A DNA stretch of 64,000 nucleotides from Candidatus Bathyarchaeia archaeon (GTDB lineage: Archaea; Thermoproteota; Bathyarchaeia; Bathyarchaeales; Bathycorpusculaceae), in contig JBEKTQ010000014.1 of NCBI GenBank assembly GCA_049515895.1, positions 20,943-84,942 of the forward strand, read 5' to 3'. A program made the position numbers and the translations under genes. Numbering within the stretch: the first letter of the stretch is position 1; every line of letters begins with the position of its first letter. Positions 1 to 64,000 of the stretch are shown here, piece by piece. Below the pieces are notes generated by a model. It searched no databases. It was not told the DNA's origin and saw nothing but the letters and a program-made list of their open reading frames with translations.

Positions 1-246
1 GGAAGAAACACATCTTACAAAGAATATATCTCCCTGAATCCACCAAACCCGAGGCTCCATAACTGCAAAGCCATCAGACCATGCTTTCCACCATAAGCGT
101 AGGTTGCGAGCCCACAAGCCCGTAACCAGTTGCCTAATATTAGAATCCGAAGGAAGAACTGAGGAAACGATTACAACATTCTCACGTGCTTCTGGATCGT
201 AGAAACTCTTTGTTTGAGTTTCTATTTCTCGTTCATCTTCAAACAT
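1..246 (-). CDS. Hypothetical protein, runs off the left edge of the window
   Basis: ATG at 246 then an open frame (MFEDEREIETQTKSFYDPEARENVVIVSS...) to position 1; no recognisable motif. Confidence 0.5.
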   Translation of the reverse strand, partial: MFEDEREIETQTKSFYDPEARENVVIVSSVLPSDSNIRQLVTGLWARNLRLWWKAWSDGFAVMEPRVWWIQGDIFFVRCVSS

Positions 247-342
247 TGAGCCTCATTCTTTTGGAATGTTTCAGCTTCACATACTATAACTTATTGAATT
301 CGTAGTATAGATTTATTAATTGTAGAAGAAATATGCACTTAT

Positions 343-657
343 ATGGGTGGGTCTGGTCACGATCATGGCGGTAGAGGAGAAAACAGAAGTGGTTTCCAGA
401 CTCGCAGTAGGGAACATGACCGACGCGAAGCATTGCGGGCTTTGGACAAAGCTACACGTGATAACCGAGCTAACCAATTGAACCCAACGCATTCGGCTTA
501 TCATCTAAGTGGGCTTTCTAATGAACAGTTTGGCTCGGCTTCTAAGATGACTATTGAGGATGCTCGCAGGATTCAATCAAGTTCTGACCGAGAAGACAAG
601 AATGAAGATTTCAAGTCAAGAGCTATGTCTGCTGCCGCCAAGAATGAGAACAAATGA
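343..657 (+). CDS. Small hydrophilic stress/LEA(SMP)-like protein
   Basis: DNRANQLNP motif plus C-terminal MTxEDARRIQS...DFKSRAMSAAAKN resembling seed-maturation-protein-like repeats. Confidence 0.6.
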   Translation: MGGSGHDHGGRGENRSGFQTRSREHDRREALRALDKATRDNRANQLNPTHSAYHLSGLSNEQFGSASKMTIEDARRIQSSSDREDKNEDFKSRAMSAAAKNENK

Positions 658-794
658 AGCGCGCGTTATAACCAGAAAGGAAAACGCAACGATCGGGCTC
701 AACGTTATTGCCACTTCTTTAGTGTGTTTTAAGAATTCTGTGAGTTGAAGGGGGATCCCAGCACCATTTTACCAGCAAAAAATTGCTCTTGGAC

Positions 795-817
795 TGGGAC
801 CGATGAGATTTAAACCA
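795..817 (+). repeat. Possible decayed att site (copy of the tRNA-Pro 3' end)
   Basis: tgggaccgatgagatttaaacca vs tggggccgctgggatttgaaccc (46957-46979): 18/23 identical, same orientation, intergenic. Confidence 0.4.
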
Positions 818-883
818 TAACGCATGGGAGATACCACCCCATTTTCTCTTTTTTTTAAACATCCTGAAATACTGAAAAATTGC

Positions 884-1648
884 TTAACGATCGCTTGCAA
901 ACTGTTTAATCCAGTCTTTGAAGTACATTTTAACTCTGTCTATGTCATCGTCTGAGAGAGGATTGTGATGTGCAATTATATTTCTTGATAACTCAACTTC
1001 CTCTATCCTGTTCGTTAGCCATTCTATCGGTCTATCAACATCAGGCAGCTTATCCTGGAAGTCTTCATAATTTGAAGTAATGATTTTTTGTAGATCGTCT
1101 ATGTCAACATAAAAGATAGGATGCTCTCCCCTAGTCCCATGCCATCGATTTCTTCCTTCTTTACTTTGCCTATCCTTAGCTTTCTGCTGAATTTTCACAT
1201 TTACCTTTGAAACCCACCAATCTTTTCCGTACTTGCTCAGACTTTCGATTATGAAATAGCGTATTGAGTTTTCGAAGACATACAAATAAGGGTAAACTGA
1301 AGCCATTTTTTTCGCGTCTTTCAAAACTGAATCAGGCACGTTAGGGCAATTAATCTTTACCTCATTATCTAGCCGAACAACCGGTCTTTTGGTAATTTCA
1401 ATGGGTGCTCTACTCATTTGTACCAGGGGTTGCGTTGACCTCATTGCCTCTCTAACTTCAGCCAGTTCTTGACCCGTTAGATGTTTGGAAATATCTATAC
1501 CATTTTCTGAAGCAAGTATGTAAGCCGCGGTCTCCGTCGAATAAGCATAACCTATTTGCTTTTTCTTTCTGTCTATCGTTGCATATAGCCCAGGGACCGA
1601 CAATCCTATTTTTGCCTTAAGCAACTTGAGTACTTCCTGATTTATCAT
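884..1648 (-). CDS. Swt1-family HEPN domain protein (putative RNase)
   Basis: YPYLYVFENSIRYFI...WW...RNIIAH; intact Rx4H HEPN motif; extra N-terminal helical domain. Confidence 0.8.
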   Translation of the reverse strand: MINQEVLKLLKAKIGLSVPGLYATIDRKKKQIGYAYSTETAAYILASENGIDISKHLTGQELAEVREAMRSTQPLVQMSRAPIEITKRPVVRLDNEVKINCPNVPDSVLKDAKKMASVYPYLYVFENSIRYFIIESLSKYGKDWWVSKVNVKIQQKAKDRQSKEGRNRWHGTRGEHPIFYVDIDDLQKIITSNYEDFQDKLPDVDRPIEWLTNRIEEVELSRNIIAHHNPLSDDDIDRVKMYFKDWIKQFASDR

Positions 1649-2028
1649 TATTCAGCCTTTTTATCGGATAATTGTTGAACCTGATCATCGCTTTCGCCGC
1701 TTTCTGGTTTTGGGACTTCTATGCCAAATTCTTCCAAATCAAACGCTCTTTTGAATCTTTTACCGCCTTGAACCGACATGTTTTCACCTATTCCTAACTT
1801 GGCCCAAGTTTTCCAATGCCTAGTGACCGTCTCAGTACTAGCAATTTTGGTGATTTTACAAAGTTCAACTGATCCCTTGCTTCCGTTGCTTAGCTGGTAT
1901 AACAAACGCTCTTGTGCAGTTTCCAACGTGGATATCAGCACTTCTTTGACAGCCTTCATTCCTGAGAACTTTGTCCATTTAAGAATCTCTCGCAATAACT
2001 CTGTTTGTATCTCGTCTTGAGGATTCAT
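1648..2028 (-). CDS. Winged-HTH protein, paralog 3 of tandem family
   Basis: LLREILKWTKF...LYQLSNG...TVTRHWKTWAKLGI...RFKRAFDLEEFGI; aligns with 2321-2716 and 2713-3102. Confidence 0.75.
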   Translation of the reverse strand: MNPQDEIQTELLREILKWTKFSGMKAVKEVLISTLETAQERLLYQLSNGSKGSVELCKITKIASTETVTRHWKTWAKLGIGENMSVQGGKRFKRAFDLEEFGIEVPKPESGESDDQVQQLSDKKAE

Positions 2029-2324
2029 GATTTTGGTACCTCTTCGGTCGATGATTGAGTCGGCGTTCCATCTTCTGCTTTTGTAGCTTTCTTTTCAAGT
2101 TTCTCTTTTTTCTTTGATATTAAGCTAAGTTGGACGCACACATTTTGGATGCTCTTGTTCAGAACTTTAGCGATTTCTGATGATGTGAACCCCATAGAGA
2201 CAAGGAGCTCGATTTTTTCTTGTTCTGTCCCATAATCCTTGATTATGCTTGCTGCAAGTAGTTTGGTCATTCTATCAAGCTTATTTGAGATTTCTTTTAG
2301 CAAGTCATCCGTAGTTGTCATCAA
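2025..2324 (-). CDS. Small HTH protein (sigma70-r4/LuxR-like) with N-terminal coiled coil
   Basis: GFTSSEIAKVLNKSIQNV HTH pattern; 4-bp overlaps with both neighbours. Confidence 0.7.
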   Translation of the reverse strand: MMTTTDDLLKEISNKLDRMTKLLAASIIKDYGTEQEKIELLVSMGFTSSEIAKVLNKSIQNVCVQLSLISKKKEKLEKKATKAEDGTPTQSSTEEVPKS

Positions 2325-2716
2325 ACTTCATCTTTTTCTTCACTTGATTCGCTCTTTTCAGGTTGTTTTGAGGGAGCGCTTCCCGGTTTAGACTGGGGAA
2401 CATTAAAGCCAAAATCCTCTAGTTCGAACGCTTTCTTGTATCTTATTCCGCCCTGAACCGGGATTGGCTCCATGATGCCTAATCTGTACCATGCTTCCCA
2501 ATACCTTCCCACTGTACTACTTCCTACATTTGCTGCTTTTCCGATTTCAATTGTTCCCTTTTTTCCATCGCTCAGGTGATAAATCAAACGCTTTTGTTCA
2601 GTCTCGAGAGCACTTGACATTACGGCTCTAACTTCTTTTACACCTGTAAATTTGAGCCATCTTAGCATTTCTTTGAGAGTTTTCAGAATTTCCTCGTTGA
2701 CTTTTTCGCTCATCAA
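2321..2716 (-). CDS. Winged-HTH protein, paralog 2 of tandem family
   Basis: LKEMLRWLKF...IYHLSDG...TVGRYWEAWYRLGI...RYKKAFELEDFG. Confidence 0.75.
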   Translation of the reverse strand: MMSEKVNEEILKTLKEMLRWLKFTGVKEVRAVMSSALETEQKRLIYHLSDGKKGTIEIGKAANVGSSTVGRYWEAWYRLGIMEPIPVQGGIRYKKAFELEDFGFNVPQSKPGSAPSKQPEKSESSEEKDEV

Positions 2717-3102
2717 GTGCCCTCTTCATTTTCAGTCACCGCAGTTTCAGTAGGCATTACAGCATTAGGGGGAATAGAGATGCCGACCTCTTCCAAAGAA
2801 CAAAAATGTTGGTATCGACCTTGTCGCTTTTGCGACGGTTCAACAATGCCAAGCTTGCTCCATTTTTCCCAGTATCTAACTATGGTGGCAATGCTTCCGA
2901 TACTAGCAAGCCTAGCTATTTCCCTTGTTGTCCGCTCTCCATCTGATAACTCATAAACTAGCAATTCTCGGTCGTTTGTGAGGTTTTGGATCAAGAGGTC
3001 CCTGAGCTGTTGAAGACTGGCAAATCGCGTCCATTTCAAGAGTTGATCTAACTTGGCTTCGATATTTCTAAGCACACCAAGCTCTAGTTCGTCTGAGGAC
3101 AT
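2713..3102 (-). CDS. Winged-HTH protein, paralog 1 of tandem family
   Basis: LDQLLKWTRF...VYELSDGERTTREIARL...TIVRYWEKWSKLGI. Confidence 0.75.
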   Translation of the reverse strand: MSSDELELGVLRNIEAKLDQLLKWTRFASLQQLRDLLIQNLTNDRELLVYELSDGERTTREIARLASIGSIATIVRYWEKWSKLGIVEPSQKRQGRYQHFCSLEEVGISIPPNAVMPTETAVTENEEGT

Positions 3103-3231
3103 GGTTATCTATTTCTATTGGTTTTAACAATTATTTAAATGTTTGTTTAATTGATTAGATGATGTCTTTATCGCCAATAAAAAGTGCTAATTTGTCAGCA
3201 ATACAAAACAAATCTTTGTAGCGATTAAAAA

Positions 3232-4383
3232 TCAATCCGTTGAAATGAATTCATAGTTCTTCCACCAGTCTGTTATCTTTTGTACAAACTCTTGTCTTGT
3301 TTCATTACTTCTGACCCATTCTTTTGATTGGATTAACATTTTTTGATGTTTCAAAACAGCTTTTGCTTTTCGTATTCGGCTAGTTCCCTCATCATATTGA
3401 CCCTCAACTTGTCCTGACGTAAGCCATCTTGCCTCTTCTAATTCCTTCTCCAAAAGGAACAAGTTTCCTTTGTTGTCTCGACCGAATCTTGGATAAAGAT
3501 GTATATGAAAAGGAAAATGCTCTGTCTCACATTCGCTAACCATGTATACTTTTGTGCACTTTTTGCCAGTACTTTCTCCATTTGACGTTAGGTGAGCCTT
3601 CATCTGAAATGCAAGATTATGAGCAACAAGCATGATTTCCTGAAAATGAGTTGAATTAATGAAAAGGCCTTCATCGCTAATGTCGTTTTCTCTGATGCTT
3701 TTCCATGAAACGATCATCACATGCCCAAAAGATGCTGGCCTGTCAGGCACTACTGCCCAGACAGAATTATCTCTACTTCTGTGTATTACCCGTCCAGCGA
3801 AGGCTTCTTTGAAGGGGGTCCAATCTTGCTCTATTTGAGCACTGCAATGATACCATCCCAGCGTGCGTTCGATTTCAGACCTGATTCTCGTTTTTATCTT
3901 TGCTGGAGCTCGTCTGATGTACATTTCAGCATTATGGATATCGCTTGCGTCGAGATTCCTTAAATAATCAATGGCTTCTTGGCTAGTAAAGGAACTTTTA
4001 AAACTTGGCTGCAGATTTGTCCAAACAACAGCATCCACATTCCTCATTCTTGCCCAAGATCTAATGATTGGCACAGCACCCGCTTTATCAGCTCCAATAT
4101 TTTTCCGACCTCGTGTCAGAATATAACTAATATTCTTTGAACTAGTGTTTTCTCTTTTAGCTAAATCGCATATTACCTCTTGGAGATTGTCACTCTCTAA
4201 AAGGGCCCAGAAAGTTTCAATTTTTTTCGCCCCAGGGAACAAAACCAGGGTCAATCGTCCTCCACTGGATTTTCGAGCAAATTCTAGAGGTAGTAGAGGG
4301 CCTTTTTCTTGCCACCCTCCCTTAATTTTCAAATCGCCCGGATTCCAAACCAATGAGCCCCATGCGAGCAACACAATCTGCAA
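3232..4383 (-). CDS. Gamma-glutamylcyclotransferase-like domain fused to a HIT-family nucleotide hydrolase
   Basis: N-terminal LAWGSLVWNP (GGCT/ChaC-like); C-terminal GHVMIV...HFPFHIHLYPR (HIT-like). Likely TTG start at 4383 rather than ATG at 4506. Confidence 0.65.
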   Translation of the reverse strand: MQIVLLAWGSLVWNPGDLKIKGGWQEKGPLLPLEFARKSSGGRLTLVLFPGAKKIETFWALLESDNLQEVICDLAKRENTSSKNISYILTRGRKNIGADKAGAVPIIRSWARMRNVDAVVWTNLQPSFKSSFTSQEAIDYLRNLDASDIHNAEMYIRRAPAKIKTRIRSEIERTLGWYHCSAQIEQDWTPFKEAFAGRVIHRSRDNSVWAVVPDRPASFGHVMIVSWKSIRENDISDEGLFINSTHFQEIMLVAHNLAFQMKAHLTSNGESTGKKCTKVYMVSECETEHFPFHIHLYPRFGRDNKGNLFLLEKELEEARWLTSGQVEGQYDEGTSRIRKAKAVLKHQKMLIQSKEWVRSNETRQEFVQKITDWWKNYEFISTD

Positions 4384-4569
4384 AGTTAGCCCTTCTTTTA
4401 TTACAGTAACTGTGTTCTTCAATAAAATACTTACCAAGCAAGTACGTTGTGATCCCGATTTTGCCTTTAAGAGATAGCGCGTCGCGGCGCAAAATTCTTT
4501 AGTCATCTACAAGTTGTTAGAAAAAATGATCATTCAAAACCTTATAAGGCGAATCAATAAAGTAAGCCT

Positions 4570-5325
4570 ATGTCACTAGAAAAAGCATATGATTCAATCA
4601 AAAGCTATATTCCCAAAAATAATATTGAATCGTTTGAGGTTTTAAAACAAATTCAAGAGTATTGGAACTATTGGAAACCAATCAATACTGTTAATGTTCT
4701 TCTTTTGGCTGAGTCTCATGTCTATACAAGTCAAGAAGATTTTGAAGCAAGTTATAGTAAGATTAAGTTAGAGTCTTTCATCAAGAATTATCCAATAAAG
4801 TTTGTTAGATTAGTCTATTGTTTTGCATACGGTGAGCCAGATCTGCTCAATGAAAGTCTAGAAGATAACTCAGGCACTACTCAGTTCTGGAAGATATTTT
4901 GTGCATGCACTTCTAAGACTGAAAATGACTTGGCTTTTAGAAGGATACTGAAAAGTGATGTATCCTTTTTCCCAAGAATGAGAAACAAAGTTAACATTCT
5001 CAATGAGTTGAAAGCCAGAGGCATTTGGTTAATTGATTCCAGCCTAGTTGGTATTTACAGAGGAGCCATAGATGAAAAATCAGATGTAATATGTGCTTCT
5101 TGGGACAATTATGTAAAGGATGTTGTGATTCAAGCCCACCCAAAGTATATCGCAGTGATCGGAAAAGGTGTAGCAGATTCTCTTGGCAGAAGGTTATCTT
5201 CTATTTGTTCCACAATTAATGCTGATTACACTGTGCTACCGCAACCTCAAGCAGTCAGAGGACCGCATGAAGAACAAATGGAGTATTACAGGCAATACCA
5301 AAGAATATGCTCTAAATATGCTTAG
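4570..5325 (+). CDS. Uracil-DNA glycosylase superfamily protein
   Basis: YWKP..VNVLLLAESH (motif-A-like), GIWLID, IAVIGKGV, LPQPQ (motif-B-like). Confidence 0.6.
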   Translation: MSLEKAYDSIKSYIPKNNIESFEVLKQIQEYWNYWKPINTVNVLLLAESHVYTSQEDFEASYSKIKLESFIKNYPIKFVRLVYCFAYGEPDLLNESLEDNSGTTQFWKIFCACTSKTENDLAFRRILKSDVSFFPRMRNKVNILNELKARGIWLIDSSLVGIYRGAIDEKSDVICASWDNYVKDVVIQAHPKYIAVIGKGVADSLGRRLSSICSTINADYTVLPQPQAVRGPHEEQMEYYRQYQRICSKYA

Positions 5326-5339
5326 CCCGCGCTGTGACA

Positions 5340-6191
5340 CTATGGAAATGAAGCAATGGCAAGTGACTGGAATATTCCGTATAGACGCATGGAGTATCTC
5401 AAAGAATCAATAGCATCAGCTATTTGCATCCACATTGCAAAAAAATCGGAAAAAGTCATAGCATCTGGGGACTCGTAAGTAATCTTCCCAACTTTGTCTC
5501 TGGAAACAAAATGGACGCTGTCAAGTATTGGGTCATATTGATTTTGGGAATGAGCGATTGCATTCCGTATAGAGTTCTTTTCAGGCCAGTTTTCCAAGAA
5601 GATGGGTATTTCGAGATGGGATTTTTCAAAATTATGCCATATATCCCAAACACCGTCAGACGCAGTGGTTTCGGGTAAACTTATGCCCATTTTTGCCATT
5701 AGAAAATAGAGTATTTTCGCAGCTGATGAAAAAATTCCTTCGATTGCTTGTTCATAAATTGTGCATGCATCCCTGAACATATTATTGCTTTCTTCAGAAC
5801 TGCGGTCGTCTTTTTGTAAAAGTTCAGCGAGAGATTTGCTTAAGGAGTTTACGTATTCATCTCGCTGGTTCATTTTCTTTAATAAATCAACTAAATATTC
5901 TGGCGGGGGCAACTGTTCTTTATCTACTGCCATTAAACCTGCGAAAACGATTACTTGAGTTTGAGAGTAACATTTTCGTCGATAGTCTTTTCCTGCAGGG
6001 TAAGCGTTTTCAAATTCCATTTTGAAGGTTTCGCCAATTTTGATAACAGCGTCCAAAATACCTTTAATCGATGTGGTCTGTTTATTGTCAACCGACTTTG
6101 CTAATGAAACTATTTGAGAAGAGGTTTTTTCATATCCTTGTTGTTCAAAGAAATTTGCTTCGTCTAACACATTACAAATCTCATCTTTCAT
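5340..6191 (-). CDS. Hypothetical protein with C-terminal HEPN-like domain
   Basis: Helical protein containing SIRNAIAH (Rx4H). Confidence 0.55.
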   Translation of the reverse strand: MKDEICNVLDEANFFEQQGYEKTSSQIVSLAKSVDNKQTTSIKGILDAVIKIGETFKMEFENAYPAGKDYRRKCYSQTQVIVFAGLMAVDKEQLPPPEYLVDLLKKMNQRDEYVNSLSKSLAELLQKDDRSSEESNNMFRDACTIYEQAIEGIFSSAAKILYFLMAKMGISLPETTASDGVWDIWHNFEKSHLEIPIFLENWPEKNSIRNAIAHSQNQYDPILDSVHFVSRDKVGKITYESPDAMTFSDFFAMWMQIADAIDSLRYSMRLYGIFQSLAIASFP

Positions 6192-6572
6192 GTTAAATCC
6201 CTAAATTTTTTGCTAGTTTCACGGCAGCATGTTTACTGACTATGTTCTGCTCCATTATCCTTTCCTCGCGTTTATTCTTACTGCAGGAAGGTTCACCAAG
6301 CAAATTACCTTAGTATCTCCAAAGGGTTTTTTTGTTTCTGTATGGTGATAGTGCGCGCCTTAACAAAAAGGGTCAGAAAGTTTGGGAGGTTGCGCGCGCG
6401 CATGCAAACGACGCCTGTTCTTGTATCAGCTTGATTGGCTTATATTTTTTCGCACATTAACAGACCGCAGTCATGCACGCACCTTTTCTTTTCAGACGAA
6501 TTAGACCCGAGGCGTGCACATACCCTAAATTTAATAACAAAAACCTACCTACACTACTTGAGTGAAGATTGG

Positions 6573-6845
6573 ATGGATGTCATCACTTTACTTCTTTACA
6601 TGTTCTTTGGCTTTGTTCTACTGATGATAATCCTAGTTGGAATCGCTTTCCTGAGAGCGCTGTTTGGCATTCATTCAGCAAGCGGACCCCAATCTAACAG
6701 CAAGATAACCGAACACGTACCTGCCAGTGATGAAGAGGACCAAATCGCGAAAGACATACAGGAAGATAGTGAAGGGGATGGGTTGATGCTATTCGACGAT
6801 CCTATGTTTCCCCCAGAATCCGATGATGAGGATGACGATTCATGA
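6573..6845 (+). CDS. Small single-pass membrane protein with acidic tail
   Basis: MDVITLLLYMFFGFVLLMIILVGIAFL hydrophobic segment then D/E-rich tail; internal ATG preferred over TTG at 6435. Confidence 0.55.
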   Translation: MDVITLLLYMFFGFVLLMIILVGIAFLRALFGIHSASGPQSNSKITEHVPASDEEDQIAKDIQEDSEGDGLMLFDDPMFPPESDDEDDDS

Positions 6846-6943
6846 AAATGAAAATATCAAAATTACTCGAAGAAGAGCCTGATGACGATGAGGAAGATTG
6901 GCCACTTCCTGATGAACCTGATAATCCGGAAAATGAACCTTGA
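6842..6943 (+). CDS. Acidic micro-protein (33 aa)
   Basis: ATGA overlap with the preceding stop; MKMKISKLLEEEPDDDEEDWPLPDEPDNPENEP. Confidence 0.35.
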   Translation: MKMKISKLLEEEPDDDEEDWPLPDEPDNPENEP

Positions 6944-6956
6944 ATTGAAAAGGCTC

Positions 6957-8285
6957 CTAATCCATACTTTTCTTTAGCTCATAGAGCAGTTTTGGTATGT
7001 CTGCACCATCGTAGATTTCATCAAAAATATCTGGGTAGTCTTTTTCGACTCTTTCCTTAAATGAGGACGGAACTATAAGAATCAGGTAATACAGGTCTTT
7101 GTATGATTGCCGAAAGAAGCGTAGTTTATCTACAAATTCCGTCTCTTCAGGATAAATTTGTGAAGGAGTTACCCACATTGGAAATCGCTCTCGCCCGTAT
7201 GAGACTATTCTCTTTTCAAGAGGTGTCCAAATGCCGTGTGGCTCCAAAAGAACTATGTGACCCTTTCTTCTAACGCGCGGAAGAACAAAGTCAGGCTTAT
7301 AATGAGGCGCTGGGCTTTCTTTTGGTAGCGACAACGGGTATGGCTCGAAAAGAAATATGAGTTTGAGCTTGTTGAGTTCTTCCCGCACGTTTTTCTCAAA
7401 CGTTGATTCATTTCTTGCAACGACATCAAAAGTAATTATTGGCCGGTTAAGCTGGCCGTTAATTTTTTTCCAGAATTGAAGATGACTTTTTAATACAGAA
7501 AAGCTTAGTTTCTCATCCCTAATCCAGCGACCCAAGACATAAAAAGGGTAATCGATCACGGCTGGGTCTTCGGGAAACAAATGATTGGCAAATTCGGTAA
7601 CGTTTGCTCGTTCGGATTCGATTTCTTCGGGGTGACTCCAATCTGGAACAGGGTTCTTACATAAACCCAAACAGTACGCTACATTTCTGACAAAAGAAGT
7701 CAGAGGAATTTTGAGTTTTTTTGCTGATATATTTTGAAAAACGCCTAGATCAGGGTAAGGACGAACCATCCATCTCAAGTACATCCAAGCGTGGTCAATA
7801 TGAACCCCACCCATTTGCGGGATCTCGGTCGCTATTTCTTTGACCAAGCATTCAGGATCAGAAAATCGCTGAGCAAATTTCACGAGGCTTCCATTGGCAG
7901 TTTTATCAACAAAGAGATTAATTGATTCGAGCACCTGCGGAATCCTGTATTTGCCAGGACCTAGAGGATAGTACGTGTTGAATTCTTCAGCAATCTTCTG
8001 GATTCTATTCTTTTGCCCTGGTATAAACAAGCCGTTACCTAAGGCACTATGAGCTGAGACCATAAACGCTCTAGCCTTCTCCGACGTGCCTACCAGTTCA
8101 GCGGTGTCTAAAGCAGATATCAGCAGGAAGTAATGGGCGGTTTTCTCTTTTTCAGTCGATGAATAAGGGTCAAAAAGAAGCTTCGATGAACTAGTTTTAT
8201 CCCAATGAAGCTCAGTAACTGCTGAGCTTTTTTCAACATATTCTTTCAGGAGCGGCTTTAATTGATCAATCTCGTTTTCTGTCAT
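6957..8285 (-). CDS. DUF2400 (HhH-glycosylase-like) domain fused to a PD-(D/E)XK-type nuclease
   Basis: WMYLRWMVR...DLG...LKIPL...FPEDPAVIDYP (DUF2400/TIGR02757 hallmarks); C-terminal YKPDFVL...LLEPHG. Confidence 0.65.
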   Translation of the reverse strand: MTENEIDQLKPLLKEYVEKSSAVTELHWDKTSSSKLLFDPYSSTEKEKTAHYFLLISALDTAELVGTSEKARAFMVSAHSALGNGLFIPGQKNRIQKIAEEFNTYYPLGPGKYRIPQVLESINLFVDKTANGSLVKFAQRFSDPECLVKEIATEIPQMGGVHIDHAWMYLRWMVRPYPDLGVFQNISAKKLKIPLTSFVRNVAYCLGLCKNPVPDWSHPEEIESERANVTEFANHLFPEDPAVIDYPFYVLGRWIRDEKLSFSVLKSHLQFWKKINGQLNRPIITFDVVARNESTFEKNVREELNKLKLIFLFEPYPLSLPKESPAPHYKPDFVLPRVRRKGHIVLLEPHGIWTPLEKRIVSYGRERFPMWVTPSQIYPEETEFVDKLRFFRQSYKDLYYLILIVPSSFKERVEKDYPDIFDEIYDGADIPKLLYELKKSMD

Positions 8286-8409
8286 CTTAAAGCTCGTTTA
8301 ACACGTACGCTTTCATAATTTAAATAATTATGCGCGTCAACTGAGACCTGCGGAATTTGACAGAATTATGAAAGATTAATGTACTTCTATAAACACCGTC
8401 ATTTTTCGA

Positions 8410-9090
8410 ATGCCGAAAATCAGAGCAGTATTGTTCGACCTTGATAATACTTTAAGCGATTTTATGCTCATGAAGGAGCAAGCATGCCGAGCCGCCACGC
8501 AGGCAATGATAACTGCCGGATTGAAAATGAACGAAGATGAGGCTTACTCTCAACTTATTGATACTTATTTCAGAGTTGGGATAGAGTCTAATGATGCTTT
8601 TACAAAGTTCCTGAAAAATGCTGGCCAGTTTGACTATAAGATATTAGCCGCAGCCATCAACTCTTATCTGGATGCAAAAGCCAAGTACTTGAAACCTTAT
8701 CCCAACGTTAGACCCGTATTAAGAAAGCTTCAGAAAAAAGGCCTTTTTCTTTCAATAGTTACTGATGCCCCGAAAACTAAAGCCTACCAGCGATTGCTCT
8801 GCATGGAGATAGAATCATACTTCAAGTTCGTCGTTGGTTATGAAGATACAAACAACTCCAAGAGCACCGGTCTTCCCCTTTTGCTCGCTTTAGAAATGCT
8901 TAAGAAAGAAATAGCGGGTGTAGAGAATGGTGAAATACTTATGGTCGGAGACTCAATGGAAAGAGATATGATTCCCGCCATAAAGTTAGGGTTGCGAACT
9001 GCGCTTTGTAAATATGGTCAAAAAACAGTTGAAAAAGGAAATCCCGATTATATTCTTGAAGGTATCAAAGATATCCTTAAGATCTTATAG
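8410..9090 (+). CDS. HAD-superfamily hydrolase (subfamily IA)
   Basis: FDLDNTL motif I, IVTD motif II, MVGDSMERD motif IV. Confidence 0.9.
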   Translation: MPKIRAVLFDLDNTLSDFMLMKEQACRAATQAMITAGLKMNEDEAYSQLIDTYFRVGIESNDAFTKFLKNAGQFDYKILAAAINSYLDAKAKYLKPYPNVRPVLRKLQKKGLFLSIVTDAPKTKAYQRLLCMEIESYFKFVVGYEDTNNSKSTGLPLLLALEMLKKEIAGVENGEILMVGDSMERDMIPAIKLGLRTALCKYGQKTVEKGNPDYILEGIKDILKIL

Positions 9091-9113
9091 GTTTATTTCC
9101 CTTCAGAAACGAA

Positions 9114-10838
9114 TTATGTTTTGTCCTCGTTCAATATTCTCTTGGCATCTCGAATGTCAATTTTAGCGTGATGCCCGTGTTTTTCTAGCAACGATAACAA
9201 GTTCGAACCATTCAAAAGAGTTATTGGTTTGCCTTTTGCAAAATTGTATGAATCTGACCCATAATCTGAAGTAGTTACTAGTATGCCTTTTGTCGCGCCT
9301 TCATTCATAACAGTGCCAAATAGGTCTCTTACTGCTGAGACACCGACAGTATTGGTGTATCTTTTTGCTTGAATAACAATTTTGCCCCCCCTAATCGGGT
9401 CTGGGTCAAACGCCACAGCATCAACGCCCCCATCTCTACTGGCTTGGGTAATTTTTACTTCTCCGCCATTGGCTTGAAATTCTTTTTCAAATAGTTCTCT
9501 AATTAAGTTCTCAAAATCTTCCCAATCCATTGCTGCAAGATTTGTTGAATTATCTATTTTGTTTTCGACTTCGTAGCTATCGACAAATCTATGGTCCTCT
9601 CTGCTCATTTGTAAAATTGGTTGAACAGGAGTTAATGTGCTTAATTTACTAGCTGCAACCCCTTTTAAGGTCTTAAAGCACGTTTTAGGATCGACGTTTT
9701 TCAAGTCAATGTTCATGAACTCTTCCTTTTTAGCCTGTATACTCAAAATGCAGTTGTTTTCCTCTTTACCCGTAGCTTTATTTATAGAGTTTACCCAACC
9801 GTTAAACGAGATAGCATCGATGACGTTTATTACGTCCGATTCAAAAAGTTCATGTATTGTCCTAAGAGTTATTTTATAGATGATTTCATCGTACATTTTG
9901 TTTATCTGGTTGTCGGGAATCAGAGTCTCTTTGAGTTCTTTTCTTGCTGCTATGTACTTTACCTCTTTTAGCGCTGGAACATCACTTTGAGAAGGAAGTT
10001 CATATTCTATAATTAGCATTTTGTTCTCTGGATTATACTCAACTTCAAAGTTGCTTGGAAAAGATTCGGGGTATTTGGAGTTATTTAAGACCATATCAAA
10101 ATATTCATAGATTGAACCAGGATCTTTGGATAGGTATTTTTGCTTTTGCAGGTCAATGCCAGCGTTAAACTCTTCTTGTTTTTTTAGAAATGCCTTCTTT
10201 CGTTCTTCCCATTGAGAAACGTCATTTTCCCAAGTTTTAAGCTGTTTTTCATAATCCAAATCTAATTCTAGGTTATATTGATCAACAGACGCTTTTTCTT
10301 TTTCCCAGTTTGATAAAGCTGTTGAATATCTTGTCTCAAATTCTTTAATTTTCAGTTCCATTTTTGATTTAAACATCTTTTCAGTAAAAGAAAATGTCGG
10401 CTCTTCTTCCACAGGTTTGTTTGGGTATGTTTTTTTGACTTGTCGGCATGGTTTGATTGGCATTGGTTCTGTATAATGTTCTTTCTTTTTCAATTTTTCC
10501 CAGTTTACCGCATTGTTAATTGACAGTGAATCAAGAAGAATATTTTCGACGGTATTTTGTGCATTAACTGCATCCTGCGTCCTTTTAATTGCCTCATCTA
10601 TGTTGGCTTCTTTTTCTTGATTGACTTCGCGTCGACAAGAAACTATATCCCATTTTTCTCGCCATTTAGCCTTCTGAATGTTAATTTTATTCTCAAGCAT
10701 GTATTGATCAGGGGCGGAAATTATCTTATGCTCATTCAGTCCTTCATGAGACATCTCTACGAAATAACTCAAAACACGGTTTCCAGAGGCGCTAATACGT
10801 TGTCGTTTATACCCCACTTTAATTTGATCATCAGCCAT
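9114..10838 (-). CDS. mrr: Mrr-family (type IV) restriction endonuclease with long N-terminal coiled coil
   Basis: WEDFENLIRELF...SRDGGVDAVA...IQAKRY...VSAVRDL Mrr_cat signature. Confidence 0.85.
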   Translation of the reverse strand: MADDQIKVGYKRQRISASGNRVLSYFVEMSHEGLNEHKIISAPDQYMLENKINIQKAKWREKWDIVSCRREVNQEKEANIDEAIKRTQDAVNAQNTVENILLDSLSINNAVNWEKLKKKEHYTEPMPIKPCRQVKKTYPNKPVEEEPTFSFTEKMFKSKMELKIKEFETRYSTALSNWEKEKASVDQYNLELDLDYEKQLKTWENDVSQWEERKKAFLKKQEEFNAGIDLQKQKYLSKDPGSIYEYFDMVLNNSKYPESFPSNFEVEYNPENKMLIIEYELPSQSDVPALKEVKYIAARKELKETLIPDNQINKMYDEIIYKITLRTIHELFESDVINVIDAISFNGWVNSINKATGKEENNCILSIQAKKEEFMNIDLKNVDPKTCFKTLKGVAASKLSTLTPVQPILQMSREDHRFVDSYEVENKIDNSTNLAAMDWEDFENLIRELFEKEFQANGGEVKITQASRDGGVDAVAFDPDPIRGGKIVIQAKRYTNTVGVSAVRDLFGTVMNEGATKGILVTTSDYGSDSYNFAKGKPITLLNGSNLLSLLEKHGHHAKIDIRDAKRILNEDKT

Positions 10839-10966
10839 TTACGATCCCTGGTACCCCTAATTTTGAATTTTTGGTTTCACAGAATGTTATAGGTTTTTAA
10901 TATAAAAGATTATGTAAGAAACCCATTATAGGCTTTTTTCACCATATTTGTTAAGATATGAATTTC

Positions 10967-11707
10967 TCATGAGATCTTGTTTTCGCACTCTTCGAATCTA
11001 CAGCTTTTGCATTTCTTGATATTACAATGATGGAAAGGTGCAAATTTACCCAAAGCCAACAAAGCAAATCTATTGATCTTTTCCTTCAAGAAATTTTCTG
11101 CCTCCTCAGTTTGGACGCCTTGAAAAACTCTCAGACTCTCCATAGTTGCCTTATCTTTTATGTTGATGATCCAAGCTTTCTTCTCACACGGTATATCAAA
11201 ACAAACCTTTGGGCTAAAAGGGAAGCTCTCACTAAACCGGGAGTTCAAATAAAGTAGAGTCTGAAGCTTTTGCGTATCATACGGCTCAAAAGTGTCTTGA
11301 TACTTCTCTTTATTGGCAGGATATTTCGAATCTTCAACAATCAACGTTCCTTTGCTTCGCAGGACTTTGTCAGCCCTACCTAAAAGCAAAAGCGAAAGCT
11401 TCTCGTTTCCGAAAGATAATTCTCTCTGAAAACGAGTGTATAACCCCTCGCGAGCAAACTCGATATCCCTCGTAAAATCTTCAAGTTCTTCAATGGTGAC
11501 TGGCTTAAAGGTAAAATGCTCTTTCTCAAGCACTTCTTCTTTTTCATGCGATTTAGTGCCATCAATGATTATCTGTGTCTCAGGTGGCTTGATTCCTTTT
11601 AAGAAATGTGTTATGCTGACTTCGCAGTAACCCATGGACGCACAAAAATCAGAAACGGATGCAGTTATTAGCGGGCTTCCATCTCGGGTTTGCTTTATCT
11701 TAATCAT
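10967..11707 (-). CDS. Solo Cas4-like PD-(D/E)XK nuclease (putative Fe-S)
   Basis: N-terminal YCE, GRAD...IVEDSK core, Q-x-x-x-Y, C-terminal CKSCRFEEC; no CRISPR array or other cas genes in the window. Confidence 0.7.
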   Translation of the reverse strand: MIKIKQTRDGSPLITASVSDFCASMGYCEVSITHFLKGIKPPETQIIIDGTKSHEKEEVLEKEHFTFKPVTIEELEDFTRDIEFAREGLYTRFQRELSFGNEKLSLLLLGRADKVLRSKGTLIVEDSKYPANKEKYQDTFEPYDTQKLQTLLYLNSRFSESFPFSPKVCFDIPCEKKAWIINIKDKATMESLRVFQGVQTEEAENFLKEKINRFALLALGKFAPFHHCNIKKCKSCRFEECENKIS

Positions 11708-11846
11708 AATCTAAATCAATCAAGATAGCGCTTAAAAAGCAAACGACTTTGTCATTCAGGCATTTTTAGATTTTCCTCGTTCGATTGGTGAACAAGAAAA
11801 AACTACGAGATGTCGTTAGTTTAAGGTTTCAGTTTGGTATTTGGTT

Positions 11847-13313
11847 TTAGAGTTTGAAGGTTGCACCTGGTTCCTTTAACAGATAGACGTTTTTTGACCA
11901 TTTTGTGTATGCTTGAGCATTTTCTGTATGAATCGGAATAACAGTTTTTGGGCTAACTTGTTCAACAAACTCCTTAAGCTGATTTGCCGAAGCATGCCCT
12001 GAAACATGAGTTGAGGTTATGCCCAATCCAAAATGGTTTATCCAGTTTTGGATTCTCTCCCAATCAATTTCCATTTCCGCATCAAAAGGCTCACAAACCG
12101 ATTTAATGTAAACCGATCCCTCAATGGGGTCAATGTCGATTAGCTCCTTAAGATCAAAGTTGGTACAGAACATTAAGTAGTCTTTTTGGTTGGCTTTGAT
12201 GTCTTTATAGCAGATAGAACGGTCGAGGTATGGTCGTTCCCATGTGTCGTAATCTTGGTTGCGTATCTTCAGGTCACACTTGCTGCTGCCTATGAGTCCC
12301 CAACTTTTCCTGTTAGCATAAAACGTAATGTTCCCATCGTCCAATTTAGGTGCTAATGTGTCTGAGCATTTAGAAAGTTGGTCGAGCAAATATGCTTGCT
12401 TGAGAGAAATTGCGAGCTTCTTATCCATTTTCTTAGCTGCGTTTAGGAAGGAGAGCATTCGATCCGTGTCTCTAACAGACCAATTACAGACTGAAATCCC
12501 TTTTGCACCATTAGAAATGTTACAGATCTCATCTTCCACGTCTGCTTCTTTTTTTGACGACTCCTCATCAACTCTTGTTCCTTCTATAACCAATAAATCG
12601 GGTCTAGCATCTTTGCAGGCATACATAAATTCAGTAGTTTCCTTTTCTCTGCGTCCATGAAATCTAAAATCACCTGTGTAGACAACGGTACCTGACGAAG
12701 TGTGAATAATGTACCCAGTTGCTCCTGAAAGTGAGTGGTCAACTCGATAAGGTTCAATGGTCAGATGCTTTATTTTGAAGGGTTTGCCAAATTCGAACGT
12801 TTGATAGTTTCGGTCAACTTTTAGGTCTTCGTGAGATTGAGTAGTCTTACGGCTTAACTCACCTTTCTTGTTAACGTACGTTTCAAAGCACCGGGTCAAA
12901 TCCGTTATATCGTTGAAGCTTCCTGCGCCTGTATCATTCATCGCCTTAAGAATACGGTAACTTTCTTGCGAGCAGAAAATGGGCAAATCCTCCCGAAGGT
13001 GGTTTATGTAAGAAGCATGGTCCGCATGGGCATGCGATAAAAGCATCCCATCAAAACCCAGCGACTCATGAGGACGCTCCATATGCTTAAGAAAATCTTC
13101 TCTGTAGAGTCCTTTAAGATCTGGAATAAGATTGAACTCGATAAAGTCGCCTAGGCCGTTGCATTTTCTGGGCTGCAAGAACTCCGAAAAATATTTGTTT
13201 GCCTGACTAAAACTCATTCCAAAATCCAAAAAAATCTTTGTGTCTCCGTCTTCAAGCAGAATCTTGTTACCGCCGATCTCGTTAACTCCGCCGTAAAACG
13301 TCAGCTCAACCAT
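11847..13313 (-). CDS. Metallo-beta-lactamase/beta-CASP nuclease (RNase J-like)
   Basis: GGVNEIGGN, SHAHADH, VDHS, YTGDFRFHG, HVSGHA, IPIHTE motifs. Confidence 0.85.
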   Translation of the reverse strand: MVELTFYGGVNEIGGNKILLEDGDTKIFLDFGMSFSQANKYFSEFLQPRKCNGLGDFIEFNLIPDLKGLYREDFLKHMERPHESLGFDGMLLSHAHADHASYINHLREDLPIFCSQESYRILKAMNDTGAGSFNDITDLTRCFETYVNKKGELSRKTTQSHEDLKVDRNYQTFEFGKPFKIKHLTIEPYRVDHSLSGATGYIIHTSSGTVVYTGDFRFHGRREKETTEFMYACKDARPDLLVIEGTRVDEESSKKEADVEDEICNISNGAKGISVCNWSVRDTDRMLSFLNAAKKMDKKLAISLKQAYLLDQLSKCSDTLAPKLDDGNITFYANRKSWGLIGSSKCDLKIRNQDYDTWERPYLDRSICYKDIKANQKDYLMFCTNFDLKELIDIDPIEGSVYIKSVCEPFDAEMEIDWERIQNWINHFGLGITSTHVSGHASANQLKEFVEQVSPKTVIPIHTENAQAYTKWSKNVYLLKEPGATFKL

Positions 13314-13599
13314 AATCGCTCGCTTCTACCGAACACATTAGTTTGAAGTCTTAATAGAAGCTTCTGAATTCCGGGCCTAGATTTTATAAGTTCTAACCTT
13401 AAACGCTGTAGGCCTCTAATGGATTTGCACTGAATCGGAGTCGGAACTATCATTTTAAGATCACTAACTTCCTCTAAAAATATAGAAAAAGCGCGCACGA
13501 GTGCCATGACTCAAGCTATGCTTGACGGTTTCGCAAATGTTTGCTAATGAATATATAGTAAATTTCTTAAACGAATTTGCCAAATAGTATTGGTGATGT

Positions 13600-15444
13600 T
13601 TGGTGTCTGTTCCAAAAGGTATTCATGGAATCGCAAAGAATGTTTTTGAACTATTAATGAACAAAAAATACAAACTTGACTATTACCAAAGAGAATATAC
13701 TTGGGAGACTTCGAACATAATCGAGCTCTTGGAAGATCTTACTTCCAAATTCTTTGTAGCTTTTGACAAGAATGATAATCGCGAAGACGTTAAGAAATAT
13801 CCTACTTACTTTCTTGGTTCAATAGTAATTAATGAAAAAGAGAGCGGTAATTTCATAATTGATGGGCAGCAACGTCTTACATCCTTAACTCTCCTTTTAA
13901 TGTACCTTAATAATTTGCAGCAAAACATTCCAGAAAAAGTCAGTTTAGACTATTTGATTTTTTCAGAATCATTCGGAAAGAAATCATTCAACCTTGAAGT
14001 AGATGAAAGAGACGCATGCATGGCCGCTCTTTACAAAAACAGTATTTTGGATGTGACAAACGCTAACGAATCGGTTAAGAACCTTTATGCACGTTACCAA
14101 GACATCAAAGAAAATTTTCCTGAAGATTTGGAAAATAACAGTCTACCCTTTTTCATCGATTGGTTGTTAAACAGAGTTGAAATGGTTGAAATTAGAGCAT
14201 TCAGCGACGAAGATGCATACACTATTTTTGAGACAATGAACGATCGTGGTGTCACACTAAACCCAACTGATATGCTAAAAGGGTACCTTCTAACGAATAT
14301 GCATCCAGACAGCAGGTTGGCTGCAAATCAATTATGGCGAAGCCAAGTGGGCGACCTAATAAAAATAGACAAAAATGAGGAAACTAATTTCTTTAAGGTG
14401 TGGCTGAGAGCAAAATATGCTCAGTCTATACGGGAGAGAAAAAGAGGCGCGATTAACCAAGATTGGGAGAACATTAACTCTTATCATCGATGGTTACGTC
14501 ATGAATCCAAAGAATTGAAGCTTGAGAACCCAAACGATTTCTCAAATATTGTGACCTGTAATTTTAAATTCTTCTCCACTCAGCATATTAGAAATCTCAT
14601 AGCTTCTGTCATGCTGAGCGAAGGAATGGAATACGTTTATTATAATGCCAGCAATGAATTTACGCTTCAATACCCTTTATTGCTTGCACCTCTCAAAACT
14701 GCTGATGACAACAATGTTATCGACAAAAAAATCAGGCTCGTGGCTGGATATATTGACATATTTATAGCCAGAAGAGTTTGGAATCAAAGAACACTCGGCT
14801 ACTCTTCAATTGTCTACACTATGTTCAACTTAATGAAGGAGATAAGGGACAAGACTGTTGAGGAACTCGTAAGTATTCTTACAATGAAGGTTCAACAAAT
14901 GGAAGAAACCTTCGAGTCTTACCCTGCATTTTCCTTGAACCAGCAAAATCGTAGATACATCCATCGTTTGTTGGCTAGAATTACACAACATATCGAGGAG
15001 CAAAGTGGAATTCCATCGCGCTATGAAGATTACATTTCAAGTGAAATAGCCAAACCCTTTGAAATCGAACACATATGGGCTAAGAAATTTGATTACCATA
15101 CAGATGAATTTGATAATGATTACGAATTTCAGGAATACAGAAATCGTATAGGCGGATTACTTTTAGTTCAAAGAGGTTTTAACCAAAGTTATGGAGAACT
15201 GCCGTACGTAGATAAGTTACCCCTCTATTTTGGTCAAAACCTTCTAGCAAAAAGCCTGAACCCAAATTGTTACAAATCAAATCCTAGCTTTGAAACTTAC
15301 ATCAAAGCGAGTGGCTTGCAGTTTCAGGCTCATCAAAATTTCAAAAAAAGCGATCTTGAACAGCGGATGATGCTTTACAAAGAAATTTGCAAGGAAATCT
15401 GGAACCCAAATAGGTTCGCGGCAGAATTAATGGGTACCGTCTAG
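13600..15444 (+). CDS. DUF262-DUF1524 (GmrSD/SspE-like) modification-dependent nuclease
   Basis: YQREYTW, IDGQQRLT, FETMNDRG (DUF262); IEHIW...N..G.L...N HNH-like DUF1524. Confidence 0.9.
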   Translation: MVSVPKGIHGIAKNVFELLMNKKYKLDYYQREYTWETSNIIELLEDLTSKFFVAFDKNDNREDVKKYPTYFLGSIVINEKESGNFIIDGQQRLTSLTLLLMYLNNLQQNIPEKVSLDYLIFSESFGKKSFNLEVDERDACMAALYKNSILDVTNANESVKNLYARYQDIKENFPEDLENNSLPFFIDWLLNRVEMVEIRAFSDEDAYTIFETMNDRGVTLNPTDMLKGYLLTNMHPDSRLAANQLWRSQVGDLIKIDKNEETNFFKVWLRAKYAQSIRERKRGAINQDWENINSYHRWLRHESKELKLENPNDFSNIVTCNFKFFSTQHIRNLIASVMLSEGMEYVYYNASNEFTLQYPLLLAPLKTADDNNVIDKKIRLVAGYIDIFIARRVWNQRTLGYSSIVYTMFNLMKEIRDKTVEELVSILTMKVQQMEETFESYPAFSLNQQNRRYIHRLLARITQHIEEQSGIPSRYEDYISSEIAKPFEIEHIWAKKFDYHTDEFDNDYEFQEYRNRIGGLLLVQRGFNQSYGELPYVDKLPLYFGQNLLAKSLNPNCYKSNPSFETYIKASGLQFQAHQNFKKSDLEQRMMLYKEICKEIWNPNRFAAELMGTV

Positions 15445-15457
15445 AAGTTCCATAGGG

Positions 15458-16603
15458 ATGAATCAAATAACTGACAACTCTTTTGAGTTGAGCATGCGAC
15501 AGAACCAAAATCAGCTTGAGTGCAAACTAACAAAAACCCCTTGCATATCTATGACTGTAGCTTCAAAGGAATTCTTCCTAGAACAAAAAACACTTTCAAG
15601 CATAATAGATTCCTACAGCACCGTTGCTAAGCTGGTTGGAAAAAAGAAGACAAGAAATATAGATTTTTTTGAAGCTCTATCGATTTTGGGCGCTGAAATC
15701 GGCTTTGGGATCGCAAATATTTTTGAACATTTTGGATTAATGTACACCAAAAGGCGTATCAACCTAACACTAAAACTGGATGATTGGACTCGAAGAATCC
15801 CATGGGAACTAGCCATGGTCCCAGATTACCCAGAACAACTGCTCTGCGAAAGATTCAATATTGGAAGAGCAATGGATGTTGAATGTAAAAATCAATGGGA
15901 AACAGCTCCTAACACGAAAACAAGTAAACGGAGTTTAAAATCATTAGTTGTCGGACTAAATTACACGAAGAATTCAATATACACTCCATTAGATCGGTCA
16001 GAAGAAGATGCTAAAGCAGTACACGAATACTTGACAAAATTCTCAAAAAGCAAGAATGGAAGAGACTTGGAAGTTCTTCCAAAACTAATAGGTGGAAACG
16101 CAAGAAAAGAGACATTGGAAAAACGGTTAAAAGAAGGAATAACTATGTTTCATTTTTCTGGGCATGGAGAACTTTACAGAAATATTGGCAAAATAATTCT
16201 AGCTAATGATAAACAATTAACAACTAAGGAACTCAGTTGCATATTCTATAACAATCAAACTAGGGCACCGACATTTTCTTTCATGAACGCATGCGAGACC
16301 TGCCTTCAAAAAAATGGTGAATCGGACATCCATGATTGGGCCCTCGCAATGGCTACATATGGCGCTAGGGCTCTAATCGGTACTTTTTGGAGCGTTATGG
16401 ATGAAGATGCAACCGATTTTTCATTAGCATTCTATAGGTATTTCTTGAAGGAAGGAAAGACGATAGGCGATTCTGTACGGAGAGCAAGACTCTTTGTTAA
16501 GGATAAGAAAACTGAAGGAAACGATTTAGACCCCATGGTCACTTGGTCCGCATTCGTGCTGTATGGTCCTCCTATGTTAAAAGCAAGAGATATTTTGGTA
16601 TAA
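15458..16603 (+). CDS. Stand-alone CHAT-domain (caspase-like) protease
   Basis: IPWELA, FHFSGHG (catalytic His), NACET (catalytic Cys), GTFWSV.D, WSAFVLYG. Confidence 0.85.
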   Translation: MNQITDNSFELSMRQNQNQLECKLTKTPCISMTVASKEFFLEQKTLSSIIDSYSTVAKLVGKKKTRNIDFFEALSILGAEIGFGIANIFEHFGLMYTKRRINLTLKLDDWTRRIPWELAMVPDYPEQLLCERFNIGRAMDVECKNQWETAPNTKTSKRSLKSLVVGLNYTKNSIYTPLDRSEEDAKAVHEYLTKFSKSKNGRDLEVLPKLIGGNARKETLEKRLKEGITMFHFSGHGELYRNIGKIILANDKQLTTKELSCIFYNNQTRAPTFSFMNACETCLQKNGESDIHDWALAMATYGARALIGTFWSVMDEDATDFSLAFYRYFLKEGKTIGDSVRRARLFVKDKKTEGNDLDPMVTWSAFVLYGPPMLKARDILV

Positions 16604-16786
16604 AGTAAGTTCTGTTCGTAAAAGATAAAATTCCCAAGCACGGCGCGCCGCGCTAAAATGTAGAGGTTTTTGGGCTAAGGAACAAATTTCATCGTACGTT
16701 TGCCTAACCATCCAAAGAGCTAAACGGAGTGCGCTGCCGCAATCCCTACAAAAACATATATACTATTAGCCTGAAACCTCGTTGCT

Positions 16787-17902
16787 ATGACAATAATTGT
16801 CGCAGTGAAGTTCTCCAACGGAGTAGTTGTTGCAACAGATAGTAGGTCCATTTATGGAGAAGCACAATATGTACGAGACACGGAAAGAAAGATAGATACC
16901 TTAAACGATAAAGTTGCCGTCACTTCTTCAGGAATCAGGGCAGCGTCTAATAGAATATTCAAAGAGCTTAGATCTTATGTGGAAGCAAATGAGAATCTAA
17001 CTTTTGACGAAATTGTTAGTGAATGTGAAGATCTCATGAGGAACTTTTATAAAAGGTACAGTGGTCGTCTGAAGGAAGAGTTAGAGGACGGTTGGAGTTT
17101 TGAGCTGTTTTCCTCGGAAAGAATGGTTATTATTGAATCTGATGGAGTTGCTGACGAAGAAGAAAGTTATCTTTGTGATGGAAGTGGTACTCCCTATGCT
17201 GAGTACATTCTGCGACAGCGTTACAAGCCAGATCTTACAGAACAAGAATGCAAAGAACTTGCCTGCTATGTTGTTCTTCAAACATCTCTGATAGACCCTA
17301 ATGTCGGAGGACCCGTAAATCTGTGCGTTCTAAAAGAAATAGGTCTTAAGCACTTAACACGCCCTGAAATAGACGAGATTGTCGAGAATATCAAAGAAAC
17401 TCCTATAGAACAACAAATAAAAATTCAAAGTTTAGTTGAGGAAATTGTTGAGGAAAGACGATGGATTAATGACTTGTTTAAAAACAAATTCAAGACAGCC
17501 TTATTCAAACAGGATGAATACGCCATTTCGCAGATTCAAAAAACTTGCAAAAACGAAAACGATTTTACCAACAGAATATCGGCGCTAGCGGTATTGATAG
17601 ACCGAACGGAATCATTAGATGTTGATGACAGACTTGGAGAAAAAAACAAGGCTTCCATCAATCGGTTGCAAGTCTTCGCAGATAAAAATATGCCCAAGCT
17701 AAATCCTGAGTGTATTAAAAATCTAAGAGAAATCTACACGCTTAGAAGCCACAAGATGCCAATTCACGAAGATGATCCAAGATTAATGCAGATACTCCTT
17801 CAATGGGAATACAAGATACCACCTAACTGGGGAAATCTTTGGGAGAAAGCTCTCACAAAATATCGGGACAGCCTAAAGATGTTGAAAGCAGCTGTTCAGT
17901 GA
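16787..17902 (+). CDS. Proteasome beta-type Ntn protease fused to a C-terminal HEPN-like domain
   Basis: M-T-IIVAV...ATDSR...RKI...GSG...IDPNVGG (Thr1/Asp17/Lys33/Ser129/Asp166 equivalents); C-terminal helical domain with LRSHKMPIH. Confidence 0.75.
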   Translation: MTIIVAVKFSNGVVVATDSRSIYGEAQYVRDTERKIDTLNDKVAVTSSGIRAASNRIFKELRSYVEANENLTFDEIVSECEDLMRNFYKRYSGRLKEELEDGWSFELFSSERMVIIESDGVADEEESYLCDGSGTPYAEYILRQRYKPDLTEQECKELACYVVLQTSLIDPNVGGPVNLCVLKEIGLKHLTRPEIDEIVENIKETPIEQQIKIQSLVEEIVEERRWINDLFKNKFKTALFKQDEYAISQIQKTCKNENDFTNRISALAVLIDRTESLDVDDRLGEKNKASINRLQVFADKNMPKLNPECIKNLREIYTLRSHKMPIHEDDPRLMQILLQWEYKIPPNWGNLWEKALTKYRDSLKMLKAAVQ

Positions 17903-18064
17903 GTCTTGTCTTTATATGATACATAATTTTTCAAGGATGAAAAAATCGACTGCAAGAAATGCATTAAAATGATTTATTTCCGCAGAATTTTAGCATCCGG
18001 AGGCGACCGTTTACAGTAAAGCTAAAGAGATCCAACCGAATAAGTTATAGGCCAGTGGGATCTC

Positions 18065-19159
18065 TTGGCTAAAAAACATGTATTGCTCGTCGAACCTGAC
18101 TATTATACTCAATTCCCGCCGCTAGGACTGCTAAAGCTTTCCACTTTTTATAAGAATCAAGGTTCAACTACAGAATTGATTCGTGGAACTAAGGATTGTA
18201 GCCGGGAACCTGATTTAATTTACATTACCAGTCTTTTCACGTGGTCTTGGGAACCAGTGTGGAAAGCAGTTAGATTCTACTCCACCTCATTTCCAAGTTC
18301 AGACCTATGGCTGGGTGGACTTTACGCTTCTTTGATGCCCGAGCATGCAGCACTAAGTGGAGTTCACACTGACCACGTTTTCAAAGGAATATTTCCTGAA
18401 GCTGAAAATCTTCGTCCAGATTATAGTCTTGTACCAGAATGGAATCAAAAGGAAAAAGCGAGTATTCTCTTCTCATCCAGAGGTTGCATAAGAAACTGTG
18501 GATTCTGCGCAGTTCCACAATTGGAAGGCAAAATAGTTACTAACAGCTCACAAATTAGTGATTTGCTTTATCCTGAACACACTAAGATCATATTATTTGA
18601 CAACAATTTTTTGGCTTCTTCAAAATGGGAAAGCACTCTTGAGGAGATTAAGAGTCTCGATTTGAGAGTGGATTTCAATCAAGGTTTGGATGCTAGACTG
18701 ATAACACCTTTAGTTGCTAAGAAATTGGCAAAGGTCAAAATTGACAAGGTAATTAGATTGTCGTATGACAATTGCCAAACTGGAACAAATGTTGAGAAAG
18801 CAATTAAGCTTCTCAAATCTGAAGGAATTAATGGAAAAAGCATACTCGTGTACACGCTATTCAATTTCACAGACGATCCACAGGACTTTTTTGAACGCAT
18901 GAAAGATGTTCTCAAATGGGGCGCAGTCTGTTACCCGATGCGTTATGAGCCTTTGCGAACACTTTTCAAAAACAAATATGTTTCTTCAAAATGGACAGCT
19001 AACGAACTTGAAGCAATTCAGAGAGCACGCAGAGTAATCGGTTTTGGAGGAGCTTTTGCACCTCATAAGGGCATGCTAAACGTAAAAGTGGAAAACTGTA
19101 ACACTTTCGAAAAAGCTTTCAAGGAGTTTATGAATCCAGAGGCGAAGATAGAAGAATGA
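18065..19159 (+). CDS. Radical SAM enzyme with B12-binding-like N-terminus
   Basis: FPPLGLLKLS...ITSLFTW...LGGLYAS; SRGCIRNCGFC (CxxxCxxC); DNNFL; FNQGLDAR. Confidence 0.85.
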   Translation: MAKKHVLLVEPDYYTQFPPLGLLKLSTFYKNQGSTTELIRGTKDCSREPDLIYITSLFTWSWEPVWKAVRFYSTSFPSSDLWLGGLYASLMPEHAALSGVHTDHVFKGIFPEAENLRPDYSLVPEWNQKEKASILFSSRGCIRNCGFCAVPQLEGKIVTNSSQISDLLYPEHTKIILFDNNFLASSKWESTLEEIKSLDLRVDFNQGLDARLITPLVAKKLAKVKIDKVIRLSYDNCQTGTNVEKAIKLLKSEGINGKSILVYTLFNFTDDPQDFFERMKDVLKWGAVCYPMRYEPLRTLFKNKYVSSKWTANELEAIQRARRVIGFGGAFAPHKGMLNVKVENCNTFEKAFKEFMNPEAKIEE

Positions 19160-20466
19160 TTTGTACATGTTGCGGTTTTGAAATTCAAGGTCAAACTCAC
19201 CAAATCGAAAATGGAGAAAAACAAGTTTGTGACAAATGTTGGAATAATCCTTCTTTCTTTTTTTCTGAAAAAGCAAAGACGGACACTCGTTTCAAACTGC
19301 TTTCCGAAATTGCTGTACAAAATCAAAACAGCCCAAAAACAATCGAAATAAGTGTTCTAAAATTATCTCAGAAAAACATTGATCTTTACATTGGAAAAAT
19401 GAAATCCAAGGATATATTGCAACTCTACGAAGTTGACAAGTTTAAAGATGAGGAACTTGAAGGCTATCAACGTGAACAATATGAAGAAAGGACATCAGAA
19501 CTAATAGAATACCTTACTGAATGTCCCATTGCCGTAATGCCAAGCCTCTTTGTCAGTCTGAGGAATGCGAAATTTGTAGCATCGAAAGACGATTTTGGTA
19601 TTCTCCGAATTCCAAAGGTCAGAGGTGCAATTTGGATAATCGACGGTCAACATAGAGTAGGAGGATTTGAAAAGCTTTATCAGAAGTTTACTTATCAGCG
19701 AAAACCAAATGAAATTTCGACCGAAACATTTGCAACACTCATGGATTATGAACTCCCAATAGTTTTCATAGATACGCAAAAAGCAGCAGTAAAAACGAAT
19801 ACCTTGAAAATGGGAAAAAGCGAAATAATGCCAGAAGACCTTGAGAGGGCAATATTTTTTGTTGTCAACAAGACTCAGAAAGGAATTAGCTCTTCGCTAA
19901 AAGATGCGTTACTTTACCGCCTGAATGTTAGCGGAATTGATGGAATTCCAGCTTTAAGAAAAGAAAAGTGGAGAATTCAAGCTGCACACGTTGGTATTTC
20001 TTTAAATCGAGAGCTTGATTCACCTCTTAAAGGTTTGATTAATATTGGTGGAAAAGCGGGAACAAGAAAGCCAATCCAGTTGAACTCTTTTGTTTCCTCC
20101 TTAGAACTGCTTTTCAACGACAAGAATTTTGCGAAATTGGAATATAACAAGCAAGTCCAGTTTTTAAAATTCTATTGGGAATCCCTGAGAAAAAATGTTC
20201 CTCAAGCATTCGATTTAGCATCTTGGAGAGATTATATGCTTCTAAAAGCTATTGGAGTTTATTGTGTTCATTGGCTTGCGTTAGATGTCTTCAACATCTG
20301 CTTAACGAACGAACAGCGTTTTGATGAGCAGGAGACTTTAGATAAAATTGTTAGCAAGATGAGTGATTTTGACTGGAAAACACAAACGTCGCTATTGTCA
20401 ACATTGGGCGGTCTCAAAGGTGCTAAGCGGGGCTACGAGAAAATCAAACTTTGTTTAACAACCTGA
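19156..20466 (+). CDS. DGQHR-domain (DndB/DpdB-like, ParB-superfamily) protein with N-terminal Zn finger
   Basis: GYQR, IIDGQHR, FFVVNKTQK; N-terminal CTCC...CDKC; ATGA overlap with the radical SAM gene. Confidence 0.85.
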   Translation: MICTCCGFEIQGQTHQIENGEKQVCDKCWNNPSFFFSEKAKTDTRFKLLSEIAVQNQNSPKTIEISVLKLSQKNIDLYIGKMKSKDILQLYEVDKFKDEELEGYQREQYEERTSELIEYLTECPIAVMPSLFVSLRNAKFVASKDDFGILRIPKVRGAIWIIDGQHRVGGFEKLYQKFTYQRKPNEISTETFATLMDYELPIVFIDTQKAAVKTNTLKMGKSEIMPEDLERAIFFVVNKTQKGISSSLKDALLYRLNVSGIDGIPALRKEKWRIQAAHVGISLNRELDSPLKGLINIGGKAGTRKPIQLNSFVSSLELLFNDKNFAKLEYNKQVQFLKFYWESLRKNVPQAFDLASWRDYMLLKAIGVYCVHWLALDVFNICLTNEQRFDEQETLDKIVSKMSDFDWKTQTSLLSTLGGLKGAKRGYEKIKLCLTT

Positions 20467-20569
20467 CAACCTAAAATCCTCTTTCTTTTCAGAAAACTGG
20501 TAACACATAATAGATGTTATATATCAAGTCTGCCAACTGTTAGACAACCGCGAGGTTACGACCTAAGAA

Positions 20570-22672
20570 ATGAGCCTGAAGGGTCTTTCTCTTAAGAAAT
20601 CTTACAATTCAGATACCGACAATATCCTTCAAGATTTCTACATTCGATCTCTTTCCGTTTCAATAGAATATAAAAGACTAACAGGTTTCTTCTCGTCAAC
20701 GACCCTCGCTTTAGCGGCAAAGGGGATGACTGCCTTTATTCGTAATGGCGGGACGATGAAACTGGTTACAGGTGCACGTTTTCAAGAAGCAGATATTCGA
20801 GCAATAAAAGAATCCCTTGAATCTCCTGAAGAAATTTTGAAAGAAGAAATGTTAAAAGAGCTTAACACTCTCGAAGACAAATTCATAAAGGATCATGTAC
20901 GTGCTTTAGGTTGGATGATTGTTAACAAGCGATTAAAAATAAAAGTTGCAATAGTCCTCTCAGATGATGGGTATCCTCTTGAGTCGAGAAAAGTGGAGAA
21001 ACAAGGTATATTCCATCAAAAAGTGGGAATATTGGAAGATTTTGAAGGAGATATGGTTTCTTTCAGCGGTTCAGACAACGAAAGTGCACACGGTTGGCAA
21101 AAAAACATTGAAGAATTCAAAGTTTTCAGAAGCTGGGAAACAGGTGAGTCGGAGTACTTTCAATCCGATTTGGAAAAATTCAATCGGTTCTGGGATGGAA
21201 ACGCTATCAGAACAAAAATCATCGACATCCCAAAAGCAATTGAGGAGAAGCTTATCCAAATTGCTCCTAAAAACTTTGAAGAATTAGACTTAGAGCAACC
21301 TGAAGTAGTTCAAAGTAACGTTGCTGAACCTAAACTTAGACCTTATCAAGTAAAGGCAGTCGGGGATTGGATAAACAATGGCTACTATGGAATTTTTGAA
21401 ATGGCTACAGGAACAGGCAAGACCTTCACCGCATTAGCATGCATGGATACACTGATGAAAAAAGAAAACAAAATAGTCACAGTAATCAGTGCACCTTACA
21501 ATCATCTATGCGAGCAATGGATAGCTGAAACTGACAAATTCGGCATCAAGACCGTTAAATTAGTCTGCGATTCCACTGAACCTCATTGGAAGGACAAACT
21601 AGTCGATAACCTGATTGACCTTGAAAATGGAGTGATTGAAAACCTGACGATTTACACTACTCATAACACATTTTCTTCAACGGATTTTACGGAAATAGTT
21701 AGAGAAAACAAGTTAGATAACGCTAATCTGAAGTTCTTTCTTATTGTCGATGAGGTGCATGGAATAGGAGCACCAATTAGGCGTAATGGGCTTATTGACG
21801 AATACGATTTTCGATTAGGACTCAGTGCTACTCCGAAAAGATGGTTTGATTACGAGGGAACTGATAGAATATTTGATTACTTTAAAGATGTAGTCTTTAG
21901 TTTTCCGTTGAAAGATGCCATTCAAGCTGGTTTTCTAACACCATATGTGTACAAACCATTTTTTGCATTTTTAACAGAAAAAGAAATGAAAAGTTATGAA
22001 GAGGAGACTCGTAAAGTCTCAAGAGCATATTATGCTTCGAGGAATGACGTTGAAAGAGACGAGGCTTATACTCTACTATGTATAAAACGACAACGTATCG
22101 TTCGAAATGCTGAAAACAAGCTGATTGAGTTCCAAAAAATATTGGATAAAATTGGTTCTTTGCAAAATTGCCTAATTTACAGTTCACCCCAGCAAATCAA
22201 GATTGTCCAAGAAACTTTAAACAAAAGAAATATCATTCAACACAAGTTCACACAGCAGGAAGGTACAAAACCTGAAAGTAAGTTTGAAGGACTTTCCGAG
22301 AGAGATTTTCTAATCAAAAGATTTTCAGAGGGGTTCTATCAGGCATTAGTCTCTATGAAGTGCCTTGATGAAGGAGTCGATGTACCTCCAGCTCGGGTTG
22401 CAATTATCTTAGATAACTCAGGTAATCCACGAGAGTACATTCAACGAAGAGGGCGAGTCTTGCGTCTTTTTCCTGGAAAGTCAATAGCTACAATTTACGA
22501 TATAATTGTTGAGCCGAGATTAAATAACGCAACCCCAATTGAACTTAAGGAACTTGAAAAAAAGATAGTTTTAAAAGAACTTCAGAGATACAGAGACTTC
22601 GCTGAATCCTCCAATAATGTTGACGAATGCTTGAGGACGTTAAATGAAATAGAAGCAGCATATGGCATTTGA
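20570..22672 (+). CDS. pbeA: PLD(HKD)-nuclease + SF2 helicase, PbeA-like
   Basis: FHQKVG...FSGSDNES PLD-like motif; MATGTGKT, DEVH, LSATP, LDEGVDVP, IQRRGRVLR. Confidence 0.75.
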   Translation: MSLKGLSLKKSYNSDTDNILQDFYIRSLSVSIEYKRLTGFFSSTTLALAAKGMTAFIRNGGTMKLVTGARFQEADIRAIKESLESPEEILKEEMLKELNTLEDKFIKDHVRALGWMIVNKRLKIKVAIVLSDDGYPLESRKVEKQGIFHQKVGILEDFEGDMVSFSGSDNESAHGWQKNIEEFKVFRSWETGESEYFQSDLEKFNRFWDGNAIRTKIIDIPKAIEEKLIQIAPKNFEELDLEQPEVVQSNVAEPKLRPYQVKAVGDWINNGYYGIFEMATGTGKTFTALACMDTLMKKENKIVTVISAPYNHLCEQWIAETDKFGIKTVKLVCDSTEPHWKDKLVDNLIDLENGVIENLTIYTTHNTFSSTDFTEIVRENKLDNANLKFFLIVDEVHGIGAPIRRNGLIDEYDFRLGLSATPKRWFDYEGTDRIFDYFKDVVFSFPLKDAIQAGFLTPYVYKPFFAFLTEKEMKSYEEETRKVSRAYYASRNDVERDEAYTLLCIKRQRIVRNAENKLIEFQKILDKIGSLQNCLIYSSPQQIKIVQETLNKRNIIQHKFTQQEGTKPESKFEGLSERDFLIKRFSEGFYQALVSMKCLDEGVDVPPARVAIILDNSGNPREYIQRRGRVLRLFPGKSIATIYDIIVEPRLNNATPIELKELEKKIVLKELQRYRDFAESSNNVDECLRTLNEIEAAYGI

Positions 22673-22687
22673 TAAGAGAGAGAGAAA

Positions 22688-22885
22688 ATGTCGTCAGTAA
22701 ATAGAAAGATAATAAACCAAATTGAAAATAGCGACTACACGCCTGAAATCAAAGAACTGCTAAACTCCTTACTACAAATAGAAGCCAGAATCGCCGAAGA
22801 CAAGAAACCTCACTATTCGGAAGATTATGACAGAGTGATAAAAAACCTTGCCAAGAAACGAGGGTATCGGGAGGATGAAGAGTGA
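22688..22885 (+). CDS. pbeB: Small helical protein, PbeB-like
   Basis: 65 aa; assigned by position between helicase and ATPase, coupled to the next gene. Confidence 0.55.
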   Translation: MSSVNRKIINQIENSDYTPEIKELLNSLLQIEARIAEDKKPHYSEDYDRVIKNLAKKRGYREDEE

Positions 22886-24870
22886 ATCTCGACTATCTTC
22901 AAATGAAAAATTTCCGACAATATCAGGACGCTCGAATAGAGTTCTCTCAATCTCCAACAAGAAATTTCACAATTATTCAAGGGGTAATGGGGGCTGGAAA
23001 AACTAACATTCTAAATGCTGTAACTTGGTGTCTCTTTGGAGACGAGAAACACATTGATAAGAAATACAAAGGGCTTCCAATTGTTAATACTTCAGCCCTT
23101 TCAAAATGCGAGGGAAAAGTTTGCGAAGTCAAAGTTGAACTGCAAATTATTCAGAGCGATGGAAAGCGAATTAGAGTAACCAGATGTGAGAATTGGAGAG
23201 AGCAAAACAGTAACTTATCAAAAATTAGTATGCAACATGACTTTTCTATAATGAGAGAAACTGGAAGGGATTGGGTTGGACCAATTTATGGGGATGATGC
23301 GCAATATATCGTTGATAGCCTAATTCCTCCTTCGATTGAGGAATACTTCTTTTTTGACGGCGAACGAATGAATGATTACTTCAGGGAAAATACTGGTAAG
23401 GACATCAAAAGTGCAGTTTTTAAAATTTCTCAATTAGAACTTTGCGAATCGCTAATTTCACACCTATCGGCAAGAAGAAGTGAGTATCTAAGACTATCAA
23501 GAGGACTAAGCTCGAAAGCAAATGATATTAAAATGATTGTTGAAACCCTCGAGAAGTCGCAAGAATCAGACAAAGAACGTTTGAAAGAACTATTGAGAGA
23601 TCAAGCAGAAGCACAACGAATAGAAAAAGAATACAGTGATAAGCTACGAAATTCATCGCTTGAAAGAATTGAGAGCTTAGAAGAACGCCGAGTTGGTTTG
23701 GAAGACGATTTAGAGCGTATCGCTGATGACATCGAGGAACTAGAAAAAGAGAAAGTGCAATTCCTTCATAAGAATATGCCAATAATCTTTGCTTTTGATG
23801 CCCTTACAAAAACTAAATCGCTGATAGAAGGGCGAAAAGAAGCTGGAATGATACCTCCGCCAGTTAAGACAGTTTTTATCGACAGCTTACTTAAAAAAGG
23901 AAAATGCATTTGCGGAAGTGACATAACCGCCAAAGACGAGCTTTCTTGCACAAGAAGAAAAAGAGTTGAGGCTTTTCTAAGGCAAAGTGAATTGTCGGAA
24001 ATGAGCAATGACCTAATCAACTGCAATGTTCAGATTCAAGCTATGATTGACCAAGTCAAAGTTTTTCCAGATACTTCAGTACAGTTAGGTAAAAGATTAA
24101 GAGAACTCCAAACACTTAAGGACACAAAAAACACGGACGTTGAAAAAATAAAGGTAGAAATTTCGCAAAGCAATGCGGAGAATATTAAAGAATGGGGAAA
24201 AGAAAGAGACAAATATAATGAGAAAAAAATCAAAATAGGAAATGAAGCGGCCATTCTCAATAGTACCATTGGCAGACGTGACAACATAATTAGAGCAAGA
24301 ACGAGTGAATTTACAAGGGAACTGAAGAAAGAGGCAAGGCACAACTCCCTTGTTAGTCTAATGACTTTTTGTGAAGAAGGAATACATGCCGCACAAGAAG
24401 TCAGAGATGCTATTATGAAAAATGTCAAAGATGAGATATGTAAGAAAACAAGTGAGCAATTTCTCTCACTGATTTGGAAAAAAGGAACCTACAATGGCGT
24501 TGTAATTGATGATGACTACAATATCTCAGTGCCCCATGTCTCTGGGCGAGAAGGGCTGGGAACACTTTCGGCTGGGGAACGGCAAGTTTGTGCCTTATCA
24601 TTCATGGCGGCGTTGAATAGCGTTTCTGGTTTTGACGTTCCAATCATAATAGACACACCTTTAGCAAGAATATCTAATGAACCGACAAGAAGCATTGCTG
24701 AGAATCTTCCTAATTATCTGCCTAACAAACAAGTTTCATTGCTAGTAACAGACAAGGAGTATACCCCTGAAGTAAAAGAAACCTTAAGCAAAGTAGTCGG
24801 TAAAACATACATAATAAATTTCATAGAAAAAGACTATGGTGGTTTATCGGAGCTGGTGTTTCAATCATGA
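22882..24870 (+). CDS. pbeC: SMC/Rad50-like ABC ATPase of the DndD/PbeC (CxC hook) clade
   Basis: NFRQY, GVMGAGKT (Walker A), YFFFDGE, coiled coil with CICG hook, LSAGERQ signature, IIDTPLAR (Walker B). Confidence 0.8.
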   Translation: MNLDYLQMKNFRQYQDARIEFSQSPTRNFTIIQGVMGAGKTNILNAVTWCLFGDEKHIDKKYKGLPIVNTSALSKCEGKVCEVKVELQIIQSDGKRIRVTRCENWREQNSNLSKISMQHDFSIMRETGRDWVGPIYGDDAQYIVDSLIPPSIEEYFFFDGERMNDYFRENTGKDIKSAVFKISQLELCESLISHLSARRSEYLRLSRGLSSKANDIKMIVETLEKSQESDKERLKELLRDQAEAQRIEKEYSDKLRNSSLERIESLEERRVGLEDDLERIADDIEELEKEKVQFLHKNMPIIFAFDALTKTKSLIEGRKEAGMIPPPVKTVFIDSLLKKGKCICGSDITAKDELSCTRRKRVEAFLRQSELSEMSNDLINCNVQIQAMIDQVKVFPDTSVQLGKRLRELQTLKDTKNTDVEKIKVEISQSNAENIKEWGKERDKYNEKKIKIGNEAAILNSTIGRRDNIIRARTSEFTRELKKEARHNSLVSLMTFCEEGIHAAQEVRDAIMKNVKDEICKKTSEQFLSLIWKKGTYNGVVIDDDYNISVPHVSGREGLGTLSAGERQVCALSFMAALNSVSGFDVPIIIDTPLARISNEPTRSIAENLPNYLPNKQVSLLVTDKEYTPEVKETLSKVVGKTYIINFIEKDYGGLSELVFQS

Positions 24871-25811
24871 GCGAAAGAAAAAAGCCAGACAGATTTTATG
24901 TGGAAAAGAAGGATAGAGAAGACTGGAATAGACTCAAAGACAAAGACAGCCCATTTGCAGGTGCTGACAATAAAGATGTTTTCATAGCTGCAATGATGAC
25001 AGGTTACTTTGAAAAAGCCGAATTTGAGCTTAAGACTAAAGACGGGTATTTCTTCGCAGACAATTTAAAGCCGCAGGAAGAGGCAATTGTAAAAGCTATT
25101 GCTGTTTCAAAAACTGGAAGTCTGAATGTTCTCCTTGACACTGAGAGAGTTTACGAAATTGCTGAGCAGTATGCCACAGGAGGACTAAAAATCCTCAAAA
25201 ACAAGGTCTTTAGCGGTGAATACGGGTCATACTCCAAAAAACTTGAAGCTGAATTACTCCGACAGTACACCAAGATTACCCAAAACGTACCTGCTCCTCC
25301 GACTGTTGATGAACTTGAAGGAATACCATTAATGGATCTAATTTTAGGAGGAGAAACAGACAAAGTAGAGCTCAAATCTTCATTCCTATGGGATTACCAA
25401 AAAAAGTCATACTCCAAAGAAGTCAAGATCGCTGTGGTTCGAGCAATTGCATCTTTCATGAATTCAGAAGGTGGCTTTTTGATTATTGGAGTGGACAATG
25501 ACCAAAATCCACTTGGATTAGAGCTTGACTGGACGCAATGTCAGAACAGTTTTGATGTGTGGAAGCAGACTCTTGCTAACGCTATAAACACTTACCTTGG
25601 AAGAATTAACAACATTCTTGTGACTAGCCGTAAAGAGAAATTTGAAGATAAAGACGTTGTAATACTGAGGATAAAGAAATCGCCACACCCTGTATATCTA
25701 ACCTACGAAGACAAAAAACAGGATTTCTTCATACGGGGAGATGGTACGTCTCAGCAATTGAGCATGAGCGATACAACTCAATATGTGCAGGAACATTGGA
25801 AAGATCAGTAG
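24867..25811 (+). CDS. pbeD: PbeD/DndE-like protein fused to an AlbA_2 (Schlafen-like) domain
   Basis: N-terminal NKDVFIAAM..GY...IAEQYATGGL..L; C-terminal ETDKVELKSS...IASFMNSEGGFLIIGVDND...FFIRGDG. Confidence 0.7.
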   Translation: MSERKKPDRFYVEKKDREDWNRLKDKDSPFAGADNKDVFIAAMMTGYFEKAEFELKTKDGYFFADNLKPQEEAIVKAIAVSKTGSLNVLLDTERVYEIAEQYATGGLKILKNKVFSGEYGSYSKKLEAELLRQYTKITQNVPAPPTVDELEGIPLMDLILGGETDKVELKSSFLWDYQKKSYSKEVKIAVVRAIASFMNSEGGFLIIGVDNDQNPLGLELDWTQCQNSFDVWKQTLANAINTYLGRINNILVTSRKEKFEDKDVVILRIKKSPHPVYLTYEDKKQDFFIRGDGTSQQLSMSDTTQYVQEHWKDQ

Positions 25812-25937
25812 CTGATCAAGTTGTTTATCGAGAATGAGCGATTCCCTTATTCTTATTCTTAAGACAAGGCTTGCTTAGCAGGGATAAAAGCTTAAAAACG
25901 CTTCAAGGTTAAAGGGAATAACTCTCGACAACTGGCT

Positions 25938-26663
25938 TTGATCTCCTTGAATAACTTCAAACCTGAAGACAAAGTGTTTCTAGCTGTCTTTGTTCTATTA
26001 TTTGGGATTGTAATTCTCAATATTGCCACTGGCTACTTGGGCTTTCTGTTCCAATCCCCTTCTGGAGTGACTTCACCATTTGCAATAATATCGAGTGCTT
26101 CAATATTGTTCTGCTTTATTCTCTGGGGATTTGTAAAATTGACCAGAAACCAACTCAGAGATAAAAAACTCGGAGTTAAGGGCATTTCAAGCCTAATGTA
26201 TGTTAAAACTGCGAAAATAATCGGTTTAAGAAAGCCATCGCTCCGCGGTTCAGTATTTATTATAGGTTGCCTGATTGTCGGTGTTTTTGTGAATCTGTTT
26301 ACTTTGTTGATTCTTGCGAGATTAGGTCTTGGTACACTTTACCGTGTAACTAACCCAACTCTTTACACTTATGTTTCAAACCTTGTAGTTCCACCTATTT
26401 TTGAAGAGTTCATCTACAGAGGGATTTACCTAGGAGTATTCTTGAAACTGTTCGGAAGCAGCCCAAAATTCGCAATTATTGGTCTTATAATGTCCTCCTT
26501 TACCTTTGCATGGATTCACCCTTCGGAACCATTTGTTAAGTTGGTTGGAGGTTTCTTATTAGGTTCTGTTTATTTGGTTCGTTGGAAGAAGAACATTGTC
26601 GCTTGTTCAGCAACGCATTTCGGGTTTAACTTGATTGGAACTTTCCTATTGTTAGTGATTTGA
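25938..26663 (+). CDS. CPBP/Abi (CAAX) intramembrane metalloprotease
   Basis: Multiple TM segments; PIFEEFIYRG, FAWIH, HFGFN. Confidence 0.85.
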   Translation: MISLNNFKPEDKVFLAVFVLLFGIVILNIATGYLGFLFQSPSGVTSPFAIISSASILFCFILWGFVKLTRNQLRDKKLGVKGISSLMYVKTAKIIGLRKPSLRGSVFIIGCLIVGVFVNLFTLLILARLGLGTLYRVTNPTLYTYVSNLVVPPIFEEFIYRGIYLGVFLKLFGSSPKFAIIGLIMSSFTFAWIHPSEPFVKLVGGFLLGSVYLVRWKKNIVACSATHFGFNLIGTFLLLVI

Positions 26664-26712
26664 ATTCATGCAGAGTTGTTTGGGTTCATGAGTTTAAGGT
26701 TGTAAAATAGCT

Positions 26713-27180
26713 TCACAAAGAAGAAAGAAGCGTATAAACAGTTAAGGCAATGATTATGGAATAGAGTGCAATAAACATTATCGGACACCATTTTTCAGTA
26801 GAAGCTAAACCTTTACGCTTTCCCGAATAGTTTCTTTCTTCAAATTTGAACACGCTTGCTGGCATCGATTGCTCAAGTTCATGAATTACTTTAAACTTAG
26901 CTGCGTTCAACTCTTTGTAAGATGCTATACTTTGAATCCAAACCACAGAGATTATTATTCCCATCACCGACAAAAGGATAAAGACAGCATGTTGATTAAT
27001 AATTGTTAGATATCCAGCTATACCCAAAACGATTGAGCTTAGAGTAAGATAGAACTTGTTTGATTCAAGCCTTTTTGAAGTCACATCAAGAGAGGTTTCC
27101 ACATAGAGTTTGTACTGTTCAAGCAAATGCTCCTGAAGGTGTTCTCCATAGTTTTTGTTTATGAGTTCATCGCTTGCCAA
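26713..27180 (-). CDS. Small 3-TM membrane effector (RipA/SLATT-like)
   Basis: EQYKLYVE...KRLESNKFY, two TM helices, W..SY.ELN.AKFKVIHELE..P, final TM helix. Confidence 0.65.
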   Translation of the reverse strand: MASDELINKNYGEHLQEHLLEQYKLYVETSLDVTSKRLESNKFYLTLSSIVLGIAGYLTIINQHAVFILLSVMGIIISVVWIQSIASYKELNAAKFKVIHELEQSMPASVFKFEERNYSGKRKGLASTEKWCPIMFIALYSIIIALTVYTLLSSL

Positions 27181-27660
27181 CTAGTCATTCTCCAACTCAT
27201 TCTGTATTGCGTTTAAGTCCCAATTTATGACCTTCGCATGGTTGTCTTTGCATGGTTGAGGAATCTTGTGGTTTTCATCTCGATAAATTCTAACGCAGAC
27301 AACCTTTTTGTTTAGTTCATAGGCTTTGTTGATTTCCCAATTAACTGCTTCTCTTTGGTGAGTTTCAGGTCCGACCATAACAATGACAACAGAAGTGCGA
27401 TTAATTCGATCAGTACATTGTGTTTTCCACTTTTCGTCGAAAGGTTCTTTGACAGAATAGTCTGTGAATTGAATGTCTGATTGTTCATCTTTGGCTTGCT
27501 GCCTCAACAGGTTGACTTGCGCTTCATCTTCAACATGAAAGCTAATGAAAACTCGGGGTTTAGGGGTTCTTTCGTTATGGTCAGCATAGTCGTCCAATGT
27601 TTTGCTTTTTCCTGATGAAGATACGTGTGATTTTCGGAAACCACGACCTCCTCCACCCAT
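27181..27660 (-). CDS. TIR-like domain protein (ThsB/DUF1863 type)
   Basis: RVFISF...DYSVKEPF...I..TSVVIVMVG.ET..REAVNWEI with the catalytic Glu. Confidence 0.85.
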   Translation of the reverse strand: MGGGGRGFRKSHVSSSGKSKTLDDYADHNERTPKPRVFISFHVEDEAQVNLLRQQAKDEQSDIQFTDYSVKEPFDEKWKTQCTDRINRTSVVIVMVGPETHQREAVNWEINKAYELNKKVVCVRIYRDENHKIPQPCKDNHAKVINWDLNAIQNELEND

Positions 27661-27661
27661 G

Positions 27662-28474
27662 TCAGTTCCCCTCCAGTAATGTCTTCTGTAGCCTCAAGTT
27701 CTTTATGTTGTTGCAAAGCTGCGCAAAGTTTTCTGTTATTACTTGTGCGTTGTAGCCCCCAGTGTATTTAGTCTGTTTTGTTCCAACAAATTTCCATCCA
27801 TTTAATGCAGCAACGAAATGGGCGGAAGTTACAAATCTATCAGCAAATGAATACTCTTGTAGCCTTTTTTGAGAACTGAATCCATACAAGATTAGTTTTT
27901 CAGCATTCTTACGTATTGCCAACGAAAGCGTTCTAGCTTGTCTAATCATTGACCGATTTCCATTCCTGAAGAAGTCGGATATGTGAAAAACGAATTCATC
28001 TATTCCATAAGACTTCAACTGTTTAAGGTGGTTTACCACTTGAGTTTCTGAACAGCCCTTGACTAAACCAATTGGTTTAACATTGGGAACGAGAGAAAGT
28101 AATTCTTCATTTTCCCTATGAATTCTTTTAAGCTCCTGTGAAGAAACAAGAAACTCACCATCATAGGTTTCACCGTCAACGGTTGTAAAGGAATCTGGAT
28201 GCAACGAGTTTATTGCTGTAGCATAGTTTGTAGGCTTAAGGTTTGCAATTAGCCCATCTTTCATTATTAATGAAAGAACAATCTGACCATTGAAATTCAA
28301 GAATTTGCGTAAGCCACCAGCAGACTCTATTTGCTTGAATGTTCCGTTAAACTGAAACGAGGTTTTGGAAATCAAGTCCTGAAATCGAACTACAACAAGG
28401 TCGAGAGGAACAACTTTGAGAACCCCAAAAGTTTCCTTTGTGTCGAGCCTAATTATAGGACTTAGTGTTACCAT
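27662..28474 (-). CDS. Divergent TGT/DpdA-like TIM-barrel protein
   Basis: FTTVD, PIGLVKG, LILYGFSS, ADRFVTSAHF..A..G echo TGT-fold motifs, but the D-S-F-D-S aspartate is not conserved. Confidence 0.45.
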   Translation of the reverse strand: MVTLSPIIRLDTKETFGVLKVVPLDLVVVRFQDLISKTSFQFNGTFKQIESAGGLRKFLNFNGQIVLSLIMKDGLIANLKPTNYATAINSLHPDSFTTVDGETYDGEFLVSSQELKRIHRENEELLSLVPNVKPIGLVKGCSETQVVNHLKQLKSYGIDEFVFHISDFFRNGNRSMIRQARTLSLAIRKNAEKLILYGFSSQKRLQEYSFADRFVTSAHFVAALNGWKFVGTKQTKYTGGYNAQVITENFAQLCNNIKNLRLQKTLLEGN

Positions 28475-28764
28475 TTTAAAGGAATAATAGAGTTTAGCGC
28501 ATACTTAGCTTTATTTGACATGTTTTTGATAAATGAATGATAATTGTGCTGCAAACGCTGGGCAGAGAGTGGAAAGCAGCCGATTTATCAGATTAAGCAT
28601 ATTTTTGGTAGACAAAGAGCATATTTGGTCGAAGACTCTGGTGGAAGTCTTCATTGTGGTTGCCTCACTATGTGGACAACACATTCCATTGTTACTCTGC
28701 TTTTTCTATTGGGAAGCCAAAACTTAAAACTGCTTCTTGCTTAATACCACTTTACGGTGTCTTT

Positions 28765-29505
28765 ATGGCTATTGTACCTGATGAGAAAGAAGTTGTCTTT
28801 GCATTAGCGCAGTCTCTAATGAACGACCTTAACGTCCAAATGAACAAAGGCATGAAAGCTGCAACTGATGTTCGCCCTTATGCAAAACGCTATGCAATCT
28901 TAAGAGAGAGAATTTTAACTTTTGGTGTACCCAATAGCGACATTCTTGTGCCTGATTTACCTCAGGGAATCTATAATTCTAACTTTGCTCTTTTTGCGCC
29001 AGATATTCAGCGAAATGTTGGTTTTTTTGATGAGTTAATGATGGCTACAGGTCAAATGGTGGCTTTCTTGAGTGCTATCCAAAAAACCTCTTCAAAGGTT
29101 TTGACCGAGTTAGAGGAGTTTCTCTTCAAGAACCTTAGGAAGAATGTGTTAGCTACTCCTAGTGCTGAAAAGGAAATTCAAGATATAGTTTCCATCATGC
29201 TTAACACAAAAGGCTACAGTTACGAAAGAGAAAAGATTCGAATAAGCTATTCTTCGAAGACGTTTGTTCCTGATTTTACTTTTGAGGATTTGAATGCTGC
29301 TTTAGAGATTAAGCTGTGTTAGACTGACCAGAAGGAGAAGGATTTGGTTGATGAGATTAACGCTGATATTCCTGGGTATTCAACAAGATACCAGAATCTC
29401 ACGTTTTTGGTTTATGATTTGGGTGTTATTAGAGACGCTGAGCAGTCTTCCAGAGACATAGAAAAGAATAGTCCAAGAATCAAGGTTCTCATAGTGAAGC
29501 AATAG
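28765..29505 (+). pseudogene. PD-(D/E)XK nuclease (DpnII/MboI-like C-terminal domain) interrupted by an in-frame TAG
   Basis: EKEIQD...FVPDF...LEIKLC-TAG(29320-29322)-TDQKEKDLVDEINADI..Y......FLVYDLGVIRD continues in frame for 60 codons to 29505. Confidence 0.75.
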
Positions 29506-29618
29506 ACAAAACTGACAAAGCGCATAAATGATCGCACAAACTACTTTACATTCGGTGAATTAAATGGAAAAAGAAAAGTATAGGGTAATGCCCCAACTTT
29601 ATAGACGGCTTTCAGGTG

Positions 29619-29652
29619 TGAAATACCTTGACTTAATAGTCAAGGTACTTCA
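29619..29652. repeat. Near-perfect inverted repeat (15-bp arms, 4-nt loop); possible terminator or protein-binding site
   Basis: tgaaataccttgact-taat-agtcaaggtacttca, one mismatch; between convergent genes. Confidence 0.6.
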
Positions 29653-29763
29653 TTATTTTTGACTGTTCTTTCTTTTCGGACAAAAATAGCTCATTAAATA
29701 GAATCTTCTTGCATTCTCCTTAACTTTCTCTTTCATGATGGCAAGTTAGCGGAAGGTCAAAAG

Positions 29764-30141
29764 TCATTCTAATCCGCGTTTTTTCTTGACAAAGTAGACG
29801 AAATCTGGAGCATAATTCTTGTCCAGCATTAAGTGAGTCGTATCAGGAACGTTCCACTCGTCAACAAACGTTTCATCAACATATCCGACGTCGATGTGGA
29901 CTCGCCCGCCAACTTTTTGTTTCCAAGTGTCGTGCAATCTGAGGAAGTAGTAGTCACCGCCTTTAGATTTGGAGTAAGTCACAACGCCGTAATTATCTTG
30001 CTTTAAGTCGGCATAATCTTGTATTTCCAGGGGAGTCGGGTTAAGCTTCTCCAATGCTTCAAATGCGGCAGAAACAATTTCAAAAGCAGTTTTCCTCAAG
30101 CAATGACTCCTTTCAGTTGAGTTAAGGCAGCTCGTGTTCAT
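29764..30141 (-). CDS. Hypothetical protein
   Basis: ORF overlapping its upstream neighbour in a minus-strand run. Confidence 0.55.
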   Translation of the reverse strand: MNTSCLNSTERSHCLRKTAFEIVSAAFEALEKLNPTPLEIQDYADLKQDNYGVVTYSKSKGGDYYFLRLHDTWKQKVGGRVHIDVGYVDETFVDEWNVPDTTHLMLDKNYAPDFVYFVKKKRGLE

Positions 30142-30439
30142 TCTTTTTTATGCAGTCTTCACAGAAAAAAGCAGAGTAAAGGCCGTCTTTGTGAATGCCG
30201 CTTTCGATTTTTCTGTTCGGATCAAAGCAACAAACAATGTCTTTTAAGCTTAATCTTTTGCCACATTTGGAACAGTGGAATTCCAATGTATACCCGAGAT
30301 TTTTAGGAAGAATTTTTATATTCTTAATTTTCCATTGGGATGTGGTTCCGTATTGTTTCGTTTTCAATTTCTTTTCTTGTTCCCGCTTTTCTTCGTTTTC
30401 ATTACCAGTTTTCTTGGACCGCTTTGTTATGGTTTTCAT
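30122..30439 (-). CDS. Small Zn-finger protein
   Basis: CSKC...CEDC; ATGA coupling to the upstream gene. Confidence 0.6.
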   Translation of the reverse strand: MKTITKRSKKTGNENEEKREQEKKLKTKQYGTTSQWKIKNIKILPKNLGYTLEFHCSKCGKRLSLKDIVCCFDPNRKIESGIHKDGLYSAFFCEDCIKKNEHELP

Positions 30440-31011
30440 TCCTCACTGAATTTAACATCGGCCATTCCGTGCTTCGCGTACTCTGTCGCTTCTTCTATAA
30501 CTTCAGAGGCGAGCCGCAGCAATTTTGGGATAAATTTCGGTCCACAAAGGTCAGAATGAAAAACTGCTGGAGAAAAATCCATATTATCGACGATATTCAG
30601 CGTTTTCTTTACATCATGCACCACCGCCAGGAATAGACCATACGAATGTCCGGCGTCCCATAACAGCCTGTAAGTTCCTTCAGATACCTTTCTAGTGGCA
30701 ACTGCATTTTGGGCAATTAAGCGATCCAAATCGTACCGCATAACATAGTTAACGGTTTGCAGCCACTGAACCTTCAGCGGGAGTTGGCTGGCGATTAAGC
30801 TCAGTTTAGCCTTTAGTGAAGCTATTTTTTCGAGTTCGATTTCAACGGTGAAGATTGAATCATTTTCCTGAACCATCGCGATTCTACAATCACCTTTGTT
30901 ATCGACTTTTAGGCCAATGTTATCGCTGACTTTTCGCTTAGCGCTAGCCCAACTTGTTACAATCGATTTGAAGTTATCGTTTGCCGATTGAAGCTCAAAA
31001 ATCATCCTCAC
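30436..31011 (-). CDS. Hypothetical protein
   Basis: 191-aa ORF coupled to the downstream gene. Confidence 0.5.
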   Translation of the reverse strand: MRMIFELQSANDNFKSIVTSWASAKRKVSDNIGLKVDNKGDCRIAMVQENDSIFTVEIELEKIASLKAKLSLIASQLPLKVQWLQTVNYVMRYDLDRLIAQNAVATRKVSEGTYRLLWDAGHSYGLFLAVVHDVKKTLNIVDNMDFSPAVFHSDLCGPKFIPKLLRLASEVIEEATEYAKHGMADVKFSEE

Positions 31012-31176
31012 AACGTCTTCGTTGAAGCTTTTCGAATTGGAATTATGGAAGTCTAACAGTTCCTTGAATGTTTGAAATTTGTTTTTGTCTGACAGTCAAA
31101 GTCACTCTCCATTCGAAAATTCTCCAATTAACCTGGAACATTTTTTGTTTTTAATCATCACCCTCTTTCAATGCAA

Positions 31177-32121
31177 TCAACCTGTGACGGGTTGGTACAA
31201 GTTAAAACCGACAACTTTTCCACTATCATTAAGTTGAAAGCTAACATTACGCGCGATCTTTTGTGTTCCACCCATTGTGTACTCAATTAGTGCTTCCGCC
31301 TGCCATAGCCCTTGCTCTTTCCAGAATTTGGAGATTTGGCTGACTCTGCCAAACTTGAATTCGCCGTTTCCATCGTCAAATTGATAAATTGCTTTAACCA
31401 AATTTTCCTGGGCCCAATCTGAAATTATTTTGAAAATCTGCTCGATTCCATAATGGTTTTCATCATCGCTCGTATCATTTTCTTGTTTTGCTTCGGGCGT
31501 CAGGATTCCTATCGAATCTATGCTCTTGACACTTTGTTCTAGTCTTTGCCATTCTTTTTCTTCAGACTTAAATTCGTTCACTGCAGTCCTTGCTTTGCTT
31601 GCACTTTCGTTAACAAGTGCCGTTGCGACTAAAAGCGGTCTAAAACCGAATGGGTCATTCCTATTTATTTTAACTCGGGGGCTCAATGTATCGCTGCACA
31701 ATATCTTTATAGCTATTTTCAGGGTTTCCGTAACTGATAGGAAATTGTGAAGCGCTTGGAGTTCATCGTTCAGCCTAATCAAGAAATCAAGAAACAAGTT
31801 GTTTAGTGCATTATTGGACAGGAAAAAATGTAATTCTGATGTGACCTCAGTTGCATAGGAATTTAGATAACAGCAGGTTCCTCTGATTGTGTCTAAATTT
31901 TTCTCAAGTTCTTCAATTAAAGCTTTAAACAAAAGCACGTCGTTGTCAATTAAGGAACCATTTTCGCTCTCAACCCAACGAGGCGTGAGAGTACTTATTG
32001 AAGAAGCAAGCGCTTCGAGCTCGTGGGTTTTTTGAGATAATATGCTACAAAAGGCCCAATGTTTCTTTGTGTAACTTTCTAGTTTTAACAAATCTTTCTT
32101 AAGTTCTATTATTGCAGACAA
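31177..32121 (-). CDS. Hypothetical helical protein
   Basis: 314-aa ORF with a GGAGG Shine-Dalgarno-like motif upstream. Confidence 0.6.
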   Translation of the reverse strand: MSAIIELKKDLLKLESYTKKHWAFCSILSQKTHELEALASSISTLTPRWVESENGSLIDNDVLLFKALIEELEKNLDTIRGTCCYLNSYATEVTSELHFFLSNNALNNLFLDFLIRLNDELQALHNFLSVTETLKIAIKILCSDTLSPRVKINRNDPFGFRPLLVATALVNESASKARTAVNEFKSEEKEWQRLEQSVKSIDSIGILTPEAKQENDTSDDENHYGIEQIFKIISDWAQENLVKAIYQFDDGNGEFKFGRVSQISKFWKEQGLWQAEALIEYTMGGTQKIARNVSFQLNDSGKVVGFNLYQPVTG

Positions 32122-32447
32122 GTTGAACCTCCTGGAAAACTTGATCTAAAATCTAATTTTTGTGATTTCACTTCTTTCTCAAAACAATCACGCCCCAAAA
32201 AGATCATTCCTTGCTGAGAAATATCCCATTCATTTGTTTCTTTCTCAACCCAGTTTCCCAAGTCTTTGCAGATAAATGCACCTTCGATTCTTAGCTCTTT
32301 TTTACAAATCGAACAATTAAGATCGTGAAACTGAAAAGCTGAGTTTCCATAGAAGCGGTTCTCATCAATTGAATTTTTTTTCTCAGCTTTTTCAAGTTTT
32401 AACGCGAGTTTGTTGAAGGCGTCATCTATTGCTTTTCGGCTGCATAC
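32109..32447 (-). CDS. Small Zn-finger-like protein (start uncertain)
   Basis: 3' part of ORF 32109-32651: CSICKKEL...GRDCF resembles 30122-30439; the 5' part overlaps the HTH gene in another frame. Confidence 0.4.
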   Translation of the reverse strand, partial: VCSRKAIDDAFNKLALKLEKAEKKNSIDENRFYGNSAFQFHDLNCSICKKELRIEGAFICKDLGNWVEKETNEWDISQQGMIFLGRDCFEKEVKSQKLDFRSSFPGGSTCLQ

Positions 32448-32641
32448 ATTCTGGCTCTCCCCACGGTCCTTGAAATCTTTATCTTTCCAACTTTTTCCAG
32501 TCCGAACACGTATTTTGAGATAGTGTTCCGATGAACGCCAGTTCTTTCCGCAATTTCCTCTATGGAGAAGTCCTTTGGATATTCTTTTTGCAGGAATTCG
32601 AGGACTATTTTTTCTATATCTTGATTCACTTTGGTGTGCAT
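32426..32641 (-). CDS. Winged-HTH transcriptional regulator
   Basis: FSIEEIAERTGVHRNTISKYVFGLEKVGKI...VGRARMY. Confidence 0.85.
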   Translation of the reverse strand: MHTKVNQDIEKIVLEFLQKEYPKDFSIEEIAERTGVHRNTISKYVFGLEKVGKIKISRTVGRARMYAAEKQ

Positions 32642-32678
32642 TGACGAACATTATTATCGAATAATCCTTATATAGTTG

Positions 32679-32711
32679 GTTGTTTATTAACGTTGTGCAT
32701 CAATAAACAAC
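32679..32711. promoter_or_regulatory. Candidate operator in a divergent promoter
   Basis: Perfect 10-bp inverted repeat gttgtttatt-N13-aataaacaac between the HTH gene and the divergent operon. Confidence 0.45.
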
Positions 32712-32726
32712 ATTGAAGGTGACCTG

Positions 32727-32981
32727 ATGACCTCATTCAATAACCAAATAAATATCCTGAATAACAGACTCGTCGAAATAGATGCAACACCAGATCTTAG
32801 TAAATCCAAACCGGTTTTGATACATAAACAAGAACAAATCGGTAAACTGCTAAAACAGCTCGAAATAATGCGCGAAAATTGGATTGCGCTGAAATTTAAC
32901 GACGAGATTTTCGTTGTTTGGAACGAATTGATTTTTCATTATTCAAACGAAAAATGCGAAAATAAACGATCAATGGAGTAA
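32727..32981 (+). CDS. Hypothetical protein
   Basis: GAAGGTGA Shine-Dalgarno-like motif upstream; first gene of a plus-strand run. Confidence 0.5.
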   Translation: MTSFNNQINILNNRLVEIDATPDLSKSKPVLIHKQEQIGKLLKQLEIMRENWIALKFNDEIFVVWNELIFHYSNEKCENKRSME

Positions 32982-32988
32982 CTAAAAC

Positions 32989-33327
32989 ATGAATGAAAGA
33001 CTGAAAATACTAAACAATGGGCGCTTATTCACTAGAGCAGCGATATACATTCCTGTTATTGCGTCCGATCAATATCAGAAAGCAAACGTTAGGATTCAAC
33101 TCGAACAATGCAACAAGTTCATTCAGCGTAACAATTGGATCTTGACCGATATTTATCTTGAAAAAGAAGGTAACGGGATCCTTCGTTTAATGCGCGAGCG
33201 AGCATCACGGTCATTTGACGTCGTAGTTTCTGCCACAAGGTTCTGTAACGAATCCCCAGCTGGGCATTCAAGAAATCTTAGCATTACAGCAGTTTGCGAC
33301 GCACGCCTCTGGAGGAATGAAAGTTGA
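32989..33327 (+). pseudogene. Truncated/degenerate serine recombinase catalytic domain
   Basis: RAAIYIPVIASDQ...QLEQCNKF..RNNW....IYLE...FDVVV follows the resolvase N-terminus, but YxRVS is altered and the C-terminus is missing. Confidence 0.6.
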
Positions 33328-34550
33328 TAGCAGGTGATGGTTCTATGCTTTGTAAGACTGTCTCTCCAGAACCCGAGGGAAAGGTTAATCGAGCTAGGAT
33401 TTGTCCAATATGCGAAAATCACGCCAATAAATTTGCTATAAGCGACACCAACTTGAATTTTCTCGAGCTACGGTATCAGGATAAGACTTTGGATGATGCA
33501 ATTAGTCTATCTGCCATCGCATGGCATAACTTTCCTGCTTTGCGTCTCAGCTCAGATAGTAGAACGGTAATAAATGCTCTGATGAAAGACATTCGAGAGG
33601 AAGTAACAAAAGCGTTGGATCCTTTGGAAATATTTGTGCAATCGGTTTTCCCTTTAAGCAATAAGCTGCAGGGTTTGATTGATGAATTACCTTCGAACGT
33701 CAAGGACGAATTTTGCCAAATAAATGAACAACTAAGTGATAGGCTAAAATCAATCGAGCAAGTGACTAAGAGTTCAAATGAACCAATTCAGAGAGACCTC
33801 AAAGAGTTATTCCAGTTCATAAATTTGTTAACCAATAAACCAATTGTAAAGGGATCAATCGGCGAGGAGACACTTGCCCTTTCTTGGCCTGAAGCTTTTC
33901 CAATGGATAGCGTTTCCAAAAGAGGCGGACCTGGGAAATCAGACATGCTCATCAGTCCCTGTCTCGAAATCAACGGTTTAAAAATGGGGCAGAAAATCGC
34001 AATTGAAAGGAAGTCAGGGCAACAAAGATACTCCGGGGCTCACCTGCACGAAGCCGTCAATCATTCAAAAATAGAAGGCGCGAGGTTTTGCCTGCTGATT
34101 TATGATTCGCCTCAAAACCTACTCGAATCTCAAAAACCACTCAACTTAACGATGCTCGATGGTGTTATGGTGGGCGTAGGCGATGTGCAAAGTGCAAGCT
34201 GGCGAGCGCTAAGACAACTATTTGGTATAATGCAAACAATGCTCCCAAATGTAGACACTTCCCAATCCACATTCGATGTTTCAAAATTGAAAAATACGGT
34301 TGAACAAATGCACTCCATCAACCTTCAAATTGACGTTTTGAGAAAAAGCAATATCTCCGCACTTTGCAGCTGTCAGAAAGTTCAAGATAGCATAAACCAA
34401 CTTGAAAAGATAATCGTGTATTATGAAGAATTGCTTAAAGGCCTATTAAATCCGAGATGCAACAAAACACCCGGTCAGCAACAAGAACACATTGTATTGA
34501 ATTATCAAACTGATCAAGCAGGGCGAAATTCAGAGTCGCTTAATCCTTGA
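33324..34550 (+). CDS. Coiled-coil + PD-(D/E)XK nuclease (RmuC/DUF2130-like)
   Basis: Coiled coil, KGSIGEE, GKSDMLI, IAIERK, then a second coiled coil. Confidence 0.6.
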   Translation: MIAGDGSMLCKTVSPEPEGKVNRARICPICENHANKFAISDTNLNFLELRYQDKTLDDAISLSAIAWHNFPALRLSSDSRTVINALMKDIREEVTKALDPLEIFVQSVFPLSNKLQGLIDELPSNVKDEFCQINEQLSDRLKSIEQVTKSSNEPIQRDLKELFQFINLLTNKPIVKGSIGEETLALSWPEAFPMDSVSKRGGPGKSDMLISPCLEINGLKMGQKIAIERKSGQQRYSGAHLHEAVNHSKIEGARFCLLIYDSPQNLLESQKPLNLTMLDGVMVGVGDVQSASWRALRQLFGIMQTMLPNVDTSQSTFDVSKLKNTVEQMHSINLQIDVLRKSNISALCSCQKVQDSINQLEKIIVYYEELLKGLLNPRCNKTPGQQQEHIVLNYQTDQAGRNSESLNP

Positions 34551-34564
34551 TAGGAGGTTCTTAA

Positions 34565-35707
34565 ATGGTTTTAACTCGAAGAGAGCAAAAAGGAATGAAT
34601 TTATTCGCCGAGAAAAGAGTTCAAGAGATTAGTCAATCGAAATTTGTTGTTCGCTCTGAAACCGACCTATCAGTTACTTATCATGTTGAATGGGCTGGCA
34701 AAAAATGGGCTTGCACCTGCCCTGATTTTTTCAGGAATCACAAATCTTGCAAACACATTCACGCTGTGAGTTACTATTTGACAATTAAAGCTTTCATTCC
34801 AGCTCTTAAATCGAGCAATGACGAGGAGCTAATGTGCCCGTACTGTCACTCTACTGAGAACTCACCGCATGCTCAAAGACTTAACAAAAGTGGTCCAGTA
34901 AAACGCCTGCGCTGCAAGAACTGTAAAAAAACATTCACTGACCGGCATGGATTTGAGGGCATGAAGAATCAAGCGAAAATAATTGCAACAGCCCTCGACC
35001 TCTTCTACAAAGGATTATCATTGAGAAAAATCAGTGAACACCTTGAAATGATGTACTGCGTGAAAATTTGCCATACAACGATCTACTATTGGTTAGCCAA
35101 ATTCGTACAATTTGTTGAAAAAAACGCATCGACCGATCCCATTACAACGGGGGAGAGACAGGGAGCGGATGAGACGATGGTAAGAATAAGAGGACGTCAT
35201 ATCTTGCTGTGGGGATTACTAGATCGTGAAACCAAAATTCTAGTTGCTGAGCATATAAGCACTAGAAGATCGACCGAGGAAGCAATTATTTTGTTAGAGA
35301 AGGGACAAAGTAGGACAGCTCCCGAGGCAGACCAAGTTAGTGAACTCACAACAGATGGGCTGGGTAGCTACCCAGAGGCATTGCGATCCTTGAAAAATAA
35401 GAGAACGACCCCGCTGATTCACATTCAAGGACCGGGTTTAACTGGCAGCGGTGGAGCATCCAACAATGAAACAGAGCGACTTATGGGAACCATAAAAGAA
35501 AGAATAGGTTTAGCAAAACATCTAGACAGCGAAGAGAGCGCCAAAATATTCAGTGCTGGGTTTAGGGAATACTACAATTCTTGCCGCGGGCACATGGCTC
35601 TCGGCGGAAAAACCCCCGCCCAAGCAGCAGGACTGGAAAAAAAGAAACTCACCTGGATAGATTTAATCAGCAAGGCTCACGACAGACACAACCAATCTAA
35701 AAAGTAG
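34565..35707 (+). CDS. IS6-like DDE transposase with SWIM finger and Zn ribbon
   Basis: CTCPD...CKHI (SWIM); CPYC...CKNC; GLSLRKI HTH; ADET / TTDGL..Y / NNETER triad; YYN..R.H.AL.GKTPA. Confidence 0.8.
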   Translation: MVLTRREQKGMNLFAEKRVQEISQSKFVVRSETDLSVTYHVEWAGKKWACTCPDFFRNHKSCKHIHAVSYYLTIKAFIPALKSSNDEELMCPYCHSTENSPHAQRLNKSGPVKRLRCKNCKKTFTDRHGFEGMKNQAKIIATALDLFYKGLSLRKISEHLEMMYCVKICHTTIYYWLAKFVQFVEKNASTDPITTGERQGADETMVRIRGRHILLWGLLDRETKILVAEHISTRRSTEEAIILLEKGQSRTAPEADQVSELTTDGLGSYPEALRSLKNKRTTPLIHIQGPGLTGSGGASNNETERLMGTIKERIGLAKHLDSEESAKIFSAGFREYYNSCRGHMALGGKTPAQAAGLEKKKLTWIDLISKAHDRHNQSKK

Positions 35708-35713
35708 ACTAAT

Positions 35714-37168
35714 TCATTCTTTAAAAAAATCGCGAAGATCCCCACACTTTTCTAACATAATCACCTTGTAAGCGAATTCCAGGAGTCTTTGCCATTTTTC
35801 ACCCACATTACGAGTTATACTCTTTGGCAGTAGAATTCCAATATGCTCTGCCGGCGTCTTTCCACCCAAGCTTAAATGAGGACGCAAATAGATATGCTGA
35901 AACCGCTTGAATTCAACACCCAACGAAAGGGTTCTGAGTGACATGAACCGATATGGACGTAAACACTCGTCCTTTATTTCCATCCAATATCGTTCTTGAT
36001 GGTTAACGATGTTATAACACTGTGCTTTGGTTCGGCTGTAGAGCTCAACATCCGGGACCATCATGTTAACAGCTTTGCAGTGGACCCCCCGCCCCCCGCC
36101 GTCACACAGGATTCTTCGAGGTTTACAACCAAACGTCGTAATAGCGTTCTCCAAACACTTCAATGATCGCTTGTAATCAAAGCTGAAGCTAGTTACCATC
36201 GGAGGCGGATATCGAGATTCCACGACCAAGCTTCCCGTAATATATGCAAATCGTTTAATCCCAATTCCAAGCCGTTTCAATTCTTTTTTATCAATCATTT
36301 CAATCACGCTATGATAGTCCACTTTTTCGTTTCTAGCAGTCATATCTTCCATTTTCTTTCTGCATAGATTTTCGATAATGTTGTGAAAATTTATGTTTCG
36401 ATTATTAATCAAGTCCTGTTGTTTAATCCTCTTGCCCATGGTGTAAATTGGGTAAGGTGAATAGTCCATTTCCAGCGTTCCAAGTTTTATTTCTTTACTG
36501 GCGAGCTTGCGAATTGCTATCGGTTCAAAGTTTGCCAAAACCAAATTTGTTCTTTCAACTATAGAGTATACTGCATCAGGTGATATGCTCTTTATCTCTG
36601 GAAATCCCTTGCCAGGGGCTTGCATCTCTAATTCTAGGTTGATTCTGGGAAAATCATCGCCTTGCTGAAAAGAAGACAATATAATGTTCCACAATTTAAA
36701 AGGGGAATGTAGACCTTTGTCAACCCCCCAGCTGAATGTTTTTCCACAATTCCTGCATTTCCATCGGCGATCCTTAAAGAAGACATGTGGAACTATGTCT
36801 AAGTGGCCGCAATATGGGCAGACGACGGGGCCTTCAGAATAGAGTAACAAAGGAAGAGATCCCCATCTTTTTATCGATGTTTGAGGATCCCAGAACGCCC
36901 GACGAATTCTCTTCTGACATTCTTCAATTCTAGGTAATGTGCTTGCAGTTGATTCCAATTGGGACTGTTCAAACTTTGCTCGCGCTAGCGGAGTGCTCAG
37001 TATTTTTAGTTTACTGTTTGTGTCAGGAACTTGCTTGTCGAGAAAAGCACTGATCTTTTCTTTTGAAGGAGTATCTATTTCAGGCACTATGCCAAGCCTA
37101 TAATTCCAAATCGAAAACGTCGAACGTTTGTCTTCTTTAACCTGTTTTTCTTTCATATTTTTCACCAA
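35714..37168 (-). CDS. Divergent DDE transposase/integrase-like protein with Zn ribbon
   Basis: CPYC...WKCRNCGKTF; EMDYS / LCDGG / HQERYW; RPHLSLGGKTPAE. Confidence 0.65.
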   Translation of the reverse strand: MVKNMKEKQVKEDKRSTFSIWNYRLGIVPEIDTPSKEKISAFLDKQVPDTNSKLKILSTPLARAKFEQSQLESTASTLPRIEECQKRIRRAFWDPQTSIKRWGSLPLLLYSEGPVVCPYCGHLDIVPHVFFKDRRWKCRNCGKTFSWGVDKGLHSPFKLWNIILSSFQQGDDFPRINLELEMQAPGKGFPEIKSISPDAVYSIVERTNLVLANFEPIAIRKLASKEIKLGTLEMDYSPYPIYTMGKRIKQQDLINNRNINFHNIIENLCRKKMEDMTARNEKVDYHSVIEMIDKKELKRLGIGIKRFAYITGSLVVESRYPPPMVTSFSFDYKRSLKCLENAITTFGCKPRRILCDGGGRGVHCKAVNMMVPDVELYSRTKAQCYNIVNHQERYWMEIKDECLRPYRFMSLRTLSLGVEFKRFQHIYLRPHLSLGGKTPAEHIGILLPKSITRNVGEKWQRLLEFAYKVIMLEKCGDLRDFFKE

Positions 37169-37334
37169 ATTGTTTTTTTCGTCCTATTCACCTTTTTTGA
37201 ACATCGAAATGATTTTCCAAGAAGTTCACCGAATATCCTCCAAGACCGTATCTGGTCTTGTTGGATATTCAGTGATTTTCTATGAAGTTCATTTTTCGGT
37301 GAAGCAATGTTGAGTTTAAATACCGCAGACATTT

Positions 37335-38201
37335 CTAATTGCCGCCTTCCAAAATTTTTTGAAACGCTGTTGCGACCACACACTTTTCTAGGCAAAAACT
37401 TCTGCTAATAGGTCCGCCTATATGTGAGCAATAGAATCCATCGGTTTTGCCAATACTTTGCATTTTGTTGCATTGTAAACTTCCTTCGTTCAAGACTACA
37501 GCTATGATTTGCTTGTTTTCCACTATGTCGAGGATTCTTGATATGGCGTTGGAAATCCTTTTTCTCGGATTGATAATACTGGGATCACAAAAGGGGTCGA
37601 GTCGTTTAACCATGTTTTTGTCAGAGTAGATTGAATAATTTTTTGTACTTAGATTAGGTATTATTCTGACTTGGATTGGTTTTTTCTCGTCGTTAACTTT
37701 TAGAATTCCAATCTTCACATTATATTTTACGTGTGAAAGGGTATCCCTTACAATACCCGCTTCAACAGACCCTTTCGCAAAAGGGAGCTGAACAATATTT
37801 CCTTCAGTTTGTTCCAGAACCAGAGTTACGCATTCGTCAGTTTTCTGTTGTTCCTTATAAAAGCAGAAAATCTCTTCTCCAGTCTTCAAAGTGATCGTTT
37901 TAGTCGGAGAGTACTTGGTTTTGCGATTGTGGAATCTTTGGACTTGAATTGGTTCCCCTGGGTCGCGGGGTTTTTTGATGCTGATTTTTACATTATGTTT
38001 GACACACAAAAGGGCGTCGTGAACTATTCTTTCATCATTTGATCCCCTTAGAAATAAAATCTTGATTAGATTGGCTTCTGTCTGTTCCAAAACAACAATT
38101 GTGTTGGAAGCATCTCTTTGCATTTTCTTATATAACCCAGCGACCTCTCCCCCCGTCTTTAAGACGATTGGTTTAGCTTGATTTAAGGGGTCGTCATTCA
38201 T
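37335..38201 (-). CDS. Hypothetical protein with an internally duplicated ~90-aa domain
   Basis: LKTGxE...YK......VLEQTExN...F.+GS....IV.D.L..VK.NVKI.I.K..D...PIQV occurs twice. Confidence 0.65.
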   Translation of the reverse strand: MNDDPLNQAKPIVLKTGGEVAGLYKKMQRDASNTIVVLEQTEANLIKILFLRGSNDERIVHDALLCVKHNVKISIKKPRDPGEPIQVQRFHNRKTKYSPTKTITLKTGEEIFCFYKEQQKTDECVTLVLEQTEGNIVQLPFAKGSVEAGIVRDTLSHVKYNVKIGILKVNDEKKPIQVRIIPNLSTKNYSIYSDKNMVKRLDPFCDPSIINPRKRISNAISRILDIVENKQIIAVVLNEGSLQCNKMQSIGKTDGFYCSHIGGPISRSFCLEKCVVATAFQKILEGGN

Positions 38202-38409
38202 TATTATCTGTCCTTACTTGGTGTGCTGAAACGCTATTTTCGGTGCTGGATGATTTTCGTAGTTTCTCTCGTGTGCTACGAATCTGTTGATTATTCTTTT
38301 TTTGAGCGATGAAGAAAGAATGGCGGATGGTTCGACCCCTCTTTTTTCAATTGCGAAAGTAGTTGATCGAATTCATTATCGAACCTTACAAGGCAAGTTT
38401 TATCGAGAA

Positions 38410-38598
38410 TCATTTGGCTGACCTCAGCAAGAGCAGCCATGTCTCGGCTTTAGAGACTAGTTCTTCCGCGCTCATAACATCTTTTTCTCCCAATATTGTA
38501 GCCCTCAATGGAGAATCCAAAGGAAACTTTTCGAAAACCACTAATTTTAGCGGCCTAATATCCACCTTATTTTTCGCATGATTTTCGTTCCTAGCCAT
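38410..38598 (-). CDS. Small hypothetical protein
   Basis: GGAGG Shine-Dalgarno motif upstream of the ATG; divergent from the multi-HTH gene. Confidence 0.55.
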   Translation of the reverse strand: MARNENHAKNKVDIRPLKLVVFEKFPLDSPLRATILGEKDVMSAEELVSKAETWLLLLRSAK

Positions 38599-38773
38599 TT
38601 CGCCGAATCCTCCCGAATTTTGCTATTTATTCCAGTTTTGTAGGTAGAAACGCTGGCTGCAGTGCATTTTAACCTTTTTTTCGATAAAGGAGCCCGAAAT
38701 TCCACTATTTGCGCAAGGCTTATTGAATCCCACTAGTGGAAATTTAATAAGCATTATCCACCAATGAGATCTC

Positions 38774-39985
38774 ATGCCAGACCAATTTGAAGACGCGCTG
38801 CTCAAAATTATTAAGACGTTTTCTCCAAAAGAACGTGAGCAGCTTAAGCCTAAAGGGAAATACTGGTTTGTGTTGAAAACTATTGATCACTTTGGAACAA
38901 GGAAATTTTCGTTGAAAAGCCTGGCGAAATGCACCCAGAACCAAGAAACGGCAGAAAAACCAAAAGCTGATGAATTAGCAATCATCTTGGACAAATTGGT
39001 GGCAAGCCAACTTGCGATCAAAGATAAGAATGGGAGTTACAGAATTCATCAGATATCAGCAGAGGCTTTAGAAGAGGCTTTTGGGTTTGTTTGGAAACCA
39101 CGCGCTGGCAAGACTAATTTCGTAAAATACCTATCTTGCCGAAAACAAAGGGTTATGATTTGGTATTCGCTATATCAGGGTCATCAAATCAACGCAGAAG
39201 AAGCACATGAAGTAAGTGGATACCCCACTAAAACTATTGAGAAACTTCTTGTAACTCTCCAAAAAGAGAACCTTGTGAAAAAAATTGTTCACGGTCCCAA
39301 GGAAAGTTATAACGTTCAAGACGAAAAAAAACTATTTCAGAAATTGTTGGTTGAATATTCAAGTGCGCGCGTTGACCTAGAACCCATAATCATTGAGCTC
39401 ATGCATCGGTATGATAGGTTTTCTGGGGCTCAAATTCGCCGGGATCTTGAATACATGGGATATTACCGTGACAAATCGTATATTTACAAGCAATTTCGTA
39501 AATTGGAGAAGAAAAAAATAATCAGAAACACTGGGATAACTGAGAAAGTTCGTGGTGGCTCCTACAACGAATATTACAAATTTACATACGAAGTTCTAAC
39601 CGATTTCAAGGAGCAGGTAAAGTCTGCAATTCTAGAAACCATAAACAAATCCGACCTAAAAGACTCAATTCAAAAAGAGTTTTTCGATAGAATCACCCAA
39701 ATAGAACCACATTTGATGTGGTTATTTCTCACCGATTTGCAGTACATTGTTTACCATTATAAAGATCAAATTAATTCGCTTCCAATTTGGGAACAGTTAA
39801 TTAAGAATCTGCCGAAGGAAAAAGTCGAAAGAATTAACAAAGAATTTACTTCAACCTCGTCAAAAGAAGAATTTGGTAAAAGGTTGACGAGAATAAGTAG
39901 GGAACTGAAACTCTCCCCTTTCATAGTCTCAATGATTTACCTAACTTGCGATGGCAATTCTGTGCACCAGCATACTATTAATTGA
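38774..39985 (+). CDS. Multi-winged-HTH DNA-binding protein
   Basis: Three successive wHTH-like segments (ILDKLVASQL; TIEKLLVTLQKENLV; YIYKQFRKLEKKKII...RGG..EYY). Confidence 0.55.
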   Translation: MPDQFEDALLKIIKTFSPKEREQLKPKGKYWFVLKTIDHFGTRKFSLKSLAKCTQNQETAEKPKADELAIILDKLVASQLAIKDKNGSYRIHQISAEALEEAFGFVWKPRAGKTNFVKYLSCRKQRVMIWYSLYQGHQINAEEAHEVSGYPTKTIEKLLVTLQKENLVKKIVHGPKESYNVQDEKKLFQKLLVEYSSARVDLEPIIIELMHRYDRFSGAQIRRDLEYMGYYRDKSYIYKQFRKLEKKKIIRNTGITEKVRGGSYNEYYKFTYEVLTDFKEQVKSAILETINKSDLKDSIQKEFFDRITQIEPHLMWLFLTDLQYIVYHYKDQINSLPIWEQLIKNLPKEKVERINKEFTSTSSKEEFGKRLTRISRELKLSPFIVSMIYLTCDGNSVHQHTIN

Positions 39986-40031
39986 TTATTTTCTGTAATG
40001 CTGGAAGGCGCACACAAAGAAAGACGTTTTG

Positions 40032-40655
40032 CTATAACAAATGTTGCATTTGCCTAATCTGATTGTGTCGAAAACAATTGATTATATGATCGTTTATTAG
40101 TCCAGTGGCTTGCATGAAAGCATAGCAAATCTTAGGTCCAACAAACTGGAATCCCCTCTTTTTCAATTCCTTGCTTAAATCTATGGCCTCACTAGATTCA
40201 GGCGGTATGTCTGAATACTTTTTAAAAGCGTTGTTTATTGATCTTCCACCTACAAACTTCCAAACAAAAACATCAAATGATCCGAATTCTTTCTGAACTT
40301 CTATGAACATTGTGGCATTGTTGATGACTGCTTTGATCTTTGCTTTGTTTCGAATTATGTCTCTATCATTAAGCAAGCATTCAACATCATTCTCGTCATA
40401 GTCGGTTACAATCGCGGGGTCAAAATGATCAAAGGCGTTTCTAAACGCCTTTCTACGGTTGAGTATTAATTCCCAAGTCAAACCAGCTTGGAAACCACCT
40501 AAGGCTAAGAACTCAAAAAGTCTCTTATCATCATGGATGGGAACTCCCCATTCCTCATCATGATACTTAATAAAGAGAGGATTAAGGGTATTCCAGCATC
40601 GTTTTACAATTCCATTTTCGTCGCTCACTTTGGGGAACCTATAGGATAAAGCCAA
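40032..40655 (-). CDS. tag: DNA-3-methyladenine glycosylase I
   Basis: RCW...YHDEEWGVP.HDD..LFE...QAGL.W..IL.RR..FR.AF..FDP; IIRN.AKI; FVGP.ICYAFMQA.G..NDH..C. Confidence 0.9.
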   Translation of the reverse strand: MALSYRFPKVSDENGIVKRCWNTLNPLFIKYHDEEWGVPIHDDKRLFEFLALGGFQAGLTWELILNRRKAFRNAFDHFDPAIVTDYDENDVECLLNDRDIIRNKAKIKAVINNATMFIEVQKEFGSFDVFVWKFVGGRSINNAFKKYSDIPPESSEAIDLSKELKKRGFQFVGPKICYAFMQATGLINDHIINCFRHNQIRQMQHLL

Positions 40656-40898
40656 CAGTTCAGCGTTTAGGTTTTTTGCTTCAGAATGTCTTTTTCTTTG
40701 TCGAGTCTTATTAGCTCAAACACATATTCAGCAACGGAATGATAGCTGAGCAGTTTCGTTTTGTATGAGGCCCAAGCCCAAAGTTTTTCGTCAAGGACGT
40801 AGAGATTTGTCCGTTTGTTTCTGGCCATCTTGCACCAATTACAACATGTGTCGTAAAGCTTATAAAGGTGACCATGTTGTTATTACAACAAGAGTTGT

Positions 40899-43800
40899 GT
40901 GTGTCGTAATTGTTGTCAAAATGGAGAACCATTTATGAGGGAAGGCAGAGCATATAAATCAAATGGCTTAGCCAAAATGATGCTAGACAAAAAAATGAAC
41001 GGTATCTTCTATACTCCCAAGGAGAGTGCACGGTTTCTAGCGAAGCGCACTCTTTCAAAAATTGATATCGGAAAACAGAGTTTTCAAGGTTATGACGTTT
41101 TGGATCCGATGGTTGGGTCAGGTGAGTTGCTTTGCGCCATATGTGAAGAGATCCTCAATAACGTAAACGGACTAGAACGAATCGAATTGGCCGCTCAGCT
41201 CCCTTCAATAATCTATGGTGCCGACAAGGATGAAAACGCAGTGGCCCTAACAAAGGTCAACCTCGCCAATCTAATTTCAAAAGTTAATCCAAAAGTCGAA
41301 CCAAATCGTTTTGTTCATATAATTCAAGCCGACGCTTTGAAGAATGAAGAAGTCGAAAAAGCTTTTGCCCCCATTTTCAATAGAGAAAACCCGGGATTCT
41401 CTGTGGTTATCGCTAATCCACCTTGGGAAGTTGTCAAAGTAAATGACAGAGAGTTCTTTTCAACATATGTTCCTGAATATCGAAAATCAGGTAGGGAAAA
41501 GCGATTACAAGAAAAGGAAAAGTTGTTGAAGGACGAGAGGATTAACGAACGATACGAAGAGTACAAAAGTAAAATAGCAAATCTGAAAAAGTACCTCAAT
41601 GACAACTGCAAATTCCATAACGGTAATAGTGAACTAAACCTTTACCGAGCAAGCTTAGAGCGATTTTTGCAACTTGCAAGAAAAGATGGCATCATTGGAG
41701 TAATAACACCAACTGGTCTAGCTGGAGACTACGGTGCTACTCCAATCAGAAGAGAGCTACTCTTCTGTAATAAGGTATTCGAAATGTGGGGTTTTTCTAT
41801 AGGAGCCAAGCTTTTCCCCGAAGCGGATGTTTCACCACTTTTTACTATTTTATCGAAGGGAGAAAAAACTGAAGAATTTACGTACTATTCAGATATTGAT
41901 TCGATTAAAACTGCCTTGGAGCAAGCAGAAAAAGAACTTACAAAAATTCCGCGGAGGCTCATTACAAAACTCAGTCCAGAGTACCTCACCTTCACGCCGA
42001 TTGCTAGTGATATTGAATTTGGAATACTCGACAAACTTTATCGTTTTCCACTCGTCTCTGACCGTTCTCAAGGTCATTGGAGCTTGGAAATTGGAAGAGA
42101 ACTGGACGAAACAAATGACCGAGATTATCTGACGGACATCGAAACCCCCTTCAAGTTTCTAAAAGGAAGAGACATTCACCCTTTTCAAACCAAACACGTT
42201 GAAAAGATCTGGGTTAAGAAGGAATTTCCAAGACTCTTGGAAAAACTGGAGGAAAAGGAAAGAATAGTTTGGCGAGATATAGCTCGTTCCAACAAAGAAA
42301 GGAGAATGTTTGCTAGTATTGCTCCTCATAACTACGTTCCTGGAAACTCTCTTAATTACTTTAAAGAAAGACTAACAAATGAAGAAAGAAGATATCTTCT
42401 CGGAATCTGGAATAGTCTATTAGTTGAGTACAGATTAAGACAACTGAGCACTAATAATCACTTCAATATGTACGTAACCCGACAAATCCCAATTCCACGC
42501 TTAGGAACTTCCGACCCATATTTGATTGAAATCTGCAAGATCGTTTCCAATCTACTCGGCGGGTACAAAGAAGAAGTTGGTAAGCTGGAAGCAATGGTCG
42601 CTCATCTATATGGGCTTAATCAACGGGAACTCGACTTCGTTTTGTCAAGATTTCCAAAAATTTCCAGTAAACTGAAAGAAGAAATACGGAAAAATTTTGC
42701 CGATATCCAATTAATTCAAAATCACGATACCGCTGCCCTCAGCAACTTGGATTTGCAGATCGTGAAATCGGTGCCTGAAGGAGGAAATTGGAAGAACATA
42801 CCGATAAGCATTCCTTCGAAGCGGCTTTCACAAATAAGGGCAAATTTTAAAGCAGGAAATGGAAGCAGAAGCACCTACTATGGACGAATTGACCGCAAAA
42901 AACCAGCTTACACCATCTCCACTCACTTCTCACGACCAGGAAATGGGTGCAACATTCATCCAACTCAAGACAGAACTCTAAGCGCGAGAGAGGCAGCAAG
43001 GCTTCAGAGTTTTCCAGATTGGTTCAGATTTTGCGGTAAATCCAAGGCCTCAATTTTCAAGCAAATTGGAAATGCTGTCCCTCCTCTATTATCATATGCA
43101 GTTGCCAAGACGCTCCCTAAGGGAATTGTTATTGACCTATTTTCTGGCGCTGGAGGTATGAGTCTAGGTTTTCATTTGGCAGGTCACACTACGCTCACTT
43201 CCCTTGAACTTGACGAAAACTTCGTTCAAACATATAAAACGAATATTCCAACATTATCAGAAGTTGTTACTGGAGACATCAGAAAAAAGGAAGTTACTGA
43301 CCAACTAATCGCACGCGTCGAGAATTTGGACGGGAAAATTCGAACATTGATAGGTGGGCCTCCTTGTCAAGGTTTCTCCGAAGCGGGAAACAAGAGAAGT
43401 AAGGAGGACTTGAGAAACAGCTTATACCTTCAGTTTATTCATATAGTTAGCCAAGTCCAACCCCAGAATTTTGTCATGGAAAACGTTCCTGGTTTGCTGA
43501 CCCTTGATGAAGGTCGGTTTTATCAAAAACTATTGAAAGACTTCAAGAGTTTAGACTACGAAATTACCCCAGTAATTCTTTGGGCTCATGAGTTTGGGGT
43601 TCCCCAGAAACGGAAACGGGTATTCATTATAGGCACCAGAAACGTGAAATATTCGCCTCCAGTTCAACTATTTTCAGACTCGCCTAATTCTAACCTTCCA
43701 AAGCCAATAACTGCTGGTGACGCTCTAGAAAATCTGCCGCCTCTCCCACAAGGTTCATGGCTAATGAAAAGAACGATCGAGTACTCCGAACCCCAATCCA

Positions 43801-43907
43801 ATTATATTAGATGGCTCCGAGGACAGATTACGACGGAAGAAATGCTAGAGCTTTACGGAGGAAAACCGAATCTTATCCACAAGCCATTGGAAGCCTATTT
43901 CCAATAG
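40899..43907 (+). CDS. Fused N6-adenine + circularly permuted C5-cytosine methyltransferase (Alw26I/Eco31I/Esp3I family)
   Basis: FYTP, LDPMVGSG, NPPW (m6A); then motifs IX-X (REAARLQSFPD, QIGNAVPP) preceding I (DLFSGAGG), IV (GPPCQGFS) and VI (ENVPG); true start may be slightly downstream. Confidence 0.9.
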   Translation: MCRNCCQNGEPFMREGRAYKSNGLAKMMLDKKMNGIFYTPKESARFLAKRTLSKIDIGKQSFQGYDVLDPMVGSGELLCAICEEILNNVNGLERIELAAQLPSIIYGADKDENAVALTKVNLANLISKVNPKVEPNRFVHIIQADALKNEEVEKAFAPIFNRENPGFSVVIANPPWEVVKVNDREFFSTYVPEYRKSGREKRLQEKEKLLKDERINERYEEYKSKIANLKKYLNDNCKFHNGNSELNLYRASLERFLQLARKDGIIGVITPTGLAGDYGATPIRRELLFCNKVFEMWGFSIGAKLFPEADVSPLFTILSKGEKTEEFTYYSDIDSIKTALEQAEKELTKIPRRLITKLSPEYLTFTPIASDIEFGILDKLYRFPLVSDRSQGHWSLEIGRELDETNDRDYLTDIETPFKFLKGRDIHPFQTKHVEKIWVKKEFPRLLEKLEEKERIVWRDIARSNKERRMFASIAPHNYVPGNSLNYFKERLTNEERRYLLGIWNSLLVEYRLRQLSTNNHFNMYVTRQIPIPRLGTSDPYLIEICKIVSNLLGGYKEEVGKLEAMVAHLYGLNQRELDFVLSRFPKISSKLKEEIRKNFADIQLIQNHDTAALSNLDLQIVKSVPEGGNWKNIPISIPSKRLSQIRANFKAGNGSRSTYYGRIDRKKPAYTISTHFSRPGNGCNIHPTQDRTLSAREAARLQSFPDWFRFCGKSKASIFKQIGNAVPPLLSYAVAKTLPKGIVIDLFSGAGGMSLGFHLAGHTTLTSLELDENFVQTYKTNIPTLSEVVTGDIRKKEVTDQLIARVENLDGKIRTLIGGPPCQGFSEAGNKRSKEDLRNSLYLQFIHIVSQVQPQNFVMENVPGLLTLDEGRFYQKLLKDFKSLDYEITPVILWAHEFGVPQKRKRVFIIGTRNVKYSPPVQLFSDSPNSNLPKPITAGDALENLPPLPQGSWLMKRTIEYSEPQSNYIRWLRGQITTEEMLELYGGKPNLIHKPLEAYFQ

Positions 43908-45457
43908 CCCCTAGGGACACCTTTCTGTATGAGCTTGTCGGTTACTTTGTTCATATAGTCCTTAAGCAATCTGTTTGCCCGCTCGTAGCTCGTCGCTCCT
44001 TCTTTTAGAGTAGAGATTATTTGAATTTCAATCGAAGCAAGCTCTTTGTCTTGAAAAAGAATTGCATTCCTGTTTCCTTTCTTTGCATATTCTTCCAACG
44101 CCTCAAATGCAATTCTCCTAGTTCTGGAAATCATTGAACTTGCGTAGGTTTCCTGTCTGTGGCTTACAACAAGTTTTTGGTAGCTGAAGTCTCTTCCCGT
44201 AAACCCTTCAATAGAGTAGCGATTTAACGCATAACCAGGGTTTAAGAACCCCTCTAGAAATTGACCGAAACCAAGATGTAACAGCTTAGAGAGCAGCATA
44301 AGATACTGATTTTGGTTAGCTCGCATTAGCTTACTTAAGCGAAGCGCATCTTCATCGCTTTTCACGTTATCTTTTAACTTTTCCCATATTCTTTGTGCGT
44401 ACCAGGAAACGACATTCTCGCCTTTGGCCTCATCCTCTTTCAAAAGCAATACGTCTTGAAGGCTCATTCTGTTGTTTTTCGCAGAATTGCATGAACGGCA
44501 AAGTGCTCTGAACCTAGGTCTATGGCAAAAACCAAGCGAGAGAGGACCGATGTGGTCTGCTGTCAGTTCTTCAATTCGACCGCAATGGTTCATGCAGTCT
44601 CCTTCAACCTTCTGCTTCATTAGAAAGTCTGCTGCAGCCCAGTCTCCGTCGCACCAGTACTCAAATGTTCTTCTGTCGATGCCATACAACATAAGGTTTT
44701 CTTTAGTTCTACCAGTGTCCTGTTTACTTCGACAACACAAGTTATAGGTATGGAAACCGTCCAGTCTGTCTGGAGCGTTGGACATTGCTCCCGGACTAAG
44801 TATACCCTTAGCCTCCTGCTGAATTAGTTGTTCTGAAACATACGAAATGAGAGAATTGGGATCTTTGGCAACCGTAGCCGGAATATCTAAGATTATACAT
44901 ATTTCAGGCAAAATTTCTCTGCCTGACTGTTCGATTATTTCTGGAATTATTTCCGTGATACTTTGAAAATCGTTGTAGTCAAACGGAGTTAGGAGATTGG
45001 GTATCTTGTTTATTTTTTCAATTGTTCGCTTCGTCGGATATTCATATAGTAGGCTCATTTCTCTTCCACAGGTTTGGCAGGGTTTCTTCTTGAACGGATG
45101 TATTTCTTTGGCCACCTTCGATATCCACTTTCCTTCCGTGGGCTCACCAATTTCTATGGCTTTTTGCTTCCACCATATAAGCCTCTCGTCATGTAGGTTT
45201 GACCATTTGCCGCCCGGAGGTCTGTGTGACGGCGCGTCCCATCTAACCTTGCCATTTTCATCGATTCCCCATGGCATACCTTTGTAATTAGGATGGTTAG
45301 CTATTGCGTACATATACCTTACAAAGTTGTGATGCCATTCTCGCCCTCTTCCACCATATTTATGACGTTTGATTAAAGCCGAAAATTCTTGTTCTTCTGA
45401 ATTTTTTTGATTTTCCTTGCCATCGCCCAGAAAGCGATCCAACCCGCCATAGCTCAT
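43895..45457 (-). CDS. Type IIS restriction endonuclease, Alw26I/Eco31I/Esp3I family
   Basis: HPNYKGMP, IHPFKKKPCQTCG, GAMSNAPDRLDGFHTYNLCCR, DRR.FEYW.DGDW, ADHIGPLSLGF...CNSAKNNR (HNH). Confidence 0.9.
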   Translation of the reverse strand: MSYGGLDRFLGDGKENQKNSEEQEFSALIKRHKYGGRGREWHHNFVRYMYAIANHPNYKGMPWGIDENGKVRWDAPSHRPPGGKWSNLHDERLIWWKQKAIEIGEPTEGKWISKVAKEIHPFKKKPCQTCGREMSLLYEYPTKRTIEKINKIPNLLTPFDYNDFQSITEIIPEIIEQSGREILPEICIILDIPATVAKDPNSLISYVSEQLIQQEAKGILSPGAMSNAPDRLDGFHTYNLCCRSKQDTGRTKENLMLYGIDRRTFEYWCDGDWAAADFLMKQKVEGDCMNHCGRIEELTADHIGPLSLGFCHRPRFRALCRSCNSAKNNRMSLQDVLLLKEDEAKGENVVSWYAQRIWEKLKDNVKSDEDALRLSKLMRANQNQYLMLLSKLLHLGFGQFLEGFLNPGYALNRYSIEGFTGRDFSYQKLVVSHRQETYASSMISRTRRIAFEALEEYAKKGNRNAILFQDKELASIEIQIISTLKEGATSYERANRLLKDYMNKVTDKLIQKGVPRGYWK

Positions 45458-45606
45458 GCGCCGCCCTCACACTATACAATGCATATACGTTTGCATACCC
45501 GACTAATTTACTTTAAGTGGATAAGGGTTAAATGGGCTAACTTTTTTTTGCTTGCATATCGAGATTCATTTGGAAAAATAGTTGCGACCTGGAAAACACG
45601 TGTAAA

Positions 45607-46905
45607 CTACGTGGTGACGGAGATCATCTTGACTACGACTTTATTATTTGGGAGCGTCGCGACAAATTCCCAACCTTGTGCAAGATAAGTATTCGCTTCA
45701 TCTAAGCTGACCACTTTTTGTTTTATTCCGTTCGATATTTGAGTGCTTAGAATTTTTTTCGTGAAAATTTCATGCAATTCTCCATCGTTTCCTACAGAAA
45801 AATCCATCTTATCAATTTCGTCTTGCTTAAAACCTGCCAATGAGAGAAGTTGTTTTTTGAAGATCTTGGCTAGTTTTTCTTCACTTGTCTCCCTGTTTTT
45901 TCCAGTCTGCAAGAATTCTTGGCTCTTTTCGTAAGCTTGGCGCATGTCATCAATTACGCTGTCCGGTAGCCGCCGCTTGTTGATTGTGTATCTGTTCTCG
46001 ATATCACCTTTGTGACCCATCCAGAATTGCCTGTAGTCTCTTAAGACCAAACCCTTCGATTCGGCAAGCATCAGTTGTGTGTCAAAATAAGACCGCAAAA
46101 CGTAGGGTCTCCACGGACAACCAGCCTTTCTAATGGCTTCTCGCATTAGGTCTCCTACGTTCACTGTTCTGATGAAAGGCTTCATTCTTCTCTTTGGCGT
46201 AATTACTGGGGAAGTTGGCGAAAGGCTTTCTCCTTCTCTCATCCTTTCTTCCAAATAGTCTTTTAGGTACTCGCATCCTTCCTCGCTGAGAAACGTGAAA
46301 TACTGATGCCCTGCCTTGCTGATGTTCTGACGAACAATAACTAATGCGGGCACTTTCGAAAAAGTGACTGTTTTGCCTTCGATTTTTAGATCGGGCAAGT
46401 CTCCGATTCTTAGGCCGTCCAGACCCTTGTAGTCGCCTAACGCCTGTATCCTCAAGCCACTATGTGCCACTAGAACGCATGCTGTTCGCGATTTTCCATC
46501 TCCCGAGAGGAATATTCTCTTCAGCTCATCGAGAGTCGGAACTCGCTCATCTTTTAGAGTTGGCGTTTCGTCTGTGCCATGAATTTTTATTCTGACTTTC
46601 GTTTCCCTATGGTTGTGAGCTAGCCAAGATTTCAGAGCCTTCATGGTTGAGTTGATGTAATTTCCAGCATGCCCTTTCTTTTCCTCTGATGAAACGTAAT
46701 CCATCAGAAGATTGTGAAGTTCTCGCTCAGATAGAGCGGCGAAGTCGATAGCTTTAATTTTGTTCTGTTCACAGAAGCTACCGAGCCGGCGCAAACATAC
46801 GTCAGCTGATATCAATGAGCCTCTAGCGGTGTTCTCATACCAACGTCTAACGTCTTCATCTTCCAGCAAATAGGCATATTTTGCGCGCCGCTGCATAAAT
46901 GACAA
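45607..46905 (-). CDS. Tyrosine recombinase/integrase of the tRNA-Pro island
   Basis: SGLRI (Arg), SKAG (Lys), YVLRSYF, WMGH...RY; directly beside the tRNA 3' end. Confidence 0.88.
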   Translation of the reverse strand: MSFMQRRAKYAYLLEDEDVRRWYENTARGSLISADVCLRRLGSFCEQNKIKAIDFAALSERELHNLLMDYVSSEEKKGHAGNYINSTMKALKSWLAHNHRETKVRIKIHGTDETPTLKDERVPTLDELKRIFLSGDGKSRTACVLVAHSGLRIQALGDYKGLDGLRIGDLPDLKIEGKTVTFSKVPALVIVRQNISKAGHQYFTFLSEEGCEYLKDYLEERMREGESLSPTSPVITPKRRMKPFIRTVNVGDLMREAIRKAGCPWRPYVLRSYFDTQLMLAESKGLVLRDYRQFWMGHKGDIENRYTINKRRLPDSVIDDMRQAYEKSQEFLQTGKNRETSEEKLAKIFKKQLLSLAGFKQDEIDKMDFSVGNDGELHEIFTKKILSTQISNGIKQKVVSLDEANTYLAQGWEFVATLPNNKVVVKMISVTT

Positions 46906-46953
46906 ACAGGCATATTAACTAATAAAAATAGCGGTGGTTCCGAACCTAAAAGG

Positions 46954-47094
46954 TGGTGGGGCCGCTGGGATTTGAACCCAGGATCGCTTGCGCCCCAGGC
47001 AAGTATCCTAATCCAAACTAGCAGGAAATTTCCCAGGATACTCGGAAATTCCACCGAGATACATGGCTTTAGCCTGTTGCTAGACGACGGCCCC
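46954..47094 (-). tRNA. tRNA-Pro(GGG) with encoded CCA and a ~62-nt D-loop intron (~47017-47078)
   Basis: GGGGCCG/CGGCCCC acceptor stem + ACCA; anticodon arm CTTGC-CTGGGGC-GCAAG; T arm CTGGG-TTCAAAT-CCCAG; D stem GTCT/GGAT split by the insertion. Confidence 0.92.
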
Positions 47095-47444
47095 GCTTTT
47101 TATTCACTTAGGGTATAGTGGAATTGCAGTCTGTGGTTTATTTCCTTTTCTTGAACCAGTTCAAATGTTATTGCAATTCTGCTATGTACAATAAATTAAT
47201 GCTCGTAGTGCAAGATAATGGTCAAGTTCAGAATGTCCCATCCAGCATGCCCTGCCTGCGCTTCCAATCCCTTTGAAGAAAAAACAAGCAAAACAAAACC
47301 TAAAAGTCGGCTATTGAACGGCAATTAGGATTGGAAATTCATAAGCCTTTACTTCACTGTTCTCGACTTATTTCTTGTTTCTCAAAACTTGGGTTAACGG
47401 GTTACCCGTAAAGAAGCGAAAAAAGAAAGTTGCCGGGATAAACA

Positions 47445-47849
47445 TTGGACAAAAAAAATCAACGCAAAAAATTTGAGGCTGTTCTTCAAGAGGCAATAGA
47501 CGACGCTTTTTCCAGTTTGGGTGAACCCGTAAAAAAATCAATTTACTTTCATTTGGAGCATAAATTCCTGATTCTAAGCCGAGATATACCTTGCAGAATT
47601 GAAGATTTTTCGGATGCCCTTGAACGAATTTTCGGTTCTGGTGCTAAGCACCTTGAACTCTTAATAATGGAAAAACTGTACCTGAAAGTCAACTGTTCGT
47701 ACAAATGGGATGGCCCAAAGTGGCTTGTTCCAGACTTGACTTTCAAACAATATGTTGAATTGATAAGAATAGGATACGAAGACCGAGAGAAAATCGGAAG
47801 TGTTGAGGTGATTGTGGACGCTGGAGAAAAACAAGAGCAGCGAGAATAA
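47445..47849 (+). CDS. NitrOD5/DUF3227-like archaeal signalling-associated protein
   Basis: EAIDDAFSSLGE...IYFHLE..F......IP.RIEDFSDALERIFG.GA..LE..I; upstream of the kinase. Confidence 0.7.
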   Translation: MDKKNQRKKFEAVLQEAIDDAFSSLGEPVKKSIYFHLEHKFLILSRDIPCRIEDFSDALERIFGSGAKHLELLIMEKLYLKVNCSYKWDGPKWLVPDLTFKQYVELIRIGYEDREKIGSVEVIVDAGEKQEQRE

Positions 47850-50800
47850 AAATAAAGCCGCATCACTGATAGATCTCTTTCCCGATTCAGTTGTAATAGT
47901 TGACCCTCAAGGAAAAATTGTTGCCGCTAACAAAGTTGTTGGAAAATATACAGGCTACAAATCTGAAGATTTAATCGGGAAGAACCTTTTTGAACAAGGA
48001 TTCTTCGAGGAAGAAACGAGGGCGATCTTACAAGAAAACATGAAAAAGAGGTTGAAAGGCTCACCTATTCCTTGCTACGAAATCAAAATTAAAGCCAAAA
48101 ACGGCGAATTCCAATTCCTAGAAATAAAAGGGAACAAAATCGAGTACGAGGGGCAAATCTGTGACCTAATACTTTTTTATGATGTTACTGAGAGGTCAAA
48201 TAACCAAAAGAAGCTGCAACAAGAACTTCTCGAAAGTGAAGAAAAATCTTGCGGAATCACGAATTCGATTAGGGACGCCGTAATCTTGGTAAATAATGAA
48301 GCCAAGGTGATATATTGGAATCCTGCAGCTGAAAAAACATTTGGTTACACGACCAAAGAGGCGACGGGCAAATACGTACATGAACTGGTAATTCCCAAAA
48401 CAATGTGCAAGGAAGGAAAAGGGCGGATTGACACTTGCGTAAAAGTATTCGGCCAGACGGGAATGGGATATTTCACTGTTGGCAACGTTGAAGTACTTGG
48501 GCGTCGAAAAGACGGAAGTGAATTTCCCGCTGAATTAGCTATGTCCTCCTTGAAGTTGGGTGAAAAGTGGCATGCGGTTGGCGTAGTGCAAGATATCACA
48601 CTGAGAAAAAGAGAAGAGCAGAAACTTAGAGAAGCAGAACAACGCTATCACGCGTTATTTAACCAGGCACCTCTAGGGATTTCGATTCTGGATCCAGAAA
48701 CAACTGCATTCGCCGAATTTAATGATGTTGCACATCTGCAGTTGGGTTATACACGAGAAGAATTTGAAAAACTCACCATTTATGACATAACGGGTGAAGA
48801 AAATAAGAGCATAATCAAATCCCGAATGGATGAAATATTAAAAACCGGCGCCGGGGAATTTGAGACTAAACATCGCGATAAAAACGGGAACATCAGGAAT
48901 GTGCTGGCATCTACGTTAACGCTTCAATTGGCGGGTAAAACATTTGTCCACGCTGTTTTTCATGATGTAACTGAAACACGAAAAGTGCAAAACGATTTGA
49001 TCGAAAGTGAGGCACGGTACCGTCAGTTGGTTGAGCTTGCCCAAGAAGGTATATGGGCTGTAGACAACGAATTAAACACGGTATTTGTCAACCCTCGGCT
49101 AGCGCAAATGTTAGGATACTCTCAGAGTGAAATGGTTGGGAGAAACCTTGTTGATTTTCTTGATAAAGACATGGTAGAGAAGATCATAAAAATCTTTGAG
49201 AAGTTCGATCGCTCCGGAATAAAAGGGCAATATGAATGCGCATTCCTGCACAGAAACGGGTCACACCTTAACACGAGTTTAGCGGTTTCAACTATAACTG
49301 ATGATCAAGGGAAAGTGATTGGGAAACTTGCTTTGGTGGCTGACATTACAGCACGCAAACAAATGGAAAATGAGTTGAGGGCAAGTGAGGAGCGATTCCG
49401 AGCTATCAGCACATCAGCCATGGACGCGATTATTTTGGTTGATGCGGCCGATGTAGTTATTTATTGGAATCCCGCAGCTGAGAAAACCTTTGGTTACTCC
49501 GAAAAGGAAGCATTAGGCAGACAATTGGCTGGGCTGATAATTCCCTCACAGGAACGCGCGAAACACCAAGCGATTCTGCAAGAAATCATTCAAAAACTCT
49601 CTTTGGAGAAACACTATGAATTTATGGCAATAAAGAAGGACAGAACTAGTCTTTCAATTGAGGTCTCTGTCACTTCCTTAATGCTTAATGACAGAAGCTG
49701 CATGTTAGCCATAGCTCGAGACGTTTCTGACCGCAAAACAATGGAGGACGCATTAAAGCAAGAACGCGATATGCTTGAAAATATGGCAGCAAGCATCGAT
49801 GCGGGTCTCACGCTAATTAGCAAAGACTACCGCGTATTATGGGCTAACCAACTGCTAAAACAAGCCAACGGTAACAAACTGGAAAATGAGCACTGCTACT
49901 CAATTTATGACCAGTCAGACAGAATTTGCCCCGATTGTGGGGTAAGAAAAGTCTTTGAAAACGGGGTTGCTGTTGATCGGCATGACTACCGCCTCAAAGT
50001 TCCCGGACGTGACGAATGGGTTGAGCTTATTGTCACTCCTGTGAAGGACAAGGACGGTAAGGTTGTTGCCGCATTGGAGTTGGCAGTGAACATAACTGAA
50101 AGGAAACGTCTGCAAAATAAACTAGCTGAGTACTCCCAGCGTCTTGAGGAACTGGTGCAGCAGAGAACTGAGCAGTTGAAGTTAACGCAAGCTGAACTGG
50201 TCAAGTCAGAGCGGCTGGCTGCCATCGGTGAGTTAGCTGGCATGGTGGGGCATGATTTACGTAATCCATTGAGCGGAATCAAAAATTCGGCTTATTTCTT
50301 GAAGAAGAAAGGTCCTGATATCTCTCCAGCCCAAGCCAAAGAAATGCTTGACATAATCGATAAATGCGTTGATTATTCAAACAAGATAGTAAATGACCTT
50401 TTGGATTACTCAAGAGAAATTCACCTAGAATTACAGGAGTGTTCTCCAAGGCAGATGGTACTCGAATCTTTGGATATGATTCAAGTGCCAGAAAACGTAA
50501 AAATCGTAAATAATCTGTTACACAAGCAGACTTTGAAGGCTGACCCTGACAAATTGAAACGGGTTTTCATAAATCTAATCAGGAACGCGATTGATGCGAT
50601 GCCCGACGGCGGAAAGTTAACGATTTGCGGCAAAGTAAAAGGCGACTATGAAATCTCCTTCGAGGACACGGGCACGGGAATTAAAGAGGAAGTTCTGCCG
50701 AAACTTTTCTCCCCTTTATTTACAACTAAAGCCAAGGGAATGGGTTTCGGCCTAGCAATATGCAAACGTATCGTGGAAGCCCACGGCGGATCAATAACCG

Positions 50801-50931
50801 TTAAGACGGTAAAGAACCAAGGAACCACATTTACTATTGCGTTACCGATTGAACCGAAACTTGAAGTTGGAGGTGAAAAAATTTGGGTAAACATGCCACA
50901 ATCCTCATTGTCGATGACGACGAAAACGTGA
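47812..50931 (+). CDS. Multi-PAS sensor histidine kinase
   Basis: About six PAS/PAC repeats (e.g. YWNPAAEKTFGY); H-box GHDLRNPL; N-box NLIRNAIDA; DTGTG, FTTK, GMGFGL. Confidence 0.95.
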   Translation: MWTLEKNKSSENKNKAASLIDLFPDSVVIVDPQGKIVAANKVVGKYTGYKSEDLIGKNLFEQGFFEEETRAILQENMKKRLKGSPIPCYEIKIKAKNGEFQFLEIKGNKIEYEGQICDLILFYDVTERSNNQKKLQQELLESEEKSCGITNSIRDAVILVNNEAKVIYWNPAAEKTFGYTTKEATGKYVHELVIPKTMCKEGKGRIDTCVKVFGQTGMGYFTVGNVEVLGRRKDGSEFPAELAMSSLKLGEKWHAVGVVQDITLRKREEQKLREAEQRYHALFNQAPLGISILDPETTAFAEFNDVAHLQLGYTREEFEKLTIYDITGEENKSIIKSRMDEILKTGAGEFETKHRDKNGNIRNVLASTLTLQLAGKTFVHAVFHDVTETRKVQNDLIESEARYRQLVELAQEGIWAVDNELNTVFVNPRLAQMLGYSQSEMVGRNLVDFLDKDMVEKIIKIFEKFDRSGIKGQYECAFLHRNGSHLNTSLAVSTITDDQGKVIGKLALVADITARKQMENELRASEERFRAISTSAMDAIILVDAADVVIYWNPAAEKTFGYSEKEALGRQLAGLIIPSQERAKHQAILQEIIQKLSLEKHYEFMAIKKDRTSLSIEVSVTSLMLNDRSCMLAIARDVSDRKTMEDALKQERDMLENMAASIDAGLTLISKDYRVLWANQLLKQANGNKLENEHCYSIYDQSDRICPDCGVRKVFENGVAVDRHDYRLKVPGRDEWVELIVTPVKDKDGKVVAALELAVNITERKRLQNKLAEYSQRLEELVQQRTEQLKLTQAELVKSERLAAIGELAGMVGHDLRNPLSGIKNSAYFLKKKGPDISPAQAKEMLDIIDKCVDYSNKIVNDLLDYSREIHLELQECSPRQMVLESLDMIQVPENVKIVNNLLHKQTLKADPDKLKRVFINLIRNAIDAMPDGGKLTICGKVKGDYEISFEDTGTGIKEEVLPKLFSPLFTTKAKGMGFGLAICKRIVEAHGGSITVKTVKNQGTTFTIALPIEPKLEVGGEKIWVNMPQSSLSMTTKT

Positions 50932-51344
50932 GGAACAGCATGAAAGCCATTCTTGAAGAAGAAGGCTATCTAGTTGATACCGCGACATCCGGGCGCGAGG
51001 CAATTCGAAAGACGCAGAAAACAACCTATAACATCGCTCTCTTAGATATTCGATTACCTGATATGGAAGGCGTCGAACTCCTCAAACTGATTAACGACGG
51101 AGTTCCGAAAACGCGAAAAATCATGGTAACCGGTTACCCCTCAATGCAAAATGCTATTGCTGCTTTGAACAAGAACGCGGACGCATATCTGATAAAATCC
51201 GTAGACGTCGAAAGCCTGCTAGAAACCGTAAAAAATCAGCTACAACTGCAGAAAGGCGAAAGAGAATTCAGCGAGCAAAAAGTAACGGAATTCATCGAAA
51301 GCAGAGTAAAAGAATTAGAAAAGAACCATGTTTTGGGGAGATAA
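50883..51344 (+). CDS. Single-domain response regulator
   Basis: ILIVDDD, LLDIRLPDMEG (phospho-Asp), MVTG, YLIK. Confidence 0.92.
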   Translation: MGKHATILIVDDDENVRNSMKAILEEEGYLVDTATSGREAIRKTQKTTYNIALLDIRLPDMEGVELLKLINDGVPKTRKIMVTGYPSMQNAIAALNKNADAYLIKSVDVESLLETVKNQLQLQKGEREFSEQKVTEFIESRVKELEKNHVLGR

Positions 51345-51512
51345 TGACCTCATTTTTTCTTCGATATTTTGCTTTGGGCCGTTTTTTGTTGTTGTTAATG
51401 TACAGTCACGTATGTTAATTAGCGATTCTCAAGCTATTTCTTTCAGTGAAAGAACCAGCATGGGCCTTAAAGAAGCCTATTTTCTTCAAATCTTCTTTCG
51501 GAGGTGATTGCT

Positions 51513-51677
51513 TTGGCAGATGACAAAAAGAAGGGCGAATTCACAATTCTACAGAGAAAGAAAAAAAGGGAGATAATCGAAGAGAACCGTCATCAAGTCA
51601 ACATTCCGCCGGACGTTAGCGATGAAGAAAAGAAGGCTTTAGAGCAAACGGGTGACGATGCGACCTCAGGATGGTAA
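51513..51677 (+). CDS. Small charged hypothetical protein (54 aa)
   Basis: Strong GGAGGTGA Shine-Dalgarno before TTG; MADDKKKGEFTILQRKKKREIIEENRHQV...GW. Confidence 0.55.
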   Translation: MADDKKKGEFTILQRKKKREIIEENRHQVNIPPDVSDEEKKALEQTGDDATSGW

Positions 51678-51852
51678 AATATCAGTTTCGATTCCGCTGC
51701 CAGCAACTAGTTGCTTCAACATTTTCAAGCCCAACTTGTTTCAAAAGAAACTTCAGGAAAATTCAAACTTAAATTAATCCCACTAGGCCCTCTTACTAAA
51801 TCCACACAAGTCTTTTATTTGCATCAGGTGTAATATAACAAAGGGAAAGCAC

Positions 51853-52113
51853 TTGGTTGAAGAAGCCGTAATCGAGATTGGGCACGTTACACATTTCTTC
51901 TCGAAAATTGGCGTGGCAGTTGTGGAATTGACTTTGCCTCTGGCTGTCGGAGACCGCATACTCGTGAAAGGACCTTTAACCGATTTTGAGCAAACCGTAG
52001 ACTCTATGCAGATAGATCGCAAAGCCATAGAGCGTGCTGAAGGTGGGCAAAGTATCGGTTTGAAAATGGTTCAGGCAGCGAAAGAAAGGGATACAGTGTA
52101 CAAGAAACTCTGA
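51853..52113 (+). CDS. Translation-factor-like beta-barrel (U32 C-terminal-like) small protein
   Basis: IGHVTHFFSKIGVAVVEL...VGD.I...G..TDFEQTV.SMQID...A..GQSIGLK. Confidence 0.8.
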   Translation: MVEEAVIEIGHVTHFFSKIGVAVVELTLPLAVGDRILVKGPLTDFEQTVDSMQIDRKAIERAEGGQSIGLKMVQAAKERDTVYKKL

Positions 52114-52268
52114 TACTTCTTAAGGCACCTTCAAAACGCGCAGGTTGAAGCACCCACAACAAGCAGGCAGAAAGCGTTACAAGATCGCACGATCGCCTTT
52201 GACAATTTAAGATAAAAATGAGAAATTCGACAATTCACAAAACGAAATCATAACGGATTTTTCAGATA

Positions 52269-52556
52269 TCATTCGTGGCATTCTGAAATTTCTGGGTGTC
52301 TGCTCAATTCATCGAGAGATTTGTTTAGCAATACGTTGTCTCCAACGGTAGCGACTAATGAGACGGGCACGCACACCGTTGAGCTTCCAAATCTTTTTTT
52401 GAATCCAAGATCTTCAGATGCAGGTTTTGACAACTTGACATGTAAATGCGTAACTTGCCATTTGCCTGTGTCCATTTCAACCCCTTTAAGCTCCCCGAGA
52501 TCAAAACCGCCTGCACAAATAACAAATTTCCCAGAAAGGTTTTCAAAACTCACCAA
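52269..52556 (-). CDS. PRC-barrel domain protein
   Basis: LSGKFVI...G..LGE..GVEMD...W.VTHL.V...VPVSLV..VGD.VLL. Confidence 0.8.
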   Translation of the reverse strand: MVSFENLSGKFVICAGGFDLGELKGVEMDTGKWQVTHLHVKLSKPASEDLGFKKRFGSSTVCVPVSLVATVGDNVLLNKSLDELSRHPEISECHE

Positions 52557-52856
52557 AGCAAATCACCATTTTAATTATTAAAAAAATCAGCAATATAATT
52601 CTTTCTATGCAGACTCGCTCTGAATGCAAAAATATGCTAAATATCAGTAATCCGAGCTAACCTGTGAAGCATGGGAAAGCTTTGACAAACAATGAAACGG
52701 GGAAGATTTGCGTAGCCCCAAAAGAACCGCTATAACCGAATTTTCCCGACAACGATAAGACCATCGAAGTTTTAAGCAAGCTGCGAAAGAGAAAACGCCT
52801 ACTTCTTACTAACGCTGAAAACGAGAGATAATGGCCAAAATAGGAACATTCCAATG

Positions 52857-52881
52857 CTCAAGGGATTATTTCGCACCCGTT
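52857..52881 (+). repeat. att site, left copy
   Basis: ctcaagggattatttcgcacccgtt, 23/25 identical to 61316-61340. Confidence 0.88.
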
Positions 52882-52961
52882 TTCTAAGGTGATGTCTCCA
52901 CTCCGCACACAATTCCCCTTTTTCTTTTTTTGTTTCTTGGATAGAATCAGGAGATTCTTAG

Positions 52962-53162
52962 ATGTCCTTTTCTGTTTCGGGTTTTAAACCGCGTAATCAT
53001 AGGCGTGTCAAGGACAAAACCCAAGTTATATACGCTGAAAACGTCAGAAAAGCAGTCATGGACGCGCCGAGACAGTTTAAGAATCCGCCTGGAATCCGAG
53101 AATATTGGCGACTGACAAAGCAGAAGCAACGCGCTCGAGGGAAAACAAAGGATGAAGAGTAA
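52962..53162 (+). CDS. Small basic hypothetical protein
   Basis: AGGAG upstream; overlaps the start of the next gene. Confidence 0.45.
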   Translation: MSFSVSGFKPRNHRRVKDKTQVIYAENVRKAVMDAPRQFKNPPGIREYWRLTKQKQRARGKTKDEE

Positions 53163-54114
53163 AAAAACCATCATTCCCCTCTTATTCTGTTTTGTCTTAT
53201 TGGTAGGTTTAGCGGCCTGCTTACTACCTGCCCATGCAACAGGCTTCTTTACTGATGCACGCACGATCTACAAGAACACTGCAGTTCAAATCAAGGATGT
53301 AACCACTGGCGCAAGCAGCGCAGAAGGCATCTATGAAAGTCTTACCTGGACAAACCACGCCGACGACATTCAATACGTCGCCTACGCCAACGGAAGCACT
53401 TTTGTAGGTTGGGATGAAGTTTACGGCAGCACGGTAACTTCGGTTTCTAACAGTTCAACCTATGATGCAGGCGTTCCAGTAATTGACGCAGAGTATAGGG
53501 CCGAGTTCACCGGTGCAGGCGGCTATAACACGTTTCCCCTGCAGGCGGTCCTGATTTCATCTCCTGACAGCTGCAGCATCTTTGACGAAACCACAGGGAT
53601 CCAGTCAATTACAAGTCCGGACGAAACAATTTTTTCCTTCAACCCTGGTGACAAGCTGCTATTTACCGTCGACTTTCAACCTTTTGATGTCTACATCTAT
53701 AGCCAAGTCTTCTTCTACAACACCAACACCACCCTAACCGAATATTATAGTCCATTCGTTTTAACTAATGTCACCTCATCCCTGGTTGTTTACACTTACT
53801 TCACCGGCCAAATAATAGGCCCCACCCCAACGCCGAGCCCTACGCCTAGCGGGTTGACTTTTAATCCAACAGGGTTCAAATCGGATTTTACCGCTATTAT
53901 AGAAATGATTGTTGGTATGCTGTTAACGGCCGCTGGAGTTTTGGTTTTAACTAAGGCTTCTAGCGCCTGGGTAGTCGGCGTTATAGTGCTTCTGGCCGGT
54001 TTCTTTACGTTGATAGTCAGTGAACCTAATCTCTTTGGATTAGCGTCTTTTGCGTTGTCAGTCACGATTTTCGGCGTGTTCTTCTATTCTGGAACTTCAA
54101 AAACGCAAAAGTGA
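53152..54114 (+). CDS. Surface-exposed membrane-anchored protein
   Basis: Signal peptide, T/S/Y-rich beta-type ectodomain, PTPTPSPTP linker, three C-terminal TM helices. Confidence 0.7.
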   Translation: MKSKKTIIPLLFCFVLLVGLAACLLPAHATGFFTDARTIYKNTAVQIKDVTTGASSAEGIYESLTWTNHADDIQYVAYANGSTFVGWDEVYGSTVTSVSNSSTYDAGVPVIDAEYRAEFTGAGGYNTFPLQAVLISSPDSCSIFDETTGIQSITSPDETIFSFNPGDKLLFTVDFQPFDVYIYSQVFFYNTNTTLTEYYSPFVLTNVTSSLVVYTYFTGQIIGPTPTPSPTPSGLTFNPTGFKSDFTAIIEMIVGMLLTAAGVLVLTKASSAWVVGVIVLLAGFFTLIVSEPNLFGLASFALSVTIFGVFFYSGTSKTQK

Positions 54115-54386
54115 GACGCGCTATGCTTTTTTCTCTGATTCTGAGAAAAACTCTGTCTCTTGCAAGAAATCTTTTTGAGCTAATCAAACCTAAGAAAGTC
54201 AGAATTATACTTGCAGACGACGCTTTCATGCTATTCTATTTCAAGTTTATCTGGCCTAAGCTGCCGCAGACTACAAGTTTTTTTCTTTTTTCCATTTCCT
54301 TGTTAGTTGGGACTTGTATTGTTTCGGTAATCTGCGCTGTCAAAGTTAATGATAAAACTTGGATTGAGGAAGCCTTAGGGAAATGA
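54111..54386 (+). CDS. Small membrane protein
   Basis: GTGA overlap with the previous gene; hydrophobic C-terminal half. Confidence 0.45.
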   Translation: MRRAMLFSLILRKTLSLARNLFELIKPKKVRIILADDAFMLFYFKFIWPKLPQTTSFFLFSISLLVGTCIVSVICAVKVNDKTWIEEALGK

Positions 54387-54559
54387 TTGTTCAAAGAAAA
54401 TGCGCAGGATGCAGCACTCCGATATCTAAAGCTAATAAAAGTGGTTTCTGTAGGCGTTGCGTTCCAAAATACCCAAAACCGCCTCAGAGGCACGTTTCAA
54501 GTTTCTACAGTCGACGGCCCAACTTGTTAATGGATGATTGGAGGCTTCATTTTGACTAA
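54383..54559 (+). CDS. Small C4 Zn-finger protein (58 aa, not in the ORF track)
   Basis: ATGA overlap; MIVQRKCAGC...GFCRRC. Confidence 0.55.
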   Translation: MIVQRKCAGCSTPISKANKSGFCRRCVPKYPKPPQRHVSSFYSRRPNLLMDDWRLHFD

Positions 54560-54668
54560 ACCCCACAAACGAAAGACCCCTTCCCAAGTTGGAAAATACA
54601 AGCGAATAATAGACCGCGAACAGGGCGAGGGCGCTTATGTTGTATAGAAAAGAGCAGAGGTTAAGACC

Positions 54669-55193
54669 ATGAGTTTGAAAGACATAGATCATTTACAGCT
54701 TCCGGCCAAAGAATTTGACTGTTCAAAAATAACAGTGGAACAATTACTCGGTAAAATACGAGCGTTCTATATGCGATTGGATACCGCTAAAGATGCTGAC
54801 GATTTTACTGAAAGCAATTTCTTGCAGCTGCTAGAAGCCTACCCTGTTAGCATGGTGGACTATAACGTATCTGAAAGTCTAGGGCTTATAATAGCGCTAA
54901 TCTACTTTAACTCTAAGATAAAAGATGGTGTAGGCGATGATTGGGAAGGCTACACTTATGATGATTTAGCGGTTATTTTTGACCGATCCAAGCAGACTGT
55001 TTATTCGGCTATAAAGCGTAATGAATCTAAAGCGCTTGAAATGCTTCAGGAAACAAGACTAAAAGCTGAAGCAAGAATCAAAGCGGACAAACAAGAACAA
55101 GAAGAACAGAAGCTAAGAAGGTTGAATATACATATCGTTCCTACTCAATCGCTGCCGTTGCCTCCACCACCACCTAACTTAGGTGAGACATAG
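54669..55193 (+). CDS. HTH-containing protein
   Basis: YTYDDLAVIFDRSKQTVYSAIKR. Confidence 0.65.
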   Translation: MSLKDIDHLQLPAKEFDCSKITVEQLLGKIRAFYMRLDTAKDADDFTESNFLQLLEAYPVSMVDYNVSESLGLIIALIYFNSKIKDGVGDDWEGYTYDDLAVIFDRSKQTVYSAIKRNESKALEMLQETRLKAEARIKADKQEQEEQKLRRLNIHIVPTQSLPLPPPPPNLGET

Positions 55194-55380
55194 ATGAAAT
55201 GGACAAACAAACAAACGTATGCGAAGAGTAGAGGTATACTGTGTTTTACTAACTTACTATGGTGTTCAGTTCAAATGGTTTTCACCATGCTATTGCATAA
55301 TAGACGTATAGTTCGTAACGTGAGGTGGAAAACTTACGCAGATTAGCCAACCTAATGAGAACAGTAAGCGTTCCATAGCC

Positions 55381-56061
55381 ATGAAAGGCAACAACCTAGC
55401 TGAAGGCAGACGTACCCTAGCCATGATAGACCGTTATCCAGCGCCGGAAGAAATCTATCAAACGATTATGTCGACTGAGTGGCCTTACAAAAAAGACAAA
55501 GATTTCTATGTGGCACGTGATCGAGCGTTAGCAGCTCTGCTTTACCTAATCGCGATCCGGATATCTGAAGCTAAACGGTTAACCAGGCAACAGTTCAAAC
55601 TTAGCCCCTTCCGAGTGGAAGGAATCAAACTATCAAAGGCCGAGAAGCATAGTAAGAAAACTGGGAAGATCATAATTAGAAAAGACCTCTATCGGAAAGA
55701 AGCCAGGATACCTTTGCATGGTGAAAGAGGGAAGCTAGGCCAACTAGTTTTAGCCTATCTGAAAATGATGGATTTATCTTTCATTCCCCAAAGCTATTAC
55801 GCTGAAGGCAACGACGAAGCTACCACTAAAATGAACTTGAGACTATTTCCTTTCACTGAAAAGAGTACCAGGATAGATCAAATTATCAAGAACATGCTTG
55901 GAATTCCGCCTCATTGGGAACGCGCTTACGGCGAGAACTATCTTTATGAAATATGGGATAAAGACCTGTTAGCCGTGGCCTCTTACATTCAGGTTGATCC
56001 GCGAACGCTGACCAAGTATATTCATGGAACGCATACTAAATACTTGGATAGAGAAAAATAA
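55381..56061 (+). CDS. Catalytic-domain-only tyrosine recombinase
   Basis: RDRAL..LLYL.AIRISEA..L, HWER (HxxR), DLLAV......D...LTKY; lacks the N-terminal core-binding domain. Confidence 0.7.
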   Translation: MKGNNLAEGRRTLAMIDRYPAPEEIYQTIMSTEWPYKKDKDFYVARDRALAALLYLIAIRISEAKRLTRQQFKLSPFRVEGIKLSKAEKHSKKTGKIIIRKDLYRKEARIPLHGERGKLGQLVLAYLKMMDLSFIPQSYYAEGNDEATTKMNLRLFPFTEKSTRIDQIIKNMLGIPPHWERAYGENYLYEIWDKDLLAVASYIQVDPRTLTKYIHGTHTKYLDREK

Positions 56062-56129
56062 TAGTGGTGTAAATAGTAAACTGCACGATACCAAAGAAAG
56101 GGGTGCGGAAGCTGCACACAAAATGTCTT

Positions 56130-56384
56130 TTAGTTATCTTTAGGCCCACCGCCTCGAGCGATATAGGCTCGTTGTTCTCTCCAATTTAGAATAAGAATCT
56201 TACATTTTTTACTAGTCATCTCTATACTTAGTCTGTCTCCAACGAATAGCCATTCCTTTATTTTTTCATAGGCTTCAATGGGCACGCTAAATTCAACGAA
56301 GTTCTTCTTGACTTCAAAGTTATGATCGCCAAAAAATTCCGGCGCAGCTTTCTCTATCACATCTCGTCTAGTTCTTTTCTTCAT
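56130..56384 (-). CDS. Hypothetical protein
   Basis: ATGA-coupled to the upstream HTH gene. Confidence 0.5.
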   Translation of the reverse strand: MKKRTRRDVIEKAAPEFFGDHNFEVKKNFVEFSVPIEAYEKIKEWLFVGDRLSIEMTSKKCKILILNWREQRAYIARGGGPKDN

Positions 56385-56983
56385 GCTTTCTCACCTTCTA
56401 TTCGAGCGGCTAGTTCTTTCGTGAGTTTATCAACGTCTAATTCCTTTCCATACTTCAACACAATTCTTAAAAAATCCTGGGCAAACGCTTTAGCGACATC
56501 TGAAATGTAGAGAGTTATAATACTTTCAGTTAATTCTTTGAAAATATCGGAATCAACTTTCCTGAACTCTTCATTCTCATTTGCGAGTTTTTCCGCGCTT
56601 CTAATCATGGGAATTATGGTCAACAGATTAAGATCAAGATAATAATTCATAACCGAGAAGAAACCTTCTGGGTTCAATGTTTCTTTGAAATTAGCATCTA
56701 CTTTTTCGAGAACCATTGATATTTCTTTAGCGAAATTAGTTTGATAAAGAGGACCCAGTTCCTTTCTTGCATCATCAGTTAGAACGTTAACAACTTTGCC
56801 ATCCCAATATCGTTTAACTACTTTTTCAGTTTTGACTAACTCTTTTAGATGTTGATTGACTACTGCCCGACTTAACTCGGTTTTTTCTATAAGCTCTTTG
56901 AATGTTAGGTTTTGTTTTGCTAATGCTTGTTTGATTGTTGTGTCGTTGGTTTTCCATGTTTGTTTTTGGCCTTCAGTTCGCAC
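56381..56983 (-). CDS. ArsR/wHTH transcriptional regulator (likely element repressor)
   Basis: LTFKELIEKTELSRAVVNQHLKELV; GGTGA Shine-Dalgarno upstream. Confidence 0.8.
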   Translation of the reverse strand: MRTEGQKQTWKTNDTTIKQALAKQNLTFKELIEKTELSRAVVNQHLKELVKTEKVVKRYWDGKVVNVLTDDARKELGPLYQTNFAKEISMVLEKVDANFKETLNPEGFFSVMNYYLDLNLLTIIPMIRSAEKLANENEEFRKVDSDIFKELTESIITLYISDVAKAFAQDFLRIVLKYGKELDVDKLTKELAARIEGEKA

Positions 56984-57000
56984 AGTCTCACCAAACTAAA

Positions 57001-57067
57001 GTATGCTAACCATACCTATTTAATACTAACGGTGATTATGACATTCTTAGTAGTATGGTGACTATAC
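57001..57067. promoter_or_regulatory. Divergent promoter with two related palindromic operators
   Basis: gtatgctaaccatac (57001-57015) and gtatggtgactatac (57053-57067), 12/15 identical in inverted orientation. Confidence 0.5.
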
Positions 57068-57068
57068 C

Positions 57069-57230
57069 GTGCCACATGAACAAACAAGAAAAATTATCCG
57101 AGTTGGAAACAGTCTAGCGGTAACTATCCCGTATGCATGGGCTAAGTATTTCAAACTGAAGGAAAAAGACAGCGTGTTAGTAGTTTCAAACGGCGACATA
57201 ACGATCCAAGTGAATGGAAGCCATGACTGA
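57069..57230 (+). CDS. AbrB/MazE/SpoVT-family DNA-binding protein (53 aa, not in the ORF track)
   Basis: GGTGA Shine-Dalgarno + GTG; RKIIRVGNSLAVTIPYAWAKYFKLKEKDSV. Confidence 0.8.
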   Translation: MPHEQTRKIIRVGNSLAVTIPYAWAKYFKLKEKDSVLVVSNGDITIQVNGSHD

Positions 57231-57717
57231 GTTTGAAAGCGTTCCCGGTTGCTATACAAACTATCCCCATGCACAAGCGCCTAATAGCTGCGAAAAATGC
57301 TACCCCGAACTAAGAAATCAATGTAGATTAGTTGCTGCGAACAAGCCCAAAACGGAGCATAAAAATAACGATGCGACCAGAAAAAATAGAACCAATAATT
57401 TCTTAGGGCACTTATCCTTTCGAAAGCGGTGTTTTGAGAGGTTGTTATGGTTAAATCAGGGATTTTTTAACGAAAAACGATGGTTAAGTTCATTTCAAAG
57501 TGCGGGATTTGCGGGGTTTGTGGAGTCTCAGAACAGAACCAATTTCAGCAAAAATGATAAAGGTTCTAGACGTCACCGCGGGAGAAAAGCCGGTTTCGCG
57601 CTATTTGGCTTTTTGAAAGCTACTATTGCATCTCCTAACTACTACGTGTCTCGCTACGCCATAACAAGTAAAAACGTAGATCAAACTTTGTCCTTGACAA
57701 AGGAGCGCAAACAATGA
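57214..57717 (+). CDS. Hypothetical protein with Cys-rich N-terminus
   Basis: CY...SCEKC......C; ATGA-coupled to the primase gene. Confidence 0.5.
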   Translation: MEAMTEFESVPGCYTNYPHAQAPNSCEKCYPELRNQCRLVAANKPKTEHKNNDATRKNRTNNFLGHLSFRKRCFERLLWLNQGFFNEKRWLSSFQSAGFAGFVESQNRTNFSKNDKGSRRHRGRKAGFALFGFLKATIASPNYYVSRYAITSKNVDQTLSLTKERKQ

Positions 57718-59984
57718 CCGAACAGCAAAAACTTTTAGCAATAGCTGAAGGCTACCATGAACTAGGCCTACCTGTAATTCCTTTTTTTATTAACCCTCAA
57801 GCAGATGCAAACGGAATACACGAAAAAACCCCAGTAATAACGACTTATAAAAAATGGTACACTGAACCCCAAACAAAAGATCAGTTCAAAGCGTTAGACT
57901 GGAGAGGATGTAATGGTTTTGGAGTAATTTTAGGCATAAAAGCAACTAATGGCTATTACCTATCGTGTATAGACCACGACACCAAAAATAGCTTTAAAAA
58001 ACCTGAAGAACGCGAAGCCTACGAAAAAGCAATACCAATCGGCAAAGAAATCTTAAAGAAATTTCCACAAGCTACCAAAATAGAAAAGACGGTTAACGAT
58101 GGAATACACCTTTATTATTGGAGCAAACAAAGACCTGAAACAGACGGAAATTTCCACGATACCGCAGCACTTGAACTTTTAGGTTACATGAAATTATGCG
58201 TCATGTACCCTTCTTATGGCTACAAAGACGTAGGCAGTGACGTTATCGCTACAGTGGAAAATTTAGACGAGTTATTCCATAAATGCCTAAAAGGAAGCGG
58301 TTTTGGAGTAACGGAAGAAACAGAAGTAGAAAATCAAGTAGATAACTACAGTTTCCAGATTAGTAAAATAATCGACTTGTCTAAACTTGAAAACAAAGGA
58401 GAAGGCCAGTATCAAGGCAGTCACCCAATACATGACAGCACAACAGAACATAATTTTTCAGTAGATACAAAACATAATCAGTGGTTCTGTTTCCGACATA
58501 ATAGCGGTGGTGGAGCCCTCCAATACTTAGCCGTGAAAGAAGGCTTAATTAAATGTGAACAAGCCAAAAGAGGAGCGCTAAGAGGTAAAAAGTTTCAAGA
58601 AGTGCTAAAAATAGCTGTGGCAAGTGGATTAATAGATGAAAAGGTATTAACCCAGTCAGAAATCAACCCGGTAATTCTTGCAAAAGATATAATGGAAGAC
58701 CATGTTTTTGCGGTTGACAAAGAAACTAACGAACTCTATTTCTATGTTGACTATGGAAAAGACGAAGGCATATACAGCAACCAGACCGAGCAACTCATAA
58801 AAAGAGAAATAGTAGCGCGACTTGACGAAAACTTTAAGGCACGATACTATAATGAAATCAACGAATTTATTTTAGGTTCAGCTCCACTAGTGGAAATGGG
58901 CGCTTTAAACCCTGAACTTTTAGCAGTTCAAAACGGTTTATTAGATGTTCTTAAAAAATCCTTAGAGAAATACACGAGCAAGAGCTACATAACTAAAAAG
59001 CTCCCGGTAATTTTTGACCAAGAAAACAAGAGTACCGTTTGGCATGATTTTATTAAAACAGTCATACCAAACGAAAAACAACGTAAACAAGTACAGCAAC
59101 TAATAGGACACTGTCTTTATAGAAAAATCCTAACAGAAATATGCTTAATCTTGCTAGGTGGAGGCAGCAACGGAAAAACCATTTTTCTGTTAACAATCAC
59201 GAAGTTTTTAGGTGGATCTGCTAACGTAAGCAGTCACTCAATACAAGCCTTATGTTACGACAAATTCGTAACTGGAGAGGTAAGAGGGAAACTAGCTAAT
59301 ATTTGCGCTGATTTACCACATAAAGAACTGCTTAACACGGCTAATTTTAAGGCGCTGACTTCTGGAGATCAAGTACAAGCCTATATCAAACACGTTCAAA
59401 AAACCATACCATTTTTCCCCACAACCAAATACATTTTTTCAGCTAACCAAATACCCCCAGTATCAAACGAGGAAGATTGTTACGCATGGTATAGACGCTT
59501 TATTTTTGCGGATTTTTCTGTTACCTTCACTAAAGAAAACTCTGTACCACGTCAAGAACTTCTAGATAAACTGTCATCTCCAGATGTTTTTAGCGAAATC
59601 TTGAACTGGGCTTTAGAAGGCCTTGAAACACTAAACAAAGAAGGCGATGTAACCGACAAGCCAACAGTAGCAGAAATTAGGTTACAATACATAAAGCGCT
59701 CTGATTCAGCTTTAGCTTATTTTGAAGATAGAGTGAAATGTACTTCTGATTCTACGGATTATGTCTTTACAGATCAATGGTTCAGAGATTATGTAAATTA
59801 CTGCTTAGCAAACAACCTGAAGCCCAAAACTCAAGGCGATTTTATCAACACGGTAAAACAGCACTTACCCGGCGCTGAAAAAACAAGAATAAGACCAGAG
59901 CGTAGTTCAGATGAAAAAACAAGTGCATTGTCAGCTTTTCGCTATGTCAAAATAATAAATTCTAAAGAAGGGGGTTTGGCTTGA
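57714..59984 (+). CDS. Bifunctional primase-polymerase + Zn finger + D5/P4-type SF3 helicase
   Basis: IDHD...T...GIHLYY (Prim-Pol); HPIH...WFCFRH; VQNGLLD; GGGSNGKT Walker A; FKALTSGD; FSANQIP; WYRR. Confidence 0.9.
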   Translation: MTEQQKLLAIAEGYHELGLPVIPFFINPQADANGIHEKTPVITTYKKWYTEPQTKDQFKALDWRGCNGFGVILGIKATNGYYLSCIDHDTKNSFKKPEEREAYEKAIPIGKEILKKFPQATKIEKTVNDGIHLYYWSKQRPETDGNFHDTAALELLGYMKLCVMYPSYGYKDVGSDVIATVENLDELFHKCLKGSGFGVTEETEVENQVDNYSFQISKIIDLSKLENKGEGQYQGSHPIHDSTTEHNFSVDTKHNQWFCFRHNSGGGALQYLAVKEGLIKCEQAKRGALRGKKFQEVLKIAVASGLIDEKVLTQSEINPVILAKDIMEDHVFAVDKETNELYFYVDYGKDEGIYSNQTEQLIKREIVARLDENFKARYYNEINEFILGSAPLVEMGALNPELLAVQNGLLDVLKKSLEKYTSKSYITKKLPVIFDQENKSTVWHDFIKTVIPNEKQRKQVQQLIGHCLYRKILTEICLILLGGGSNGKTIFLLTITKFLGGSANVSSHSIQALCYDKFVTGEVRGKLANICADLPHKELLNTANFKALTSGDQVQAYIKHVQKTIPFFPTTKYIFSANQIPPVSNEEDCYAWYRRFIFADFSVTFTKENSVPRQELLDKLSSPDVFSEILNWALEGLETLNKEGDVTDKPTVAEIRLQYIKRSDSALAYFEDRVKCTSDSTDYVFTDQWFRDYVNYCLANNLKPKTQGDFINTVKQHLPGAEKTRIRPERSSDEKTSALSAFRYVKIINSKEGGLA

Positions 59985-61285
59985 TTTCTGAAAATTGTGT
60001 ACCGCCAGTACCAGATGTACCGACTTTTGAAAATAAGCGCTCCAAAACAGGAAAAAACACAATAGTAAAAAAATCAGTTTTGAACGGAATAGTTGAAAAA
60101 CCCAGTACACCTAGTACTAGCGGTACACAATCCGCTCTAGTTTGCCCTGAATGTGGCAGCACTAGGGTCTTTAAGGATGGTTTCCGTAAAGCGCCTTCTA
60201 ACGCTTCAAGCCCTGAGCCTATTCAGCGTTTCCGATGTGCGGATTATGGCCACCGTTTCAGTGAGCATTTAGTCTTAAATACTGTCCAAGACAATAAGGA
60301 AAGTAACCATTTAAGCGCATCCGGAGCGAAAAAAATGGTTTCCACAACAGAATTAAAGACTGTTGCGGAGATGGAGAGAACACCAACAGAAAACGAGCTA
60401 AGAGCAGCGCCACAGATTGAAAAACTCTTAATTCAGCTAAAGAATGACGGAAGGAAACCTGGAACAGTCAAGAACTACCGAAAAATGTTCAATCGACTAC
60501 TAAAAGAAAAAGCTGACTTATTCAACCCTGAAAACGTAAAATCAATTCTTGCTGATTTACCCAACAAACCACGAGCTAAGAAAAACATGGTTTCAATGCT
60601 GGATCAATGGTTTCAGCTTAACGAGATCAAATGGCGCCGGCCAACCTACACCGGCGAAAGCGAAAAACCTCACATAGCTACCGAGCAACAACTCGACATT
60701 CTGATTACAGCACTTGGAAAAAAGACAGCTACATACTGCCAACTACTCAAGGATACAGGCGCGAGACCAGGCGAACTTTCAGCGGTCACATGGGAAAGTT
60801 TCAACTACCAAATGAAAACAGTAAGGATCAGCGCAGCGGAAAAAGGCAGCAATAGCCGAATCTTGCCAATAACAGCTAAAACTATTGAAATGCTGGCCAA
60901 TCTACCACAGAGGAAAGGCAGACTATTTGCTAATGCTGACGATATGCGATCAAACTTTTTCTTGCAAAGAAGGCGAATAGCGAAAGAGAAAGCTACACCT
61001 GAAATTCTCTTGATTTCCTTTAAGACTTTTCGACATTGGAAAGGAACAATGATACAACACCTAACGCATAATCCTTGGGATGTAAAACTGCAACTAGGCC
61101 ATAAAAGCATCAAATCAACGGAAACTTACATCGACATTGAAAAAATGGTTTTCATGTCTCAAGATGATGGCAAATTCGACGTTAAGATTGCTGACACTTT
61201 AGATGATGCGGTTAAGCTACTTGAGGTAGGCTTTGAATATCACTGTGAAGTAGAAGGCCATAAAATCTTTAGGAAGCGGAAATAA
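59981..61285 (+). CDS. Tyrosine integrase with N-terminal Zn ribbon
   Basis: CPECGS...KDG...QRFRC; TGARPGE, EKG, TFRHW, LGHKSIKSTETY; ends 30 bp before the right att. Confidence 0.9.
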   Translation: MISENCVPPVPDVPTFENKRSKTGKNTIVKKSVLNGIVEKPSTPSTSGTQSALVCPECGSTRVFKDGFRKAPSNASSPEPIQRFRCADYGHRFSEHLVLNTVQDNKESNHLSASGAKKMVSTTELKTVAEMERTPTENELRAAPQIEKLLIQLKNDGRKPGTVKNYRKMFNRLLKEKADLFNPENVKSILADLPNKPRAKKNMVSMLDQWFQLNEIKWRRPTYTGESEKPHIATEQQLDILITALGKKTATYCQLLKDTGARPGELSAVTWESFNYQMKTVRISAAEKGSNSRILPITAKTIEMLANLPQRKGRLFANADDMRSNFFLQRRRIAKEKATPEILLISFKTFRHWKGTMIQHLTHNPWDVKLQLGHKSIKSTETYIDIEKMVFMSQDDGKFDVKIADTLDDAVKLLEVGFEYHCEVEGHKIFRKRK

Positions 61286-61315
61286 TGACAGCAAAAACAA
61301 TGGATTATTCCAAAA

Positions 61316-61340
61316 CTCACGGGATTATTTCGCAGCCGTT
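61316..61340 (+). repeat. att site, right copy (overlaps the radical SAM stop codon)
   Basis: ctcacgggattatttcgcagccgtt, 23/25 identical to 52857-52881. Confidence 0.88.
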
Positions 61341-62444
61341 GTACTTGACAAAGTCAAAATCTTTCAGGCTCACCCTGCCATTCTTGATTAGTCGCTGAAC
61401 CCTCGGCTCCTCAGTCTGCACAGCCCCTACGAGCTCCGCAATCGTCTGGCAAACCTTACTGTATTGCTCGTTACTCCATCGCTTAGTAATGTTAGCGTAA
61501 AGGCATCGTCCTCCGCAGACTCCAAGAACTTGGCAGCCCACGCATGGCGGCTGATCAACAAGAATTTTCCTAAGCATTAACGGGTCAGCTTCAGCTATGT
61601 TTCCCAAATAGTACTTTTTCATTCCCCACATGGTCGGGCAGGGAATTATGTTGCCGTCGGTTTGGATGGCGTAGTTTATCCATCCGCCGCCACAGCGCAT
61701 AAGGCAGTTTTCTTCTTTTTTCAGAAGGGATTCAGCGATGCCTAATAGAGGGTAAAGTTTCAAAACAACGCCATCTTGCTCCATCTTGTCAACCCAGAAC
61801 CCTACAAGCCTTCTTACGCCAGGAATGTAGCTTGTCTTAGCCCACTCTTCAAAATTGCGCCTACCAAAATCGTTGCCCCAAAATCCAGCGTTCAACTGCC
61901 AATGCACTGAAGAGAAGGAAAACTCGTTGTTGTCAAGAAGGAATCGAACTTGCTTGTAGATGTCCGTTTGCTCCATAACGGTCATCCTCGCAATCACCTC
62001 TCCCTCAAAGCCGTTCCGTTTGAGCTGTTTGAGGTTTTCCATGACTTTGCGGAAAGTACCGCTCCCCCTGTAATAGTCAGTTATTGATTCTTCGCCATCT
62101 ACGGAAACCAGAATGGTGTGGAAACGGTTGAGGTATTTTGGCTCCAACTTGTCAAGCAGCAAACCGTTTGTCTGGATCATAAAATGCTTAACCTTAACGT
62201 CGTTCATTATCTGTTTGATTTTGTCGGCGCAAAGCAAGGGTTCGCCCCCGTAAAAGGTTAAGACACAATCAGGATCTTTCCCACAGAAATTATCCAGCAA
62301 CTCCACGTCATAGTTTACTTTCTTAGGTAAATTATAATCTACTTCTATGTCGCCGAAGTCTTCGTCGAAATCGTCCAAAGATTCGCCGAAGCAATACCTG
62401 CACTGCAGATTGCAGTCGGTGGTAACGATTACATGGAAGAACAT
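61317..62444 (-). CDS. Radical SAM/SPASM protein (AF_0577/TIGR04084-like)
   Basis: CNLQCRYC, FYGGEP, QTNG, SPASM cysteines (CGGG...PCP...CVGC...CGGRC), C-terminal NGCEIIP. Confidence 0.88.
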   Translation of the reverse strand: MFFHVIVTTDCNLQCRYCFGESLDDFDEDFGDIEVDYNLPKKVNYDVELLDNFCGKDPDCVLTFYGGEPLLCADKIKQIMNDVKVKHFMIQTNGLLLDKLEPKYLNRFHTILVSVDGEESITDYYRGSGTFRKVMENLKQLKRNGFEGEVIARMTVMEQTDIYKQVRFLLDNNEFSFSSVHWQLNAGFWGNDFGRRNFEEWAKTSYIPGVRRLVGFWVDKMEQDGVVLKLYPLLGIAESLLKKEENCLMRCGGGWINYAIQTDGNIIPCPTMWGMKKYYLGNIAEADPLMLRKILVDQPPCVGCQVLGVCGGRCLYANITKRWSNEQYSKVCQTIAELVGAVQTEEPRVQRLIKNGRVSLKDFDFVKYNGCEIIP

Positions 62445-62468
62445 ATCCCAATTGTGTACAATGCTGGC

Positions 62469-63818
62469 TTAATAGTATTTTTCCGCCAACTTACGTGCTT
62501 CATTGTATTCTTCATTATTTTCTTCATTTTCGTCTTTCCGTGCTTTCGGGGGTTCCTCTTTCTTCTTGTTTTTTACCTCTTCCTTCAGCGCCGCTTTCCG
62601 AGCTTTCTCAACATAGCTTTTAAGGTCTCTGTCCTTAATTGACTTCTCTGGCAGAGTCTCAGGAGTATAAATTAATGGCAAAACAGCCAAGAATAAGAAG
62701 AAAGCCCCAAAAGAAAACAGCTCAGATGCTCTATAACCTGTAAAGTAACTAGATATGTAACTTCCAACAGTGAGACCCAAAAAGTTAGATATAAAAAAAG
62801 GGATTACCCCTACGGCATAATATTTGTCGCTTGATGTACCAAAACTTAAGTCTCCCCATACAGTTAAAATGAATAATACAAGAAGGAACCCCCAAGCGAT
62901 ACCATCTACAATTGCATTAAAATACAAAATTGTTAAATCCGAGGAAGAAATACCGAGGAGTGCAGTGCCTAGGCCAAGCAAAATGAATCCTGTGACTGCA
63001 ACACGTTTCCTCCCCATAGAATCAATGAAAAAACCGCCGAGAAGGGCAAATAACCCCATAAACCCCGTTTGAACAAGCGTCAAGTTCCAAGATTCACTAG
63101 CACCCAATGTGGGACTTGATGGCGCAACCAAATAATTAATCAAAGAAAACATTACCCAAGGTATAAAGTATAAAATGAACGAATGCTGACCAAAAACTTT
63201 CGTGTACTGAGAGTTGCTTTTTTTCGCAGTTAATGGCGGCGATGATGGAGCTTTGACCAACAAATAAATTATTAAGCCAGATAGCCGCCAGACAGCAAGA
63301 ACTATTCCCAGTATTAAAATCTCGCTAATCCCGACAATGCTAAAAGCGGCAATTCCAATTCCGCTCACAAATAATGTAATTCCACTAATGCGTCCACGAT
63401 TCTCTACTGGTATAGAATCAGAATAGCGACCGATGCATGCGGGCATCCCGATGCCTAAAGAGATGCCTAATATAACGCCAATTAGGCTAACTTGCCATAT
63501 ATTGGAAGGATTAACTAGTACTATGGCAATTGAGGATAAGGTACCTAGAATCATCCAAAGTATGATTAAATGTCTGTGTTTAATTTTTTTAGAAACAAAG
63601 GTTCCGGCAACCGCAGAAATAATCAATCCACCGAAATGCAAGCCCCAAATTAGAATGGCTGAAGAGAAACCTGCACCAGAGATTTTTGGTATAATTGTCT
63701 GAAGAAAAAGAGCAAAAACCACGTAATACCATACAAACGCATTTACAACTAGCAAAACATCAGTTATTACAGACCTGAACTTAAGTTCAGTGAGAGCGGT
63801 CAGCTGCTTTTTTAGCAT
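62469..63818 (-). CDS. MFS-like 12-TM membrane protein
   Basis: About 12 TM segments; GFFIDSMGRKR motif-A-like; PETLP. Confidence 0.75.
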   Translation of the reverse strand: MLKKQLTALTELKFRSVITDVLLVVNAFVWYYVVFALFLQTIIPKISGAGFSSAILIWGLHFGGLIISAVAGTFVSKKIKHRHLIILWMILGTLSSIAIVLVNPSNIWQVSLIGVILGISLGIGMPACIGRYSDSIPVENRGRISGITLFVSGIGIAAFSIVGISEILILGIVLAVWRLSGLIIYLLVKAPSSPPLTAKKSNSQYTKVFGQHSFILYFIPWVMFSLINYLVAPSSPTLGASESWNLTLVQTGFMGLFALLGGFFIDSMGRKRVAVTGFILLGLGTALLGISSSDLTILYFNAIVDGIAWGFLLVLFILTVWGDLSFGTSSDKYYAVGVIPFFISNFLGLTVGSYISSYFTGYRASELFSFGAFFLFLAVLPLIYTPETLPEKSIKDRDLKSYVEKARKAALKEEVKNKKKEEPPKARKDENEENNEEYNEARKLAEKYY

Positions 63819-64000
63819 TTAGTTTTCTGCTCTTAAATTTACTTACTATCGGTAGAGAATTAAGTATTTAGTATTCATAATTCATATTTGGAATGCTGCT
63901 TACGCAAAACTTTTAAGCATAACTGTACAACACATATACAGATAGAACGGGAGAAGGTATCTTACAATGCGTGTAAAACCAATTAGAGCAAAAGTTTGGG

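Follow-up and report, generated by a model that had tools for sequence, protein, structure and literature searches.

What does a proteasome-type peptidase do among the defence genes of an archaeon, and what is the role of the helical domain attached to it? Proteasome-family proteins are degradation machines, with one case of a ligase. In the literature searched, no member of the family is placed in an antiviral or conflict system or joined to a nuclease-type effector. The question is raised by a 64,000-nucleotide stretch of a Candidatus Bathyarchaeia archaeon genome (the window), in which one gene encodes a proteasome beta-type domain followed by a helical domain that resembles HEPN RNases. 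An earlier reading of the DNA, made without database searches (the sequence-only reading), had proposed this pairing and knew of no described example; the literature searched likewise holds no description of a proteasome-like protease joined to a HEPN-like domain. Here, we examine the two domains, their relatives and their genomic setting, and weigh what the protein may do.

Gene layout and genomic context

The gene spans positions 16787..17902 on the plus strand and encodes 371 amino acids and a stop, as given by the open reading frame list and translation. Its start codon is the first after the preceding stop, with about four codons before it in frame, and the stop-to-stop frame is just 375 codons, so a propeptide has no room in the protein. 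The layout is that of the sequence-only reading, with a Pfam Proteasome match (PF00227) on residues 3-181 and an all-helical prediction for residues 205-371, and an AF2 model of the whole protein has a pLDDT of 83. The same beta-like plus HEPN-like layout is found in 29 full-length relatives (approximately 30-81% identity); as these lie on separate contigs, a gene-fusion artefact or misassembly is ruled out. Six truncated matches (P0008, P0012, P0021, P0022, P0027 and P0028) were excluded from the corresponding alignment, A1.

A gap of 183 nt separates the gene from the upstream CHAT gene. Within it, 24-31 nt 5' of the ATG, we read a candidate element, ATATATAC (16756..16763, plus strand), that is possibly an archaeal TATA-like box; the gene would then have a promoter of its own and a short or absent leader.

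The fusion gene is enclosed by a defence island at window positions 9114-25811, in agreement with its earlier placement between defence genes. Upstream are an Mrr-type type IV restriction endonuclease, a PD-(D/E)XK protein, a beta-CASP protein, GmrSD and the CHAT protease, and downstream a DGQHR/DndB-like protein, PbeA, PbeC and an SLFN/AlbA_2 protein. The concern that the family might occur mainly outside defence islands is answered only in part: this genome has the island, but the genes next to the family at other metagenome loci vary, and a Pfam family is absent for many. They include an IS transposase, a DNA methylase, an SMC/ABC-type ATPase, a 1231-aa AAA protein, Laminin_G_3, DUF998, PHP and an APH-like kinase, together with many family-less ORFs. 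Since no neighbour is conserved across independent loci of the fusion family, the fusion gene behaves like a one-gene unit. For the upstream CHAT protease, we considered a functional link but rejected it, given that no homolog of CHAT or of the other window neighbours stands beside the family elsewhere.

A proteasome beta-type domain outside the housekeeping clades

The N-terminal 204 residues (16787..17398, plus strand) form a divergent T1 peptidase domain of the proteasome beta type, with the Ntn-hydrolase fold, without a propeptide and with predicted peptidase activity. The PF00227 match has an E-value of 1.2e-18 (67.9 bits against a cut-off of 22.4 bits), and a PDB profile search with the domain finds the M. 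jannaschii beta subunit 3h4p at E 7.8e-15. For the domain, Foldseek reaches E 2e-12, with TMt values of 0.80-0.85 against 20S beta subunits, the archaeal beta subunit 1j2q_H giving TMt 0.85 and an rmsd of 2.7.

The catalytic set listed in the sequence-only reading (Thr directly after Met, DSR, K, GSG and D..GG) is present, and its core residues are kept in 28 or 29 of the 29 full-length relatives: Thr1 29/29, Asp17 29/29, Lys33 28/29, Gly47 29/29, Ser129 28/29 and Asp166 28/29, with roles that we take over from the proteasome literature. In protein numbering, M1-T2 is found in 29/29, D18 in 29/29, K35 in 28/29, G49 in 29/29 and D170 in 28/29. Within the motifs, GSG is kept at G132 (29/29), S133 (28/29) and G134 (28/29), DSR at D18, S19 (23/29) and R20 (29/29), and D..GG at G174 (27/29) and G175 (20/29). 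One fused relative, P0002, has no Lys33. All 29 have Val at the Ser169 position, a feature that the sequence-only reading did not mention. The Thr1 codon (16790-16792, plus strand) directly follows the Met codon, and from the translation, removal of the initiator Met alone should expose the nucleophile.

The protein could still be a housekeeping beta paralog that works within the host 20S particle and carries its tail as an accessory. Databases label family members '20S proteasome alpha/beta subunit', and the best NCBIfam match of the fusion protein is the archaeal beta model (TIGR03634, PsmB). However, that match scores only 53.1 bits (54.3 in the genome scan) against an equivalog cut-off of 224, whereas the host's own beta subunits reach 240.7 and 228 bits; the host alpha subunit scores 287 bits. 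Host beta1 and beta2 also carry N-terminal extensions ahead of their TTT/TTV site, whereas the fusion protein lacks a propeptide. In the tree, the 14 fusion N-domains group in a single starred clade (98); it is nested in another starred clade (99) that comprises 44 non-housekeeping rows and lies apart from the starred beta1 and beta2 clades. The N-domain is only 22-29% identical to its relatives' housekeeping subunits, and a full-length ortholog is found in 0 of 36 same-genus and 0 of 24 same-order genomes. Membership of the host particle is therefore barely credible, and grouping with housekeeping PsmB, the outcome that the sequence-only reading had named as speaking against it, is not what we see.

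HslV models score the fusion protein at only approximately 15-16 bits. The N-domain belongs to a non-housekeeping beta-like clade of proteins that start with MT, a start also found in 39 of 65 stand-alone relatives. The genome holds one alpha and two beta subunits, each away from the window contig: the three other PF00227 loci are on contigs C15, C2 and C7, whereas the window is on C14, which bears out the earlier remark that no alpha subunit is nearby. The absence from 36 same-genus genomes and the position within a defence island support the view that the fusion gene is accessory.

A helical domain with an invariant R...H motif

The C-terminal domain (residues 205-371; 17399..17899, plus strand) is a helical, HEPN-like mobile module by AF2 model, domain map, hhalign and fold searches. 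Modelled alone, it is all-helical, with a pLDDT of 92 and a pTM of 0.89. It contains the LRSHKMPIH motif singled out in the sequence-only reading (17741-17767, plus strand), in which R320-S-H-K-M-P-I-H327 (17744..17767, plus strand) forms an Rx6H candidate RNase active site by conservation and position in the model. R320 is found in 29/29 and H327 in 28/29 full-length relatives, P0031 being a fused relative without the motif His, and both residues are present in 67/67 sequences of a C-domain alignment that spans varied architectures. Among 89 C-domains of at least 140 aa, the spacing is Rx6H in 73, Rx5H in 14 and Rx4H in one, and one has no His. The residue after the motif Arg is Ser in 68, Asn in 9 and another in 3 of the 80 copies that match LRx...PxH, and it is Ser in 29/29 fusions. 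In the HEPN survey, this residue is mostly N, D or H (PMC3710099), and Ser is polar here but not typical.

In the model, with residues numbered within the C-domain piece, helix 108-121 ends at R121 and H128 lies in the next loop, followed by helices 132-140 and 149-171, the last of which is kinked. An insert (74-107) containing helix 91-102 lies between the second and third core helices. Sections 6 and 7 of the HEPN survey place the motif where a helix ends and the following loop begins, with a kinked last helix and an insert between the second and third core helices as well (PMC3710099), and the predicted layout agrees with this. A second conserved patch, C254-K-N-E257-N-D259-F260-T-N-R263 (17546..17575, plus strand), lies at the start of the would-be HEPN helix-2. 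In full-length relatives, C254 is kept in 29/29, E257 in 27/29, D259 in 24/29, F260 in 29/29 and R263 in 20/29, and the Cys and Phe are nearly invariant in the 67-sequence alignment. HEPN proteins have an acidic residue in helix-2, often as Ex3[KR] (Anantharaman et al. 2013). R263 follows D259 by four residues at the candidate helix start, and E257/D259 may correspond to this acidic site.

Fold and profile comparisons give a mixed picture. With the C-domain model, each of the top seven PDB rows from Foldseek, one of the checks proposed in the sequence-only reading, is a HepT HEPN toxin, the best at E 0.027 and probability 0.90. In hhalign against a 21-protein HepT alignment, the domain scores 19.9 (P 8.3e-4), over HepT positions 1-113 of 118 and with R paired to R and H to H. 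All 31 controls fall below this score, at 5.2 for the reversed template and at most 8.9 over 30 column shuffles. A VIA-wide fold search has approximately 11 HEPN-superfamily structures among the 50 rows listed, with 100-145 aligned residues (Roquin in two entries, sacsin, AF0298, RnlA, TT1696, SO_3166, YggD, MtlR, HepS and AbiA), but in the VIA searches generic helical bundles score above the HEPN structures. Against the PF05168 HEPN alignment, hhalign gives no signal (4.5, shuffles up to 5.8), in a test of little power, given that the positive control of HepT against PF05168 scores only 10.2. A complex prediction with two C-domain copies has a median score of 0.34 against a mark of 0.42 and weighs neither way on dimerisation.

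A Pfam scan of the window's C-domain matches 0 families at E-values up to 10, and in a scan of 67 C-domain relatives no HEPN model is significant. A sequence-profile search of the PDB with the C-domain returns chance-level rows only, with no HEPN entry, and a BFVD viral fold search has nothing at E 0.001 or better. HepT-like_2 (PF20797) is matched in only 7 of 251 genomes, which is not enough for an alignment. DUF3644 is matched in none of 301 genomes of the phylum, and as control genomes are equally blank, that search is uninformative. PADLOC has no family for the window protein (P0001) and gives only scattered weak single matches for the 67 relatives. Overall, the HEPN assignment made in the sequence-only reading is supported only moderately: it is carried by the invariant R and H, their spacing of 4-6 residues, the helix-end placement, the polar residue after R and the HepT comparisons, and weakened by the lack of a significant Pfam HEPN match, the absent PF05168 signal and the higher-ranking generic bundles.

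The domain also exists outside the fusion. In a domain map of 176 proteins, 44 have both domains, 67 have the C-domain without the beta-like domain and 65 have the reverse. Of the 67, 33 have more than 100 aa ahead of the C-domain, in 19 BLAST-unlinked groups; a member of one group has a Ras-like GTPase, and HEAT repeats are present in a separate singleton. This 167-residue helical module with its invariant R...H is found alone or behind many unrelated N-terminal domains as well as in the fusion. Further searches added little: genome-contig scans with alignments A1 and A4 and a viral-contig scan with A1 found no relative, a homolog search for longer proteins with alignment A2 found none, and an Atlas search with the C-terminal 260 aa of another beta-like fusion (P0164) gave no usable lead.

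Proposed function and alternatives

We read the fusion as a stand-alone accessory defence protein with two probable enzymes, in which the proteasome-like part would control a HEPN RNase, and put this at slightly better than even (about 55%). The C-module would be a metal-independent RNase of the HEPN superfamily and act as the toxic effector, with the proteasome-like domain as the regulatory or sensing part of this version. That domain probably assembles into HslV- or Anbu-like rings, with the HEPN modules outside. During virus infection, a trigger, be it a substrate, an inhibitor or altered assembly, could cause the HEPN modules to pair and cleave RNA, which would lead to growth arrest or abortive infection. 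In the sequence-only reading, the switch would be ring assembly, self-cleavage or the sensing of a viral proteasome inhibitor or substrate, each of which may apply. Given the conserved catalytic Thr/Asp/Lys set, peptidase chemistry, beyond the fold, is probably needed for the control. A bolder version, which we regard as speculative and rather unlikely, makes the ring itself an archaeal immune sensor: a propeptide-free T1 ring would sample proteins, and a viral protein that engages or blocks its active sites or alters ring stacking would cause the outer HEPN modules to pair and the RNase to switch on. If true, a self-compartmentalising protease would have been reused in archaea as the trigger of an abortive-infection RNase.

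The main alternatives change the role of one domain or the other. The protein could be a specialised stand-alone self-compartmentalising protease, comparable to Anbu, WPH or ACC, whose C-domain is no nuclease and serves as an adaptor, a cap or an oligomerisation or ligand-binding part, with the R and H binding a ligand or partner. This would suit the high rank of generic helical bundles and the missing HEPN family match, and several new proteasome homologs are reported to have C-terminal extensions or domains that point away from the presumed ring and are possible interaction sites (PMC8665760). We nevertheless consider it unlikely, because the strict R and H, 4-6 residues apart and with a polar residue following the R, are the HEPN active-site pattern, and the HepT alignment is in register on that motif. 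Moreover, a shared effector fits better than a proteasome-specific cap for a module that is also found by itself and after at least 19 unrelated N-terminal regions.

The roles could also be reversed, with the HEPN-like domain sensing an RNA or nucleotide signal without broad cleavage of host RNA and the T1 peptidase acting as the effector on host or viral proteins. Selection maintains the complete catalytic set of the peptidase, and HEPN domains that bind RNA without being catalytic are known, for example MtlR (PMC3710099), which together with YggD is among the C-domain fold rows. The same text states that non-catalytic HEPN domains lose Rx4-6H, whereas this motif is the most conserved feature of the C-domain. 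Across architectures, moreover, the C-domain is constant and the N-terminal part variable. In single-protein defence genes, the constant part is usually the effector. A reversal of roles is for these reasons improbable, more so than a C-domain without nuclease function.

If the preferred reading, proteasome-like control of a HEPN RNase, is true, single-protein HEPN defence genes would gain a new fold for sensing or regulation, and one of many uncharacterised proteasome homologs would have a testable function. Neither Pfam nor PADLOC covers the HEPN-like module itself, which is unnamed and widespread in bacteria and archaea, has an R-H spacing of 4-6 and follows at least 19 unrelated N-terminal domains. 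Archaeal defence is poorly charted, and a compact system of one gene, for which Thr1, R320 and H327 offer clear point mutants, is therefore easily tested.

Comparison with known systems

Among the closest known relatives of the N-domain is the archaeal 20S beta subunit (PsmB, family T1), with which it shares the fold (TMt 0.80-0.85) and the Thr1/Asp17/Lys33/Gly47/Ser129/Asp166 set. Unlike PsmB, the fusion has no propeptide, has Val at Ser169, lacks an alpha subunit nearby, carries the 167-aa C-domain and occurs patchily, and its N-domain falls in a separate clade at 22-29% identity, far under the family cut-off. Stand-alone beta-like proteins without an alpha subunit are also known as HslV, Anbu, BPH and among the 22 proteasome-homolog families, such as WPH, ACC and PHI, of Fuchs, Alva and Lupas 2021 (PMC8665760). 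Our comparison of the N-domain with WPH, ACC and PHI is based on that published description, and in its main text the words 'HEPN', 'fused', 'defense' and 'toxin' do not occur.

For the C-domain, a close system is HepT of the MNT-HEPN pairs (SO_3166, PDB 5yep; 7bxo; PF01934). The C-domain differs from HepT by having Rx6H instead of Rx4H, a long additional N-terminal helix and an enlarged insert; no gene for an MNT antitoxin adjoins the fusion gene, and the sequence similarity is under family-level significance. DUF3644 (EC042_2821) is the only HEPN-assigned Pfam model that the C-domain family touches, in 3 of 67 relatives, at a sub-significant level (best E 0.016) and with the window's domain not among them; it is listed as a HEPN family associated with restriction-modification operons by Anantharaman et al. 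2013 (PMC3710099). Also comparable in design are ApeA and the prophage protein HepS, which, according to the parts of their descriptions consulted, are single-protein HEPN defence systems with a sensing part; their sensing parts are not proteasome-like.

Results

The target gene (window 16787..17902, plus strand) comprises 371 codons in both the ORF list and the translation. It opens at the first start codon past a stop, in a frame of only 375 codons from stop to stop; its product therefore begins Met-Thr with no room for a propeptide, as had been proposed from the sequence. Gaps of 183 nt and 162 nt separate it from the upstream CHAT gene and the downstream gene, and ATATATAC, read directly from the plus strand 24–31 nt 5' of the ATG, may be an archaeal TATA-like box.

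The N-terminal domain carries the proteasome beta catalytic set that had been ascribed to it. The Pfam Proteasome family (PF00227) matches residues 3–181 (E 1.2e-18), a PDB search with a profile of 22 relatives retrieves archaeal and eukaryotic beta subunits (top match 3h4p, E 7.8e-15), and the AF2 model of the target (pLDDT 83) aligns with 20S beta subunits at TMt 0.80–0.85 (1j2q_H, rmsd 2.7 Å). Thr1, Asp17 and Gly47 are kept in all 29 full-length relatives, down to approximately 30% identity, and Lys33, Ser129 and Asp166 in 28 of them, while the Ser169 position is Val in all 29. We take these positions to have the roles assigned to them in the proteasome literature.

We considered whether the gene could be a housekeeping PsmB, and score, phylogeny and distribution make this identity very unlikely. 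On the archaeal beta equivalog model the target reaches 53–54 bits against a cut-off of 224, compared with 240.7 and 228 bits for the two host beta subunits (contigs C15 and C2), both of which have N-terminal extensions ahead of the Thr; ten stand-alone beta-like relatives score 24.5–82 bits. The host alpha subunit (287 bits) is on contig C7 and the window on C14, in keeping with the claim that no alpha subunit lies near the target. In a quick IQ-TREE search of 56 rows with SH-aLRT as the only branch support (N-domains of 14 fusions, 33 beta-like proteins that lack the C-domain, eight housekeeping beta subunits and one alpha subunit as outgroup), the fusion N-domains and four short rows, maybe fragments, form one starred clade (98) nested within a larger starred clade (99) that holds 44 rows, none of them housekeeping. 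The housekeeping types beta1 and beta2 form starred clades of their own outside it, so the grouping with PsmB that the sequence-only reading had named as contrary to it was not found. A protein search of 60 relatives' genomes (36 of the same genus and 24 of the same order) returned no full-length ortholog; its sole matches were housekeeping subunits (E 1e-4 to 1e-9) and a single C-domain-only frame. This frame, in a congeneric genome (G014:C1:2510623-2511141), encodes 199 aa that match residues 193–367 at 29% identity, without a beta domain.

The C-domain matches no Pfam family even at E 10 and nothing in NCBIfam or PADLOC. Folded alone from a 67-sequence alignment of C-domains it is predicted to be all-helical (pLDDT 92, pTM 0.89), and every sequence of that alignment has R320 and H327, which upholds the description of a helical region with an Rx6H motif. 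Of the 89 C-domains with a length of 140 aa or more, 73 carry Rx6H, 14 Rx5H and one Rx4H (LRNALIH), and one is without the His; in 77 of 80 pattern-matched copies the residue after the Arg is Ser or Asn. The main text of the HEPN survey (PMC3710099) describes an up-down core of four helices, the second and third of them separated by an insert, an R/H motif placed where a helix gives way to the next loop, a polar residue behind the Arg of this motif, in many cases an acidic residue in helix 2, and a frequently kinked helix 4. The AF2 model of the C-domain fits this layout, with a long predicted helix 1 (7–36, piece numbering), a helix opening with a conserved C-x-N-E-x-D-F patch (58–73), an insert (74–107), a helix (108–121) whose final residue is the Arg, the His falling in the loop beyond it, and last helices at 132–140 and 149–171.

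With the C-domain model, Foldseek gave no PDB match at E <=1e-3. HepT HEPN toxins occupy rows 1–7 of its list (best E 0.027, probability 0.90), with AF0298 and one more HEPN toxin lower down. About 11 of 50 rows in a VIA-wide fold search are HEPN-superfamily entries, judged by entry titles and the survey's family list, with generic helical bundles ranking above them, and a repeat run left this picture unchanged. In hhalign, the C-domain profile aligned to 21 HepT genes from relatives' genomes with a global score of 19.9 (P 8.3e-4), placing query 31–172 on HepT 1–113 of 118 so that the Arg and the His each fall on their HepT counterparts, compared with 5.2 for the reversed template and at most 8.9 for 30 column shuffles. 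A 19-protein PF05168 alignment gave 4.5 (shuffles to 5.8); since the positive control of HepT against PF05168 scored only 10.2, this comparison has little power. Three of the 67 members touch DUF3644 (E 0.016 or weaker), which the survey's main text counts among HEPN families (PMC3710099). A structure search of the ESM Atlas found a HepT-like_2 cluster (TM 0.50/0.56) and, in some clusters, a similar domain behind GmrSD_N or an AAA_11 helicase. Weighing the R/H motif, layout and HepT register against the lack of a significant Pfam HEPN model and the higher rank of generic helical bundles, we consider the proposed HEPN identity probable.

A word-index search yielded 28 family proteins, and an exhaustive search of 50%-identity representatives gave 432 at E <=1e-3, of which 150 were listed. 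Local HMMs for each half sorted 176 proteins among the matches listed into 44 with both domains (29 full-length with an MT start), 67 with the C-domain only and 65 with the beta domain only (39 beginning MT). Their source names are '20S proteasome alpha/beta subunit', 'proteasome beta subunit' or 'hypothetical protein'. In 33 of the C-domain-only proteins among the matches listed, more than 100 residues precede the C-domain; these regions form at least 19 groups with no BLAST link to one another. They include a Ras-like GTPase, HEAT repeats and a weak CARDB match, and most match no Pfam family. Nine proteins of 326–424 aa (P0178–P0183, P0185, P0186 and P0190) show one more repeated N-terminal type. 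A fixed C-terminal module behind changing fronts would fit a shared effector. The HEPN-like module is a large unnamed family across bacteria and archaea (P0048–P0191), with an R–H spacing of 4, 5 or 6, and is absent from Pfam and PADLOC. As for other fusions of this beta clade, at least one protein (P0164, 479 aa) joins a beta-like domain of a neighbouring clade to a different C-terminal region of approximately 260 aa, for which family and fold searches gave no lead; it hints that the clade acquires varied C-terminal domains.

The target sits, as proposed, in a run of defence genes (window ~9114–25811). Upstream are an Mrr-type type IV restriction enzyme, a PD-(D/E)XK protein, a beta-CASP metallo-hydrolase, GmrSD and a CHAT protease; downstream are a weak radical-SAM-like ORF, DGQHR (DndB/DpdB-like), PbeA (747 bits), PbeC (440 bits) and SLFN/AlbA_2. 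The Pbe/Dnd-type cluster directly downstream (window 18065–25811) contained no recognisable DndC, DndD or DndE modification gene among the ORFs scanned. At window 13600–16603, GmrSD (614 aa) precedes a stand-alone CHAT/caspase-like protease (381 aa, without a PADLOC model) by 13 nt on the same strand, and the two look like an operon that joins type IV restriction to a protease. Three minus-strand genes at window 10967–13507, encoding the beta-CASP metallo-beta-lactamase protein (488 aa, RNase J-like, with a weak Cas14/type VII match), a 68-aa ORF that overlaps the beta-CASP start, and the PD-(D/E)XK protein, may be another unnamed system. G+C is 0.364–0.394 at window 10001–26000, slightly below much of the remaining window (up to 0.44), a small difference that is consistent with acquired DNA.

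A metagenome scan gave 18 loci, among them an identical copy of the window; L010 falls inside L011, and L013 overlaps L007. None of the window's neighbours recurs beside the family there except a weak PbeC match to an SMC/ABC-type ATPase (L006), and no neighbour is common to independent loci. Of the 20 flanking ORFs scanned, nine have no family; the others comprise, among further types, an IS-type integrase, an 807-aa DNA methylase, an SMC/ABC-type ATPase, a 1231-aa AAA protein, a Laminin_G_3 protein, DUF998, PHP, an APH-like kinase and a GcrA-like protein. With mixed flanks and no shared neighbour, the target gene is a single-gene unit in variable regions; the defence-island setting is clear in the window and only suggestive at the other loci. 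At L021:5407-6548, a fusion copy is split into three ORFs of 90–106 aa, a decayed copy.

Discussion

Here, we describe one polypeptide with two conserved candidate active sites and a propeptide-free nucleophile; its distribution is accessory, and no partner gene is conserved. We favour, at a probability of roughly 0.55, a defence protein that combines a beta-type peptidase domain with a HEPN-like RNase effector. The HEPN-like module would be a toxic RNase and, given that no antitoxin gene is adjacent, would have to be restrained in cis. The beta domain probably assembles into rings like those of stand-alone proteasome homologs, which would place the C-terminal modules outside the ring, a position that the text of the proteasome-homolog survey notes for C-terminal extensions in general (PMC8665760). 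An infection-linked event at the peptidase, such as substrate engagement, inhibition, self-cleavage or altered stacking, could then govern HEPN pairing and activity, but this specific ring-sensor mechanism is a tentative and rather unlikely proposal. The observation behind the sequence-only reading is confirmed, and its interpretation, a proteasome-fold guard that switches on an RNase, is supported in part.

Literature searches on proteasome, HEPN, defence, Anbu, BPH and HslV themes returned no description of a beta-HEPN fusion, in line with the earlier statement that no example was known. The term 'proteasom' is absent from the main text of the HEPN survey (PMC3710099), and 'HEPN', 'fused', 'defense' and 'toxin' from the text of the proteasome-homolog survey (PMC8665760); their supplements, with the full architecture tables of the former and the sequence sets and cluster map of the latter, could list such a fusion. 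The same analysis reveals an unnamed HEPN-like module of wide distribution, and the fusion itself is kin to two known kinds of protein, the single-protein HEPN conflict genes and the non-canonical proteasome homologs.

Follow-up and report, generated by a model that had tools for sequence, protein, structure and literature searches.

A radical SAM gene in place of dnd genes beside an archaeal PbeABCD-like module: a candidate self-marking enzyme

We analysed a stretch of 64,000 nucleotides from an archaeal genome (the window), in which genes for a radical SAM enzyme (rSAM) and a DGQHR-domain protein stand directly ahead of a PbeABCD-like restriction module. We think it probable, short of confident, that the rSAM writes the self mark in a modification-restriction system of the Pbe type. 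In archaea DndCDEA-PbeABCD is described as a phosphorothioation-dependent antiviral system, in which Pbe defence requires the Dnd mark and a phosphorothioate-modified virus escapes (Xiong et al., 2019, PMC6459918). That study counted 320 of 553 PbeAC pairs without dnd genes, and 165 of the 553 without a known modifier nearby. As partners of Pbe, the available text of two papers names dnd genes, C5 and N4 cytosine methylases and MTaX1 but no rSAM (PMC6459918; PMC10853773). We found no description of an rSAM-Pbe linkage in the literature.

The cassette and its host genome

Six co-oriented genes, some of them overlapping, lie on the + strand at 18065-25811, and all six ORFs were confirmed where the earlier note, made from the letters of the window, had placed them:

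18065-19159, + strand: radical SAM enzyme (rSAM), 364 aa; N-terminal Rossmann-like (cobalamin-domain-like) part, then rSAM core; candidate DNA-marking enzyme
19156-20466, + strand: DGQHR-domain protein, 436 aa; ParB/Srx superfamily, DndB/DpdB-like; N-terminal Zn ribbon
20570-22672, + strand: PbeA, 700 aa; PLD/HKD nuclease fused to SF2 helicase
22688-22885, + strand: small protein in the PbeB position, 65 aa; between PbeA and PbeC
22882-24870, + strand: PbeC, CxC-hook ABC ATPase (PADLOC PbeC, E 5.2e-132)
24867-25811, + strand: PbeD-AlbA_2 fusion, 314 aa; DndE-like N-terminal part and C-terminal AlbA_2/Schlafen-type domain

The ATGA coupling of the DGQHR gene to the rSAM gene was confirmed as a 4-base overlap, and overlaps of the same length join the small ORF to PbeC (GTGA) and PbeC to PbeD (ATGA); the remaining gaps are 103 bases (DGQHR to PbeA) and 15 bases (PbeA to the small ORF). 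Other defence-island genes in the window encode Mrr-type and PD-(D/E)XK nucleases, GmrSD, CHAT and a TIR protein.

A PLD-SF2 helicase and a CxC-hook ABC ATPase had been recognized by the earlier note, and profile searches bear out both. The 20570-22672 product matched PADLOC PbeA over residues 2-686 (E 6.5e-225), carries ResIII and Helicase_C domains (Pfam) and has a PLD-type N-terminus (NF042964, E 2.3e-17); H149, K151 and D157 are invariant across 13 homologues, and the match to TIGR04095 (E 3.4e-125) stays under the 600-bit cut-off. PbeC has the Walker A motif GVMGAGKT at residue 34 and C-I-C at 342-344, and scored 155 bits against DndD (TIGR03185), under the cut-off of 245.85. The 65-aa protein had no family match in Pfam, PADLOC or NCBIfam save a weak one to AbiEi (E 0.0028), and tblastn located homologues in the matching position at 8 genome loci. 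A rapidly evolving small protein belongs to the cassette that Aravind's group names the CxC ABC ATPase-DndE system, their term for DndCDEA-PbeABCD (PMC10853773). The earlier description of the last gene as DndE/PbeD-like probably holds for the N-terminal part but is incomplete. This part matched TIGR04062 (dnd_assoc_4) over residues 25-120 at E 2.6e-5 and 24.4 bits, under the cut-off of 74.25, and in phmmer the protein matched 41 of the 49 short PbeD ORFs found in PbeA loci; Pfam DndE gave no match. The C-terminal half is an AlbA_2/Schlafen-type domain (SLFN_AlbA_2, residues 163-298, E 3.1e-17), and the same fusion is found at 7 genome loci and 7 metagenome loci.

The host genome is archaeal (3.18 Mb, 53 contigs, completeness score 100%), and dnd genes are missing from it as searched. 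The TIGR03183 profile detected no DndC, and PAPS_reduct gave two sub-threshold matches alone, to an asparagine-synthase-like protein and to GMP synthase (GuaA). PF08870 detected no DndE, though the controls of this search matched nowhere; Pbe-linked DndC and DndE proteins used as queries found nothing in the genome either. The lack of a PAPS-reductase DndC first noticed in the window thus extends to the genome as searched, where the earlier note had proposed to look for dndC.

Like DndCDEA-PbeABCD, the present archaeal locus has PbeA, the small protein and the CxC-hook PbeC, tightly coupled and in the order of that system, followed by a PbeD that is probably DndE-like. It differs in that dndC, dndD and dndE are absent from the genome as searched, that rSAM and DGQHR genes occupy the place of the modification genes, and that PbeD has the extra AlbA_2 domain.

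The rSAM enzyme and its DGQHR partner

The rSAM carries CxxxCxxC at C141/C145/C148, and in an alignment of 24 homologues these three were the only invariant cysteines; the window protein has a single N-terminal cysteine, which its homologues do not conserve. Pfam Radical_SAM (PF04055) matched at E 0.006 and 17.2 bits, under its cut-off of 29.5. The AF2 model reaches a pLDDT of 82 overall but is poor (under 50) at residues 137-161, near the Fe-S loop. Its best Foldseek matches were MgmA (9ccb, E 2.5e-10), then TsrM, MiaB, CysS, TokK and OxsB, so that the predicted fold resembles those of cobalamin-type rSAMs and MiaB/RimO. With the invariant motif and the matching fold, we concluded that the enzyme is a member of the radical SAM superfamily; 2737 homologues were found at E<=1e-3 among 5200 candidates.

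Among the nearest structures are class B cobalamin-dependent rSAM methyltransferases (MgmA 9ccb, TsrM 6wtf, CysS 9n1d, TokK 7kdx, OxsB 5ul4), which share the N-terminal Rossmann-like domain and the rSAM core with the modelled window enzyme (Foldseek E 2.5e-10 to 3.6e-6, TM normalized on the query 0.52-0.60). Identity to them is 11-15%, the window protein (364 aa) is much shorter, and all its Pfam and NCBIfam matches fall far under their cut-offs. The "B12-type" label of the earlier note therefore stands at the level of fold only. With two CobS genes in the genome, a cobamide could be available. To our knowledge, none of these five class B enzymes acts on DNA. We also considered a methylthiotransferase of the MiaB/RimO type and rejected it: the three N-terminal cysteines of the second [4Fe-4S] cluster are missing. 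Since the CxxxCxxC cysteines alone are invariant, the family should have no auxiliary cluster, and the methylthio mark that had been suggested among the possible products is unlikely.

The DGQHR protein scored 102.3 bits against TIGR03187 (cut-off 58.85), with the DGQHR motif at residues 163-167 and CxxC...CxxC at its N-terminus; it also matched Pfam DndB (E 2.1e-13) and PADLOC DpdB (E 1.3e-12, residues 61-171). A DndB or DpdB equivalog was rejected, as the protein reached 42.5 of the 300 bits that NF041060 (DpdB) requires and 35.8 of the 450 required by TIGR04172, with only residues ∼65-178 matched. Matches to ParB-like folds in structural alignment (VIA-align, Z 5-6) are no more than suggestive. 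Modelling of the rSAM-DGQHR complex gave ipSAE values of 0.74, 0.74 and 0.77, the best control reaching 0.00; of 80 solved complexes 58 attained this mark, as did 2 of 110 mismatched pairs. At least 94% of contacts are shared between runs, the partner has a pLDDT of at least 79, and the modelled interface comprises residues 4-8 and 27-57 of the DGQHR protein. The complex model thus supports a pairing of the two proteins, and the DGQHR protein is predicted to be a docking and DNA-targeting partner of the rSAM.

DGQHR relatives have been met beside DNA-modifying enzymes before. In the Dpd system of 7-deazaguanine DNA modification and restriction, the DGQHR protein DpdB accompanies the DpdA transglycosylase. 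The present locus is similar in placing a DGQHR/ParB-like protein and a candidate modifying enzyme beside helicase/nuclease restriction genes. It differs in having no DpdA or DpdC, in the low score of its DGQHR protein against the DpdB equivalog, in the rSAM as enzyme partner and in a predicted Zn-ribbon docking module of the DGQHR protein itself. DndB, for its part, is described as a regulator and not a modifier in the available text of PMC10853773.

Recurrence of rSAM beside Pbe and other modules

We examined 80 metagenome loci whose PbeAs are the most similar to those of rSAM-linked loci; relatives among them are not independent, and the rSAM share is inflated by this choice. Of the 80, 43 had an rSAM homologue and 12 had dnd genes, a single locus having both. 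Where at least 2.5 kb of flank was available on each side (32 loci), 22 had rSAM, 5 had dnd, 3 had a DNA methylase only and 2 had none of these (methylases called by our own HMMs for three methylase families). The rSAM-pbe part of the radical SAM-DGQHR-pbe synteny, which the earlier note had proposed to count, is thus recurrent. We concluded that rSAM is the commonest partner in the sampled PbeA clade, and that rSAM and dnd are nearly mutually exclusive across the 80 loci. In most of the loci that have it, the rSAM gene points the same way as the Pbe cassette, at a distance of 0-150 bases. Starting from the rSAM side, linkage with Pbe was found in 15 of 80 loci, with several gene orders overall.

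The partnership is also exchangeable. The PbeA tree requires at least three switches between rSAM and dnd, and strongly supported branches of the rSAM tree force Pbe linkage in at least seven places; distances of rSAM and PbeA correlate moderately (rho 0.44), compared with 0.89 for PbeA and PbeC (n=46). The majority of rSAM-Pbe loci have no DGQHR gene; what they have instead is a GHKL ATPase, a 217-aa protein or a longer rSAM, and some have no partner at all. The DGQHR protein, whose family assignment in the present locus is firm, is therefore less central than had been proposed.

Related loci combine the family with DISARM-like genes, which are not found in the window. The rSAM-DGQHR pair lies with DrmA, DrmB and DrmC in one co-oriented cassette at four loci (L017, L019, L020 and L021), and rSAM alone adjoins DrmA/B/C in a fifth. 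DISARM normally combines DrmABC with a methylase. No DNA methylase was found in the DrmABC-rSAM loci among the Pfam matches or by our own HMMs, the methylase checks of this analysis having covered the best 25 of 50 and of 106 Pfam families and three methylase families by HMM. In these loci, therefore, DrmMI or DrmMII may be replaced by the rSAM pair. Type IIG restriction-methylases with a methylase of their own adjoin rSAM in three loci (L036, L053, L060), partial IIG genes do so in two (L049, L050), and our HMMs detect a methylase in 3 of the 43 rSAM-Pbe loci as well; rSAM is therefore not always a substitute. The proposal of the earlier note that rSAM fills the modifier slot of Pbe agrees with the frequency of rSAM beside the sampled PbeAs, the near exclusivity with dnd, the repeated swaps and the dnd-less genome, and is thereby supported in part. 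On viral contigs we counted 453 distant rSAM homologues, with N6/N4 and C5 DNA methylases, PAPS-reductase, DUF5131, SNF2, SSB and DnaB among their neighbours.

Alternative roles and the proposed mechanism

It is unlikely, in our estimate, that the rSAM and its partner (DGQHR, GHKL ATPase or other) form a separate defence effector that cooperates with Pbe or merely lies near it, producing an antiviral nucleotide analogue as viperin-type rSAMs do, or inflicting radical damage on invading DNA. Such independence would agree with the family members without Pbe, which adjoin GHKL ATPases, DGQHR-HEPN fusions, SNF2 cassettes and type IIG enzymes; Marinitoga camini virus 1 has one as a lone gene, and another lies with PIN-like and DGQHR proteins in a cassette on plasmid pNL1 of Novosphingobium aromaticivorans DSM 12444 (L246). 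AprD4, a diol dehydratase, is also among the structural neighbours of the model. It speaks against the self-marking reading that, of 76 genome loci seeded by rSAM and having its ORF intact, 9 show no neighbouring gene in the same orientation within 300 bases, and that many neighbours lack an identification. However, a separate effector would not be expected to alternate with dnd on the PbeA tree to near exclusion, nor to be placed so tightly and in the same orientation inside Pbe and DrmABC cassettes; Pbe and DISARM have nucleases of their own, and the phage copies lie amid DNA methylases as modifier genes do.

Somewhat less likely again is an accessory or regulatory role within translocase-nuclease complexes. 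The target might then be one of the system's own proteins, such as PbeD or the small protein in the PbeB position, or the enzyme might produce or sense a small-molecule signal; DNA would stay unmarked. Many rSAMs of the same fold class act on peptides or proteins, and the best structural match, MgmA, methylates a protein glutamine; the cassette includes a small protein of a rapidly evolving kind (PMC10853773), and the Pbe core stays while the rSAM partner varies. Against such a role, the exclusion between rSAM and dnd, the phage homologues beside DNA methylases and the DNA-binding type of the partners (DGQHR, and a weak ParB match for partner cluster 4, E 4.6e-4) would all be left unexplained. 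We give little credence to an eraser that strips or alters phage DNA hypermodifications and so opens protected DNA to the nuclease module: only general grounds speak for it, namely that C-C and C-N bonds are open to cleavage by radical chemistry and that nuclease modules of several kinds have the gene beside them, but phage-encoded homologues beside methylases fit a writer better, the exclusivity with dnd would be unexplained, and we know of no precedent for such an rSAM. Chance clustering, to which a defence island such as the window might lend itself, can practically be dismissed in view of the start/stop overlaps within the cassette, the correlated distances and a linkage that recurs in many unrelated contigs, from both seeds and in several gene orders.

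In the self-marking reading that we prefer, PbeABCD would be the restriction machine, made up of a PLD-helicase nuclease, the small protein, the CxC ABC ATPase and a DNA binder of the DndE type, and the self mark would be written by the rSAM in place of DndCDEA. The [4Fe-4S] cluster and SAM would generate a 5'-deoxyadenosyl radical, with which the enzyme would functionalise a C-H position of a DNA nucleotide; the likeliest chemistry is C-methylation by way of the cobalamin-like N-terminal domain. At the present locus the DGQHR protein would bind the rSAM by its N-terminal Zn ribbon and bring it to DNA. DNA carrying the stable mark would be read as self and spared by Pbe, and unmarked incoming DNA would be attacked. 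A broader proposal, to which we assign a little less than an even chance, is that a class-B-like rSAM family writes a novel C-H-derived DNA mark and can be exchanged as writer between several immune machines of the translocase-nuclease kind (Pbe, DISARM-like DrmABC, SNF2 cassettes and DGQHR-HEPN readers), with targeting swapped among a DGQHR/ParB-like protein, a GHKL ATPase and a PbeC-PbeD scanner.

Testing is practical because cultured carriers exist, namely Methanoculleus sediminis S3Fa (L019), Methanohalophilus euhalobius WG-1MB (L051) and, with plasmid-borne copies, the pNL1 host and several Rhizobium plasmids. On the question whether dnd-less Pbe systems are dead or read another mark, the rSAM, which adjoins more than half of the sampled PbeA loci, is a testable candidate. 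If the broader proposal is correct, many "solitary" Pbe systems would be accounted for, and this would be the first restriction-modification-type immunity with a self mark from radical chemistry. Should the enzyme mark DNA, it would represent a new epigenetic self-marking chemistry, and the modification would be widespread in archaea, bacteria, plasmids and phages.

The six-gene cassette and its surroundings

The ORFs, motifs and family matches at window 18065-25811 (+) bear out the six co-oriented genes described in the earlier note:

18065..19159 (+): radical SAM enzyme (rSAM), 364 aa, with CxxxCxxC at C141/C145/C148
19156..20466 (+): DGQHR protein, 436 aa, in ATGA overlap with the rSAM gene
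20570..22672 (+): PbeA (PADLOC E 6.5e-225)
22688..22885 (+): 65-aa ORF in the PbeB position, between PbeA and PbeC
22882..24870 (+): PbeC (PADLOC E 5.2e-132), with C-I-C at 342-344
24867..25811 (+): PbeD-like fusion protein, 314 aa

The "B12-type" label given earlier to rSAM is supported by the fold of a predicted model, whereas every sequence model stayed far below its cut-off (Pfam Radical_SAM, E 0.006; several B12-rSAM and MiaB/RimO NCBIfam models, E 4e-4 to 4e-3). The AlphaFold model, made with 24 homologues, has pLDDT 82.0 and pTM 0.80, with the Fe-S loop (residues 137-161) poorly modelled; its closest solved structures are MgmA (E 2.5e-10), TsrM, MiaB, CysS, TokK, AprD4, OxsB and RimO, which have in common an N-terminal Rossmann-like domain followed by the rSAM core. 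The last gene had been called DndE/PbeD-like, which holds for its N-terminal part, but the whole protein is a fusion whose C-terminal half is an AlbA_2/Schlafen-type domain; against PDB sequences (phmmer) this half gave weak Schlafen matches only (best E 3.8e-4).

The DGQHR protein begins with a CxxC...CxxC ribbon and matches TIGR03187 above the cut-off (102.3 bits) and Pfam DndB at E 2.1e-13. It is not an equivalog of DndB or DpdB, as both models scored far below their cut-offs. A phmmer search of PDB sequences found no match for it, and neither did Foldseek at E<=0.001 with its predicted model (pLDDT 83.9). By VIA-align, residues ~72-242 of the model are nearest to ParB-type folds (PadC, Z 6.1, rmsd 3.1 over 99 residues; Pnob8 ParB-N, Z 5.9; SspE, Z 5.3; KorB and sulfiredoxin, both Z 5.1). 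Z values this low do not suffice on their own; they are in line with the sequence family and suggestive of a ParB-type fold.

The host genome (3.18 Mb in 53 contigs, scored 100% complete) is archaeal, as the presence of ribosomal protein S8e indicates, and contains no McrA, which sets the host apart from mcr-type methanogens. The earlier note saw no PAPS-reductase DndC in the window, and the genome-wide search agrees: no DndC was found, and the only two PAPS_reduct matches, both sub-threshold, are an asparagine-synthase-like (AsnB-like) protein and a GuaA-type GMP synthase. DndC and DndE queries from Pbe-linked metagenome loci had no match in the genome; nor had Pfam DndE, in a search whose controls likewise gave no match. 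Two CobS genes are present. The rSAM gene is accessory: 3 of 61 related genomes (host included) carry it, and within the genus 2 of the 36 further genomes do so. Rfam detected no RNA family in the window.

Defence-type genes upstream place the cassette within a defence island. On its minus strand, window 9114-15444 carries an Mrr_cat restriction endonuclease (574 aa), a PD-(D/E)XK nuclease and a metallo-beta-lactamase/RMMBL protein; its plus strand encodes a GmrSD type IV restriction enzyme (13600-15444; PADLOC HEC-06, E 3.8e-37). Directly upstream of the cassette, on the same strand, come a CHAT-domain protease (15458-16603, +; E 7.6e-25) and then a protein of 371 aa (16787-17902, +). The first ~185 residues of the latter match a proteasome beta subunit (Pfam E 1.2e-18), well short of the cut-offs set for archaeal equivalogs, and the rest gave no family match; the two genes may form a separate conflict system. 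Downstream, window 25938-28474 contains a CPBP/Rce1-like intramembrane protease (+). Three minus-strand genes come next: an 8xMP membrane protein (E 1.8e-27), a TIR protein of ThsB type (E 4.8e-20) and a 270-aa ORF of no family; a TIR-based defence pair may be present here.

Known and candidate modifier genes beside Pbe

In the part of the original study covered here, Pbe defence depends on the Dnd mark, and a virus with phosphorothioate-modified DNA, as shown for SNJ1, is not restricted; dndCD were nearby in only 233 of 553 PbeAC pairs, and 165 pairs had no known modifier nearby (Xiong et al., 2019; PMC6459918). We retrieved 80 metagenome PbeA loci with an alignment of 13 PbeAs; the PbeAs found are 37-66% identical to that of the window. 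The rSAM-Pbe synteny is recurrent: 43 of these 80 loci carry an rSAM homologue by tblastn, a share that overstates the one among all Pbe systems, since the queries were drawn from rSAM-linked loci and related loci are non-independent. From the rSAM side, Pbe genes lie in 15 of 80 loci (the best 80 of 468 relatives), in several orders and orientations. The usual place of rSAM in Pbe loci is directly 3' of PbeD or 5' of PbeA, on the same strand and 0-150 bases off.

Genes of the dnd type occur in 12 of the 80 PbeA loci (DndA, DndB, DndC and DndE confirmed by Pfam on cluster representatives), and together with rSAM in one, L192, which has a 270-aa DndC-like fragment. Many of the contigs are short; the cassette is flanked by 2.5 kb or more on each side in 32 loci, of which 22 carry rSAM, five dnd and five neither. 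HMMs built here from methylases found in this analysis detected a DNA methylase in three of the latter five (L189, L203, L242) and in only 3 of the 43 rSAM-linked loci. At L204 and L237 no modifier was recognized by the rSAM, dnd and methylase searches. When 130 flanking ORFs of at least 200 aa were compared with Pfam, C5 DNA_methylase, with two members, was the sole recurrence among the best 25 of 106 families.

On the PbeA tree, linkage must have changed between rSAM and dnd at least three times; one clade with rSAM, for instance, sits inside a group of dnd-linked rows. Well-supported branches of the rSAM tree force Pbe linkage in at least seven places, the metagenome rows being labelled Pbe-linked by construction. 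Pairwise distances correlated at rho 0.44 for rSAM-PbeA, 0.41 for rSAM-PbeC and 0.89 for PbeA-PbeC (Mantel, each p=0.001, n=46), which argues that rSAM travels with Pbe but is swapped more freely, like modification modules.

Other company of the rSAM gene

The rSAM family is large and well conserved: 2737 of 5200 candidate proteins match at E<=1e-3, and many relatives across archaea and bacteria are ~60% identical. The rSAM-seeded set, again the best 80 of 468, came from a scan that took one genome per species. Of these 80 loci, 25 contain a DGQHR gene belonging to the window's DGQHR family; it directly adjoins rSAM in the same orientation in 21 of the 76 loci whose rSAM ORF is intact. Further recurring neighbours are GHKL ATPases, DGQHR-HEPN fusions, a type IIG restriction-methylase and a cassette with SNF2 that has a weakly ParB-like protein at its flank. 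Nine of the 76 have no co-oriented neighbour within 300 bases, and many family members adjoin genes that match no family.

In four loci rSAM-DGQHR and DISARM-type genes form one co-oriented cassette:

L017, 9995-18927: DrmA, DrmB and DrmC with rSAM-DGQHR
L019, 9986-18766: DrmA, DrmB and DrmC with rSAM-DGQHR
L020, 510-12510: DrmA, DrmB and DrmC with rSAM-DGQHR
L021, 523-12522: DrmA, DrmB and DrmC with rSAM-DGQHR

At L020 and L021 a 1116-aa protein lies between DrmC and rSAM, and a fifth locus, L054, has DrmA, DrmB and DrmC with rSAM alone. L019 is from a cultured organism, Methanoculleus sediminis S3Fa; another cultured carrier of rSAM, Methanohalophilus euhalobius WG-1MB, has it in a Pbe-GHKL-rSAM arrangement. 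DISARM normally includes a methylase. None was found in the DrmABC-rSAM cassettes among the best 25 of 50 Pfam families, nor by HMMs of three methylase families, which points to the same modifier-slot logic as at the Pbe loci.

On plasmids of cultured bacteria, 22 records match with a distant rSAM (~28% identical), and in 11 of them the gene annotated next to it is a DGQHR gene. Plasmid pNL1 of Novosphingobium aromaticivorans DSM 12444 (L246, 4090-14492) encodes a PIN-like protein, an ATP-binding protein, DGQHR (335 aa), rSAM (537 aa) and a second ATP-binding protein, with no Pbe; the cassette ends with a 769-aa DGQHR protein on the other strand. The latter resembles the DGQHR-HEPN fusions of L015, L023, L026 and L072-L074, which could be readers of the same mark. 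At L005, L006, L022 and L024, DGQHR paralogues (about 450, 416 and 375 aa) come after rSAM in tandem arrays of two or three, and Pbe was not seen within the retrieved stretches. A Terminase_6N-like ATPase (~483 aa) and an ABC-ATPase with a GNAT-like region (~485 aa) recur beside rSAM-Pbe cassettes (L005, L008, L012, L013) and may be another defence pair.

Viral contigs contain 453 rSAM relatives, most of them 30-35% identical and about 300 aa long. Neighbours in 80 of these loci include SNF2 helicase (13 loci), N6/N4 DNA methylase (11), DUF5131 (10), PAPS-reductase (8), SSB (8), C5 DNA methylase (7) and DnaB (5), company that is typical of DNA-modification genes in phages. Deposited phages gave 17 records with a match. 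In one of them, Marinitoga camini virus 1 (L247), which is temperate and infects a cultured member of the Thermotogota, a 48% identical homologue stands as a lone gene (6998-8080), beside HerA helicase and a NurA-like exonuclease on the opposite strand.

We modelled the complex of rSAM and DGQHR with each protein given as an alignment. The ipSAE values were 0.74, 0.74 and 0.77, whereas none of three controls exceeded 0.00; in the calibration of the method, 58 of 80 solved complexes scored that high, as did 2 of 110 mismatched pairs. The runs share at least 94% of contacts, with partner pLDDT of at least 79. The predicted interface comprises rSAM residues 59-101 and 268-308 and, on DGQHR, the Zn ribbon and following helix (residues 4-8 and 27-57). 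These DGQHR positions count among those invariant in the family. The models support, short of proof, binding of rSAM to DGQHR. Most rSAM-Pbe loci lack a DGQHR gene. There, rSAM is followed by a GHKL ATPase (five loci) or by a 217-aa protein of no recognized family (six loci), or it is itself extended to 557-711 aa, or has no partner. The long Pbe-adjacent forms measure 635-711 aa at L212, L223, L226 and L233 and 557-558 aa at L184, L200 and L201, compared with 364 aa in the window; Pfam recognizes the rSAM core alone in them, and the extensions might replace a separate partner. Pfam, PADLOC and NCBIfam gave no identity for these extensions, the 217-aa neighbour, the 1116-aa protein of the DISARM-linked loci or a 341-aa protein upstream of PbeA in dnd-linked loci.

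A candidate modifier for Pbe

The occurrence of one of rSAM, dnd or methylase at Pbe loci, together with the repeated swaps and the published Pbe background, places rSAM in the modifier slot. The earlier note had proposed that rSAM, paired with Pbe and DGQHR in place of dndCDEA, installs the self mark, and a DNA-marking role of rSAM seems to us reasonably probable. Cobalamin-dependent C-methylation would be allowed by the predicted fold and the two CobS genes. Methylthiolation, also put forward earlier, is unlikely because the CxxxCxxC cysteines are the only ones conserved in the family alignment.

At L036, L053 and L060, rSAM adjoins type IIG enzymes with a methylase domain of their own, and is no substitute there. 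Instead of marking DNA, rSAM could act as an independent effector that, for example, makes nucleotide analogues or damages DNA, as an accessory for protein modification or signalling, or as an eraser of phage modifications; all three fit less well than a DNA-marking enzyme with the near exclusivity of rSAM and dnd and with the phage context.

CxC systems were first described by Krishnan et al. (2020; PMC7544218). A 2024 reappraisal by Aravind's group (PMC10853773) identifies Pbe with the CxC ABC ATPase-DndE system; in the part of it covered here, the named partners are dnd genes, C5 and N4 cytosine methylases and MTaX1, and "Radical SAM" appears only within the discussion of DndC. In the literature covered by our search, no rSAM partner of Pbe/CxC, DGQHR or DISARM was found; the 2020 description or the supplementary tables of PMC6459918 and PMC10853773 may already mention such a link. 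The sole co-mention of radical SAM and DGQHR found is unrelated. We concluded that the cassette is a candidate Pbe-type modification-restriction system in which rSAM would represent a new class of modifier.
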